Source: Macrostomum lignano (lineage: Eukaryota). From it: 64,000 nucleotides of DNA. Every line of letters starts with the position of its first letter. Position 1 is the stretch's first letter. Where the stretch lies: the NCBI GenBank assembly GCA_002269645.1, contig NIVC01000390.1, positions 62,001 through 126,000 of the forward strand, read 5' to 3'. Position numbers and translations under genes: made by a program. This document shows positions 1-64,000 of the stretch, piece after piece. Below the pieces are notes generated by a model. The model worked only from the letters and a program-made list of their open reading frames with translations, searched no databases and had not been told where the DNA came from.

Positions 1-624
1 TTCTGTTTAGCCAGCTTATATTAAGTACAAGTGAGAACTAATTTTTGTAATTGTTCAACTCAGTTTCGACACCCGGTTTCCCGACAGGGACTTTAGGCTC
101 AGCGGTTGAGTTTGAGGTTTCTGTTCTAAGAAATTCTGTTCTTAGTCGCTCTGTTCCATAAAATTTCTGCGCAGCAGCAGGTGTGTCTAAGCTTCCGTGC
201 TCTCTGAGAAATACAAAGACCCCTATGTGATATTTTCCTAGAAATGCTAGTTTTATTTTCGTAACGACTTTAAATGAAAAGTCAAGGTAGAAATGTACTG
301 ACGGTCTCCATTTATTATTCTGTCAATGAGTAAACTCCATGAGCTTGGATTTGCCTCCTATGATGTTGATTCATACCAACCAAAACCCTACATACCTGAG
401 CCATACCATACCTACCTACCAGCATTGGTATTTGTCTACCTATTAACCCTACTGCTAACCTACTACGAACCTACTAACCCTACCTACTAAATGTGACAAT
501 GTACCTATATGTATGATCCCTTTGCCCAAGCTACCTACATCCCATATACTAAAAAATGAGTTGTCTGTAGGTATGCGATAGATTCAAGAAAAAACAGTTC
601 AATAAACTTGTACCTACCTCACTA

Positions 625-920
625 ACTACCTACCTACCTACCTACCTACCTACCTACCTACCTACCTACCTACCTACCTACCTACCTACCTACCTACCTA
701 CCTACCTACCTACCTACCTACCTACCTACCTACCTACCTACCTACCTACCTACCTACCTACCTACCTACCTACCTACCTACCTACCTACCTACCTACCTA
801 CCTACCTACCTACCTACCTACCTATCTACCTGAATAAATAAATACAGCAATACCTCCATACATACATACATACATACCTACATACATACATACATAACAT
901 ACACACATAGCATGCATACA
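625..920. repeat. (CTAC)n and (CATA)n microsatellites
   Basis: Direct inspection. Confidence 0.95.
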
Positions 921-1178
921 TACCTCGCAATAGACTTTATTCAAAATCCTTCCTATGCACCATTGTTAATTAAATCGCAAGCAAGCAGGTGCAAATAAAT
1001 ATTCTAAAAAAGGTAATATAATTAATCTACACAAGCCAGATCCGCATTCTGTGAGACACCGCAGACAATGGAATGCTCTTTGAATGGCTGTATCCCCTTG
1101 GGGGTGGGGGTGCAGACAACCAACTCCCCAGCTATACGGGAAAAGCCAAAAACACCGGACGGAAGGCCCAGTGCGGCC

Positions 1179-1181
<3 letters not shown>

Positions 1182-1226
<45 letters not shown>
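1182..1226. repeat. (GA)n microsatellite
   Basis: Direct inspection. Confidence 0.95.
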
Positions 1227-1229
<3 letters not shown>

Positions 1230-1294
1230 GGGGTCGGTCGTTAAGCTGTAAGAATTAACTCAAATCCCATGCATAATGCAAAGCTTGTGCTCAG

Positions 1295-1397
1295 ATGTGG
1301 TGCCAACCCGCTTTAAAGTCTCGGCCGACGTGCCGTCCCAGCCTCACGCAGCGTCTCTGACTCCAGCCATGCAGCCGCAGCGCCCGGCCAACTCAAA
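1295..1397 (+). CDS. Internal exon of an unknown gene (..VVPTRFKVSADVPSQPHAASLTPAMQPQRPANSK)
   Basis: TCAG acceptor ending 1294 and GTGAGT donor at 1398. Open frame ends in phase 2 (AA), which completes AAG with the G at 2601 in frame with the next exon. Confidence 0.6.
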
Positions 1398-1558
1398 GTG
1401 AGTCAATTTCTTTATACTGTGCACTGCTACCTCTTATCTACCCAACTTTCAAAAAGTACGATTCGAATTTGCGTGAAAGGATGAGAGCGCTTTCTGAGCA
1501 CTTTCTAAGCCAACTGATCTTAATTTCTAGCCAACCTCTTGGACAGAGCATCCTTTAC

Positions 1559-2083
1559 CAAGAGACAGTGGCGCCCATTAAGAGACAGTGGCGCCCGCTA
1601 AGAGACAGTGGCGCCCATTAAGAGACAGTGGCGCCCATTAAGAGACAGTGGCGCCCATTAAGAGACAGTGGCGCCCATTAAGAGACAGTGGCGCCCGCTA
1701 AGAGACAGTGGTGCCCGCTAAGAGACAGTGGCGCCCGCTAAGAGACAGTGGCGCCCATTAAGAGACAGTGGCGCCCATTAAGAGACAGTGGCGCCCATTA
1801 AGAGACAGTGGCGCCCATTAAGAGACAGTGGCGCCCATTAAGAGACAGTGGCGCCCGCTAAGAGACAGTGGCGCCCGCTAAGAGACAGTGGAGCCCATTA
1901 AGAGACAGTGGTGCCCGCTAAGAGACAGTAGCGCCCGCTAAGAGACAGTGGCGCCCACTAAGAGACAGTGGCGCCCGCTAAGAGACAGTGGCGCCCGCTA
2001 AGAGACAGTGGCGCCCGCTAAGAGACAGTGGCGCCCGCTAAGAGACAGTGGCGCCCGCTAAGAGACAGTGGCGCCCGCTAAGA
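1559..2083. repeat. 20-bp minisatellite (aagagacagtggcgcccatt/gct)
   Basis: About 26 tandem copies, intronic. Confidence 0.95.
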
Positions 2084-2600
2084 GGCAGCATGGCGTCCAC
2101 TGCACAGATAATGAATGTTCCGAATTCAAGGTATTAAATAGGGCTTTGCGAGACGATTAATTACAAGTGCAAACCCTTAAAAGTGCATTGTGAAGGTGAT
2201 TAAAGCTGTCATTTAATCAATAAATTTGCTTGTTTACCACCAGCTTCCAGTTAGTAGCATTCTTCGCAAATCAAAGTGCGCTGCGGGCACCTTGGCGCAA
2301 CGACTTCGCGATATCGTCCCACAGCAGCGCTAAGACAATTCTGCCCATTCCGCTGACTCCTGAGCACGCAAGCGCGCCAATGCTGTACGCAGGCACGCAC
2401 TCATGCACACGCTCACACTGGGTGTACACACAGGGCCCTTTGACTTCCTAATCGTCCGGCATGCACACTCTCTGTGCCTCGGGGGTTGGCTCTCACGGGT
2501 GTGTGAATCGCAAGAGAACAATGCACAGAGTGTTAATTCCCATAACTATCTGCAACTCTAGATACGGGCACAGAAAAACATCTTCACAATAATTAATTAG

Positions 2601-3294
2601 GTTATGGGCCACTGGTCCAGTATCGCAGCAGCAGCAGCAACAGCAGTGCAGAGCCTCAGAAGCGTTGGCAGGTGTCCGCTACCTCACCTGGCTGGAGACC
2701 CTGGCCTGCGCCTCCGCAGGCGCCGGTTATCAGCGCCGGCGCCGCCTCCGCTATCAGGGCAGCGCCACCGTTTGGCGCTCCAGCGACTGGGGCGGCGGCA
2801 ACGCGCTGCCGGGCCGCTGCTACCAGAGCTGCCTGTCGCTAGGCCCCGCCGCGGAGGACTTGGCCACAGCCAGCCTGCGCTACCGGCGCCCCGAGTCGCC
2901 ATTAGCGCCGGCTCCGGCGCCGCCACTGGGACCGGCGCTGCCGCTGCCGCCGCCGGAGGGTCGCATCGGAGCACGCCGTTCGTTCTGGACCAATTCAAAC
3001 GGCGCCCTCGTCCTGCGCCGACGCGCCGCCATCGAGGGCAGTCAGTTGCAGCCGCCGCCGCGCCTGACCGAATACCAGAAGCCGCCGCCGCCGCCGGAGG
3101 AGCTGTCGATGACGTCATCACTTGTGGGCATCCCGGACGGTTGCTCGCAGCCGGACCTGCAGCTGGCCTGGCCGCCACGAAAGCCGCTGCCCTGGACAAC
3201 TGAGCTGCCGCTAGAGACGCTTGGCTGCGCCGAGAAAGTCCGGCAATGGCTGGGCAAAGATGGCCGGGTTTCGGCCCGGGCGGAGGCCAAGTAA
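2601..3294 (+). CDS. Terminal exon of an unknown Pro/Gln/Arg-rich protein
   Basis: AG acceptor at 2599-2600. GC-rich open frame (LWATGPVSQQQQQQQC...KVRQWLG...) shared with ORF 2665..3294 and ending at TAA. No family recognised. Confidence 0.6.
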
Positions 3295-3479
3295 AGTGCG
3301 AAATACACCGGCGGTTCACTTTGCACTGGGGTTTCACCATAGACAAATCCGGTTGAGAAAAAATACAGTTCAGTCTTTAAAAAGTCGAGAAGTCTGTTTT
3401 CGTAACTATTTTTGTGAGTTTGTTTTTACACAAAGAAAAGTACACAAAAGTACCCGTCTGAGATACGAGTATTACTGTA

Positions 3480-3959
3480 CCCGTAGGTCCATGAGATTTG
3501 CCCGCCGAGATTTGCCCGCAATGTTTTTTTCCTGAAGCGTATTTAGCCAAGCGGCAGATTTTGTCTGCGTTGCCTCCCGATGCTTAGTAAGGGTTATTAA
3601 TAAAGAGTTTAGACTTTAGGGGACAAAGTGACATGACGTATGCATGAATTAATATGTATATGGCAATAAAAACCTACAAGAAAAATATTCATTTGATTAA
3701 CAGTTACCATCGAACCATTTTGATCGGATAAATCTCTTCAATAAAACTTGTGAAGTGTACACTGCTTGCGTATAACTGAGTGTACTGTGTACGTTTAGTA
3801 ATGCATTGCAATGTACATCCTTTCGGATATATGAGGTGGGGTTGTCGCAGTCTTGCGCGACCCCCAAATATATATAATCAATCCTGCACGTCTTAGCAAT
3901 TTGCAAGGCTTGTTAAGCACCGCGGGAAAATCTCGGCGGGCAATTCTCGTGCTCCCCTG
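3480..3959. mobile_element. Candidate MITE / non-autonomous DNA transposon with imperfect TIRs
   Basis: 27-bp inverted repeat: gagatttgcccgccgagatttgcccgc (3493-3519) vs gcgggaaaatctcggcgggcaattctc (3922-3948), 2 mismatches. TA at 3478-79 and 3960-61. AT-rich non-coding interior. Confidence 0.5.
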
Positions 3960-4359
3960 TACGACGAACATGTATTTCTCATCTGTATGCATAATTTTCA
4001 ATACATTATACTTCGTATGCTACGTAAATCTATGTTGTTTATCAAGCTGGACTACTATTAGTAGCTTTTATTTGTTGTTAAGTTTCTGTAAACTAATTCA
4101 TGCATCATCAAATGCCTGAATGTGAATTACGGGAGTTGTACTTTTTCCGAGGCGTCAGAATTCCTACCCAAAAAATGGGCTGTCTAATTAATTGAAAAGC
4201 TGTAAAAATATCCCACTAGCATTTATGTCCCTATGCGATGCCAAGCAGAGTTTTAATCCCATAGTGGCTGCTGCTGACTGGATTATAGACACGGATTAAA
4301 CGTTCTAAATATGACCGGTTTTAAATCTACCACCAATGTATCAACCAACTACTGTACCA

Positions 4360-5047
4360 ATGCTCTATGATCTTCTCTACCGATACTCTATGAACTATTC
4401 TACCGATACTCTATGATCTTCTCTACCGATACTCTATGAACTACTCTACCGATACTCTATGAACTATTCTACCGATACTCTATGATCTTCTCTACCGATA
4501 CTCTATGATCTTCTCTACCAATACTCTATGATCTTCTCTACCGATACTCTATGATCTTCTCTACCGATACTCTATGAACTATTCTACCGATACTCTATGA
4601 TCTTCTCTACCGATACTCTATGAACTACTCTACCGATACTCTATGAACTATTCTACCGATACTCTATGATCTTCTCTACCGATACTCTATGATCTTCTCT
4701 ACCAATACTCTATGATCTTCTCTACCGATACTCTATGATCTTCTCTACCAATACTCTATGATCTTCTCTACCGATACTCTATGATCTTCTCTACCAATAC
4801 TCTATGATCTTCTCTACCGATACTCTATGATCTTCTCTACCGATACTCTATGATCTTCTCTACCGATACTCTATGATCTTCTCTACCAATACTCTATGAT
4901 CTTCTCTACCGATACTCTATGATCTTCTCTACCAATACTCTATGATCTTCTCTACCGATACTCTATGATCTTCTCTACCGATACTCTATGAACTACTCTA
5001 CCGATACTCTATGAACTATTCTACTGATACTCTATGAACTACTCTAC
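4360..5047. repeat. 23-bp minisatellite (ctctaccgatactctatgatctt)
   Basis: Direct inspection. Confidence 0.95.
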
Positions 5048-6109
5048 ATATCCTCAGCACACAGAGTCCCAGTCGTTTAGTACAGTTCAGTGGATGTCAG
5101 GAAATTTTCTGACGCTATTGGACGGCGCTCAGTGAGGACTTTTCCCCATTTTTTACAATAGTACAGAGGTCCAGAGTAGGATTTTATCCAGCTGCAAAAA
5201 ATCTGGGTTGGATCGGACTTAGCCTATTTTTTTTCTCCATTTTCCTACTGACGGGATTACCTGGTCGCCTACTGTAGAATCTGATTCTACTAAGTGAAGA
5301 TCAGTCTACACCTGTCACTATATATTTCGCACTCTTGTGCTAGGTGATCACATTAGTGTCACAAATCAATTACTCGTACATCTCTGATTTAATCTACACA
5401 GATTCGTGTCTGTCTCTTTCTTATGTAATGCAGTCAGCTCGCAGGGGGGGGGCTTCAGGCTCGCAAATCCGGGCCCTGACTTTCTCAACGTCAGGCACGT
5501 GATCCATTTGAGGACTTTGACGGTTGTCCCTCAAATTAATGTAGCCTTTGCTAGGATTCGAACTCAGGAACTAAAAGCTGCCCCAGTCTTGCTAATTCCG
5601 CGGTTGAGTGGTCTTTGGGTAGCTATGAGAAAGCTGGCGCACGTATGTTTTCATTTTATTGACTGTTGAACACTTCAAGAACTTTCAAAGAAATGAGGCT
5701 TCAATTTGAGCAGCTCAAACAGAGCCGCAAAGTTGGTTTTGAATAATGCAGAGCGGCTGAGCTAAAATGGTTATTTGATTGATGCAGACGCTGCTAAATC
5801 TACTTGAAATTTTCTAATGCTATGCTAGCTAATCAAACTTTATGACAGTTTCGTTGTCCAAAAGGGCTCGCATCTTGTCAGTTCACATCAGTCTTTGGGT
5901 GTCGATCCATATCTATCGATCGATCGATGGTCATATTAATCTTTGGAGGAGTCACATCGGTCATATCAGTCTTTGGATCTTTGGATGGGGGTGTTTGAAA
6001 GGTCAAAGCGGGGTCACACCAGTCTTCGAGAGGTCATAGTATTCTTTGGGATTTTTGGGAGGTCACACCAGTCCAAGTCATATGGGTTTGGAAGGTCAAA
6101 TCAGTCTTT

Positions 6110-6306
6110 TCGGGATCACACCAGTATTTGGGAGGTCACACCAGTATTTGGGAGGTCACACCAGTATTTGGGAGGTCACACCAGTATTTGGGAGGTCACA
6201 CCAGTATTTGGGAGGTCACACCAGTATTTGGGAGGTCACACCAGTATTTGGGAGGTCACACCAGTATTTGGGAGGTCACACCAGTATTTGGGAGGTCACA
6301 CCAGTA
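6110..6306. repeat. 20-bp minisatellite (ccagtatttgggaggtcaca)
   Basis: Direct inspection. Confidence 0.95.
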
Positions 6307-6420
6307 GTTGGGTGAGGAGCCAATCAGAGGCAAATCAACAATAGCAATTGTTGAGGAAAAACAATACTAAACCATCAAATGATTGTCCGCCTGGAGGAGT
6401 TCATCACCAGCAGAAGCAGG

Positions 6421-7257
6421 CTAGTCGCGGCCTCCAGGCGGCAGTTGCCTTGGCAACCGTGAGTACTCCGGCTGGCAGACGCACAGAGTGTTTCGCCTTG
6501 CCTGGGCGGCGGCGGCCGAGTCCATCGAATGTATCCTGGCTGCTGCAGTCGCCGCCTCCGCCTGACGGCGATTCGGACCGGCACTGGCGGCGGCGCCAGA
6601 TCGGGATCCAGCGGCGCCGCCGCCATCGCCTCCTCTGGCGGTTGAGCGGCAACGGGCGAATCTAAGCATCGCTTTCTTGTACTCCTTGTTCATGAAGCAG
6701 TAGAACAAAGGATTCAACAGCGCGTTCATGTAGCTCAGAATCCAGAACAGCACGTAGATGGAATCGGTCTTGCGCACGCTGGTGGCCCCGGTGGCGATCA
6801 TGTTCTCGATCACCTGCCACGGCATGTTGGCCAGCAGGAAGGCCGCCAGCACGCAGGTCACCATGCGGAACGACTTAACTAGCCGGCTAGCCAGCGTGCC
6901 GCCGCCAATGCCGCCTCGACGTCCGCCGGCGCCGACCGACAGAGTCTGGCAGCTGCCGCCGAGGGAGCGAAGGTCGACGGCGGAGCTCGGCGGGCGCAGC
7001 GTCAGCCTCGAAGGACTGGAGGGCTGCAACAGCGATGCACTTTGCTGCCTCTGATCTGCGGCACCCGAGCTGCTTCTGGCGGCCGCGGCGGCTGCAGTGG
7101 TGGAGGCGGCCGCGGCGGCGGCGGTTGCGGCTTCTCTGGACGATGATCCAGACGACAGGATCGGCGTTGGCTCGTCGTCTTCCACCTCGGCGTCCAGCTG
7201 GGACGGAGTCTGGCGCAGAGGACGACCGCCTCGGCCCGGGCGGCTCTCGCTGGCGCC
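6421..7257 (-). CDS. Aminergic (muscarinic-like) class A GPCR, exon 2: ICL3, TM6, TM7, C-tail
   Basis: CAG acceptor (7260-7258), phase 0. TM6 VLAAFLLANMPWQV, TM7 WILSYMNALLNPLFY (NPxxY) and helix 8 NKEYKKAM. Confidence 0.9.
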   Translation of the reverse strand, partial: GASESRPGRGGRPLRQTPSQLDAEVEDDEPTPILSSGSSSREAATAAAAAASTTAAAAAARSSSGAADQRQQSASLLQPSSPSRLTLRPPSSAVDLRSLGGSCQTLSVGAGGRRGGIGGGTLASRLVKSFRMVTCVLAAFLLANMPWQVIENMIATGATSVRKTDSIYVLFWILSYMNALLNPLFYCFMNKEYKKAMLRFARCRSTARGGDGGGAAGSRSGAAASAGPNRRQAEAATAAARIHSMDSAAAAQARRNTLCVCQPEYSRLPRQLPPGGRD

Positions 7258-8004
7258 CTGCGATGTTGCGTTGCGTTAAAGCAGAAATTTGGACTTTGAG
7301 ATTTTAATATAACTTTATTAATGATTAGCTAGTTCGCAGGAGTGACTTTTACGAGTACAAGCACTGACCTCCTCTGACCTAGCTCCGCCCGTTCTCCCAT
7401 ACTTTGAATGTCTCTAAAGGACGGTGAGAACTGCTTGACAATGTGCCGGTTTTAAATTGAGAAATTTGAGAAACAATTTTAAACTCTTCCAAGAACTTTT
7501 ACTTCCCCAGTTCCAAAATCAAGTTTTAGTCAGTCGAAATGCCGAGCCTTTGACATACTATTCCGAAGTTAGTTGAGTGCAGCCCGATGCCAGCTTAGAT
7601 GCTCAAACTTTAGAAAGTCTTGATGATTGATTCGATTATTGCAAGTCTGATTGCCCTGCATGCGGGCTGCGGTAAGACTTCGGGCGGAGTTTCTCCGAAT
7701 CTATTTATAAGCATAGCAAAGTCTGCTAGCACCGGAGTAATCAGTTCTGCTTCAATAGAGAATGAATGCTCGCTTTTCGGTAAAGAGCAGAATTTCAATC
7801 TGCTTCCGCCTGAGTTCCGGCTCTCTTTGTCCCTATATGCGTTCTAAAAGTGCCCATTAGGGGAAAAGGCCAGTCTCCTTCTCAGGTTTTTCTCAACTTC
7901 ATCAGCTTGAGCAAGTAGGTGGAGAAGGGGTCCCCTGCCCTCGCTGCCGACCTCCTAATTGCTTTTGTGAATCCTTCATCACAACAAATTCTTTTTGGTT
8001 AGCC

Positions 8005-8665
<661 letters not shown>

Positions 8666-9010
8666 CACCATTCTGCTATGTAACCGCTGGCATGGGCATC
8701 TACTTGAGCCTCAAAGATCTGATCTAACAGAAGTTTGCCAAAGCATACTGGTAATGCATCAGAGCAGTCAGTGAGGAAGCTACAAAAGAGACTATAGACT
8801 GGAGACTCAACTCTGCATTTTTCTTAGCAAAGAACTGCCCACTATAGCTTAGACAACTAAAAATAGGATCACGGATAGCGGTGACGGCCAACAATTGCAG
8901 TGGCACTTTGTAGCACCCTATGCAATTCACACTGCCACATCACTTTATGCACCATACTATACCAAGCTGTTATACAGAGTAGCTCAAAGGTTGACGCGTC
9001 CAATTCTCCG

Positions 9011-9082
9011 CGGTTTATAGAATCTGTGACCTAGACCGCTGGCTTATAAGAGCGCCGCGCTAGACCACTAGGCTACGACCCC
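9011..9082 (-). other. tRNA-like 5' half (pseudo-tRNA or tRNA-derived SINE head)
   Basis: Minus strand GGGGTCGTAGCCTAGTGGTCTAGCGCGGCGCTCTTATAAGCC.. has an A-box/D-arm and an anticodon-arm-like stem. B box and acceptor stem are degenerate, so it is not a functional tRNA. Confidence 0.35.
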
Positions 9083-11814
9083 CTGTCTGTCGGGCAGCAT
9101 CTGCGCCTGTTAATAATAGCCTTAGACCCATTAACGCCCATTAATTGAGCGGCAGAAAAAGCAAGAGAAGCAGTTGATACAACGAAGCTGTCTATGGCCA
9201 AAATTCAACTATAACTGGCCGCAAACTTTTGAGGCATAAACAAAATAGTCTATGGTATTGGATGGGGGCTCCGCCCCACGTCCGGAAGACTCCGCCCCCG
9301 CAACCGGTCCCTCACTCTCTAAGTGTAGCTTAAGTAGAAGATAAAGCACGCTTTTCCGGGCAATATTTTTTTAGGGCCCGAGAGCCGCGGGGGGGGTGTG
9401 GGGGGCAGCAGTCCCTTCACATTTGGCAACCCCTACAACAACAACTCGAGGGGAGGGGGTGGGGGCGCCAGAAAAATAGCATGCTCTCATATAGAGCATG
9501 TACCAGGTATATATATCCCATAGACAAATGGTCGAAAATTGAAAAATAAAGCCCGCAACTTGACTAACTGCCTGAAATAGCGGGCAATATAAGGCTCACA
9601 CCATGCTCTATGCTAAAATAAGTACGCTCGTAGTATGGCATGATGCAAGTGAGTAATTCGCATGTTGTCTATGGCCCAAACCCATCTGTCCTATATGCGA
9701 CCTCAACCCCCTTTCTAACTTTCTTTCTCCATACACTTTTGCACAAACCTACGTTTCTTATTTTTCGTACTTAATCAGAATTCAATCTTAGCAGCGGAAG
9801 TAAACAAACTTAAGAAGTAAAAGTGCACAATTTAACAATTTTTCTAAATTGCTTATAAAAAAATTTTTAGCCAGCTAATTAAGAAATCCAATAAGCATCT
9901 ATACTTTTTTCAAGCAAATATTGTTCAAGTAGGAACGGACGGCAGGGCCATTGTGAAGGTCTTCATGCAGCAGTTGAAAGCATCCTATTGCTGGGACAGA
10001 AAGTAGGGCCAAGAATCCATCCTTCCATAGCAGCCCGGCCACACTCCTGGGGCATAGCGCCGGAAGAGCCTGTCAAAATGGCTATTGAGAGCTATAGAAT
10101 CTGGCCCACTGCCCAGTGTGGGTGGCCTGCCGAAGGAACGCAGAATAGAACAACACTCGATATATGCTCTGCTACTGGGCTAGGACTAGACAGACTGCCT
10201 CGCTGGCAGTGCGAAATTCTAAATAGCGACAGAGATCCTGACTCCTGAAGGAGCTGAGGGAGCTTGAACTTCATTTCAAAGATGATTATGCTGACACGGC
10301 AGAAATATCAACCTGAGGGAGAGATGAATCCGAATCAAGAGTGCTGTAATAGAAACTTAAAACTGTTCAACATTGGATGGAGTGGACTAGGTACTTTAAA
10401 AGCATTTGATCAATTTGCGCTTGGATGCTTATCATAAATACTTTATCAGCTTCTTAGCTCTAGAATCTGAGCAAGGACTGCTACACTAGAAGGACGCAAC
10501 ACCTGCAAATAGTGCAAAAATAGTTAAAGGCCGATTATTGAAATGTCCGTATCTCCGAATCGATCGCATGTAGAAGGTTACTTTTTTTCGACATTGTTCA
10601 GATTTTTCTCCCCTACCAAGAAAGTAATTAATTTTGTTTCCCACTAGATGTAGATGCAAGAAAATCCTGTACAATGGAGACACCCTACATTTTGGGGCGG
10701 TTTGGCATTCAAGTCTTTAAGTTTCGGAGGCATTTTATAAAGTAGCCGAAAATCTTAGGCGCAATTTTTTGTTAGTTAAGATAGCTGGGGTTATTCCTAG
10801 TTAGAAATCAAATAGGTCTAGGCCTTTTAAGTATTATTTACAATAGGCCGCCAGTCCATAAGCATAGCATAGTCATAGGCCTATAGTCATAAGTAATGCA
10901 AAAGCTGTAATAATCTAATAATACGACTAAGCCATAAAATGATACAATAGAGCTAAGTGTTTCTGGTTACACTGCAAAATTTTTGAAAGAGATGGCCTTT
11001 GCAAACACCACATATCATGTTGAAAACCATGCAATTTATCTATCTAATGTATACGACAACGAAAACTATTCTTACACGAATCGAGAGTGTAACGAGACGT
11101 CCTATAACGAAGTGTTCCTAGAGGTCTTTGGATCTGAGTCCGACTCAACTTCTTTCCGGCACTCCTAAGTGATGCACACCTATGGAAGACACACGTTCCC
11201 TTTCGAACCGAGATCTTAATGAATTGCACCGAAAAAGCTCTTCTGCCTAGGCGGAGGTATCCTCAAAGCAATCTCAGTCAACTTCAGTGCAAACCGTCAA
11301 CAATCCCACAGAGAAAAATTGACAAGGGCTCCCAGAGCAACAAGGGCAGGAGCCTTGCCAACAGGCCGACTTCTATATATGGTAGGCAGCTTTCTCCCTC
11401 TGGCGCTTCCCGTCGAGCAGCAGCTAATCCCGCTGACTTGCCGCTCCACCGGTCTCTAATGAGCTGGGAGAACACAACTTCCCTTTTCCCCCGAGTCTTC
11501 CTCCGAGCACAAGTTCTCACTTCCTCCTCGTTAAAAGTTGGTTTTGACTTGGTAACCAAGCCTCTGGCTAAATCTTTTGATGCTGGCCGAGTTAAACCAT
11601 TCTATCAAGACTGCGATTTTTCCTTTGCGAAAAGTAGCTCCACTGCAACTTAACTCGCGCCAAAACAGAGGTGCCTACGAATCGTAAATATATTGATCCA
11701 GTCCTTATACTCGTATAGCACTCACTGTACTCTTCAATTTACATAAGCAAAATATTTGAATCTAGCTTTCTAAGCACCAACTTTTTAACTGCACTTCAGT
11801 AGACATTCAAGCCC

Positions 11815-12272
11815 TCCCCACCGAACTCTCCCAACCCCTCCCTACTGAACTCTCAACCCCTCCCTACTGAATCCTCAACCCCTCCCTACTGAACTCTCAA
11901 CCCCTCCCTACTGAATCCTCAACCCCTCCCTACTGAACTCTCAACTCCTACCTACTGAACTCTCAACCCCTCCCCACTGAACTCTCAACCCCTCCTCACC
12001 GAACTCTCAACCTCTCCTCACCGAACTCTTAACCCCTCATCACTGAAATTTCAACCCCTCTTAACTGAACTCTCAACCCCTCATCACTGAACTCTCAACC
12101 CCTCATCACTGAACTCTCAACTCTTCCTCACTGAACTCTCAACTCTTCCCACTGAACTCTCAACTCTTCCTCACTGAACTCTCAACTCTTCCTCACTGAA
12201 CTCTCAACTCTTCCTCACTGAACTCTCAACTCTTCCTCACTGAACTCTCAACCCCTTCTTACTGAATCCTCA
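11815..12272. repeat. ~22-bp minisatellite (ctgaactctcaacccctcccta)
   Basis: Direct inspection; lies close to the GPCR exon 1 donor. Confidence 0.9.
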
Positions 12273-12334
12273 ACCTCTCGTCACCCCAGCCTCTCCAATG
12301 ACCCGAAGTCGCGTGCCACCACCAAGTTGCTCAC

Positions 12335-13045
12335 CCTCAGCACTACAACGGATGCCCCAAACGTTGACGAAGACTTCAGAATGCGGAACACAACCGCGCC
12401 GTAGAAGAAGACCAGCAAAATGACGGGAATGTACAGGGCCACAGTACGCTGCACCAGACCGGCCACCATGTCCTGGTAGATTGGGTGGCCGCACTTGCCG
12501 TAGCCTTCCCTAGCCCGGAAACCGGACGCGATCGCCCAGACCGGAAAGGTGGCCACGCACCTAGCCGCGGTGAACGCCCAGACTCCGATGCACAGCCGAA
12601 TCTGATTGGCTCGGTGCATCCAGCGCTTGTGGGTGAACACGAAATTCGTGGCTAGAAATCGGTCAAATGCCACCGTCGTGACGCTCAACATGCTGACGTT
12701 GGTGCTCAGGTAATCCACGGTGATCCAAAGGTCGCAGGACCATTTTGGCAGCGGCCAGCCGCCGCAGAGGGTCTGCACCAGGTAGCCGGGCAGTGCCAGC
12801 AGCCCGATCAGCACGTCGCTGCTCACCATCAGGCCGACGATGAACACGTGACCGGGGACGCGCCTGACCGACCTGTCGCGAAGGAACACAGTCAGGATGG
12901 CCAGGTTCACTGCGGCGATGTAAGCGGACAGGCCGGCGCCGAGGCTGCCGTACAGGGCTCGCTCGCCAGCCGAGTACAGGCTGCTGCTGGAGCAGGATTC
13001 GAACTGGCGACCTTCACCGCTTGAAGTAGAATTTGACTCGTTCAT
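12335..13045 (-). CDS. Aminergic (muscarinic-like) class A GPCR, exon 1: TM1-TM5
   Basis: ATG at 13045 (MNESNST, N-glycosylation sequons). TM3 CDLWITVDYLSTNVS carries Asp3.32 and a muscarinic-type Asn. Also DRF, W4.50 and TM5 LYIP. GTGAGC donor in phase 0 matches exon 2. Confidence 0.9.
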
Positions 13046-13507
13046 TTGTTGTCGTTCTGTCTCACCTGAGATGAGAATTTCAATCTGCGCAGAGGGCAGC
13101 TGCAATGCCTCATACTTTTGGCGGCTTACGCTCGTACGATCTTTTAAGTTGCATTTCTCTCATTCTTTGTCCGGGGCCCAATCTCCTGGGAGCTGAGGGA
13201 CGCGCGAACCAATGGCCACAGCAGAGGAGACAGCTGGGGCTCTGTGTGCAACTTTGCTTTTTTAATACGAGGTTTCAAGTTGTGCTCAAGTCGGCTAAAA
13301 GCACTGAAAGAAGAAAGCAATTCCTGCTGCAATTGATGGCGGAAATGTTGGCAGCAAATCGGAAAGGCATCAGGCCATTGACAAGATGCTGACACAGAGA
13401 AAAGAAATGGATGAACTTGTGACTCAATGCCTTCACCTTGGAACCAAGATTCAAATCCCAGTGCACACGTATGCGTTTGTCCTGACTGTCCTTCCCTGAC
13501 TGTCCTC

Positions 13508-14718
13508 ACACTGGCTCAGCATGTAGTACACGGTGTGATACATTGAATTATCATGTAGTCATACATAGTGTGACACATTGAATCATCATGCAGTACACGG
13601 TGTGACACATTCATTGAATCAGCATATAGTACACGGTGTGTTACACTGGCTCAGCATGTAGAGTACACGGTGTGACACACTGGCTCAGCATGTAGTACAC
13701 GGTGTGACACACTGGCTCAGCATGTACTGGTAGTACACGGTGTGACATATTGAATCAGCATGTAGTACATAGTGTGACATATTGAATCAGCATGTAGTAC
13801 ATAGTGTGACATATTGAATTAGCATGTAGTACACGGTGTGACATATTGAATCAGCATGCAGTACATAGTGTGCCACATTGAATCAGCATGTAGTACACGG
13901 TGTGTCACACTAGCTCAACTACATGCTGAGTACACGGTGTAACACACTAGCTCAACTACATGCTGAGTACACGGTGTGACACATTGAATCAGCATGTAGT
14001 ACACGGTGTGCCACATTGAATCAGCATGTAGTACACGGTGTGTCACACTAGCTCAACTACATGCTGAGTACACGGTGTGACACACTAGCTCAACTACATG
14101 CTGAGTACACGGTGTGACACATTGAATCAGCATGTAGTACACGGTGTGACACATTGAATCAGCATGTAGTACACGGTGTGACACATTGAATCAGCATGTA
14201 GTACACGGTGTGACACATTGAATCAGCATGTAGTACACGGTGTGACACATTGAATCAGCATGTAGTACACGGTGTGACACATTGAATCAGCATGTAGTAC
14301 ACGGTGTGACACATTGAATCAGCATGTAGTACACGGTGTGACACATTGAATCAGCATGTAGTACACGGTGTGACACATTGAATCAGCATGTAGTACACGG
14401 TGTGACACATTGAATCATCATGCAGTACATGGTGTGACACATTCATTGAATCAGCATGTAGTACACGGTGTGATATATTGAATCAACATGCAGTACATAG
14501 TGTGCCACATTGAATCAGCATGTAGTACACGGTGTGTCACACTAGCTCAACTACATGCTGAGTACACGGTGTGACACACTAGCTCAACTACATGCTGAGT
14601 ACACGGTGTGACACACTAGCTCAACTACATGCTGAGTACACGGTGTGACACACTAGCTCAACTACATGCTGAGTACACGGTGTGACACACTAGCTCAGCA
14701 TTTAGAACACGGTGTGAC
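13508..14718. repeat. 32/37-bp minisatellite with an internally inverted unit variant
   Basis: Units cacattgaatcagcatgtagtacacggtgtga and cacactagctcaactacatgctgagtacacggtgtga. Confidence 0.95.
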
Positions 14719-15563
14719 ACAGTTGCTTTGCATAATGAATATACAATGACATTTTTATGCTTGAAAAAAACAGCTCATTCACACTACTTTCAGTATAACT
14801 TTGTATCCCGCTAAGTGAAACTGGGACTACAGATCAAATCTGGTAAAAAAAATTGAGCGCCCCCGCAAACATCTGTTACAGGATATAATTTTCTGTCTGA
14901 CGTGATGAACGGGCACACGGTTGGGGTGGCAGGTGGCAGGAAGCAAACTCACTGCTGCCGGGAGCTCTTAGAGAGGCGGATAACCTGCTAGATGAGCTTC
15001 CGTGCTCACATAGAGCAAGTACGACCCGAGGCGGGTGAGGAAGATCCATCGCCTGCAACAAGCCTCTGTCCTCCCCTATAAGCTGCCTCATCTCTCACTA
15101 GCATTATCCTCCTTCCCCTCAATACTGCAATGCCGGTCTCAATGATGATGCGCTGCAAGGCCCTCTCTCCCCTCTGTTTCTTGTCTCAATTTTCAGTCTA
15201 TTAATCTCTCAATCTACCACTTTCCGCTCTCAGGTAAAAATGCTTTCGAGGCGGAGCAGAAAGATAGAGAGAAAGATAATGAGAGAGGGAGAAAGAGAGG
15301 GAGAGAGAGACGAATGAACCAGACTGCAACTACTTATATCTGTGTCTCTTCATTGTGCAGTTAGTTAATTGTTCATCGCTTTTTTATTTTCCATTTTCCA
15401 GCCTCTGTCATCTCTCTCTTACCCTCCGCTCGTCTGTGCCGATTCTGTATATATGGAAAATATTTTGTTTGTCTACAAACTACGAGTAAGGAAGAGGATA
15501 GGACTAAAAGAAAGGCGATAAATCTATTAGGTCTAGCTATCTTAGTAGGCCAGCCTGAGCACA

Positions 15564-16059
15564 ATGAGCAGCACTGCGGAGCAGAAACAGCGCCAGCGAA
15601 TCGTTCTCGCTGGCAGCGGCCTCCTGACCGACGCCCTGCTAGCCAAGCTCGCCGCTCTGCCGGACGATTTTCAACAGCCAGCGACGCGGCTGCCAGACGC
15701 CGATTCGCTGCAAGATCCGACGGCCGTGTCGGCGGCTCTGGCAGGAGCGGACGCCCTGTTCGTTGAGTTGCCAGCTGAACCGGCCGATCCTGACTGTCTG
15801 ACACGCAGCCAGACGGCCGCCGTCAACCTGATCGCCGGGGCTCGAGACGGCGGCGTTAGTCACGTAATCTGCTGCACGGCAGCTTCGCCGCTGCGCATCC
15901 TGGGCGTGTCAGCTCGAAGGATGGACGCCTGGGCCCAGGCTGAGCCGCTGTGGCGCGACTCCGGCCTGCCGGTCACCTACCTGGTGCTGCCGGTGCTGTA
16001 TCAGGCCCTGCTGCAGGACTGCCTGCGGCCGAGGCGGATCGGGGGACACGCCTGCTTGG
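15564..16059 (+). CDS. NmrA-like (NMRAL1/HSCARG-like) atypical SDR, exon 1
   Basis: Rossmann-like start RIVLAGSGLL, then D..AVSAALAGADALF, AGARDGGVSHVI, E..WRDSGLPVTYL..P.LYQ. GT donor at 16060, phase 1. Confidence 0.8.
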
Positions 16060-16082
16060 GTTGGTGCCGCTTGTGCTATGCC

Positions 16083-17000
16083 TTAGATAGGCCATAGATT
16101 GGCCAAAGATAGGCCATAGATAGGCCATAGCTAGATGCCATAGCCAGGCCATAGCTAGATGCCATAGACAGGTTATAGCTACATGTAGATTCCATAGATA
16201 GGCCATAGCTAGACGTCATAGCTAAATTTCATAGATAGGCCATAGCTACATTCCATAGATAGGCCATAGCTAGATTTCATAGATAGGCCATAGCTATATT
16301 TCATAGATAGGCCATAGCTACATTCCATAGATAGGCCATAGCTAGACGTCATAGATAGGCTATAGCTAAATTTCATAGATAGGCCATAGCTAAATTTCAT
16401 AGATAGGCCATAGCTACATTCCATAGATAGGCCATAGCTAGACGTCATAGATAGGCCATAGCTAGATGTCATAGATAAGCCATAGCTACATTCCAAAGAT
16501 AGGCCATAGCTAGATGTCATAGATAGACAATAGCCACATGTCATAAATAGGCCATAGCTAGATGCCATAGATAGGCCATAGCTAGACGTCATAGATAGGC
16601 CATAGCTACATGCCATAAATAGGCCATAGCTAGATGCTATAGCTAGATGCCAAACGGCCATAGCTAGACGTCATAGATAGGCCATAGCTACATGCCATAA
16701 ATAGGTCATAGCTAGATGCTATAGCTAGATGCCAAACGGCCATAGCTAGATGTCATAGATAGGCCATAGCTAAATTTCATAGATAGGCCATAGCTACATT
16801 CCATAGATAGGCCATAGCTAGACGTCATAGATAGGCCATAGCTAGATGCCATAGATTGGTCATTGCTAGATGTCATAGATAGGCCATAGCTACATTCCAT
16901 AGATAGGCCATAGCTAGACGTCATAGATAGGCCATAGCTAGATGTCATAGATAAGCCATAGCTACATTCCAAAGATAGGCCATAGCTAGATGTCATAGCT
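16083..17000. repeat. 24-bp minisatellite (ataggccatagctagacgtcatag)
   Basis: NmrA-like gene, intron 1. Confidence 0.95.
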
Positions 17001-17556
17001 ATGGTCTTAGATGCCACGGATAGGCCTTGTTATTGTTACCACTCAGCATGGATAGAGTTAGCAGCTCTTGGTTGATCTCTGCCTCAAGGCGGGGCCCAAC
17101 ACGGCAGCAGCTACCAGTATATTTACCATAGACATCGCATCGGCATTCTAGTATGCAGAATATGCATATACATGCAACAGGCCTAAGGTATACTACAGAT
17201 GAGTCAATCCGATCCAACAGCCTGTACTAGCTGTATTTCAGTGAATTTTGCTGTTTTTTTTAATTTAGCTACGTGATCGAAATCTCATTTCCTAAATGCT
17301 TCAAGAAGAAATTGACTTTTGAATTATTTAACCAATTAGTTGAATATCCGCGTATTATTCTATCATTCGTTTTCTGATAGTTACTTTCCCGTTGACTTTT
17401 TAAAATAATTTCCAGAAAAGGATTCGCTGGTTGGTTTTCTGGTAAAATTTCAAAAAGTTTCCGGTTTTTTTTGAAGTTTCAATTCAACTTAAAAGAAATG
17501 ATTTTCTAATAACTATTAATTAACTTCAAATTAATTGTCTGATAACTTTTGCGCAG

Positions 17557-17747
17557 CAATTCCCTGCGGCGGCGAGCCAATCGACATGATGGACGCGGAC
17601 GATATTGCCGAGATTGTGCTTAACTGTCTGCAGCTTGGCAACGGTTGCTATGGACGCTGCCTGCCCCTATCGGCCGGCAAGATTACTGTACAGCAGCTGG
17701 TGGAAATTCTCAGCCGAGAGTTGGGCGTTCACGTCATCGATCAGAAG
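17557..17747 (+). CDS. NmrA-like protein, exon 2
   Basis: GCAG acceptor; phase 1 joins to form GCA. IPCGGEPIDMMDADDIAEIV...ITVQQLVEILSRELG is typical of the NmrA family. GTGATG donor at 17748, phase 0. Confidence 0.8.
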
Positions 17748-17954
17748 GTGATGCCGGAAGATCTGTCTTTTAATTTGCTTGAAAGAAATCATTAATCTGA
17801 TAAGTGAGATAGCGGGGCAGGTTTTGAAAGCTGGCTGCGGGTGGCAGAGCGTGGCAATTATTGCTATTCCCCAGTCGCTAGGTATCAAGTCCAGACTGTT
17901 CTTTCTTTTCGAGTGAATCTGGTTTTATTATCATGTTAAATGATTTTTTACCCA

Positions 17955-19313
17955 AGTTTATCCTCTTTCACACCCCAGTTTATCCTCCTTCACATTCCAG
18001 TTTATCCTCCTTCACATTCCAGTTTATCCTCCTTCACATCCCAGTTCATCCTCCTTCACATCTCAGTTTATCCTCCTTCACACCCGAGCTTATCCTCCTT
18101 CACACCCCAGCTTATCCTCCTTCACACCCCAGCTTATCCTCCTTCACACCCCAGCTCATCCTCCTTCACATCTCAGTTTATCCTCCTTCACACCCCAGCT
18201 CATCCTCCTTCACACCCCAGCTCATCCTCCTTCACAACCCAGCTCATCCTTCTTCACGTGTCAGTTTATCCTCCTTCACACCCGAGCTTATCCTCCTTCA
18301 CACCCCAGCTTATCCTCCTTCACACCCCAGCTTATCCTCCTTCACACCCGAGCTTATCCTCCTTCACATCCCAGTTTATCCTCCTTCACACCCGAGCTTA
18401 TCCTCCTTCACACCCCAGCTTATCCTCCTTCACACCCCAGCTTATCCTCCTTCACACCCCAGCTTATCCTCCTTCACACCCCAGCTTATCCTCCTTCACA
18501 TCCCAGTTTATCCTCCTTCACACCCGAGCTTATCCTCCTTCACACCCAGCTTATCCTCCTTCACACCCCAGCTTATCCTCCTTCACACCCCAGCTTATCC
18601 TCCTTCACACCCCAGCTTATCCTCCTTCACATCCCAGTTTATCCTCCTTCACACCCAGCTCATCCTCCTTCACATCTCAGCTCATCCTCCTTCACACCCA
18701 ACTCATCCTCCTTCACACCCAGCTCATCCTCCTTCACACCCCAGCTTATCCTCCTTCACACCCCAGCTTATCCTCCTTCACACCCCAGCTTATCCTCCTT
18801 CACATCTCAGTTTATCCTCCTTCACACCCCGGCTCATCCTCCTTCACACCCCAGCTTATCCTCCTTCACACCCCAGCTTATCCTCCTTCACACCCCAGCT
18901 TATCCTCCTTCACATCTCAGTTTATCCTCCTTCACACCCCGGCTCATCCTCCTTCACACCCCAGCTTATCCTCCTTCACACCCCAGCTTATCCTCCTTCA
19001 CACCCTAGCTTATCCTCCTTCACATCCCAGTTTATCCTCCTTCACACCCAGCTCATCCTCCTTCACATCTCAGCTCATCCTCCTTCACACCCAACTCATC
19101 CTCCTTCACACCCAGCTCATCCTCCTTCACACCCGGCTCATCCTCCTTCACACCCAACTCATCCTCCTTCACACCCGGCTCATCCTCCTTCACACCCGGC
19201 TCATCCTCCTTCACACCCAGCTTATCCTCCTTCACACCCGGCTCATCCTCCTTCACACCCGGCTCATCCTCCTTCACACCCGGCTCATCCTCCTTCACAC
19301 CCAGCTCATCCTC
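17955..19313. repeat. 21/22-bp minisatellite (cacaccccagcttatcctcctt)
   Basis: NmrA-like gene, intron 2. Confidence 0.95.
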
Positions 19314-19811
19314 CATGTTTATCCCATCTCAAATTTTGCTGAAGAGTTTATACCTCAGAAACAAATGAGTAGTCATATGTTGGCTTGTGAGAGCATTTAG
19401 CAGGGCAATGCATGGCAACTGTGTCCCCACTGGAATATCAATAATATATTAGTCGCTGAAGTCAGATGGGATAGGATAGCTAACTCTTGTCAGAGGTTCT
19501 GGCTCCCCGCTGCACATACTAATGCCAGCTGATCGATAATACGAGGTCGACCCTGATCTTGTTAGAACAGGAGAAGCAACTGGTCTTCCTACCAAGAGCT
19601 TTTTGGCCTTTCTATAAGATCAGATGAAGAGCACATTGCTAATATACATGCTATACAGTACAGATTCCCCTTGTACAGATTTTTCCACTTGGTTTCGAAT
19701 TCAGTCGGAATAGCTGGTCTAGTAGACTGGGGGAAATTGGGCAGTCTCGGCAATGAAATCTGTTTTAAAACTTTTCTTTTATTGTTAAAAATATGCACTA
19801 TTTATCTCCTC

Positions 19812-20015
19812 CCCTGTCCCACTCTCACCTGTCCCACTCTCACCTGTCCCACTCTCACCTGTCCCACTCTCACCTGTCCCACTCTCACTTGTCCCACTCT
19901 CACCTGTCCCACTCTCACCTGTCCCACTCTCACCTGTCCCACTCTCACCTGTCCCACTCTCACCTGTCCCACTTTCACCTGTCCCACTCTCACCTGTCCT
20001 ACTCTCACCTGTCTC
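19812..20015. repeat. 15-bp minisatellite (cacctgtcccactct)
   Basis: Direct inspection. Confidence 0.95.
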
Positions 20016-20404
20016 TCACGACTCAATTCTCTTAATTTGTCTAATCCTTCGCCTTCTGCCTTGACCGGCTTTAGTTCATCCCCTCTCAGGGCCGCATGGA
20101 ATAGTAACCAGATGCCAGCGCACATTGCAAGTAGATAAAAACGGTAGATAAGCCCTGAGGTCAAACAGTCTCTAAAAAACCGCTAATCTTGAATAAAATC
20201 TGAATCTTATAGAGACCGTCTTTCTGTAGCTATCGACTCGAACGCCGTTTATTCTTATAGTCAGCAACATCGTCATGTTTCGCCAACAGGGAGGGAAAAA
20301 AACAGGAGTTATGTTTCAAATATTCAAATTCATTGTAGTACGGCGGATTTGAGTTATAAAAAGTTGATTTAAAAAGTGCAAATGCCTTTTTGTAAATGGT
20401 GGGG

Positions 20405-21210
20405 ATGCAGAGACACAGTCAAGAAGATGCAGAGACACAAGTGATTAGATGCAGAGACACAGGTGATGAGATGCAGAGACACAGGTGATGAGATGTAGAG
20501 ACACAGATGATGAGATGCAGAGACACAGGTGATGAGATGCAGACACACAGGGGATGAGGTGCAGACACACAGGTGATGAGATGCAGAGACACAGGTGATG
20601 AGATGCAGACACACAGGTGATGAGATGCAGACACACAGGTGATGAGGTGCAGAGACACAGGTGATGAGGTGCAGACACACAGGTGATGAGATGCAGAGAC
20701 ACAGGTGATGAGATGCAGAGACACAGGTGATGAGATACAGAGACACAGGTGATGAGATGCAGACACACAGGTGATGAGATGCAGAGACACAGGTGATGAG
20801 ATGTAGACACACAGGTGATGAGATGCAGACACACAGGTGATGAGGTGCAGAGACACAGGTGATGAGATGCAGACACACAGGTGATGAGGTGCAGAGACAC
20901 AGGTGATGAGGTGCAGACACACAGGTGATGAGATGCAGAGACACAGGTGATGAGATGCAGAGACACAGGTGATGAGATACAGAGACACAGGTGATGAGAT
21001 GCAGACACACAGGTGATGAGATGCAGACACACAGGTGATGAGATGCAGAGACACAGGTGATGAGATGCAGAGACACAGGTGATGAGATGCAGACACACAG
21101 GTGATGAGATGCAGACACACAGTGATGAGATGCAGACACACAGTGATGAGATGCAGACACACAGGTGATGAGATGCAGACACACAGGTGATGAGATGCAA
21201 AGACACAGGT
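20405..21210. repeat. 22-bp minisatellite (gagatgcagagacacaggtgat)
   Basis: Direct inspection. Confidence 0.95.
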
Positions 21211-21304
21211 GAGGCGACTACAAGAGTGATAAGTGAAGCTTTAGCACCTGCTAAACTAATATGTGAGTTACATAAAATGCCATCAATAAAAACAAATCCG
21301 GCAG

Positions 21305-21505
21305 ATCACGTGCGAGCAGCTGCGCTCCCGGGGCGATGCAGCTTCAATTGACCTCGGCAACGCCTTCGAGTTTGTGCTGCGAGTCGACCAGCAGCTCAAG
21401 CGCTCGGTGGCTGAGCGCTACCTCGAGCCGCGTCGGCCCGTCGACTTTGCCGACTGGTGCGCCAGGAACCGCGAACAGCTTCTGGCTGCCCTTGAGCGAC
21501 CGTGA
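21305..21505 (+). CDS. NmrA-like protein, exon 3 (absent from ORF track)
   Basis: GGCAG acceptor, phase 0. ITCEQLRSRGDAASIDLGNAFEFVLRVD...DFADWCARNREQL...TGA resembles the NMRAL1 C-terminus (..DLANMFRFY....LDQWLEQHK). Confidence 0.8.
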   Translation: MTCEQLRSRGDAASIDLGNAFEFVLRVDQQLKRSVAERYLEPRRPVDFADWCARNREQLLAALERP

Positions 21506-21721
21506 CCCGACTTGACCTTTGCCGCGGCGGGAGCTGACGTTGCCGCTTCATTGCTCAGAATGAGCTCCATCAGAATTTTTGGTTAACTAATGGAACACAT
21601 TTGAAACCTAACTTTTTACAGTAAATATCACTGGAAAGAAATTTTAAAGGTCTGTACGCTTTATTTGATGCACAAATATAAGCATATTTTCATTATATTG
21701 ATATTAAAATTGCAATTAAGC

Positions 21722-22932
21722 TTAGTATAGAAGAAAGGGCCGGCTGTTCCAGTGTGCTGCACGGGGTGAGCTGAGTCTAGTAGAGAAGAGAGGGCCGGCT
21801 GTTCCAGTGTGCCGCACGGGATGAGCTGAGTCTAGTAGAGAAGAGAGGGCCGGGTGTTTCAGTGTGCCGCATGGGATGAGCTGAGTCTAGTAGAGAAGAG
21901 AGGGCCGGGTGTTTCAGTGTGCCGCACGGGGTGAGCTGAGTCTAGTAGAGAAGAGAGGGCCGGGTGTTCCAGTGTGCCGCACGGGGTGAGCTGAGTCTAG
22001 TAGAGAAGAGAGGGCCGGGTGTTTCAGTGTGCCGCACGGGGTGAGCTGAGTCTAGTAGAGAAGAGAGGGCCGGGTGTTCCAGTGTGCCGCACGGGTGAGC
22101 TGAGTCTAGTAGAGAAGAGAGGGCCGGGTGTTTCAGTGTGCCGCACGGGATGAGCTGAGTCTAGTAGAGAAGAGAGGGCCGGGTGTTCCAGTGTGCCGCA
22201 CGGGATGAGCTGAGTCTAGTAGAGAAGAGAGGGCCGGGTGTTTCAGTGTGCCGCACGGGATGAGCTGAGTCTAGTAGAGAAGAGAGGGCCGGGTGTTCCA
22301 GTGTGCCGCACGGGATGAGCTGAGTCTAGTAGAGAAGAGAGGGCCGGGTGTTTCAGTGTGCCGCACGGGATGAGCTGAGTCTAGTAGAGAAGAGAGGGCC
22401 GGCTGTTCCAGTGTGCCGCACGGGATGAGCTGAGTCTAGTAGAGAAGAGAGGGCCGGGTGTTTCAGTGTGCCGCACGGGATGAGCTGAGTCTAGTAGAGA
22501 AGAGAGGGCCGGGTGTTTCAGTGTGCCGCACGGGATGAGCTGAGTCTAGTAGAGAAGAGAGGGCCGGGTGTTTCAGTGTGCCGCACGGGATGAGCTGAGT
22601 CTAGTAGAGAAGAGAGGGCCGGGTGTTTCAGTGTGCCGCACGGGATGAGCTGAGTCTAGTAGAGAAGAGAGGGCCGGGTGTTTCAGTGTGCTGCACGGGG
22701 TGAGCTGAGTCTAGTAGAGAAGAGAGGGCCGGCTGTTCCAGTGTGCCGCACGGGATGAGCTGAGTCTAGTAGAGAAGAGAGGGCCGGGTGTTCCAGTGTG
22801 CCGCACGGGATGAGCTGAGTCTAGTAGAGAAGAGAGGGCCGGGTGTTCCAGTGTGCCGCACGGGATGAGCTGAGTCTAGTAGAGAAGAGAGGGCCGGGTG
22901 TTTCAGTGTGCCGCACGGGTGAGCTGAGTCTA
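21722..22932. repeat. 55-bp minisatellite, about 22 highly homogeneous copies
   Basis: ctagtagagaagagagggccgggtgtttcagtgtgccgcacgggatgagctgagt. Confidence 0.95.
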
Positions 22933-23634
22933 GAGTGCAATTAGGCAAGCCGGATCTCCTTAAAGTACATCTGTGTAAGTTGAATCAGTAAAAGTGAACA
23001 CCGAAGACAGGCAAGGAGACAAAACCTCGTTATTCAACCTTCATAGCTTTTCCAGATTACTTAAATAACTTATTAATCGATAATAAGTAAAATTATGCCC
23101 ATATAGGTTCAAAAGCTCGATAATACATGTACTTGTTCATAAATTGCAGCCCAATTCGATGCCTTATTCCCGTGAAATTTGGATTTTTCGAATCTCAGCT
23201 GCACCTATAACCTGCGGGGACGATTAAATATTCATGAATCAAAATCGGGAATTTTATCGCGAATTGCAGCAATTTCTATTCGGTTTTTGCGCCTCGAGTG
23301 GCTGCAAGTATCCAACTCGAATTCAAGCTCAACTCAGAGCGATGAGCACGAATTCTCGGACGCTTGGTTATGGAATAATTTCGTGTTAATTATGCTAAAT
23401 AATCCCTCTGATGGCGTCAAAAAGCATTGATTTCCATTTTCTTCAGGGGACCTGCTGTAGCTATCATCGCCGACGGGCGATTCTTTCAGAGAATATTTCC
23501 GCATGAGTTTAGCAGACTCTTTCTTAGGTAACTTCTCAGAAAGTAACCAGTTATGTTCTAAAAAGCAGTGAAAGATTCTTGGGTGAGATTCCTAAATTCA
23601 TACACACGAATAGAGATTCCTTGATTAATATTCT

Positions 23635-23970
23635 CGGTGAGATTCGCAGGGAGAGATTCACAGGAGGAGATTCACAAGGTGAGATTCACAGGATGAGGTT
23701 CACAGGCTGAGATTCACAGGATGAGATTCACAAGGTGAGATTCAAAAAAGTGAGATTCAAAGATTGAAGTTCACAGGGTGAGATTCACAGGGAGAGATTC
23801 ACAGGGTGAGATTCACAGGGTGAGATTCACAAGGTGAGATTTACAGGGAGATGTTTACAGGGAGAGATTTACAGGGAGAGATTTTCAGGCTGAGATTCAA
23901 AGGGTGAGATTCACAGGCTGAGATTCACTTGGAGAGATTCACAGGGTGGGATTCACAGGGTGAGATTTCC
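23635..23970. repeat. Degenerate 14-bp minisatellite (gagattcacagggt)
   Basis: Direct inspection. Confidence 0.85.
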
Positions 23971-24581
23971 AAGGCAAGCTACTAAGTGGATTAGCAGACT
24001 CCTCACGCCTTCAACAAAACACTGGAGCACATTAGTTATTAGTGTTTCGAGCTCGAGCTAATCTCCACAGCTGGACGTTCGTGAGAATATTTTTCTCTAC
24101 AGAGCAAATGTTCTTGCAGCTGACCGCTTCTTGCAGCTACTAGGCGGATAGGCACAGGCCTATTGGTTTCCATTCTGCTGCCCGCTGCGGTAATTAACCA
24201 TTAGCCAAAGAGACGCTGCGGCGGCACCGACGAAGCGGAAGAAGGTACCGCAGGCCCAGCCGAGAACAGCTCACAATTAAGCCCACTTTGGTTTTTACAG
24301 CTGTGCTCGACCCAAAGGGAAGTTTTCCCTTTCCTTACTCTGCTTCTTTTTTTTCCCCTTTGCTCTGAAGCTTCATTCACCCAGCTTGCAAGGGAGCAGG
24401 CTGGGCCCGCCAATGCCAAATAGCAGCCAATGAATGCACTATTTGCCCCCCCCCCCTGCCCGTCTGCATCCACAAAGATAAACGCTTGCCCGCTTGGCTG
24501 AACCAACTCACTGACAGTCCCAGCCACCTGTGGGGGATACGCATTCAGATAAAATACTGAAATACGGCCCAGCCGGCAGCA

Positions 24582-24868
24582 ATGCCTCTAACAAACAATA
24601 CTAGCTCAGTAGTCATTGCTGAAAGCAGCAACTGGAAGCATTACGCCTTAGCCGGCTGGTGCAGTGCAGTGTTCTTAGCCAGCTTCATCTCGAACGGGCT
24701 AGCCGCCTACAACATCCTGGCCTCGCCATCCTTGCGCAATCCGTCAATGCACGTGCTGTGCTCCGGCTTCGTTGGCAACTGTCTGTGCGTGCTGTCGGCC
24801 GCCTCGCTTAACTTGGCGTCGGCTTGGCTGGCCGGAGAGTGGGCCTTCCACATGGCCTGGTGCTACTG
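24582..24868 (+). CDS. Opsin, exon 1 (TM1-TM2, start of TM3)
   Basis: ATG with N-glycosylation sequon NNT. N1.50 (SNGL), SLRNPS loop, GEWAF..WC (Cys110). GTGAGA donor, phase 2. Confidence 0.85.
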
Positions 24869-25759
24869 GTGAGACTGGGCTGCTCAGGGGGAGGAGGGAC
24901 TTCAGGCGGTTTCTATTAATCCAGGTTGTTGTGTACTATAGAACAGAGCGGATCTGGTAGCATTAACATTAGCGGTCAACCTCTACTTAACTGTCTTGCA
25001 GCAGCGCTGTTGATATCCACTGGATTAGTTGAAAAAAATCTGCATTAAAGATGTCGGAATCCAACGCAATTGTGAGACCCCCTGCTGAAAAAATGACATA
25101 AAGTCAAAATCTGCAACTCTGAACTAAAAGCACTCGGTTTTGCTTCATAATCATACGAGTATATGGAACATTTCAAGCCGCCTGTCACGCAGTTTGAGTC
25201 GGTTTGGCTTCTGGAATATTAGGGGGGGGGGAGGCAGGCAGAAAAAGCGGGAATCAATTTCGGCTCTAGTGGAATATACTTCAATAAAAACTGCCGTCTC
25301 CGCCTCGATCTCCAGCAAGCCGAGAGGAGCCGATCAGCTCTAGGTAGAGAGAGATATTTGCGGAGGCTGCAAGCCCTACACCAGCCATATTGGTTAGCGG
25401 GCTTGTGGTTGAGTGCGTCTAGAAAGCTTCTTCAAGCCAGCGTAGTTGCCGCAAAGTCCAACTAACATTTGGCAAAGCATAATTTATTTGATTGAAGACG
25501 TCGGTCGAGTCTGGACTTAAGTAGACAGCGAGCCAATGATAGAGCACTCGACGAATTAGGCAACTTCAATCAACTGTCAAAGATTTTCGGTTTTGCAACA
25601 AGTTAAGCGTATTGTGTAGCGTTAGAGGAAGCTAAATTCAGTTGATGCTACAAGCTGGTTTACTGACAGACGGCAAGATTTATTCGCTAAAGCATTTGAT
25701 CAACTGTAGCGATAGACATCGGACCCGATAAACATCAAAACAGTCTGCCGGCTTGGGTA

Positions 25760-25760
<1 letters not shown>

Positions 25761-25810
<50 letters not shown>

Positions 25811-26638
25811 TACACACAACAAGATGAAAAATAGGAAATAAAGAACAAACGTACAGAATCAAAGAGAGTCAGAGAGAATTGGAGAGAGTAAAAAATTGGA
25901 GAGAGTCAGAGAGAATCGGAGAGAGTCAGAGAGAATCAGAGAGAGTCAGAAAATCGGAGAGAGTCAGAGAGAATCGGAGAGAGTCAGAGAGAATCAGAGA
26001 GAGTCAGAAAATCGGAGAGAGTCAGAGAGAATCGGAGAGAGTCAGAGAGAATCGGAGAGAGTCAGAGAGAATCGGAGAGAGTCAGAGAGAATCAGAGAGA
26101 GTCAGAAAATCGGAGAGAGTCAGAGAGAATCGGAGAGAGTCAGAGAGAATCGGAGAGAGTCAGAGAGAATCGGAGAGAGTCAGAGAGAATCGGAGAGAGT
26201 CAGAGAGAATCGGAGAGAGTCAGAGAGAATCAGAGAGTCAGAGAGAATCGGAGAGAGTCAGAGAGAATCAGAGAGAGTCAGAAAATCGGAGAGAGTCAGA
26301 GAGAATCGGAGAGAGTCAGAGAGAATCGGAGAGAGTCAGAGAGAATCGGAGAGAGTCAGAGAGAATCGGAGAGAGTCAGAGAGAATCAGAGAGTCAGAGA
26401 GAATCGGAGAGAGTCAGAGAGAATCGGAGAGAGTCAGAGAGAATCGGAGAGAGTCAGAGAGAATCAGAGAGTCAGAGAGAATCGGAGAGAGTCAGAGAGA
26501 ATCGGAGAGAGTCAGAGAGAATCGGAGAGAGTCAGAGAGAATCGGAGAGAGTCAGAGAGAATCGGAGAGTCAGAGAGAATCGGAGAGAGTCAGAGAGAAT
26601 CGGAGAGAGTCAGTAAGAATCGGAGAGAGTCAGAGAAT
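25761..26638. repeat. (CT)n-(CA)n, linker and 20-bp minisatellite (gagagtcagagagaatcgga)
   Basis: Same composite as 28606-29027; opsin intron 1. Confidence 0.95.
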
Positions 26639-26697
26639 CCAAAGAAACGAAAGACGAAAACTTTGTCAAACTTTTGCCGCCCGAAAAATCCAAAAAG

Positions 26698-27034
26698 GTA
26701 CGTGTTCAGCACCAGCTCCCTGGGCCTGTTCAACATCAACTTGCTGACCGGCCTGTCAGCCCTGCGCTGCCGCATGGTGACCCGCAACAAGCCGTTCGGC
26801 AGAGCGCAAGTCCTGGTCCTCGTCTGTCTCTCCGCCGTGGTTGCCGCAGCCTGGAGCCTCCCGCCGATGTTCGACGTCGCCGGAGTCCGCCGAGTCGGTC
26901 ACGTGGCCGCCTGCGATCTGGACTGGGAGGGCAACCGGACCCGCGACAAAGTCTACCTGGGCGGCCTGTTGACTGCCGAGTTTTTGCTGCCCCTGGCTGT
27001 CATTGTCGGCTCCTATGTGGCCATCTTTGCGCAC
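26698..27034 (+). CDS. Opsin, exon 2 (TM3-TM5)
   Basis: In frame after phase 2. YVFSTSSLGLFNINLLTGLSALRC, WSLPPMF, ACDLDW (Cys187) and FLLPLAVIVGSY. GTGAGC donor, phase 0. The acceptor is purine-rich (aaaaag). Confidence 0.85.
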
Positions 27035-27057
27035 GTGAGCTGCCGGTGTAGCGTGTC

Positions 27058-28170
27058 CGCTGAGGCAGAGGGGTGGGGTGCTGAGGCAGAAGGATGGGTG
27101 CTGAGGCAGAGGGGTGGGTGCTGAGGCAGAGGGGTGTGTCTGCTGAGGCAGAGGGGTGGGGTGCTGAGGCAGAGGGGTGGGGTGCTGAGGCAGAGGGGTG
27201 GAGTGCTGAGGCAGAGGGGTGGGGTGCTGAGGCAGAGGGGTGGAGTGCTGAGGCAGAGGGGTGGGTGCTGAGGCAGAGGGATGGGTGCTGAGGCAGAGGG
27301 ATGGGTGCTGAGGCAGAGGGGTGGGGTGCTAAGGCAGAGGGTGGGTGCTGAGGCAGAGGGGTGGGTGCTGAGGCAGAGGGTGGAGTGCTGAGGCAGAGGG
27401 GTGGGTGCTGAGGCAGAGGGTGGAGTGCTGAGGCAGAGGGGTGGGGTGCTGAGGCAGAGGGGTGGGTGCTGAGGCAGAGGGGTGGGTGCTGAGGCAGAGG
27501 GTGGAGTGCTGAGGCAGAGGGGTGGGGTGCTGAGGCAGAGGGGTGGGTGCTGAGGCAGAGGGGTGGGTGCTGAGGCAGAGGGGTGGGTGCTGAGGCAGAG
27601 GGGTGTGTCTGCTGAGGCAGAGGGGTGTGTCTGCTGAGGCAGAGGGGTGTGTCTGCTGAGGCAGAGGGGTGTGTCTGCTGAGGCAGAGGGGTGGGGTGCT
27701 GAGGCAGAGGGGTGGGGTGCTGAGGTGGAGGGTGGAGTGCTGAGGCAGAAGGGTGTGTCTGCTGAGGCAGAGGGGTGGGGTGCTGAGGCAGAGGGGTGGA
27801 GTGCTGAGGCAGAGGGGTGGGGTGCTGAGGCAGAGGGGTGGAGTGCTGAGGCAGAGGGGTGGGTGCTGAGGCAGAGGGATGGGTGCTGAGGCAGAGGGAT
27901 GGGTGCTGAGGCAGAGGGGTGGGGTGCTAAGGCAGAGGGGTGGGTGCTGAGGCAGAGGGGTGGGTGCTGAGGCAGAGGGTGGAGTGCTGAGGCAGAGGGG
28001 TGTGTCTGCTGAGGCAGAGGGGTGTGTCTGCTGAGGCAGAGGGGTGTGTCTGCTGAGGCAGAGGGGTGGGGTGCTGAGGCAGAGGGGTGGGGTGCTGAGG
28101 TGGAGTGCTGAGGCAGAAGGGTGTGTCTGCTGAGGCAGAAGGGTGGTGCTGAGACAGAGGGAGTGGGGTG
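27058..28170. repeat. 20/21-bp G-rich minisatellite (gctgaggcagaggggtgggt)
   Basis: Opsin intron 2, starting about 25 bp after the donor. Confidence 0.95.
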
Positions 28171-28229
28171 CTTGGGCTTTGCGAGGGATCAGAAATCGCA
28201 GAAATTTTCGCATCAGAACGGAAATTCAA

Positions 28230-28490
28230 GGTTGATAGTCACCTATTGCCACGTGTTGAAGGTCCAGAAGCTCCGCCTGGGTGAAGGCCAGTGACCAATG
28301 AAGACACAGCTGATGCAGACAGATGCGGTCGATGTGCTGATGAAATTTGGAGGCTTGGCAAGGCTGCACTGAGGTGCAGTGCTGATTGGCGCACAGGGGT
28401 GTACTGAATACACTAGCGCTTATGGGAAAGATCCGACCTTCTAGCAGAATCGTCGAATATCTCGACGGTCTGGAGGACTGGCAACTTGAT
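28230..28490 (-). mobile_element. Dispersed repeat, copy 1 (possible LINE 3' end)
   Basis: About 250 bp similar to 36765-37010. Minus strand reads ..RRDIRRFC*KVGSFP* followed by UTR-like sequence. Confidence 0.4.
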
Positions 28491-28601
28491 TCTTATTTGA
28501 GGAGTTGCGCAATAAAAAGTTAGCCCGTGTACTTGAAATTCGCGTTGCTCAGTTCCGGCGCAGCAAAAAAAAATTGTCTGGTCCCCCCCACGGTAGTTCT
28601 A

Positions 28602-28605
<4 letters not shown>

Positions 28606-28652
<47 letters not shown>

Positions 28653-29027
28653 ACGCACACACACACATACACACAACAAGAAACAAGATCAAAATAGGAA
28701 ATAAAGAAAAAACGTACAGGGTTAAAGAGAGTCAGAGAGAATCGGAGAGAGTCAGAGAGAATCGGAGAGAGTCAGAGAGAATCGGAGAGTCAGAGAGAAT
28801 CGGAGAGAGTCAGAGAGAATCGGAGAGAGTCAGAGAGAATCGGAGAGAGTCAGGGAGAATCGGAGAGTCAGAGAGAATCGGAGAGAGTCAGAGAGAATTG
28901 GAGAGTCAGGGAGAATCGGAGAGAGTCAGAGAGAATCGGAGAGAGTCAGAGAGAATCGGAGAGAGTCAGAGAGAATCGGAGAGAGTCAGAGAGAATCGGA
29001 GAGAGTCAGAGAGAATCGGAGAAATAT
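28606..29027 (-). mobile_element. TSD-flanked composite insertion: (CT)n-(CA)n, unique linker, 20-bp minisatellite
   Basis: Perfect 14-bp direct repeat ggtagttctactgt at 28592-28605 and 29028-29041. A second copy of the composite lies at about 25761-26638. Confidence 0.65.
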
Positions 29028-30257
29028 GGTAGTTCTACTGTTAATCCGCATATAGGCCGGCAGCCAGCTTGTTGTCAGGGCTGGCCTTTTTTAAAATGCA
29101 ATTTCAGACAATAAAAAGCAAGCCGGATTAGGCAAGGCTAGAAAGAGAGACAGGATCGGTTTAAATTAAGCGCTGAAGTGAGGCCCGGAATTTCCCTTTC
29201 ATCCTCATTCAGCTGTAGACAGACAGGCTGGATGCAGTGCGAGTGGGACAAGCAACGATTAGAAATCATTGCCTCTTAGTCCAGCTTTTTTAATAAAAAA
29301 CTGTCTGGACCGCAGCAAATACTGAATAAAATCTGCAACTGGCAGCTGGGAATGGGAAGAGAATTTCATTTTCAGAAGTCATGTATTATTAGCTGCAAGT
29401 CATGCGCAAAGTTTGCTTAAAAAACTGTGAGGACCCTGATAGGAACACTGCTCTCAGTTTCTGCTCCTCGCTACGGTTGCACCTGCAGAAGCCCTCATAT
29501 AAGTCCTTCCAACCTTACTCATCTATCCTCGTATTTTTATTGGGTTGAGTTCTATTTTCTATCACATCGTGCATGGAATACTAAACCTAGGACTTACATC
29601 CGGATTGGAAACTGTTTGTTGATTTATTCAAATTTTCTGGCCACCTCCTGATTTTTTGAGTGAAAGAAAGTCAATTAATCCTTACTGGGTGCAAAAAGAT
29701 AAACTTTACTGCAGTTTCCAGTCCAGATTCTATGCGTAGAATAAGTGCATGGATTGCGCTGCAGTTTCCAGTCCAGATACTACACGCAGCATAGACGAAT
29801 AGTCCATGGTTTTGTAGACGATGAACAGTTTCCAAATCCAAAGCCTGTTAATTTGTCGCAAGCCTGGCAAACAGATCAAGGTCTCCAATCATATGGGCTT
29901 CCGTGTGTGAAATTGATCTTGTTTTCCCACTGTTTTCTGTCCATCTTTTGCCTAATTAGCTATGAGCATGAGCAGTCCTTCAGTCATTAGTTTCGAGCAG
30001 ATGGGGCTCATAGAGTTGGCAAACCGGACTGAAGCCTCAGCCATCATCATTAGTTATTCTTAATGAACTTTAGGAGAGAATTTATAATACAAGCTAGGAA
30101 AAATAACTGAGAATCAGGAATAATGACTCAAAATGGTAAATGATCATTGAGAATCACAGATACTCACTGTGAATTATTGGTAATCTATGGGAATAATATA
30201 CTAACATTAATGATCATCAAGAGTGATTGAAAACCTTGAGTGATGATTAATCCAAGA

Positions 30258-31942
30258 TCATTAGGAGTCACTGAGAATCATTGAGGATCATTAGAGGAGT
30301 CACTGAGAATCATTGAGGATCATTAGAGGAGTCACTGGGAATCATTGAGGATCATTAGAGGAGTCACTGAGAATCATTGAGGATCATTAGAGGAGTCACT
30401 GAGAATCATTGAGGATCATTAGAGGAGTCACTGAGAATCATTGAGGATCATTAGAGGAGTCACTGAGAATCATTGAGGATCATTAGAGGAGTCACTGGGA
30501 ATCATTGAGGATCATTAGAGGAGTCACTGGGAATCATTGAGGATCATTAGAGGAGTCACTGAGAATCATTGAGGATCATTAGAGGAGTCACTGAGAATCA
30601 TTGAGGATCATTAGAGGAGTCACTGGGAATCATTGAGGATCATTAGAGGAGTCACTGAGAATCATTGAGGATCATTAGAGGAGTCACTGGGAATCATTGA
30701 GGATCATTAGAGGAGTCACTGAGAATCATTGAGGATCATTAGAGGAGTCACTAAGAATCATTGCGGATCATTAGGAATCACTGAGAATCATTGCGGATCA
30801 TTACCGGTAGGAGTCACTGAGAATCATTGCGGATCATTAGGAGTCACTGAGAATCATTGCGGATCATTAGGAATCACTGAGAATCACTGAGGATCATTAA
30901 CCGTAGGAGTCACTGAGAATCATTGAGGATCATTAGAGGAGTCACTGGGAATCATTGAGGATCATTAGAGGAGTCACTGAGAATCATTGAGGATCATTAG
31001 AGGAGTCACTGAGAATCATTGAGGATCATTAGAGGAGTCACTGAGAATCATTGAGGATCATTAGAGGAGTCACTGAGAATCATTGAGGATCATTAGAGGA
31101 GTCACTGGGAATCATTGAGGATCATTAGAGGAGTCACTGGGAATCATTGAGGATCATTAGAGGAGTCACTGAGAATCATTGAGGATCATTAGAGGAGTCA
31201 CTGAGAATCATTGAGGATCATTAGAGGAGTCACTGGGAATCATTGAGGATCATTAGAGGAGTCACTGAGAATCATTGAGGATCATTAGAGGAGTCACTGG
31301 GAATCATTGAGGATCATTAGAGGAGTCACTGAGAATCATTGAGGATCATTAGAGGAGTCACTAAGAATCATTGCGGATCATTAGGAATCACTGAGAATCA
31401 TTGCGGATCATTACCGGTAGGAGTCACTGAGAATCATTGCGGATCATTAGGAGTCACTGAGAATCATTGCGGATCATTAGGAATCACTGAGAATCACTGA
31501 GGATCATTAACCGTAGGAGTCACTGAGAATCATTGAGGATCATTAGGAGTCACTGAGAATCATTGCGGATCATTAGGAGTCACTGAGAATCATTGAGGAT
31601 CATTACCCGTAGGAGTCACTGAGAATCATTGAGGATCATTACCCGTAGGAGTCACTGAGAATCATTGAGGATCATTACCCGTAGGAGTCACTGAGAATCA
31701 TTGAGGATCATTACCCGTAGGAGTCACTGAGAATCATTGAGGATCATTACCCGTAGGAGTCACTGAGAATCATTGAGGAGCATTACCCGTAGGAGTCACT
31801 GAGAATCATTGAGGAGCATTACCCGTAGGAGTCACTAAGAATCATTGCGGATCATTAACCGTAGGAGTCACTGAGAATCATTGAGGATCATTAGGAGTCA
31901 CTGAGAATCATTGAGGATCATTACCCGTAGGAGTCACTGAGA
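30258..31942. repeat. 32-bp minisatellite with a ~610-bp higher-order duplication
   Basis: Unit aggagtcactgagaatcattgaggatcattag. A diagnostic variant block recurs at 30751 and 31361. Confidence 0.95.
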
Positions 31943-31986
31943 GTGAGGATCACAGAATCAAACCGTCGCCGCTCCCTCCCCCGCAG

Positions 31987-32080
31987 ATCCGCAGACACCG
32001 CAGCTCAATCGTGTCAACCTCCAGCGGCAATCAGGCCAGGCGTGATCGCCAGTTCGTCATTCACGTGCTGGCCATCATCG
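31987..32080 (+). CDS. Opsin, exon 3 (ICL3 and start of TM6; absent from ORF track)
   Basis: cccgcag acceptor, phase 0. IRRHRSSIVSTSSGNQARRDRQFVIHVLAII. GTGAGC donor in phase 1 matches exon 4. Confidence 0.8.
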
Positions 32081-32479
32081 GTGAGCTGGTTTTGTAAATT
32101 GGTCGCCTCTCACGGGATCAGAGACAAAGTATTTGGGACAGCAATTATTTCCTTATAAACGCTTACAAACATCGGAAGTGGGAGATTCTCATTAGAGCTT
32201 GTGGGGGCTGAGTCGAGCAGATCCCCTAATCTGAATGGAGACATCCGAGTCACGAATCGGATTGGCAAACTGAAGGTGTGCCGTCCACATCGAGAGTCGC
32301 TTAATGAGCACCGACTTCAAAAGATAATTGCAGCTTGTTTTTTCAGTTGAAAAAAACTCGTGAATCACTTTAACATGAGCTTGTAAGCCCTTGCTTCATC
32401 AAAATGGCCCGAGCTCCCGTTTCTATGCAGAAGCTGGCTTGAGGCGTCCATTCTCGGGCCCTAAGAACCCATGCTCCAT

Positions 32480-33175
32480 CTTTCTGTACAGCCTTAGGAC
32501 CTAGACCATAGAAACCCAGCTCCGTCTCTCTGTACAGCTTTAGGACTTAGACCATAGAACTCCAGCTCCGTCTTTTTGTACATGTACATCCCAGGACTTA
32601 GACCATAAAACCCCAGTTCCGTCTCTCTGTACACACCAGGACTTAGACCATAGAACCCCAACCTCTGTCTCTCTGTACATACCAGGACTTAGACCATAGA
32701 ACTCCACCTCTGTCTCTCTGTACATACCAGGACTTAGACCATAGAACCCCACCTCTGTCTCTCTGTACACACCAGGACTTAGACCATAGAACCCCACCTC
32801 TGTCTCTCTGTACATACCAGGACTTAGACCATAGAACCCCAACCTCTGTCTCTCTGTACATACCAGGACTTAGACCATAGAACCCCACCTCTGTCTCTCT
32901 GTACACACCAGGACTTAGACCATAGAACCCCACCTCTGTCTCTCTGTACACACCAGGACTTAGACCATAGAACCCCACCTCTGTCTCTCTGTACATACCA
33001 GGACTTAGACCATAGAACCCCACCTCTGTCTCTCTGTACATACCAGGACTTAGACCATAGAACCCCACCTCTGTCTCTCTGTACATACCAGGACTTAGAC
33101 CATAGAACCCCACCTCTGTCTCTCTGTACATACCAGGACTTAGACCATAGAACTCCACCTCTGTCTCTCTGTACC
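32480..33175. repeat. 45-bp minisatellite
   Basis: ccaggacttagaccatagaaccccacctctgtctctctgtacata. Confidence 0.95.
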
Positions 33176-33944
33176 GCCCACTCTGCGACCGGCACTCCGC
33201 CTCCATCCCGCAATCGATCTGCCTGTATTTGAGCTTCAGGCAAAGGAAACTAAATTGGGTTTCCCAATTGATTGCACAGATAAAGCAGCTACCACTTAAA
33301 TCAAACAGCGTGACGCTTTTAAGCGATACTTTTCAATTAAAAAAAATTAAAATCGACGTTTTAAATAAAATAACTGCGAAAAGCGAAGCTTTCTGAGGAA
33401 GATCTATCGACTGATTCGCCGTAACGAGTTTTAAAAATAAAATTAGCAAATTCCGCGTCGAATTAAATGGATTGAATTTTAATTTCATTTTTACGTCTGT
33501 AAATAGGACAGATAACTCAATGGCACACTGAATAGAAAACATGGTTCTAGTGGATCATTTTTGACAACTCGAATCTCCCTTTTCGCTGAAAGATGCAGAA
33601 TATACAGTATATAGATAGACATGAAAAATTGAAAGCCTATGTACTCGTGCAATAAACACAGGTTGGGCCATAAGACAACACACAATTCCCTGACAGACAA
33701 GACAAGAAAGCCTAGAATTTGACACTTAAACTTGCAATTTAAGGCCACAAAGTTTTGTCAAAGGCTGAGAGCCTGCATAATTCCAAGAAAGCGACTTTGC
33801 ATGGTTATAGTGAGCCTTCAGTTAAGTGCAGCGACAGACCATGGAATTAGCAGTAGAAGTGTTCAGTGATCGCTTGTCAGACTCGCCACTTGTTACCGGT
33901 AAGCCTATCAAGTGGAGAGCCCCCACTAGCTGTAGCAGCAGCCA

Positions 33945-34190
33945 CTGCCACAGAACTGCACTCGGCCATAGACAATAAAGCCGATCAAGGCCACTGCCAC
34001 AGAACTGCACTCGGCCATAGACAATAAAGCCAATACGCACTCGGCCATAGACAATAAAGCCAATACGCACTTGGCCATAGACAATAAAGCCGATCAAAGC
34101 CACTGCCACAGAACTGCACTCGGCCATAGACAGTAAAGCCAATCAAAGCCACTGCCACAGAACTGCACTCGGCCATAGACAATAAAGCCG
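33945..34190. repeat. Irregular tandem repeat (gcactcggccatagacaataaagcc core)
   Basis: Direct inspection. Confidence 0.85.
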
Positions 34191-36764
34191 ACAGGGCTCC
34201 GACAGGCTGTGGAGAAGACAAAAGTCGAAAAAGTGGCTCAAATTAGCAATCAATGGTATTCTTTCTGCCAAAGTTAGCCTACGTCAAGGAGTTCTATAAT
34301 TAGCATCTGGAATGGAAACGAGTTTTTCAATTTAGGCTCCTTGTAATATAGACAACCCAACAAAAGAATTTCAGAACAGAAATGATTTGTCCTTTGGTGT
34401 TGCGACTCCTTTGAATTTGTTCGGACATTTGAAATCGGTGCAAATCAGTCCTTCTCTTAAGCCGCTCAGAATGAAAAAAATGCGTTAAAACCACAGAGTC
34501 ATGGTCATTCAATGCTGGGCCTCATTTCGTAAATTCTTTTTGTTTTCATTTTCTCTTTCCACCCCAGATGCTTATTATAGAAAAATATTTGATCTACGTG
34601 AGTTCTTTTCATTGAAGTTTAGTAATTGACATTCAATATTAGGCAAGTTCAGATTATTTAATAATGCCAAGGAGAACTTTAATTAAAATTCTGGAATCTG
34701 AAATTGTCATTAGGACCAGTCCACGTCTCCTTGGCCTTATCCATAAAGCGTGAATCAAGCCATCCGAATAACTATGCAAGAGATGCGAAGAAATTTAATC
34801 TTCTTAGAGTGTGGAAGAAAGTTTATTAGCTAACCCCCTTCCCAGAAAGAAAGTCAATTACTGCGGGGTCAGGTTGCCAGGGGCAGGCCCGAACTCAGTG
34901 CTTGCCGCTACGGCGTTGACTGTGGCGGATGCGCGCATAGGAAGCGTCGGTCCCCGGACTCAAACAGCTTCAGCAGCTCTGCTTTAGCTAGACTTTTCAA
35001 GATACTTAGAAAATATTTGAAGGCCGGCTTCCAATATAATAAATGCTACAGAGATTTTAAGACAAGTTCATAGAGTGAAGGCATGATTATTCATTTGGTT
35101 CCCGCGTCTGTTTCCTTCTAATTATTGGTGACCATGTGGTTAAACAAAATATTTGCACAACATTGAGTCATCTAGGATAAACTGCTTACTATGAAGGCTC
35201 TGGAGAATTAGCAAATCAATAAAATTGGAAAGTGCCTCTATCCGCAGGCATCGTTATTTTTGCGTGTAGAGACAAGCTTTCAAAGATTTCACCCTCAAAG
35301 ATTCTCTAAGAAAGGAAGTCCCCCGTCCTACGAGAACTCGAGAGACGTCTTTGCCGGGACGGACTCAAGCTCCAGAAGTGCCTTTGCTCAGCTAGGGGAT
35401 GCACTCGTGCGTTGCTTCCTCTGTTCTCATTATGCTTTCTGTATTTCTGTGATCCTGGAGCCGAGAAACAAAGTAGATATTTCCATGCAGACTTTACTCT
35501 GACGAGCCAAGCACAGACTAGAAAAGCTGCCTTATCTAACGCCACAAAACTCCTTTGTTAAGCAGAGTTAGGGTTCAGACTTTTTCAATAAGCTCTGAGA
35601 CCAACCGCCCACAGCCTCCTTTGCGAACTGACTGGCTAACCAACCTGCTCTTGCACACTTCTGTAAGTCATCATGCCATTGTTTAGGATGGACTGGTAAC
35701 TCCGTACATTTATCCCTACCCCTGCCCTTCATGGCATCAAGCTTGCAGCTCTTGATTCAACCTTCACTCCGACAGTTGACTCATGCGAGTACAAAACATC
35801 CGGTAATTGCGGTAATTGCAATTTTACCACCCATTTTGATCACGGTTTGCTGGGAAATGCACTATAATTTGCTTTGGTAGTGAGCCCTGCAGCAGAGCAG
35901 GGAATTCCTTGCTAAGATAGCCACCTGATAGCGCCACGCTGCTGAGGTGGAGAGATCCGATAATCCAGTTTTCTTGAAGGCCGAACTCTCGCTCATCAAC
36001 AGCAGCTGGTGACATTATCAGGTCTAATAAGCAGGTGGAAGCAACCCGAGCTTGAGCAAGGCAATGCAGTATGCGCCTGATTGCAAAAGTTTTTCTTGTT
36101 AGCCGCATCTGCTTCAACTCGCAGTCCCCAGTCATTATTTGCGCTATCCGAAATTTAATTCCAAGCCTGAAAAGATTCGAGAATTTTTTTCCCAGAATAA
36201 GAAAACAAGGCAGAGGAGTAGGACTCAGTCTAGACTGCGAGAAACTTCTGTCGGCGGAGAAGGTTTCAGTTATCAATTTTTTAATCACGATCATTGCTGC
36301 GGGCACGATAAAAAATCCGATTGACGCAAATGAAACACGAACTGAAGCCCCCAAATCCCCGGTTTACATGGCCTGAGCCGGAACCAGCAACCTGTGTAGC
36401 CTAAATTAACGTAATTGACTTTCTCAATTCGCACGAACCAGGCGGGAAGTAAAATTTGATCAGATTTTTTTGAAATAAAAAATGGAAATTTTCCCAACTA
36501 GAAGATTAAAATCTAAGGAAACAGGGCCGCCCGCAGACAGAAGGTGATTCAAAAGTAGAACTACCCAGGAGGAATTCTGCCGGACAACTTTTTGTTGCGC
36601 ACCCTCTCAAACAAAAATCTTGAGTTAAGTTCCACTTGCGCAACAATTTTAACGTGTAAAAATCTCGTTTGGGCGTCCATAGTCCCAGTTGAGGTTGGCC
36701 CACTGTCAAGGCTTGATCAGCGAAACTAGAGTCCTATTTTCTAGTTTCGGTTGGAGCGTCCATG

Positions 36765-37010
36765 ACTCCATAGTCACCTATTGCCACATCTTGAAGGTCC
36801 AGAAGCTCCGCCCGGGTGAAGACCAGGGACCAATGAAGCCAGAGCTGATGCAGACAGATGCGGTCGACGTGCTGATGAAATTTGGAGGCTTGGCAAGGCT
36901 GCACTGAGGCGCAGTGCTGAGTGGCACACAGGGGTGTACTGAATACACTAGCGCTTATGGGATAAATCCGACCTTCTGGCAGAATCGTCGAATATCTTTG
37001 AAGGTTCGAA
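36765..37010 (-). mobile_element. Dispersed repeat, copy 2 (possible LINE 3' end)
   Basis: Homologous to 28230-28490. Minus strand reads ..FKDIRRFCQKVGFIP* followed by the shared tail. Confidence 0.4.
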
Positions 37011-37494
37011 ACAAAAAGAAATTTTTCTTGAAATTCGCAGCAAAAATTTATCAAGGGGAATTTCCGCCTTAGTAGATATTGCTACTGTAAACACCAGCTG
37101 TAGCTTATCAACTTTACCTCCAGTTCCATCGCTCGGGAAAATAAAGTCTCCTATTTTACGGCAAGTTACAGCGCAGAAAAGAACAAAAACCGACGAAGAG
37201 CAAGCAGACGGATTCATCAAGGACTACTTAAGTGGTGCTTTAGTAGAACGACTAGCGGTCCTTGACTGTTACCTGGCCAAGTGCCCATTAGCTTCCTATG
37301 TGCACTGTGCTCTGCAGAGAAAGAGTAGGGGAAGTAACATTAAAAGTACAAACAGTACATTATTCTAGACCAAAACGGACTTTTCAGTGCACGTTCATAT
37401 CCGACTACCAAAAATGCCTACGAAAGCTTCCGATGCACAATGCCCAAAATCTCCCCTAGAACACTTGCTAAATTCCTAAAAATAAGCCCCTTAA

Positions 37495-38012
37495 ATATTC
37501 TTGCTAAAAGCCACCAAAACCCTTGCCAAAAACTCCTAAGAACACTGACTAAAAGCCACCAAAACCCTTGCCAAAAACCCTAAGAGCATTGACTAAAAGC
37601 CACCAAAACCCTTGCCAAAAACCCTAAAAACATTGACTAAAAGAAACCAAAACCCTTGCCAAAAACCCTAAGAGCATTGACTAAAATCCACCAAAACCCT
37701 TGCCAAAAACCCTAAGAACATTGACTAAAAGCCACCAAAACCCTTGCCAAAAACCCTAAGAGCATTGACTAAAAGCCACCAAAACCCTTGCCAAAAACCC
37801 TAAAAACATTGACTAAAAGAAACCAAAACCCTTGCCAAAAACCCTAAGAGCATTGACTAAAATCCACCAAAACCCTTGCCAAAAACCCTAAGAACATTGA
37901 CTAAAAGAAACCAAAACCCTTGCCAAAAACCCTAAGAGCATTGACTAAAATCCACCAAAACCTTGCCAAAAACCCTAAGAACATTGACTAAAAGCCACCA
38001 AAACCCTTGCCA
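37495..38012. repeat. 44-bp minisatellite ending at the opsin exon 4 acceptor
   Basis: ccaaaacccttgccaaaaaccctaagagcattgactaaaagcca. Confidence 0.95.
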
Positions 38013-38013
38013 G

Positions 38014-38411
38014 TGGGCTTCATGGTCTGCTGGACGCCCTACTCAATCCTGGCTGCCTGCAGCCTGCTCAGCCTGCTCCACATTGACAGCGGCCTCTACC
38101 TGGGGCTGTCCACTGCCGCTCTGCTCCTGGCCAAGGCTGGCATGGCCACCTCAGCGCTGGCCTACTTCGCTGTCAACGCCGAATTTCGTTCGGCATTCGC
38201 CTCCACTCCGCTCGGCAAACGACTGGGCTGCGTGCCGGCCAACGCCAACCATGGTGTGTCCATGGCCCAGCAGACCGAGGCTATGGAGCTGCGGCGGGTG
38301 AGAAACCGGAGCGACCAGGACTACAGCAGCAGCAGCGACGAAGACAACGACAAGAAGCCGGCGGACGAGGTGGCTCCCCTGGCCGGAGATGGCGGCAACG
38401 CCACTGCTTAG
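38014..38411 (+). CDS. Opsin, exon 4 (TM6, TM7 with Lys296, helix 8, C-tail)
   Basis: CAG acceptor, phase 1. VGFMVCWTPYS, then LLLAKAGMATSALAY with Lys exactly 10 residues before Tyr306, then NAEFR helix 8. Joined CDS is 1116 nt = 371 aa. Confidence 0.88.
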
Positions 38412-38796
38412 CCAGTCGTTTTAAATCGCTAGGCGTAAAAACACATTTTTGACACTAATTTTTCAAACAAATACATGTAGCTCTCGCTTCTTTGTTTTGT
38501 AACGCAACTTTACAAGCGTACATGTATTTTATCGCTTGTATTCGCAGTCCAAAGGCCCAGGAAGGCGGTGATGTATTGATGTACACGTATGATGTGCACT
38601 GCATACAGCACCAGGCCCTTTGAACTGAACAAAAATCCGGGCTAAAACTGTATCATCTAGAATTTCAACCGTGTGAAAATCTACCGACATTTAAAACTAT
38701 TTTTGATATTGGTATGAGCCATTCGGCTGATAGCTCATTACTTGTTCAATGTTCGATATTTTCAAAATTTTCGGATTTTCTGAGATTTGTCAGTCG

Positions 38797-39425
38797 ATTC
38801 CCCATATTGTCACCGGATTCCCCATATTGTCACCGGATTCCCCATATTGTCACCGGATTCCCCATATTGTCACCGGATTCCCCATATTGTCACCGGATTC
38901 CCCATATTGTCACCGGATTCCCCATATTGTCACCGGATTCCCCATATTGTCACCGGATTCCCCATATTGTCACCGGATTCCCCAATGTTGTCATCGGATT
39001 TTCTCCATTTAGTCATCGGATTTCCCCGGATTGTCATCGGATTCCCCCAGATTGTTATCGGATTGCCCCAGATTGTCATCGGATTCCCCCAGATTGTCAT
39101 CGGATTTCTCCATATTGTCATCGGATTCCCCCAGATTGTTATCGGATTGCCCCAGATTGTCATCGGATTCCCCCAGATTGTTATCGGATTGCCCCAGATT
39201 GTCATCGGATTCCCCCAGAAAATTGTCGTCGGTTTCCCCCAGATTGTCATCGGATTCCCCCAGATTATCATCGGATTCCCCCAAATTGTCATCGGACTCC
39301 CCCAGATTTTCATCGGATTCCCCCAAATTGTCATCGGATTCCCCCAGATTTTCATCGGATTCCCCCAAATTGTCATCAGATTTCCCAGGATTGCCATCGG
39401 ATTTCCCCATTTTGTCATCGGATTT
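38797..39425. repeat. 20-bp grading into 21-bp minisatellite (cccatattgtcaccggattc / cccccagattgtcatcggatt)
   Basis: Direct inspection. Confidence 0.95.
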
Positions 39426-40460
39426 TCACGGATTGTGGATAATTTTCCTAAGATTAGTCATCTAGGCTTCAAAACATTATAAATCGATCGTATAATATCG
39501 AACCGTCCATCGCATTATTTTAAATAATGTATTTTTGTTTAGCACTAAGGACTTGACTGTGCAGATAATAGCCCTAGTTAAGGATTACTTTAAATAATAA
39601 TTTTAATATGTTAATTAGCAAACTGAGTCGCGACCGCTCTTGTGAACTAGTAAGGTCTGTTATATTTAGCAGTCCTTGGCGCACCAGCCGTATGCACTGA
39701 GTTGAGTTTTGCTACGTTGTGTCTTTTCCGCGATAATTTTAAAGCTCCCCCGTACTCTGTTTGGTTCAGATTTGTTCGCACCTTTGTCCAGCGGCTAACC
39801 TTATTTTCGTGTTGAAGTGTTCATTAATTAGATTGTTGTCCTTACCGAGTGTATTTGTACCTGTGTAGTTGTGACCGCATCAGATGAATGCTGGCATATT
39901 ATTTAGCTTGATTTTTTACATTTAAAATAATTCAGAAGGAATTCGATTTTGTTAATTATTAATATTTGTCCCTGTGTTACAGGTGTCACAATAGTTTATT
40001 TGCTAGTTCGTAACTAATGGTATCTAATGACGCATTCCGATATTTATTTTTCTCGTGTTTTCTTTTTCAAACATGTCGATTTGCACTTCAGTTTAACAGC
40101 AAAAAATGCAATGCACAACATCAACAGACTTTGAAGTATCAATTAAATAATTTTTTTCAGTTTTTAACACAATTCGCCACTACTGACAGTAGTAAAATAT
40201 GCACGCAATAAAGAAAAACACATTTACAATACTAGTTCTCAAGTCGTTGCTCATATGCTTTGAAGAATGTCAAAAATGAGAACTTGAAAGAATGTGAGCA
40301 TCTATGCGAGTTTCTGTTTATGAGACGAAATATGATGTATTTGCGTTATTCACAATTGATTTTTATAAAAACGAACCTTTCGTGCGCAGATGGTAGACAT
40401 AGTGTACTTTTTCAGGTCTAGAATCAGCAGATGATTCTCAGAATCTAGAATCACCGACTT

Positions 40461-40698
40461 TTCAGGTAGGGTGAGGAGCCGCCTGATTATTCAGGTAGGG
40501 TGAGGAGGTGCCTGATTATTCAGGTAGGGTGAGGATGCGCCTGATTATTCAGGTAGGGTGAGGAGGTGCCTGATTATTCAGGTAGGGTGAGGAGGCGCCT
40601 GATTATTCAGGTAGGGTGAGGAGGTGCCTGATTATTCAGGTAGGGTGAGGATGCGCCTGATTATTCAGGTAGGGTGAGGAGGCGCCTGGTTATTCAGG
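40461..40698. repeat. 29-bp minisatellite with an internal hairpin (cctga-ttat-tcagg)
   Basis: About 8 copies just downstream of the GPCR stop codon. Confidence 0.9.
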
Positions 40699-40740
40699 TG
40701 GTCACGTTAACCCGCCTCCCTTGTATGCAGGACAGCGCAG

Positions 40741-41162
40741 TCAGACAGTCTCTGTGCCAGCCTCCTGATTGCTGTTGCAATGCTCTTCGAAGTTGCGTGT
40801 CGCGGCCGGTTTCTCTTCTGTTGCAGCCGCTGCCGCCCCCTCTTCGCCGTCCGACTGTGGCCCCAGCTGGGCGTAGCCGGAGCCAGAGTCTGCGGAGGAA
40901 GAGTTAGCAGGGGCGGCGGCGGCGGTGGCGGCGGTGGCGGCGGGTCTCGTAGAAGCTGCCGCAATCGAGCAGGCGATGCCGCTGAAGCGGCTGCTGGCGG
41001 AATGCGGCAGCAGGCTGTGCACCGTCTGGTCGCGAGGAAGGCCGCCGAAGCCGCTGCCTGGCGCTGCCGACGACGATGACGAAGGCGCGCCGACAGCGGC
41101 GGCCGCCATTGCCGAGGAAATAGGAAGGTCGATTGGATCGTCGTCAGAGCTCCCCAGGGCCG
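40741..41162 (-). CDS. Class A GPCR (prostanoid-receptor-like), exon 3: low-complexity C-tail
   Basis: tttcccag acceptor in phase 1 matches exon 2. Ala/Ser-rich tail to TGA. An alternative in-frame acceptor 24 nt upstream is possible. Confidence 0.65.
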
Positions 41163-41197
41163 CTGGGAAACAATTGTAAAATGCATCTAGAGACTGA

Positions 41198-41742
41198 ATG
41201 CCTGGATTCCCGAGTGCCCGGATTCCCGAGTGCCTGGATTCCTTAGTGCTTGGATTCCCGAGTGCTTGGATTCCCGAGTGCTTGGATTCCCAAATACTTG
41301 GATTCCCGAGTGCTTGGATTCCCGAGTGCCTGGATTCCCCGAGTGCTTGGATTCCCAAGTGCTTGGATTCTCGAATCCTTGGATTCCCGAGTGCTTGGAT
41401 TCCCGAGTGCTTGGATTCCCAAGTGCCTGGATTCCCAAGTGCCTGGATTCCCAAGTGTTTGGATTCTCGAGTGCCCGGATTCCCGAGTGCCTGGATTCCC
41501 TAGTGCCTGGATTCCCAAGTGCTTGGATTCCCGAGTGCTTGGATTCCCGAGTGCTTGGATTCCCGAGTGCTTGGATTCCCAAGTGCCTGGATTCCCAAGT
41601 GCCTGGATTCCCAGGTGCATGGATTCTCGAGTGCCTGGATTCCCAAGTGCTTGGATTCCCGAGTGCTTGGATTCCCGAGTGCTTGGATTCCCGAGTGCTT
41701 GGATTCCCGAGTGCTTGGATTCCCGAGTGCCTGGATTCCCGA
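41198..41742. repeat. 16-bp minisatellite (gcttggattcccgagt)
   Basis: Direct inspection. Confidence 0.95.
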
Positions 41743-41954
41743 GCGAACATTCCTAAAAGTCAATGCCAGCGAGAGCAACAGAATTCCAGATGTTAACTTG
41801 CAGCCACTAATCTAATCCTGATACTTACTGGTTGACAAAAGTCATTAATTTAGACTTCTCTCATCATGCAGGTTCCACATATTTCGTCAAGTAAACCAGA
41901 CTAACAAGCTCATTTCCTAAAATAAACAACCAAAAACATACCCTCCACTGTAGC

Positions 41955-42312
41955 TACAGACTGTGGTTGCCATAGCTACAGACTGTGTTTACCATTGTAA
42001 CAAATTGTGTTTACCATAGCTACAGACTGTGTTTAACATAGCTACAGATTATGTTTACCATAGCTACAGACTGTGTTTACCATAGCTACAGATTATGTTT
42101 ACCATAGCTACAGACTGTGTTTACCATAGCTACAGACTGTGTTTACCATAGCTACAGACTGTGTTTACCATAGCTACAGACTGTGTTTACCATAGCTACA
42201 GATTGTGTTTACCATAGCTACAGACTGTGTTTACCATAGCTACAGATTATGTTTACCATAGCTACGAGCGTACAACTCTGTTTATCACCATAGCAACAGA
42301 CTGTGTTTACCA
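41955..42312. repeat. 22-bp minisatellite (catagctacagactgtgtttac)
   Basis: Direct inspection. Confidence 0.95.
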
Positions 42313-42341
42313 CTACGAGCGGAGCAGAAACCAGAGCTCAC

Positions 42342-42570
42342 CTCTGCCGCCGCCCCCGCTGCCGATGCAGCACCTGAAGCACCACCACCGGCACCTGCGG
42401 CAGCAGCAGCAGCAGCCGCAGAAGACGCGCAGGTAGCCTTCCCGGTAACTGTGCGAGCAGACTGCGTAGATAAGCGGATTAAAGACGCCGGATAGAGTTG
42501 TGCTGAGCTGGGCGTACATCACTAGCGGCGGACTCACTGACAGATTTGAGTAGCGAAGTCCAGCGAGTAC
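42342..42570 (-). CDS. Class A GPCR (prostanoid-receptor-like), exon 2: ECL3, TM7, Cys-rich tail
   Basis: AAG acceptor, phase 0. LSTTLSGVFNPLIY (NPxxY), SHSYREGY helix 8, then CGCCCCCRRCRWWCFRCC. GTGAGC donor, phase 1. Confidence 0.85.
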
Positions 42571-43017
42571 CTTGATGGATTGATTGTTAATTTGCATGTC
42601 ATTTGAGTGACAACTTTTTCAGAATCTTCTGTTTTAACTGGGTGAGCTTCTAAATGTGAGAGATTTGAACTCACAATAGGCCAATGCCGGTTTCTGAGTT
42701 CTTACTCATTGTTGACTTGTCTTGACCGTTGAGCCTGGACATTACCTGTGGACACACATACACACACTCACACACACACACACACACACACCCACACACA
42801 CACACACACACGAAGTCCTAGCTAAATTTGCGTAATCCTTGCTCCCTCTTATAGAAGTACATGCATTTTATGGGATTTGCGTCACATAATTTTTTGCCAC
42901 TGGATTATGATTAGGTCTTCTATCTCTAGTGGCAATCCAGTAGCAAGAAAGATCTAAGGTTAAGGTTAGGGTAGAGTTTTTTGTTGTGTCTACTCGGCTT
43001 GCTTATAGCCACAGCAG

Positions 43018-43208
43018 TTTCTTATCCAGGGTGACGGAAGGGGTTTTCCTATCTAGGGTGAGGGTAGGGGTTTTCTTATCCAGGGTGAGGGTAGGGGTTT
43101 TCTTATCCAGGGTGAGGGTAGGGGTTTTCTTATCCAGGGTGAGGGTTGGGGTTTTCCTATCTAGGGTGAGGGTTGGGGTTTTCTTATCCAGGGGTTTTCT
43201 TATCTAGG
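43018..43208. repeat. 27-bp minisatellite (ggttttcttatccagggtgagggtagg)
   Basis: Direct inspection. Confidence 0.9.
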
Positions 43209-44194
43209 GCTGGATTTGGGTTCCAACCGGTGAGATTTCGGAGATTTCAGCAGTATCGCGGATTTCTAATCACAGCAGTAGATACGAGTATATAGCTTTA
43301 AGGATCATAATCAGAAATAGAATCAGTCTTCAGTCAATATATCTCTGATTCAATCAAACATTTACTGTTTGTCTCTGTCTCTTTTCTCCACAGAAAGTGA
43401 CTGATTGAGCGCTCAGCAGTAGCCACTAGTAATCCTCCCTATTTAGTGTCGAATAGCTCGATAAGCAGCTTGCACTGTCAGGGCAGTGAGCCTGTTTCCA
43501 TGGCAACCAAGCTTCACGTTAGTCCAGTCCAAGAAGGGGAGTTTCTGGATCGGGAGGGACGGCAAGTTAGTTAGTTGCTCTCCCATGCCAGTCCCAGATT
43601 TGCTCGGTGCAATAGGAAGGGAAGAGGGTTGGGGACAGCTTGGGTCTGTCTGCTCAGCCCTGCCCTCTCTCGCCTCTTTACTCCCCGCCAGGCACTCTTC
43701 TCCCAGCTTTTCAGCATCGCCTTTTCTGACTCTCAGCCAGAGAAGTGGGCAGCGGCGGAGGCGACTTTGCCGTGGCTGTCTTATCGAGTGCTCGCTTAGC
43801 ACAGCGCAAGGGCCAAACTTATTCCAGACTCTCCGCACTCCATCTCTCCATCTCTCCCTCATTTTCGAGGGTCAATCCTTCCCCGGCCTCGGTATGGGGG
43901 AAAGCAAGCTAACTAACTCTCCTAGCAATCAAATGAACTTGGCGATCGGATTACCGAAACTCTCGCAAGAAGCCGCAGCCCCAAAAAGGCTTTGCCGGCC
44001 GGCACGAGCGATCCCAAGGGATGAGACGATGCAGCAGGAATAAACTGAAGCTGGAGCTAACGAGTTACTGACTCAATGCGATTGAGCGGTGGATTTGCTA
44101 GCGAATAAATTAACGAAGGAGTGAGCTCATGACAGCATTCATGACTTCATAAGTCCCTCACCGAGTTCATGAGTGAGTTTTTGAGCTCATGAGA

Positions 44195-44636
44195 TCCCAG
44201 CTTCCTGACTTCCAGCGTGACTTTATGAGTAGCCTCAGTCTCTGACTTCCAGAGTGACTTTATGAGTAACCTTAGTCCCTGACTTCCAGAGTGACTTTAT
44301 GAGTAGCCTCAGTCCCTGACTTCCAGAGTGACTTTATGAGCAACCTTAGTCCCTGACTTCCAGAGTGACTTTATGAGTAGCCTCAGTCCCTGACTTCCAG
44401 AGTGACTTTATGAGCAACCTTAGTCCCTGACTTCCAGAGTGACTTTATGAGTAGCCTCAGTCCCTGACTTCCAGAGTGACTTTATGAGTAGCCTCAGTCC
44501 CTGACTTCCAGAGTGACTTTATGAGTAGCCTCAGTCCCTGACTTCCAGAGTGACTTTATGAGTAGCCTCAGTCCCTGACTTCCAGAGTGACTTTATGAGT
44601 AGCCTCAGTCCCTGACTTCCAGAGTGACTTTATGAG
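44195..44636. repeat. 37-bp minisatellite
   Basis: ctgacttccagagtgactttatgagtagcctcagtcc. Confidence 0.95.
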
Positions 44637-46240
44637 TGCTGAGTTCCTGAGTGAGTTTATGAGAACATGTACTCACAAATGAGCTCATGAGTGATGAAGT
44701 GGAGACAGACGCATTAACGGAAAGAACAGAGAGGAGCAGATGTGGCCCCAGGCTGGGGGGGGGGTAGCTCAGCCTCTCTGAGCTCGGACACGCCCGAGCG
44801 AGCAGCTTCAAGGATGAACAGAGACCGAGAGAGCGAGAGCTCTTCGATCATAGAGAGTCAATCCAGAAGCGTCGAAAAGCAGAGCCGCAGTCAAAAAAGG
44901 ATTTGGGGAAGACGCGAACCGACAGGCTGCAGAAAAATATGCCACAGCTGTGTGCCACAGCTAGTCGCTGTGTAATGGGCCGCGACAGGGAGACCCTTGG
45001 CAAAGCGTCAGTGCCGCCGTCCAAGAAGAGCCTCTTGCGAGCACGAGGAGGCCAACGGTTCGGCAGGGAGCACGACAGCAACATGAGTTCATTAGTCAGT
45101 CACTGAAACTCAGTAGCTACCAATTAGTCAGTCACTCAAACTCAATAGCTATCAATTAGTCAGTCACTCAAACTCAGTAGCTATCAATTAGTCAGTCACT
45201 CAAACTCAGTAGCTACCAATTAGTCAGTCACTGAAACTCAGTAGCTACCAATTAGTCAGTCACTCAAACTCAATAGCTATCAATTAGTCAGTCACTCAAA
45301 CTCAGTAGCTATCAATTAGTCAGTCACTCAAACTCAGTAGCTACCAATTAGTCAGTCACTGAAACTCAGTAGCTACCAATTAGTCAGTCACTCAAACTCA
45401 ATAGCTATCAATTAGTCAGTCACTCAAACTCAGTAGCTATCAATTAGTCAGTCACTCAAACTCAGTAGCTACCAATTAGTCAGTCACTGAAACTCAGTAG
45501 CTACCAATTAGTCAGTCACTCAAACTCAATAGCTATCAATTAGTCAGTCACTCAAACTCAGTAGCTATCAATTAGTCAGTCACTAAAACTCAGTAGCTAC
45601 CAATTAGTCAGTCACTCAAACTCAGTAGCTATCAATTAGTCAGTCGCTCAAACTCAGTAGCTATCAATTAGTCAGTCACTCAAACTCAGTAGCTATCAAT
45701 TAGTCAGTCACTCAAACTCAGTAGCTACCAATTAGTCAGTCACTCAAACTCAGTAGCTATCAATTAGTCAGTCACTCAAACTCAATAGCTATCAATTAGT
45801 CAGTCACTCAAACTCAGTAGCTATCAATTAGTCAGTCGCTCAAACTCAATAGCTATCAATTAGTCAGTCGCTTAAACTCAGTAGCTATCAATTAGTCAGT
45901 CACTCAAACTCAGTAGCTATCAATTAGTCAGTCACTCAAACTCAGTATCTATTAATTAGTCAGTTACTCAAACTCAATGGCTATGAATTAGTCAGTCGCT
46001 CAAACTCAGTAGCTATGAATTAGTCAGCCGCTCAAACTCAGTAGCTATGAATTAGTCAGCCGCTCAAACTCAGTAGCTATCAATTAGTCAGTCACTCAAA
46101 CTCAGTAGCTATCAATTAGTCAGTCACTCAAACTCAGTAGCTACCAATTAGTCAGTCACTCAAACTCAGTATCTATTAATTAGTCAGTTACTCAAACTCA
46201 ATGGCTATGAATTAGTCAGTCGCTCAAACTCAGTAGCTAT

Positions 46241-46493
46241 TGTGACATAGTGACACGATGAACTTTGCTATAGGTTGCATGCACTGTAGTGTTGACTCAC
46301 TAGCAGTGGAGTTGTTATTGATCGGCTTAGAGATTGTATTTTATTCCACCCCACCCCATGCGCGCGTTTGAATCTGTCTGCACCCACCACCTCAGTGCTA
46401 AATAATAAATGTTAACAGCCTAGCTCTCAAGCGAGCACCTTTTACTCACTCCTGCAATTCCACACTTCTGCCTCGCTTAACAAAGTTATCACA
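46241..46493 (+). mobile_element. Solo LTR (253 bp) of the adjacent Ty3/gypsy family
   Basis: TGT...ACA termini, near-identical to the LTRs at 46915 and 49485, flanked by GCTAT direct repeats. Confidence 0.92.
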
Positions 46494-47166
46494 GCTATGA
46501 ATTAGTCAGCCGCTCAAACTCAGTAGCTATCAATTAGTCAGTCGCTCAAACTCAGTAGCTATCAATTAGTCAGTCACTCAAACTCAGTAGCTATGAATTA
46601 GTCAGTCACTCAAACTCAGTAGCTATCAATTAGTCAGTTACTCAAACTCAATGGCTATGAATTAGTCAGTCGCTCAAACTCAGTAGCTATGAATTAGTCA
46701 GCCGCTCAAACTCAGTAGCTATGAATTAGTCAGCCGCTCAAACTCAGTAGCTATCAATTAGTCAGTCACTCAAACTCAGTAGCTATCAATTAGTCAGTCA
46801 CTCAAACTCAGTAGCTACCAATTAGTCAGTCACTCAAACTCAGTATCTATTAATTAGTCAGTTACTCAAACTCAATGGCTATGAATTAGTCAGTCGCTCA
46901 AACTCAGTAGCTATTGTGACATAGTGACACGATGAACTTTGCTATAGGTTGCATGCACTGTAGTGTTGACTCACTAGCAGTGGAGTTGTTATTGATCGGC
47001 TTAGAGATTGTATTTTATTCCACCCACCCCATGCGCGCGTTTGAATCTGTCTGCACCCACCACCTCAGTGCTAAATAATAAATGTTAACAGCCTAGCTCT
47101 CAAGCGAGCACCTTTTACTCACTCCTGCAATTCCACACTTCTGCCTCGCTTAACAAAGTTATCACA

Positions 47167-47943
47167 ATGGCGACGAGTCTGCCCACGCTGGGCCAACTGC
47201 TACCATCTACAAACATCGAGATCTTCCTAGAGCGTCTCGAGCAGTACTTCATCTGCAAGGAGGTGAAGGATGAGGCAAAAGTGGCAACTCTGATCACGTC
47301 GTTTGGAGAGGAGGCTTACATCACACTGCGGAGTCTGTGCCAGCCGGTCCAAGTGGCGCAGAAGTCTTACGCTGACCTGAAGAAGCTGCTGACAACGCAC
47401 TTCGCACCCAAGCCTTCGGAGCTAGCTGCGAGGTTCCGTTTCCAACAACGAACTCAGCAAGCAGGCGAGAGCTTCACGGCATTCATCGCGGGGCTCCAGG
47501 CTCTGTCAGCTGACTGCAACTTCGGTGAGTCGCTAAATAAGCGGCTCCGAGACCAACTTGTGTTCGGCCTTCGAAGCGACGCCTTTCGAGCCAAGCTGTT
47601 GGAAGTCGTGGAGCCGACCTTCGAATCCCTGCAAGAAAAGGCGATGTCGCTGGAGTCTGCAGAGCGTTCGTCCCTGGAGATGTCACAAAGGGCAACGGAG
47701 TCTGTTGCCAATCTGCAATTTGTCAGCAAGAGGAAGCCGCAAGCAGGCGACACCTTCAGCGCACCACAGAGGGTATCGGTTCAGCGGCAGCGACAACGGC
47801 GGCAGCGGCAACGGCGGCAGCGGCAATGGCGGCAGCGAAAACGGCGGCAGCGGCAATGGCGGCAGCGGCAACGGCGGCAGCGGCAACGGCAGCGGCAACG
47901 GTGGCGGTGGCAGCTCATGCAAAAGCTGTGGCGGTTCCCATGA
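47167..47943 (+). CDS. gag: Retrotransposon Gag (N-terminal capsid part)
   Basis: FLERLEQYF...ELAARFRFQQRTQ..GES...RLRDQLVFGL is typical of Mag-type Gag. The ATG overlaps the PBS. The reading frame shifts before the zinc knuckles. Confidence 0.85.
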   Translation: MATSLPTLGQLLPSTNIEIFLERLEQYFICKEVKDEAKVATLITSFGEEAYITLRSLCQPVQVAQKSYADLKKLLTTHFAPKPSELAARFRFQQRTQQAGESFTAFIAGLQALSADCNFGESLNKRLRDQLVFGLRSDAFRAKLLEVVEPTFESLQEKAMSLESAERSSLEMSQRATESVANLQFVSKRKPQAGDTFSAPQRVSVQRQRQRRQRQRRQRQWRQRKRRQRQWRQRQRRQRQRQRQRWRWQLMQKLWRFP

Positions 47944-49462
47944 GCGTCATCTATGCAAGTTCAGGGACGCCAAGTGCCATGCATGCGGCAAGGTCGGCCA
48001 TATCCGCAAGGTCTGCCAGTCCACCAAGCAGGCCAAGCTACACATGCTACAAGAGGAGCGGATGGCACCTACTGTCGAAGGCGCGTGTAACACCCAGGTG
48101 CCCATCTTCGCAGTCCGACCAACAGGCAGAAACGCTGGACCGACAGTCATGCTGCTCGTCAACGGCCAGGAATGCCAGTTTGTCATTGACACCGGCTCTG
48201 CAGTTACCCTGATGCCGCAGCAGCTGCAGCAAAATTTACTCCCTCAGCTACAGCTGGCTCCATCGGCCGCAGTTCTGCGAACCTTCACCAATGAACGCTT
48301 TCATCCGCGAGGCCAAGCCACAGTCTGCGTCCAGCACAACGCCCAGCAGCTAAAGCTACCGCTGCTTGTGGTCGACAAAGGAGACATGGCGCTGCTGGGA
48401 CGAGACTGGCTGGCTCACCTTGGGCTGGACTGGCCGACAATAATGGCCCAGGTGCACGCAGTGTCCACCGATTACGACATCAGCGACCTGCATGAGAGAT
48501 TCGCTGCGGTGTTCGAGAACCGACTTGGCAAATTTCGACACAATCAAGGCTCCGCCCCGGTACAGCCATGGCCATTTCCGACTGTGCCATGGGAGCGGTT
48601 GCACGTCGACTTTGTGGGACCCGTGGACGGCCGCACTTACCTGGTCCTGGTCGACGCGCACAGCAAGTGGCCAGAGGTGCACATGATGAGCAGCACCGCT
48701 GCAACTGCGACGATCAGCTGTCTGCGAGAAATCTTCGCTCGTCTCGGCCTACCGAGAACCTTGGTGTCGGACAACGGGCCACAATTCGCTTCGGCCGAGT
48801 TCGCTGAGTTCGTCAGTTCCAACGGCATCCGGCACATCTTCTCGGCGCCATTCCACCCGGCGACCAACGGCCAGGCCGAGCGCTTCGTCCAGGTGCTGAA
48901 GCGGCATCTGAGTAAGTGCGGTCACTCCGACGCGCAACTTCAACGACTGCTGATGGCCTATCGCAACACTCCGCACAGCGTCAGTGGCACCGCGCCGAGT
49001 CAGCTGCTCATTGGCCGCCGGCTGCGCAGCCGGCTAGATCTCCTGACACCATCGTTGACTTCGGCCATGCAACAGCGACAGCAGCATCAGTTTCAGCAGC
49101 AGCGGCCAGCGCGCCAGTTCCAGCCTGGAGATCGTGTGCTCTACCGCGATTTCAGCACTGCTGCTCGTGCAGGAGAAAGCAGCCGCTGGGCCGAAGGTGT
49201 CATTGTCAATGCCGGCACCCGCAACTGCACAGTCGATTCTGGGCGCGGCGTACAAGCGCGACACGCTGACCAGCTGCTGGCGGCTCCCGCTGGGTTGGCC
49301 GAGTCGAATAGCAGCACAACCCCGGCCGAGGACTGTGCGGCACCTGACGCTGGCGGCACGCCAGCCTCGCCGCAGGCAGACACGGCTGACTCTGCTAACG
49401 AGGCACCCCGGCGCTACCCGACTCGAGTTCGAGCACCACCTGACAGATTGATGCTGCAGTGA
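47558..49462 (+). CDS. pol: Gag zinc knuckles + aspartic protease fused in frame to integrase core (no RT/RH)
   Basis: CKSCGGSH....C and CHACGKVGH....C knuckles; protease FVIDTGSA...LLGRDWL; integrase DDE motifs HVDF / SDNGPQF / NGQAERF. The true coding part probably starts near 47770. Confidence 0.88.
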   Translation: MCSAFEATPFEPSCWKSWSRPSNPCKKRRCRWSLQSVRPWRCHKGQRSLLPICNLSARGSRKQATPSAHHRGYRFSGSDNGGSGNGGSGNGGSENGGSGNGGSGNGGSGNGSGNGGGGSSCKSCGGSHERHLCKFRDAKCHACGKVGHIRKVCQSTKQAKLHMLQEERMAPTVEGACNTQVPIFAVRPTGRNAGPTVMLLVNGQECQFVIDTGSAVTLMPQQLQQNLLPQLQLAPSAAVLRTFTNERFHPRGQATVCVQHNAQQLKLPLLVVDKGDMALLGRDWLAHLGLDWPTIMAQVHAVSTDYDISDLHERFAAVFENRLGKFRHNQGSAPVQPWPFPTVPWERLHVDFVGPVDGRTYLVLVDAHSKWPEVHMMSSTAATATISCLREIFARLGLPRTLVSDNGPQFASAEFAEFVSSNGIRHIFSAPFHPATNGQAERFVQVLKRHLSKCGHSDAQLQRLLMAYRNTPHSVSGTAPSQLLIGRRLRSRLDLLTPSLTSAMQQRQQHQFQQQRPARQFQPGDRVLYRDFSTAARAGESSRWAEGVIVNAGTRNCTVDSGRGVQARHADQLLAAPAGLAESNSSTTPAEDCAAPDAGGTPASPQADTADSANEAPRRYPTRVRAPPDRLMLQ

Positions 49463-50189
49463 GGGCGTTAACTTAGGGGGGAGATGTGACATAGTGACAC
49501 GATGAACTTTGCTATAGGTTGCATGCACTGTAGTGTTGACTCACTAGCAGTGGAGTTGTTATTGATCGGCTTAGAGATTGTATTTTATTCCACCCCACCC
49601 CATGCGCGCGTTTGAATCTGTCTGCACCCCCCACCTCAGTGCTAAATAATAAATGTTAACAGCCTAGCTCTCAAGCGAGCACCTTTTACTCACTCCTGCA
49701 ATTCCACACTTCTGCCTCGCTTAACAAAGTTATCACAGCTATGAATTAGTCAGCCGCTCAAACTCAGTAGCTATCAATTAGTCAGTCGCTCAAACTCAGT
49801 AGCTATCAATTAGTCAGTCACTCAAACTCAGTAGCTATGAATTAGTCAGTCACTCAAACTCAGTAGCTATCAATTAGTCAGTCGCTCAAACTCAGTAGCT
49901 ATCAATTAGTCAGCCGCTCAAACTCAATGGCTATCAATTAGTCAGTCGCTCAAACTCAATAGCTATCAATTAGTCAGTCGCTCAAACTCAGTAGCTATCA
50001 ATTAGTCAGTCACTCAAACTCAGTAGCTATCAATTAGTCAGTCACTCAAACTCAGTAGCTATCAATTAGTCAGTCGCTCAAACTCAGTAGCTATCAATTA
50101 GTCAGTCACTCAAACTCAGTAGCTATCAATTAGTCAGTCACTCAAACTCAGTAGCTATCAATTAGCCAGTCGCTCAAACTCAGACTCAC

Positions 50190-51043
50190 CAGTGTGGGAA
50201 TCCAGGTGCAGCAGAAGACCAGGCTGATCAGAGCAGTGACCCGCATGGTCTCTATGAAACGGCCCATCTCAAGAAACTGCTCCTCCTCGATGAGCAGGTC
50301 GGCAGCGGATGCTGTCGCGTCGTCCTGCTCGGCGGCCTTCTGCGCCGCGGTCTGCTTGCGCTGCCACAGGCAGATGATCACCAGGTTGGTGCTCAGCACG
50401 CAGGCCAGGCAGAGGCCGGCAATGCTGGCGAACACCACGAAGAAGACAGATTCCCTGAACCCGTTCGGCTGCCTGGCCAGCCAGGAGACGCAGAAGCCGC
50501 TGACCAACTCGCCGTCAGGCCCGGATTTTTCGGCCACGGCAGACGGAGCGAATCCGAGCAGCGGCAGGGTGGCGGTGAGCAGCGTCAGGCAGTAGCAGGT
50601 GAGCAGCAGGCAGCCGAGCAGGACGCTGTTCCTCGTGTCAACCGGCAGCGGCATCGGCTCGTCCAGCATCCGCCTGACGCAGCGGGCCCGGTCCAGCACC
50701 AGCAGCACCACGATAAGCATGGAGGCCAGCTGGAACCACAGCGCGGTCAGCTGGTGCAGGTTGCACGCTCGGGCGTCTCGCTGCCAGGTGCCGCGGAAAT
50801 AAGCCACGATCCAGGGCGGCTCCGGCACCAGCACCGACAGGATGTCCGTGACGCTGAGCGCGGCCACGATCAGGTCCAGGTTGGTCCGCTCGGCCGACGA
50901 TTTGGCTCGGAAAACTACGAGCGGCGGCAGGAGGTTGCCCAGCACCAGCAGCGCCTCGACCCGATGGTCAACAAGGCGGTGGCGTGGTGCAGCAGGCGGT
51001 GCTCATCCGTGAGGGCCTCGTGTGGAGATTCCTCTAGCGGCAT
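50190..51043 (-). CDS. Class A GPCR (prostanoid-receptor-like), exon 1: TM1-TM6, with 1-nt frameshift at ~50961
   Basis: ATG at 51043 (MPLEESP..ATALLTIG) is out of frame with VEALLVLGN...LSVTDIL...DRA...FCCTWIPTL unless one G is added to the run at 50960-62. GTGAGT donor, phase 0, in TM6. Confidence 0.8.
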
Positions 51044-51304
51044 GTCTCTGAGTGCCTGTCTGTCTCTGATTGTCGGTCTCTGATTGTCTGTCTGTCTCTG
51101 ATTGCCCGTCTCAAATTGGCTGTCGAACCTGCGAGCTCGTCCTTCGTCTTTTCTGCACTGGCAAATAACTGTTTCTCCGCCCAGCTGGCACCCTCACAGT
51201 CGCCCAGTTGGCTCTCATTGGCTCCTGGAGGACAACTTTTGTCCTGCGAGTCTGGCCAATCGCTCAAATTTTGACAGATTTTGTGTGCCAAGTAATGAAA
51301 GATG

Positions 51305-51643
51305 TGTCTGAACTGAGTAAGGCGTGTCTGAACTGAGTAAGGCGTGTCTGAACTGAGTAAGGCGTGTCTGAACTGAGTAAGGCGTGTCTGAACTGAGTAA
51401 GGCGTGTCTGAACTGAGTAAGGCGTGTCTGAACTGAGTAAGGCGTGTCTGAACTGAGTAAGGCGTGTCTGAACTGATTAAGGCGTGTCTGAACTGAGTAA
51501 GGCGTGTCTGAACTGAGTAAGGCGTGTCTGAACTGAGTAAGGCGTGTCTGAACTGAGTAAGGCGTGTCTGAACTGAGTAAGGCGTGTCTGAACTGAGTAA
51601 GGCGTGTCTGAACTGTACTGAGTGAGGCGTGTCTGAACTGAGT
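51305..51643. repeat. 20-bp minisatellite (gcgtgtctgaactgagtaag)
   Basis: Direct inspection. Confidence 0.95.
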
Positions 51644-52334
51644 AGGGGGTGATAAAATTGAGTAAGAAGTGACAAGCTGGACTAAAAGTGCGGCAAGGGT
51701 TGAGTAAGGTATGTCAGAATTAATCAAATTTGTGTCGGAACTGAGTCAAACGAGAGGCAAGTTCGAGCTGCAAAACTTGGTTGACAAGTATCAAGATGGA
51801 CCCGACACGAATGAAGGTTCTAATCGGGTTTTTAATATAGCTATCAGATATGCGTTTCTAAAGCACTTGTCACCTTCAAAGGATAGCCAACATCGCTTGC
51901 TTCCTAGAGGCAAAAGAAGCAATATTAAAACAGAGAAATGCCTACAATCTTCTTCCGCATCGCCACATTTCCCTATCTTCCTTCGCGAAAGCAATTTTAC
52001 AACGGAGAAGGGGCAGAGGAAAATCCCATGTCGCCCAGGCTCGGTCCTCGACTCCCAGCGAGTGGCCCCCCGCATCCCCCTGGGAAAGGAGTCGGATCAA
52101 TCAGCTAATTGCCTTTTTGAGCTGAAGCCTCGGAGACCGGCGCGCCTGGCACTCCGCCGGTCATTTCTGCCTGGGAGTTCCAGGCCTAGACATCTGGAGT
52201 GGGCGCTGGACTTCTATTTTTGGTTTGATCCTCGTTCACTTATTATCCTGGAATCAACAGTCTGCTAGCAGTCTATCTACGAGCTAAATGCTTTGATAGT
52301 TTTTCATAAAATGGGGATAGGAAGTTCAAGAAAA

Positions 52335-53105
52335 TTGCTGTGTTGTTGCTTTAGCTATTGTTGTTGTTTTTTCTACTGCCGATGTTGCTGTTGCTACTGC
52401 TGTTGTTGTTTTTGCTACTGCTGTTGTTGCTTTTGCTACTGCTGTTGTTGCTTTTGCTACTGCTTTTGTTGCTTTTGCTACTGCTGTTGTTGCTTTTGCT
52501 ACTGCTGTTGTTGCTTTTGCTACTGCTGTTGTTGCTTTTGCTACTGCTGTTGTTGCTTTTGCTACTGCTTTTGTTGCTTTTGCTACTGCTGTTGTTGCTT
52601 TTGCTACTGCTGTTGTTGCTTTTGCTACTGCTGTTGTTGCTTTTGCTACTGCTGTTGTTGCTTTTGTTATTGCTGTTGTTGTTGTTTTAGGTGTTTCTTT
52701 TGCTACTGCTGTTGTTGTTTTTGCTACTGCTGTTGTTGTTTTTGCTACTGCTGTTGTTGTTTTTGCTACTGCTGTTGTTGCTTTTGCTACTGCTGTTGTT
52801 GTTTTTGCTACTGCTGTTGTTGCTTTTGCTACTGCTGTTGTTGCTTTTGTTATTGCTGTTGTTGTTGTTTTAGGTGTTTCTTTTGCTACTGCTGTTGTTG
52901 TTGTTTTTTGCTACAGCTGTTGTTGCTTTTTGCTATTGCTGTTGCTGTTGTTTTAGCCACCTCTGTTGTTTCTTTTCTACTGCTGTTGTTGCTTTTGCTA
53001 CTGCTGTTGTTGTTGTTTTAGCCACCTCTGGTGTTTCTTTTCTACTGCTGTTGTTGCTTTTGCTACTGCTGTTGTTGCTCTCGCTGCTGTTGTTTGCTTT
53101 TGCTG
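52335..53105. repeat. 21-bp TGY-based low-complexity repeat (tgctactgctgttgttgcttt)
   Basis: Direct inspection. Confidence 0.95.
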
Positions 53106-53699
53106 TCGTGATTCCCTTTTCGATCAAAAAGTACGTTAAAAGCCCACATTTCATTTTGTGCTGAAGGACGCCAGAGAAAGTGTTTTCACTACGTCGTCAA
53201 TTCCATCGCCAGATTCTGTTTCTAGACCTCCTTGATCCTGCATGCGAAGCTCAAAGACATTCTGCTTTTTTCGGCTTCGTCAAAATAAGACTTGACTTGC
53301 CACTTGGGACAAAAAAGACAGGAAAAACAGTGATGGAAGACAGAATTATTCTTATCGGCTCTCATCGCCTCTCCCTTTATCTTAGCAACACGCCACTGTC
53401 TCATTTTCCTGCACTAGTGTCTGGTTCGTGAGCATGAGATGAGTAAGGCCTTGGTGCAGAATTCGGTCTAAAAAATCGACTCTTATTATAGCTTATAGTG
53501 TTCGAGAGGCCTGTAATAACTCGGTATAATCTGTAACTGTGTAACTTGATCGAGTGATGCCTATGGTAGCCTGAAAGTTCAGCCTGTTTCAGTCTGTTTT
53601 CGTCTGTAGAACTTTTGCTTGAATGTCCTTTTTAGCCTTCCAGAGCTTGTTCTACTTGCAGTATTAGGCTGTGCTTGCCTGCTGTAAGGCTGCAATAAT

Positions 53700-54050
53700 C
53701 TGTATTGAGTCTGTATTAGCCTTTCTATAGCCAGTTTTTGCTTACTGTAGCCTGTATTAGTCTGTATTGAGTCTGTATTTTGTCTGTATTAGCCTCTCTA
53801 TAGCCAGTTTTTGCTTACTGTAGCCTGTATTAGTCTGTATTGAGTCTGTATTTTGTCTGTATTAGCCTCTCTATAGCCAGTTTTTGCTTACTGTAGCCTG
53901 TATTAGTCTGTATTGAGTCTGTATTTAGTCTGCATTAGCCTCTCTATAGCCAGTTTTTGCTTACTGTAGCCTGTATTAGTCTGTATTGAGTCTGTATTTA
54001 GTCTGTATTAGCCTGTATAAGTCTATATTAGCCTGTATTAGTCTGTATTA
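53700..54050. repeat. 73-bp tandem repeat, about 4 copies
   Basis: ccagtttttg recurs at 53731, 53804 and 53877. Confidence 0.9.
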
Positions 54051-55419
54051 GTCTGCCGCAGTCTGTAGTAGCCGTAGACTATATAAGTTTCCCATAATAA
54101 AATTTTTCTGTAGCAGCCTTTCCTTATAATGATAGGGTCTTTCAATGCATTTTGCGGTCCATTCACTTCACAAACTCACACCACATCAATTAGCAGCAAT
54201 ATCATTTATGATGCATCAATAAGATTCCAGCTGCTGAACTAATTGTCACATGATGAGCGGCTCCGGCCGGCATAAAAGCGCTGTATTGATCCAAGGCAGA
54301 AGAAATCGATCACTTTTCCCCTATGTGGAGCTGCTCAGTATGGGGGAGCGAGAGACGGGCTGCCTGTTCAATATTCGACACCGTCATGGAGCTCTGGGCT
54401 TAGCTATCTGGCCGAAATCCAACTTTTCCTACCCTCAGGCACCGCGGAACAAGGGCAGAGGGGATTATCCTGGGGAGGTCAAAGGAGGTCTGCTGCCCCC
54501 CCCCCCTTGGTGAGAAAAGGAGTAGCGATGGTTAATGGAAAAACCTCGCTTGCGGCGCTAAATTATCGTCAAGGACTTTTTCCGCCCCCGACAATAATAG
54601 TTATATTTTTTTACTATTTTGTAAGTTTTGTTTAAAATTTTTATTGAACAAATTTATGGAATGTAAGCTAAACTAATAATAATCGATGTACAAGGGGCTG
54701 TCATGTCCAGTTTCCAATCCAGATGCTACTATCTAGAGCTCCGTGGCTCCGACTAGGACAATCTCCAATCTCGTGTCAATGTCGGGGAGGCGCTTCGGAA
54801 ACGGGGGGGGGGAGAAATCCGTTCTGTTCTGTTCGCCTTATTCTCGAGTGGCCAAATTATGGTCCTAATCCGTTTCCAAGTCGGGCCAAGTGATGGAGAA
54901 GAGAGCCTGGGGAGACTTGCGAGGCTGGGATGGAGTGTCGGATGGAGCTGGAACAGTTTCGAATCGCCCCGCAGACCGTTGGCGACGGCGCAAAAAGTAA
55001 GGCGGCGGAATTAGCAAGTCGCCGGGGAACAAAGAAGAGAATGGTTAATGAAACTGACGGGTGAGTCTGGGTCGCTTGAGTCCCAATGGAATGGGAGAGA
55101 CTGACGGGCAGTTCAAACGGTTGTGAAGCTGAAAATGAGGCTGATATTTTTGACAAATATCCAGCTATATGCCGCCTGTTAGGGGATTATGGAATTGCTT
55201 GGACGAAGGAAATTCAATTTCGCTTGGATAAGGCCGAGCTGAACGCTTGGCTGATCGCGAGCAAATGATCCGATTTGAGTCCAAAATCCAAAATCTGTAT
55301 GTAGACTAGCATGTAGCTCGAAGCTTCACAACCTCGAAGCTTCACATGCAGACTCGAAACTTCACAGGCTCAAAACTTCACGAGCTCGAAACTTCACAAG
55401 CTCGAAAATTCACAGGCAG

Positions 55420-55793
55420 GATGTAGGAGCCGGTGGTAGGATGTAGGGTCTGTGAATTTTCGAGCTGGTGGTAGGATGTAGGGTCTGTGAATTTTCGAGC
55501 TGGTGGTAGGATGTAGGGTCTGTGAATTTTCGAGCTGGTGGTAGGATGTAGGGTCTGTGAATTTTCGAGCCGGTGGTAGGATGTAGGGTCTGTGAATTTT
55601 CGAGCTTGTGAAGTTTTGAGTCTGTGAAGTTTCGAGCTTGTGAAGTTTTGAGTCTGTGAAGTTTCGAGCTTGTGAAGTTTTGAGTCTGTGAAGTTTCGAG
55701 CTTGTGAAGTTTTGAGTCTGTGAAGTTTGGAGCTTGTGAAGTTTTGAGTCTGTGAAGTTTCGAGCTTGTGAAGTTTTGAGTCTGTGAAGTTTC
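55420..55793. repeat. Adjacent 35-bp and 32-bp minisatellites sharing a ctgtgaa..tcgagc core
   Basis: Direct inspection. Confidence 0.9.
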
Positions 55794-56217
55794 TTCACAC
55801 GTCTCACAGAAGCTGGTATGACTGCATATTCGTTTCAGAATGAAAGATAAGGAATATTTGTTTCTATACCAGAAAGGTATGCTTCTATTAGTGTACACAC
55901 TACACAGCAGTCAGGTGATAAGGGGCCGGGTTTGTCATGTGATGCTATTCACATGGATTTTGTTGCATATCCAGCGGACGTTTAAACCGTCAGCTGAAAT
56001 GCTTTAATTCATTTTCTTGGAAGTGTGCGCAGTATGTGTTTGTACACTTGCCTATTGTCTCAGCGTTTGTGCATGACAGCCTAATTATAGTATTCACTGA
56101 GCCTATATTACTGGTAGAAGCTGAGTCACATGGCTCCAGGTTGATGCCTCAAGCCAACGTCAGTCTCAGTAGCATAGAAAATTTCTTGTAATAATCTACA
56201 TCTTATACGCTCATACC

Positions 56218-56263
56218 ATGGCCAGAGACATTATTTTTATACTATCTGTTCTCTTGTCATTTG
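56218..56263 (+). CDS. Signal-peptide exon of an orphan type I membrane protein (absent from ORF track)
   Basis: ccATG, MARDIIFILSVLLSF hydrophobic leader, strong GTAAGT donor in phase 1 matching the acceptor at 56485. Confidence 0.75.
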
Positions 56264-56485
56264 GTAAGTATTAAAGTACGTATTTATATACTTAATTAAA
56301 ACTTCGAATAGAACACCAATATTCACAAATTCTAGATTCCTTGGGATAAGCGTTCTTGTCAAGTTTTCAGTCAGTTTTACTCGTATTGTGTGCTAATAGT
56401 GTCTATTAAACTACTAAAGCTCAAATTAAAATTTTGCAAAACTTAATGCTTCTAAACCTAAACGATTTTTCAACGATATCGCCAG

Positions 56486-57168
56486 GTGTCGCAGTGCCTC
56501 TGCGCCTGTCAACTGCGAAACCACCTGCTTGCTCTGGCTTGTCAGGCCTGTCAGACTACATCGGGACCAGCTGCGACCCGAACGCGTGCCCCACTGCCGC
56601 CCCGGGACAGCCGCATCAGTACCCGGGGCCGTTCTGCATCTGCAAGCTTTGCCCAAATAACAACACCGAGAAATTCTATATTGAGCTGTACAACTGCCTC
56701 AAGCAGCTGAAGTACTGCCCGGAGCCCATCAAGGCGCGCGTTGTCACCGGCGATGTCAAGCCATCATCATTAACCAAAACTTCAACAGCGTCAACACCAG
56801 CGCCGATACCAAAACCAACGCCGACAAAAATACCAATAACTTCGACAGCTGGCAAAACAGTCAAGCCGACTAAAACGTTCGAAGCTGAAGCATCGTCATC
56901 ACCAGAAAAGTGGATCGGCCTGGCCATCGGCCTGAGCGTAGGGGTCATCGGATTCTCCTGTCTGGCCATCTGGTGGCTCTGCTTTGAGGGGCACAAAAAA
57001 CCGTCAAAGTTTAGAGATGAAGATCTGCGCAAGCAGATGCTGGACAACGCGGCCGAGCAGGCGACGGTAGAGCAGGAGTCAGACGAGCAACCGCAGGCGC
57101 AGTCTTCAGCAGCTGTTGGGGTGCGGGTCACCAACAGTGCACAGAATGCAGCCGACATACTCGGCTGA
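56486..57168 (+). CDS. Orphan type I membrane protein: 8-Cys ectodomain, Thr/Pro stalk, TM, acidic tail
   Basis: CCAG acceptor. Eight Cys in about 65 aa, mucin-like stalk, TM WIGLAIGLSVGVIGFSCLAIWWLCF followed by basic HKKPSK. Joined protein is 242 aa. Confidence 0.8.
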
Positions 57169-59329
57169 GACTGGCTTATACGAGTATACTGGTAGCTCAA
57201 AACCCAAAAAATACCATACCGGGACTAAAAATCATACGTTGCAATTCTCTGTGAAATTACGAGTCATTAATTATTTGCCACATTGTAAATATACCATTGG
57301 GTGGCGTATCAAACATAACTCAAAGTCCAATACTCGTCTTTGGCTTTCAATTTCTTAGTATTCTAGCTATTTGTAATGCCTCACTAGCACAAAAAAATTC
57401 GGTTCCATGTTAAGATCCATGTTCCAATAATAGAGGGAAATCCACGGAAATTCCGCAGGATTTCCATTTCTACTCGGCGGCAAAGCCGCGGGCTAGCCTA
57501 AAAAACTCTTCATTTCAAATATTGTAAAAGATAGTAGAAACAAATACGCTCGTAGAATGTACACAAAAGCGATGTACATACGCGATTATCAGGTTGCACA
57601 CAATTGAAAAATTCAATTTTGATGGCAACGCGATATCAAAACGACGTAAAAGCCAGTGCTAAGGGTGTATTGTTAACGAACCAATAGGCAGACAAAACAG
57701 CTAACAAGGAAACTATCAAGCTGCATATACATACATGTTATGTATAGTTCAGTAATAAAAACAGATTCTGAAATTCGATTAAAAAACCAAAACGCTTTTA
57801 ATACGACATAACACTTTTTTCCTTGACTGCAAAACATATCGATACAGATAGGAAAACACAACATAGATTATCCAATTTATAGTAAACCTTATTACTAACA
57901 ACAAATAACAGGCAAGCAGTTGTATTTTTCGAGTTTTTAGAAGACAAAAAGACAAAATTTATACAGCGCAATTTTTATTTTCCTATACTGTGATAAGTAC
58001 AATTGGAAAGAAGTGGCTCTAGACGACTCTAAAACGATGAGATGTCACGGTCGGTACAAGTCGCATAAGAGCCAATTTGAGGCGTTCTATTGTCTGCGGC
58101 TCTGAATCAACTCTGGGGCCGTAGAGTCGTATCTGAGGCGTGCCAGAGCCGCTGTAGAATCAGTGATTTTTGCATTTATGACAACTCTATTTAGTCTACT
58201 TGAGTTAGTAAAAAGTTCAGCGCTAATACGAGCGTACATTGACTCTTGGAAAAATTTTTGCGACTGTTACGATTCTGCAACTCCCGCGATGCGCTCGTGA
58301 CTTAACAGTCGTCTTTCAGTCGCATTACGGTCGTGTGAGTCGTTAAAAAGTCACAAGAGTCGCCCCAGAGGCGCAATGAGTCGCAATGACTCTTTAGTAG
58401 CGATTTTTGTTTCAGTAACGTTTTCAAAGGGCTAAGTTTGGACCATAAAAATATGTTCAAATTCGAGCCAATCAGAGCCAAGCGAAGGCGCGAAGGGCGG
58501 AGGAGTGAGGTGGATGTCTGGAGGGACAGCCAGCCAATCAGCGATCGACTTCTTACAAAGATCGATTGCCATGCATTGTAAAAATGTCAGTAAATAAAAT
58601 AACAAATTAATTATAGCATATTAGGACTAATTACGGAAGCAATAAACGTGCATTCCAGACCAGACGGCTTATTGAGATACTTGCAAAGTTCAAGAAATTC
58701 ATTGAGAAAATGCGCTATACACAGACTAAGCATTGCCCCAAAAGCGAAAAGCACAGACTAGATATTTAATATATTATTATTAGCAGCAATAGTAAGAGAA
58801 AAAATCATGTAAGCATTGATTGCTTAGCCTTGACTCGGCATCGGGAGCGGGCATGTAGACCTACTAATGTAACGTAAAAATTGAAAAAAATTTGCTAACT
58901 ATGCAATAAATTCGGCATAAAAGCAATATTTACTACTTGCACAAGTATAAAAAACGAACACAATGTATAATTAAGCACAATGAAAACTTCCAAAAACAAA
59001 ATACGGACGATTAAATTAAAAAATAAACGAAAAAAGCTCAGCTGCAGCAGTAGAAACAATACCAAAAAGGGGAACACCTGCTACTAGGGGAATATTAGAC
59101 TTTTGCATCACAAAACTAGACATATCTACGCACTATTTCAGAATAAATAGATAGAGCAGCAAAGAATACAATGCAAAAATTTGTTTTTGTTAATTCTGAT
59201 AAAATGTTTGATGGAATCACAAAATTCGTCCTAAGTTGTGTTTAAACAGCACGAGACACCGAGATCTGTAATTTGTTTAATAGTTTTAACAGTGCCGCCT
59301 CTAAAAAGTGATGTGTTGAAAACAAATAG

Positions 59330-60075
59330 TGAGGAGGGGCTGGCGGAGGCGAATGTACGCACCCAGCTATTATTGGAGAGTGGGGAGGGGCCGGCGGAGG
59401 CGAATGTACACACCCAGCTATTATTAGAGTGAGTGGGAAGGGGTTGGCGGAGGCGAATGTACACACCCAGCTATTATTGGAGTGAGTGGGGAGGGGCTGG
59501 CGGAGGCGAATGTACACAGCCGGCTATTATTAGAGTGAGTGGGGAGGGGCTGGCGGAGGCGAATGTACACACCCAGCTATTATTAGAGTGAGTGGGAAGG
59601 GGCTGGCGGAGGCGAATGTACACACCCAGCTATTATTGGAGTGAGTGGGGAGGGGCTGGCGGAGGCGAATGCACGCACACAGCCGGCTATTATGGGAGTG
59701 AGAGGGGCTGGCGGAGGCGAATGTACACACCCAGCTATTATTGGAGTGAGTGGGGAGGGGCTGGCGGAGGCGAATGCACGCACACAGCCGGCTATTATGG
59801 GAGTGAGAGGGGCTGGCGGAGGCGAATGTACACAGCCGGCTAATATGGGAGTGAGAGGGGCTAGCGGAGGCGAACGCACGCACACAGCCGGCTATTAAGG
59901 GAGTGAGAGGGGCTGGCGGAGGCGAATGTACACAGCCGGCTATTATGGGAGTGAGAGGGGGCTGGCGGAGGCGAATGCAACGCACACAGATGGCTATTAT
60001 GGGAGTGAGAGGGGGCTGGCGGAGGCGAATGTACACAACCCAGCTATTATGGGAGTGAGTGAGGCTTGGCGGAGG
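59330..60075. repeat. ~53-bp minisatellite
   Basis: gggctggcggaggcgaatgtacacacccagctattattggagtgagtgggga-type unit. Confidence 0.9.
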
Positions 60076-60134
60076 CAAAACCAACTATGCGAAGCCCAAT
60101 CCAGAAAGCGCCGAATTCCTACAAGCGCTGTTCC

Positions 60135-60386
60135 TTAGCTAGCCGTCGATCCAGCGGTGATGGCAGCAATAGCGGCCGCTCCCGCGGCGGCGCCGGCACC
60201 GGCGCTACTCCTGATCTGCGGCAGTCGATCGCGCGCAGTCTTGCGCTTCCGTCGAAGACCGTCGTCCACAAGTAAGGCGCCGCGGCTAAAATCAGACATT
60301 ATATCGTCCAGCGCACCGTCCTCAATTGTCCGGGTGTGCTTGCGTGGGGTGCGGCGCTGCTGGCCCAGATCTTCAGAGTCTTTGCG
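60135..60386 (-). CDS. Probable last exon of a formin (DAD-like C-terminus; absent from ORF track)
   Basis: tttcatacag acceptor and an 83-aa open frame ending TAA. EDGALDDIMSDFSRG...RRKRK resembles the diaphanous autoregulatory domain (G.MD.LL..L..G plus basic tail). Upstream exons not identified. Confidence 0.55.
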   Translation of the reverse strand, partial: RKDSEDLGQQRRTPRKHTRTIEDGALDDIMSDFSRGALLVDDGLRRKRKTARDRLPQIRSSAGAGAAAGAAAIAAITAGSTAS

Positions 60387-61086
60387 CTGTATGAAATAGA
60401 GTAAAAGTGTGTCTACAAACTGCGCGCACTACTGATTACAATGGTACATAAGTAGCAAAATCAGCTTGTATATTTTTAATCTTGAGAGGAGAGCGTACAC
60501 TAATTAACTAGAAATCTTCCTCTTAATGAAGTTCCCTCCACAACACGTTCGTACCTCTCTACGCTCGTACGAGTATAAACTAGGCATTAAACTAGCTTGT
60601 TAATCCGACTTCTCACATCCTTTATAGCAAACTCAAAAGAAAAACGAACTTGTTCGTATTTGTGAACAAAGTAGGAAGGGTGGCATGTTAGACTACAGCT
60701 TCACATACTGAGAAATAGGATCAAACTTCGAGCAGCAGAAGCGGGGCCAACTCCCCAGCAGCCCCAGCAGGGGGGAGGAGACTACTGCACCAGTGGATAG
60801 AAACGACCTCAACCTGACCTCAGCCGGACCTTATTAAAGCGTAAAGTCATAAAGTGCCGCCTGGATACCATGGGATTTACCATGCGCTACTCAAAGTCCA
60901 TTGCCAGTGCAGTGCTGCATACATTTAACAGTATAGAACATCAGGCTTATATGCATTGCAACTTTATTAAGCATATACAACAGTTATAGCTTGTATTATA
61001 GCTATAATCCCAACTATAGAATTCTTAATACCATCCATGAACATACGCTCGTAATACATGGCCCTATTCATATATATACGAGTCTG

Positions 61087-61232
61087 ATCCATACAAATCT
61101 ACAGGATTCTGATCCCATGTACATGTACAGGATTCTGATCCCATGTACATGTACAGGATTCTGATCCCATCCACATCTACAGGATTCTGATCCCATACAC
61201 ACCTACAGGATTTTGATCCCATGTACATGTAA
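61087..61232. repeat. 26-bp minisatellite (tacaggattctgatcccatgtacatg)
   Basis: Direct inspection. Confidence 0.85.
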
Positions 61233-62034
61233 GGGATTCTAATTCGATGGGATTTTAAATGATTTGTTTGCATTCTTGGATTCTTCCTAATTCTAAAAGT
61301 CGTTTAAAAAATAAAAAAGAACTTTAATTTCGCACCCATCCCACTCCCAGTCTCGGTTCCCACGCTAGGAGACAACAAGATGATAGAAAAAGTCCCAACC
61401 ATGATTTGCTAAGGCCATTAGCAAAACCTGAGCCAGCCAAATGAAAGTGGCAAGGGGGGTAGTTGAAATGCGCAGTTAGTTAAGAATCGCCCCGAAGTGA
61501 ACTGTGGCTCCATCAGTCAAAAGCCAGGACTTATCGCCAAACGCACACACACCGTTGCAAAGATTGACGATATACTACTATACTACGCGACCGAGAGAAA
61601 GTTTCTCTGTTCAATTCCGAATTGATGAGTCATCGGCGTGAAAAAAGGCATCTCTCGGAACCCCCCCAGTCTTCGGATTCCTTTTTAAAGCTGTTTTCCG
61701 CCCGACCAATTATAGAGACAGACAGCGGTGCAAGCACTGTTGTGAAGCAAATACACAGACGGCTGTTAGTTATATATTGGGGTTTACAGGCAAAGCAGCG
61801 GTTGGACGCCTATGGAACTTCCTGGCCACAGTCCATCCACAACTATCCTGATGCCAACCCCGCTGACCTCAGCAGACCCTGCAAAGTGAGAGCGTCGCCA
61901 CCTTCCTCTAGTTGAAGCTGCCTCTGGCGCAGTGTGGGACAGGGGGCCCTCGGTCCCGACGCTCTCGTTCGTCTGCTGTCTTGTCGGTGTCCACGTCTCG
62001 GCGTTGGTTGAGACGGAGACTTTGAGACAAATTT

Positions 62035-63548
62035 GAGATGAGACGAGATGAAATGAGACGAGAGACGTTAAGACAAGACGAGACAATATGAGACGAGATG
62101 AGATGAGATGAGATGAGATGAGATGAGATGATATGAAATGAGACGAGATGAGATGAGATAAGATGAAATGAGACTAGTCGAGACGAGATGAGATGAGATG
62201 AAATGAGACTAGTCGAGACGAGATGAGATGAGATGAAATGAGACTAGTCGAGACGAGATGAGATGAGATGAAACGAGACTATTCGAGACGAGATGAGATG
62301 AGATGAAATGAGACTAGTCGAGACGAGATGAGATGAGATGAAATGAGACTAGTCGAGACGAGATGAGATGAGATGAAATGAGACTATTCGAGACAAGATG
62401 AGATGAGATGAAATGAGACTAGTCGAGACGAGATGAGATGAGATAAGATGAGATGAAATGAGACTATTCGAGACGAGATGAGATGAGATGAAATGAGACT
62501 AGTCGAGACGAGATGAGATGAGATAAGATGAGATGAAATGAGACTAGTCGAGACGAGATGAGATGAGATAAGATGAGATGAAATGAGAGTAGTCGAGATG
62601 AGATGAGACGAGATGAGATGAGATGAAATGAGACTATTCGAGACGAGATGAGATGAGATGAAATGAGACTAGTCGAGACGAGATGAGATGAGATGAAATG
62701 AGACTATTCGAGACGAGATGAGATGAGATGAAATGAGACTAGTCGAGACGAGATGAGATGAGATAAGATGAGATGAAATGAGACTAGTCGAGACGAGATG
62801 AGATGAGATAAGATGAGATGAAATGAGAGTAGTCGAGATGAGATGAGATGAGATAAGATGAGATGAAATGAGACTATTCGAGACGAGATGAGATGAGATG
62901 AAATGAGACTAGTCGAGACGAGATGAGATGAGATAAGATGAGATGAAATGAGACTAGTCGAGACGAGATGAGATGAGATAAGATGAGATGAAATGAGAGT
63001 AGTCGAGATGAGATGAGACGAGATGAGATGAGATGAAATGAGACTATTCAAGACGAGATGAGATGAGATGAAATGAGACTAGTCGAGACGAGATGAGATG
63101 AGATAAGATGAGATGAAATGAGAGTAGCCGAGACGAGATGAGATGAGACAAGATGAGATGAAATGAGAGTAGCCGAGACGAGATGAGATGAGATAAGATG
63201 AGATGAAATGAGAGTAGTCGAGATGAGATGAGACGAGATGAGATGAGATGAAATGAGACTAGTCGAGACGAGATGAGATGAGACAAGATGAGATGAAATG
63301 AGAGTAGCCGAGACGAGATGAGATGAGACAAGATGAGATGAAATGAGAGTAGCCGAGACGAGATGAGATGAGATAAGATGAGATGAAATGAGAGTAGTCG
63401 AGATGAGATGAGACGAGATGAGATGAGATGAAATGAGACTAGTCGAGACGAGATGAGATGAGACAAGATGAGATGAAATGAGAGTAGCCGAGACGAGATG
63501 AGATGAGACAAGATGAGATGAAATGAGAGTAGCCGAGACGAGATGAGA
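62035..63548. repeat. (GAGAT)n-derived satellite with 35-45-bp higher-order units
   Basis: Direct inspection. Confidence 0.95.
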
Positions 63549-64000
63549 GGAGAGACGAGGCTACAGAGTACGCATTTATGGGTCTGTCATTTCCCATCCT
63601 CATGCGCCCTTCTGAGTGCATATGCGACCTTTGTGAGCTGCTGAATCGAATCAGAGGGGCACTCTGGCGATTCAAGGGTAATGGTAGTTTTGAAATACAC
63701 AGGCTATCGATTATCCGCGGCTGTTGCTGGCACAGTAGAGGTTACGCAATAGATTGCGTGAATATATGCGATGAAACTTGGGTTTGTGCACGCATAAACA
63801 CCATAACTCACTCAGCTTTAGCACAGTAAGGAAATTGCCAATCAAGCCGGCAGGAGAGGGACCCGCTAGTTGTTAAGCCAATTTCGCACCAATATAAAAT
63901 TCAATTTACGATCGCCACCAAATGGAGTCCCGGCTCTCCTCTTGTCTACTATCTACTGTAGCACACTAAAACGCGTGAATTCAATCTTTAAATCTTATAA

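What the first reader, a model, noticed from the sequence alone, without database searches (positions are those of the whole stretch)
24582..38411. Intact Lys296 opsin with no acidic residue at the canonical counterion sites, but an unusual Asp188
Seen: four phase-compatible exons give a 371-aa 7TM protein with C110/C187, G121, R135, W265-x-P267-Y268, K296, Y306 and N310xxF313R. Using bovine numbering by ungapped hand alignment, position 113 is Tyr and ECL2 PPMFDVAGVRRVGHVAAC aligns to PPLFGWSRYVPEGLxTSC, giving Val181. Positions 94 (Asn) and 292 (Leu) are also neutral, while 188 is Asp. Established: animal opsins normally stabilise the protonated Schiff base with E113 or E181 (E94 in a box-jellyfish opsin), and residue 188 lies next to the retinal. 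Inference: this is a UV pigment with an unprotonated Schiff base, an anion-dependent pigment, or a pigment with a new counterion site (D188).
Basis: partly seen in the sequence, partly recalled or inferred. Interest (0 to 1): 0.85.

Follow-up and report, generated by a model that had tools for sequence, protein, structure and literature searches.

The report
Flatworm xenopsin-type opsin lacking known counterions
This is a real, evolutionarily maintained four-exon gene for a very divergent light-receptor protein (opsin) of a macrostomid flatworm that keeps the retinal-binding lysine but has no acidic residue at any site known to stabilise the chromophore in other animal opsins, so it must handle its chromophore in an unusual and still untested way.

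Summary
Exons 24582-24868, 26698-27034, 31987-32080 and 38014-38411 (+ strand, all GT-AG, phases 2/0/1) give a 371-aa 7TM protein with C110/C187, R135, W265-x-P-Y, K296 and Y306. A 150-sequence alignment, HMMER pairwise alignments and an AlphaFold model all place Asn83, Asn94, Tyr113, Val181 and Leu292 at the known counterion sites, and Asp at 188.

A full-length homolog rebuilt from Macrostomum lignano has the same three introns, is 63% identical and shows dN/dS of about 0.3. It keeps every one of these residues, so this is not a pseudogene or a splicing artefact.

New here:
- Two of the three introns (229|230 phase 0; codon 259 phase 1) are exactly the two xenopsin-specific introns, found also in a Mytilus xenopsin and a Brachionus opsin. 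C-opsins and other opsins tested lack them. The gene is best read as a highly derived xenopsin.
- It has also lost Asp83, Glu134, Tyr136, Trp161, Tyr178 and the Asn-Pro of NPxxY. It has gained a conserved Arg179-Arg180-x-x-His183 cluster and Glu211.

Which photochemistry follows cannot be decided by sequence. The options are an Asp188 counterion, an unprotonated UV pigment, a chloride counterion, or a non-signalling photoisomerase. I favour Asp188 at about 0.35.

The parts
24582..24868 (+). Exon 1: start codon, glycosylatable N-terminus, TM1, TM2 (Asn83 at 24777-24779, Asn94 at 24810-24812), ECL1, Cys110 (24861-24863). It ends inside codon 112 (phase 2).
   Evidence: It is 73% identical in protein to L001 8426-8662.
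24869..26697 (+). Intron 1 (gtgaga..aaaaag), mostly a 20-bp minisatellite at 25855-26636. This intron position was not seen in the other opsins tested.
26698..27034 (+). Exon 2: Tyr113 (26699-26701), TM3 with Leu134-Arg135-Cys136 (26762-26770), and TM4. ECL2 hairpin with Val178-Arg179-Arg180-Val181 (26885-26896), His183, Cys187 (26912-26914), Asp188 (26915-26917), Asp190 and Glu192. TM5 with Glu211 (26978-26980), Pro215 and Tyr223. It ends after His229 (phase 0).
   Evidence: It is 68% identical to L001 9926-10267.
27035..31986 (+). Intron 2, at 229|230 phase 0, which is the first xenopsin-type intron position. It is filled with minisatellites (27059-28172, 28726-29022, 30256-31942).
31987..32080 (+). 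Exon 3: ICL3 and the cytoplasmic half of TM6 (IRRHRSS..ARRDRQFVIHVLAII), with Asp247 at 32044-32046. It ends after the first base of codon 259 (phase 1).
   Evidence: It is 71% identical to L001 15504-15596. The exon 2-3 junction is present in UniRef A0A1I8H915 and PAA90994.1.
32081..38013 (+). Intron 3, in codon 259 phase 1, which is the second xenopsin-type intron position. It contains minisatellites 32496-33174, 33940-34191 and 37504-38012; the last of these abuts the acceptor.
38014..38411 (+). Exon 4: TM6 with Cys264-Trp265-Thr-Pro267-Tyr268, ECL3, and TM7 with Leu292 (38121-38123), Lys296 (38133-38135), Ser302-Ala303 (38151-38156) and Tyr306. Then helix 8 (Asn310-Ala-Glu-Phe313-Arg314), a Cys for palmitoylation, an acidic Ser-rich tail, and the TAG stop.
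   Evidence: It matches L001 21013-21363.

Best explanation
The locus encodes a functional, selectively maintained opsin of a macrostomid flatworm. Its only close relative in public data is a Macrostomum lignano gene. By gene structure it descends from the xenopsin lineage, but it is the most derived Lys296-bearing opsin in the comparison set.

Shown:
- The four-exon model, the opsin fold and Lys296.
- The absence of Asp/Glu at 83, 94, 113, 181 and 292.
- The conserved Asp188, Arg179, Arg180, His183 and Glu211.
- Purifying selection.
- The xenopsin-type introns.

Inferred mechanism. The protein still binds retinal through Lys296. The counterion role that Glu181 (strand beta3 of ECL2) plays in xenopsins and other Tyr113 opsins has moved to Asp188 on the neighbouring strand beta4. 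Asp188 is next to the Cys187 backbone, which lies close to the Schiff base. It probably acts through water and is modulated by the facing Arg179.

The loss of Asp83, Glu134 and Asn302-Pro303 implies altered or weak G-protein activation.

Confidence is about 0.9 that this is a genuine maintained opsin gene lacking all known counterion sites, about 0.65 that it is xenopsin-derived, and about 0.35 that Asp188 is the counterion. The figure given for this explanation as a whole is the last one.
For: Gene and selection.

Opsin identity:
- Pfam 7tm_1, 1.3e-10.
- The best solved-structure sequence matches are visual opsins.
- 845 library hits; of the 147 aligned, 127 of the 141 with a residue at position 296 have Lys.
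- AlphaFold pLDDT 87.5, pTM 0.83.
- Foldseek top hits are squid, jumping-spider and bovine rhodopsins.

Residue assignments.

Pocket constraint: 22 of 23 pocket residues are identical between the two flatworm proteins.

Xenopsin link:
- Introns at 229|230 phase 0 and codon 259 phase 1 are identical to those of the Mytilus xenopsin and the Brachionus opsin.
- They are absent from two c-opsins, a nemertean opsin, a Daphnia opsin-5 and an intronless Asterias opsin.
- The literature states that all xenopsins share two introns, the first lying near but not at the second c-opsin intron (PMC5648526; PMC10512536).

Asp188 as candidate:
- It is the only conserved acidic side chain on the strand that lines the polyene.
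- It is rare among relatives (2 of 147).
- The Cys187 backbone is close enough to the Schiff base to coordinate the chloride counterion in the ASO-II model (PMC12401545).
- Counterion relocation is tolerated in rhodopsin mutants, for example E113Q/A292E cited in that paper.
Against: - No spectroscopy, no expression data, and no coordinates were available to measure the Asp188-Schiff base distance.
- Arg179 is the cross-strand neighbour of 188 in the predicted hairpin and could neutralise it.
- The two relatives that have Asp188 keep Glu181, so Asp188 need not be a counterion.
- Loss of six activation microswitch residues fits a non-signalling protein.
- Sequence similarity does not favour xenopsins: group HMMs score c-opsin 135-141 bits against xenopsin 103-123 bits.
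- A distance tree was uninformative.
- The 310-312 tripeptide is NAE/NSE, not the xenopsin NxQ.
Confidence: 0.35

Rival explanations
1. [quoted passage not shown] No counterion is needed in the dark. Asp188 either stabilises the protonated photoproduct or only forms a structural salt bridge with Arg179.
For: All five described counterion sites are neutral. Basic residues Arg179, Arg180 and His183 near the pocket would lower the Schiff-base pKa. Removing Glu181 from Tyr113-type opsins is known to abolish visible absorbance (established knowledge: Terakita et al. 2004).
Against: Asp188 is conserved and lies on the retinal-lining strand. The sequence gives no positive marker for UV tuning.
Confidence: 0.25
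2. Non-signalling retinal protein: a photoisomerase or retinal store analogous to RGR/retinochrome, or to the role proposed for flatworm xenopsin clade B. It keeps the pocket and Lys296 but has given up G-protein activation.
For: Asp83, Glu134, Tyr136, Trp161, Asn302 and Pro303 are all replaced and conserved as such. This is the highest microswitch loss among 130 Lys296 sequences. The NxQ tripeptide is absent. Rawlinson et al. suggested that xenopsins lacking NxQ may be photoisomerases (PMC6805122). Human RGR likewise lacks Glu134 and Pro303 (from memory, not tested here).
Against: Arg135, Tyr223, Asp247 (at Glu247), Tyr306 and helix 8 with Phe313-Arg314 are kept. These are the parts that contact G protein or arrestin. 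Known photoisomerases keep Glu181.
Confidence: 0.17
3. Anion-dependent pigment. A chloride ion held by the Arg179/Arg180/His183 cluster and the Cys187 backbone serves as counterion, as in coral ASO-II opsins or E113Q rhodopsin.
For: There is precedent in ASO-II opsins, where Cl- near the Cys187 backbone is the dark-state counterion (PMC12401545). A new, conserved basic cluster sits in ECL2. In LWS cone opsins the chloride site is His181/Lys184 in the same loop (established knowledge).
Against: The Glu/Asp292 that assists chloride binding in ASO-II is Leu here. Asp188 next to the putative site would repel an anion.
Confidence: 0.12
4. Former opsin that no longer binds retinal: an orphan class-A receptor for another ligand, or a light-independent function, with Lys296 retained for other reasons.
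For: It is extremely divergent (19-25% identity to other opsins in the 150-sequence alignment, 21-34% over matched stretches). NPY2 receptor scores almost as well as opsins among solved structures (6e-11 against 3.6e-13). The NJ tree pulls it towards non-opsin GPCRs. A conserved Glu at 5.46 (position 211) is reminiscent of ligand-binding sites.
Against: Lys296, Ala295, Trp265, Tyr268, Phe261, Gly121, the ECL2 plug and 22 of 23 pocket residues are conserved. It has xenopsin introns. Foldseek ranks opsins first. The NJ placement is a typical long-branch artefact.
Confidence: 0.08
5. Pseudogene or gene-prediction artefact.
For: Exon 1 acceptor context is weak (aaaaag). The introns are full of repeats. 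The window protein itself is not in the protein collections.
Against: The ORF is intact in two lineages, with identical canonical splice sites. dN/dS is about 0.3 and GC3 is 80% in both.
Confidence: 0.02

Closest known systems
Xenopsins (spiralian opsins; e.g. Maritigrella crozieri xenopsin, Terebratalia 'ciliary opsin', Mytilus/Crassostrea xenopsins)
   Same: - Spiralian host.
- Lys296, Tyr113 and the Cys110/Cys187 pair.
- Both xenopsin-specific introns at identical position and phase: 229|230 phase 0 and codon 259 phase 1. Even the Ile-Arg that follows the first intron is shared.
   Different: - Only 19-22% identity in the alignment.
- Glu181 is replaced by Val.
- NxQ is replaced by NAE/NSE.
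- Asp83, Glu134 and Asn-Pro of NPxxY are lost.
- There is an extra intron in codon 112.
- Previous surveys reported no xenopsin in macrostomids (PMC6805122).
Macrostomum lignano BOX15_Mlig015728g1 (PAA90994.1; UniRef A0A1I8H915, A0A1I8J5A0), annotated only as a GPCR family 1 domain protein
   Same: It is an ortholog or old paralog. It is 63% identical, with the same introns and the same unusual residues at every site discussed.
   Different: The public model is truncated at the N-terminus: it lacks exon 1 and 25 codons of exon 2. It has never been described as an opsin in the papers searched. It comes from a different species or an old duplicate, because only the exons align at DNA level.
Anthozoan-specific opsins II (ASO-II, e.g. 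Acropora tenuis Antho2a)
   Same: These are opsins with Lys296 but no Glu94, Glu113 or Glu181. They show that an opsin can work with a non-canonical (chloride) counterion.
   Different: ASO-II opsins have a conserved Glu/Asp292 and c-opsin-type introns and are cnidarian. This protein has Leu292 and xenopsin-type introns and is bilaterian.
RGR / retinochrome photoisomerases
   Same: Retinal-binding opsins with degenerate activation motifs. RGR has Gly134 and Asn-Ala at NPxxY (from memory).
   Different: They keep Glu181 and belong to the tetraopsins. No relationship was tested or suggested by gene structure.
Brachionus plicatilis opsin RNA28085.1 (labelled 'melanopsin')
   Same: It shares the two xenopsin introns, Asn83, loss of Trp161 and loss of Asn-Pro in NPxxY (SSGIY).
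   Different: It keeps Glu181 and Glu134, has NKQ at 310-312 and Ser188, and carries four further introns.

Membership tests
Animal (type II) opsin | Class-A seven-helix GPCR fold | tested here: met
   Pfam 7tm_1 1.3e-10. AlphaFold pTM 0.83 with seven helices plus helix 8. Foldseek top hits are rhodopsins.
Animal (type II) opsin | Lysine at position 296 in helix 7 | tested here: met
   AAG at 38133-38135 aligns with Lys296 in the pairwise and 150-sequence alignments. It is conserved in M. lignano.
Animal (type II) opsin | Cys110-Cys187 pair and an ECL2 beta-hairpin plug | tested here: met
   Both cysteines are present. The predicted strands are at 178-181 and 186-189.
Animal (type II) opsin | Acidic counterion at 113 or 181 (or the lineage-specific 94, 292, 83) | tested here: not met
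   The residues are Tyr113, Val181, Asn94, Leu292 and Asn83, in both flatworm proteins.
Animal (type II) opsin | Binds retinal and responds to light | not testable with these tools
   This needs heterologous expression and spectroscopy.
Xenopsin | Two conserved intron positions with conserved phase | tested here: met
   229|230 phase 0 and codon 259 phase 1 occur in the window gene, in M. lignano, in the Mytilus xenopsin and in the Brachionus opsin. They are absent in the five other opsin genes mapped.
Xenopsin | Falls inside the xenopsin clade in a phylogeny | tested here: inconclusive
   The NJ tree shows a long-branch artefact. Group HMM scores do not favour xenopsins. No ML or Bayesian software was available.
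Xenopsin | NxQ tripeptide at 310-312 (clade A xenopsins) | tested here: not met
   The tripeptide is NAE in the window protein and NSE in M. lignano. Flatworm clade B xenopsins also lack NxQ (PMC6805122).
Xenopsin | Spiralian distribution | tested here: met
   The only close relative is from the flatworm Macrostomum lignano.
Ciliary opsin (c-opsin) | Three conserved introns (codon 121, 232|233, 312|313) | tested here: not met
   These positions were verified in Ptychodera and amphioxus c-opsins. None is present in the window gene.
ASO-II chloride-counterion opsins | Conserved Glu/Asp292 one turn from Lys296 | tested here: not met
   Position 292 is Leu in both flatworm proteins. The ASO-II hits P0037 and P0040 show Glu292 in the same alignment.
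RGR/retinochrome photoisomerases | Tetraopsin ancestry, Glu181, all-trans to 11-cis photoisomerase activity | not tested
   The only link is a resemblance in lost activation motifs, recalled from memory. Glu181 is absent here.

The most novel reading that the evidence does not exclude
A bilaterian opsin in which the Schiff-base counterion has moved to a site never described before: Asp188 on strand beta4 of extracellular loop 2. This would be a further independent counterion relocation after Glu181, Glu113, Glu94 and the Cl-/Glu292 system. It would occur in a cryptic xenopsin lineage of macrostomid flatworms that earlier surveys missed.
Probability: 0.3. Interest if true: 0.8.

Novelty: new variant of a known kind. 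Interest (0 to 1): 0.62.

Why it matters
The counterion is the central device that lets animal opsins see visible light. Only a handful of solutions are known: Glu181, Glu113, Glu94, and Cl- with Glu292. Each new one has changed how opsin evolution and spectral tuning are understood, and some have given optogenetic tools.

This gene is a naturally occurring, selectively maintained Lys296 opsin with none of those sites. It comes from a laboratory-tractable animal group: Macrostomum lignano has transgenesis and RNAi. The question of how such a pigment holds its proton, or whether it needs to, is therefore directly testable with a few mutants.

It also extends xenopsins to macrostomids, where they were reported absent. 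And it shows that intron positions can classify opsins that are too divergent for trees.

Tried and rejected
1. The first word-indexed protein search, with the exon 1+2+4 concatenate, found nothing. The 8000-candidate list was probably swamped by the low-complexity tail. A search with the core alone found only the M. lignano cluster.
2. An alternative exon 3 at about 36193-36259 (tttttttcccag|AAT..GAA G|gtttca, 22 aa) is phase-compatible. An overlapping frame reads a TM6-like ..AEKVSVINFLITIIAAG. I rejected both: the first gives a charged, shortened TM6, the second has no usable donor, and neither is conserved in M. lignano. Exon 31987-32080 is conserved.
3. A neighbour-joining tree of 132 sequences grouped the flatworm pair with Lys296-less GPCRs. 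This is a long-branch artefact and was not used.
4. Small group HMMs (xenopsin against c-opsin) were equivocal and depended on sampling.
5. Look-ups of P0001 and P0176 found no contig. The M. edulis locus of the same gene was used instead.
7. Model coordinates are not returned, so the Asp188-Lys296 distance could not be measured.
8. No synteny with the M. lignano locus was detectable within the flanks held, so orthology against old paralogy, and the species of origin, stay open.
9. P0014 (an r-opsin) came only from an intron-free transcript-like contig and gave no gene-structure information.
Full report
**Is it there?**

Yes. Reading the + strand from the ATG at 24582, I rebuilt the gene independently.
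- Exon 1: 24582-24868.
- Exon 2: 26698-27034.
- Exon 4: 38014-38411.

These were evident from open frames and splice consensus.

Exon 3 was found by scanning every AG..GT interval of the right phase between exons 2 and 4. It is 31987-32080, with an excellent acceptor (ctccctcccccgcag) and a gtgagc donor. It encodes ICL3 and the inner half of TM6.

GC3 is 80% against 47% GC for the window. Adding exon 3 raised the best solved-structure hit from 34 to 52 bits (SWS1 cone opsin 3.6e-13, bovine rhodopsin 2.4e-12).

**Is it a real gene?**

An exhaustive HMMER search of 1.84 billion representatives gave 845 hits. Only one was close: a 134-aa Macrostomum lignano fragment at 66% identity.

Its longer cluster mate is PAA90994.1. 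It led to the M. lignano contig NIVC01000099.1 (locus L001). There tblastn found all four exons.

I assembled a complete 376-aa homolog from exons 8363-8661, 9925-10261, 15504-15597 and 21008-21408. Its intron positions and phases are identical to those of the window gene, and all its splice sites are canonical.
- The two proteins are 63% identical.
- Nei-Gojobori dN/dS is 0.36 overall and 0.27 in the 7TM core, and ML puts dS at saturation.
- Outside the exons the two loci share nothing except one short repeat.

So the gene is under purifying selection in two lineages. It is neither a pseudogene nor a mis-splice. The window comes from a macrostomid flatworm that is either another species or carries an old paralog. 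I could not tell which.

**Are the residue assignments right?**

I aligned the window protein, the M. lignano protein, bovine rhodopsin and 147 of the best hits (alignment A1).

Of the 141 hits with a residue at position 296, 127 have Lys. The neighbourhood is therefore overwhelmingly opsin. Both flatworm proteins have:
- Asn55, Asn83, Asn94, Cys110, Tyr113, Gly121;
- Leu134-Arg135-Cys136, Ala161;
- Val178-Arg179-Arg180-Val181, His183;
- Ala186-Cys187-Asp188-Leu189-Asp190-Trp191-Glu192;
- Glu211, Pro215, Tyr223, Asp247, Phe261, Trp265, Pro267, Tyr268;
- Leu292, Lys296, Ser302-Ala303, Tyr306, Asn310, Phe313-Arg314.

The ECL2 register is ungapped from Pro171 to Cys187. It is the same in the HMMER pairwise alignments. 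It also agrees with the AlphaFold model (pLDDT 87.5, pTM 0.83). In that model the hairpin strands fall at 178-181 and 186-189, with pLDDT above 90.

Among the hits, Glu181 occurs in 124 of 147. Asp188 occurs in only 2, both of which keep Glu181. Only 3 of the 127 Lys296 sequences lack an acid at all of 94, 113, 181 and 292.

1. The protein has also lost Asp83 (2.50), Glu134 and Tyr136 of E/DRY, Trp161 (4.50), Tyr178, and both Asn302 and Pro303 of NPxxY. That is six of thirteen class-A microswitch residues. This is the largest loss among all 130 Lys296 sequences compared, and it is identical in both flatworm proteins.
2. Arg135, Tyr223, an acid at 247, Tyr306 and helix 8 remain.
3. Position 181 is flanked by a new, conserved basic cluster: Arg179, Arg180 and His183. 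In the hairpin register Arg179 is the cross-strand partner of Asp188, just as Arg177 pairs with Asp190 in bovine rhodopsin (the latter from established structural knowledge).
4. A conserved Glu sits at 211 (5.46) near where the ionone ring lies in rhodopsin.
5. 22 of 23 retinal-pocket positions are identical between the two proteins, against 63% overall. This argues that the pocket is still used.

**What kind of opsin is it?**

Sequence similarity is flat. In the 150-sequence alignment the window protein is 19-25% identical to amphioxus and hemichordate c-opsins, echinoderm opsins, the Maritigrella xenopsin and Daphnia opsin-5 (21-34% over the matched stretches). A distance tree suffers long-branch attraction, and small group HMMs are equivocal.

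Gene structure is informative. I mapped introns in seven other opsin genes fetched from public assemblies.

| Gene | Introns (bovine numbering) |
|---|---|
| Window gene and M. lignano homolog | codon 112 phase 2; 229\|230 phase 0; codon 259 phase 1 |
| Mytilus xenopsin (43% identical to the Maritigrella xenopsin) | exactly two: after Thr229 phase 0 (..VFMT\|IRS..), and in codon 259 phase 1 (..MIG\|VFMFAW) |
| Brachionus opsin | the same two plus four others |
| Ptychodera and amphioxus c-opsins | the classical codon 121, 232\|233 and 312\|313 |
| Nemertean opsin | unrelated positions |
| Daphnia opsin-5 | unrelated positions |
| Asterias opsin | intronless |

In the window gene the corresponding junctions read ..IFAH|IRR.. 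and ..AII(V)|GFMVCW.

The literature says the same thing:
- All xenopsins share two introns of conserved phase.
- The first lies close to, but not at, the second c-opsin intron.
- The second is unique to xenopsins (Vöcking et al. 2017, PMC5648526).
- One of these boundaries is shared with anthozoan cnidopsins (PMC10512536).

Two exact matches out of three introns, among roughly a thousand possible position-phase combinations, is very unlikely by chance. I therefore read the gene as a highly derived member of the xenopsin lineage (about 0.65).

Rawlinson et al. 2019 reported no xenopsin-like sequences in macrostomids (PMC6805122). Vöcking et al. list only an r-opsin for M. lignano. The lineage therefore seems to have been overlooked, probably because of its divergence and the truncated public model.

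**How does it work?**

This part is inference. Opsins with Tyr113 normally rely on Glu181, and removing it abolishes visible absorbance (established knowledge). The only described Lys296 opsins without Glu94, Glu113 or Glu181 are the coral ASO-II opsins. These use chloride in the dark state and Glu292 in the photoproduct, and the Cys187 backbone helps to coordinate the ion about 3 Å from the Schiff base (PMC12401545). Here position 292 is Leu.

Four readings remain.

(a) *Asp188 counterion.* Asp188 is adjacent to that same Cys187 backbone, on the strand that lines the polyene. It has taken over from Glu181 as a probably water-mediated counterion. It is the only conserved acid in reach and is otherwise very rare.

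(b) *Unprotonated UV pigment.* The Schiff base is unprotonated in the dark. Asp188 then pairs structurally with Arg179 or serves only the photoproduct.

(c) *Chloride counterion.* The Arg179/Arg180/His183 cluster binds chloride as counterion.

(d) *Non-signalling protein.* The protein is a retinal photoisomerase or store. This fits the wholesale loss of activation motifs and the missing NxQ, as Rawlinson et al. proposed for clade B xenopsins. Option (d) can be combined with any of (a) to (c).

I rank them (a) 0.35, (b) 0.25, (d) 0.17 and (c) 0.12. A non-retinal ex-opsin gets 0.08 and an artefact 0.02. No tool here gives model coordinates or spectra, so the ranking is soft.

**Comparison with what is known, and novelty**

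It is an opsin by fold, Lys296, disulfide and neighbours. It fails the counterion criterion of every described group.
- It meets the xenopsin gene-structure criterion. It does not meet the NxQ criterion, and the tree criterion could not be tested.
- It is not a c-opsin: the introns were tested and the criterion is not met.
- It is not ASO-II: position 292 was tested and the criterion is not met.

I file it as a new variant of a known kind.

It is of real interest to opsin specialists. It comes from a tractable model genus and makes the counterion question testable with a few mutants. It is tempered by the ASO-II precedent and by the real chance that it is simply a UV or non-signalling pigment. 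Interest 0.62.

**Surroundings**

The three introns are packed with minisatellites that create long spurious ORFs. The window also holds:
- an aminergic-like GPCR ORF;
- a prostanoid-receptor-like GPCR ORF;
- a GPCR TM7 fragment;
- an NmrA-like gene;
- a retrotransposon gag-pol fragment.

None is related to the opsin.

Noticed in passing
window 25855-26636, 27059-28172, 28726-29022, 30256-31942, 32496-33174, 33940-34191, 37504-38012: The opsin introns are largely made of minisatellites with 20-, 21-, 32-, 45-, 49- and 44-bp units, in up to about 52 copies. They produce long repetitive pseudo-ORFs on both strands. The same 20-bp unit occurs in introns 1 and 2. The 44-bp array runs right up to the exon 4 acceptor.
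   Followed up: partly
window 28250-28358 and 36785-36893; L001 24489-24598: A roughly 110-bp element occurs twice in the opsin introns. It occurs once downstream of the M. lignano homolog at about 75% identity. It is probably a short interspersed repeat shared among macrostomids.
   Followed up: no
window 12284-13159 (-): A 292-aa open frame encodes TM1-TM5 of a class-A GPCR. Its best matches are histamine H3, muscarinic and serotonin receptors (Pfam 7tm_1 9.6e-23; PDB 3e-15). It is a biogenic-amine-type receptor gene.
   Followed up: partly
window 50151-51002 (-) and 42316-42618 (-): There is another class-A GPCR ORF. Its best solved relatives are prostaglandin EP4/EP3 receptors (3e-8). There is also a separate TM7/NPxxY-containing fragment without Lys296. 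Neither is an opsin.
   Followed up: partly
window 15549-16094 and 17535-17792 (+): Two exons of an NmrA-like / NAD(P)-binding protein gene lie upstream of the opsin (Pfam NAD_binding_10 9e-7; NmrA 1.9e-5).
   Followed up: no
window 47089-49459 (+): A retrotransposon gag-pol fragment with aspartyl protease and integrase core domains (Pfam rve 1.1e-15). A related piece lies in L001 at about 4485-4664.
   Followed up: no
L001 8363-10000 (M. lignano NIVC01000099.1): The deposited M. lignano gene model PAA90994.1 starts at an internal Met in exon 2. It misses exon 1 and 25 codons of exon 2. The complete ORF is 376 aa. UniRef A0A1I8H915 and A0A1I8J5A0 read through the exon 3 donor into the intron.
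   Followed up: yes
L007 about 4985-4995 (Mytilus edulis CAJPWZ010003049.1): The M. edulis xenopsin model (CDS labelled OPN3) skips its 106-nt middle exon. The assembly has a one-base frameshift in an A-run there. The M. galloprovincialis protein shows the exon is real.
   Followed up: partly
L006 (Brachionus plicatilis REGN01002438.1): A rotifer opsin labelled 'melanopsin' carries the two xenopsin introns. Like the flatworm gene it has lost Asp83, Trp161 and the Asn-Pro of NPxxY (SSGIY), but it keeps Glu181. This is possibly parallel degeneration within xenopsins.
   Followed up: partly
window 36193-36300 (+): This is a decoy exon. A strong acceptor (tttttttcccag) is followed by a phase-compatible 67-nt ORF, and an overlapping frame reads a TM6-like peptide. 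It is not conserved in M. lignano and is not part of the gene.
   Followed up: yes
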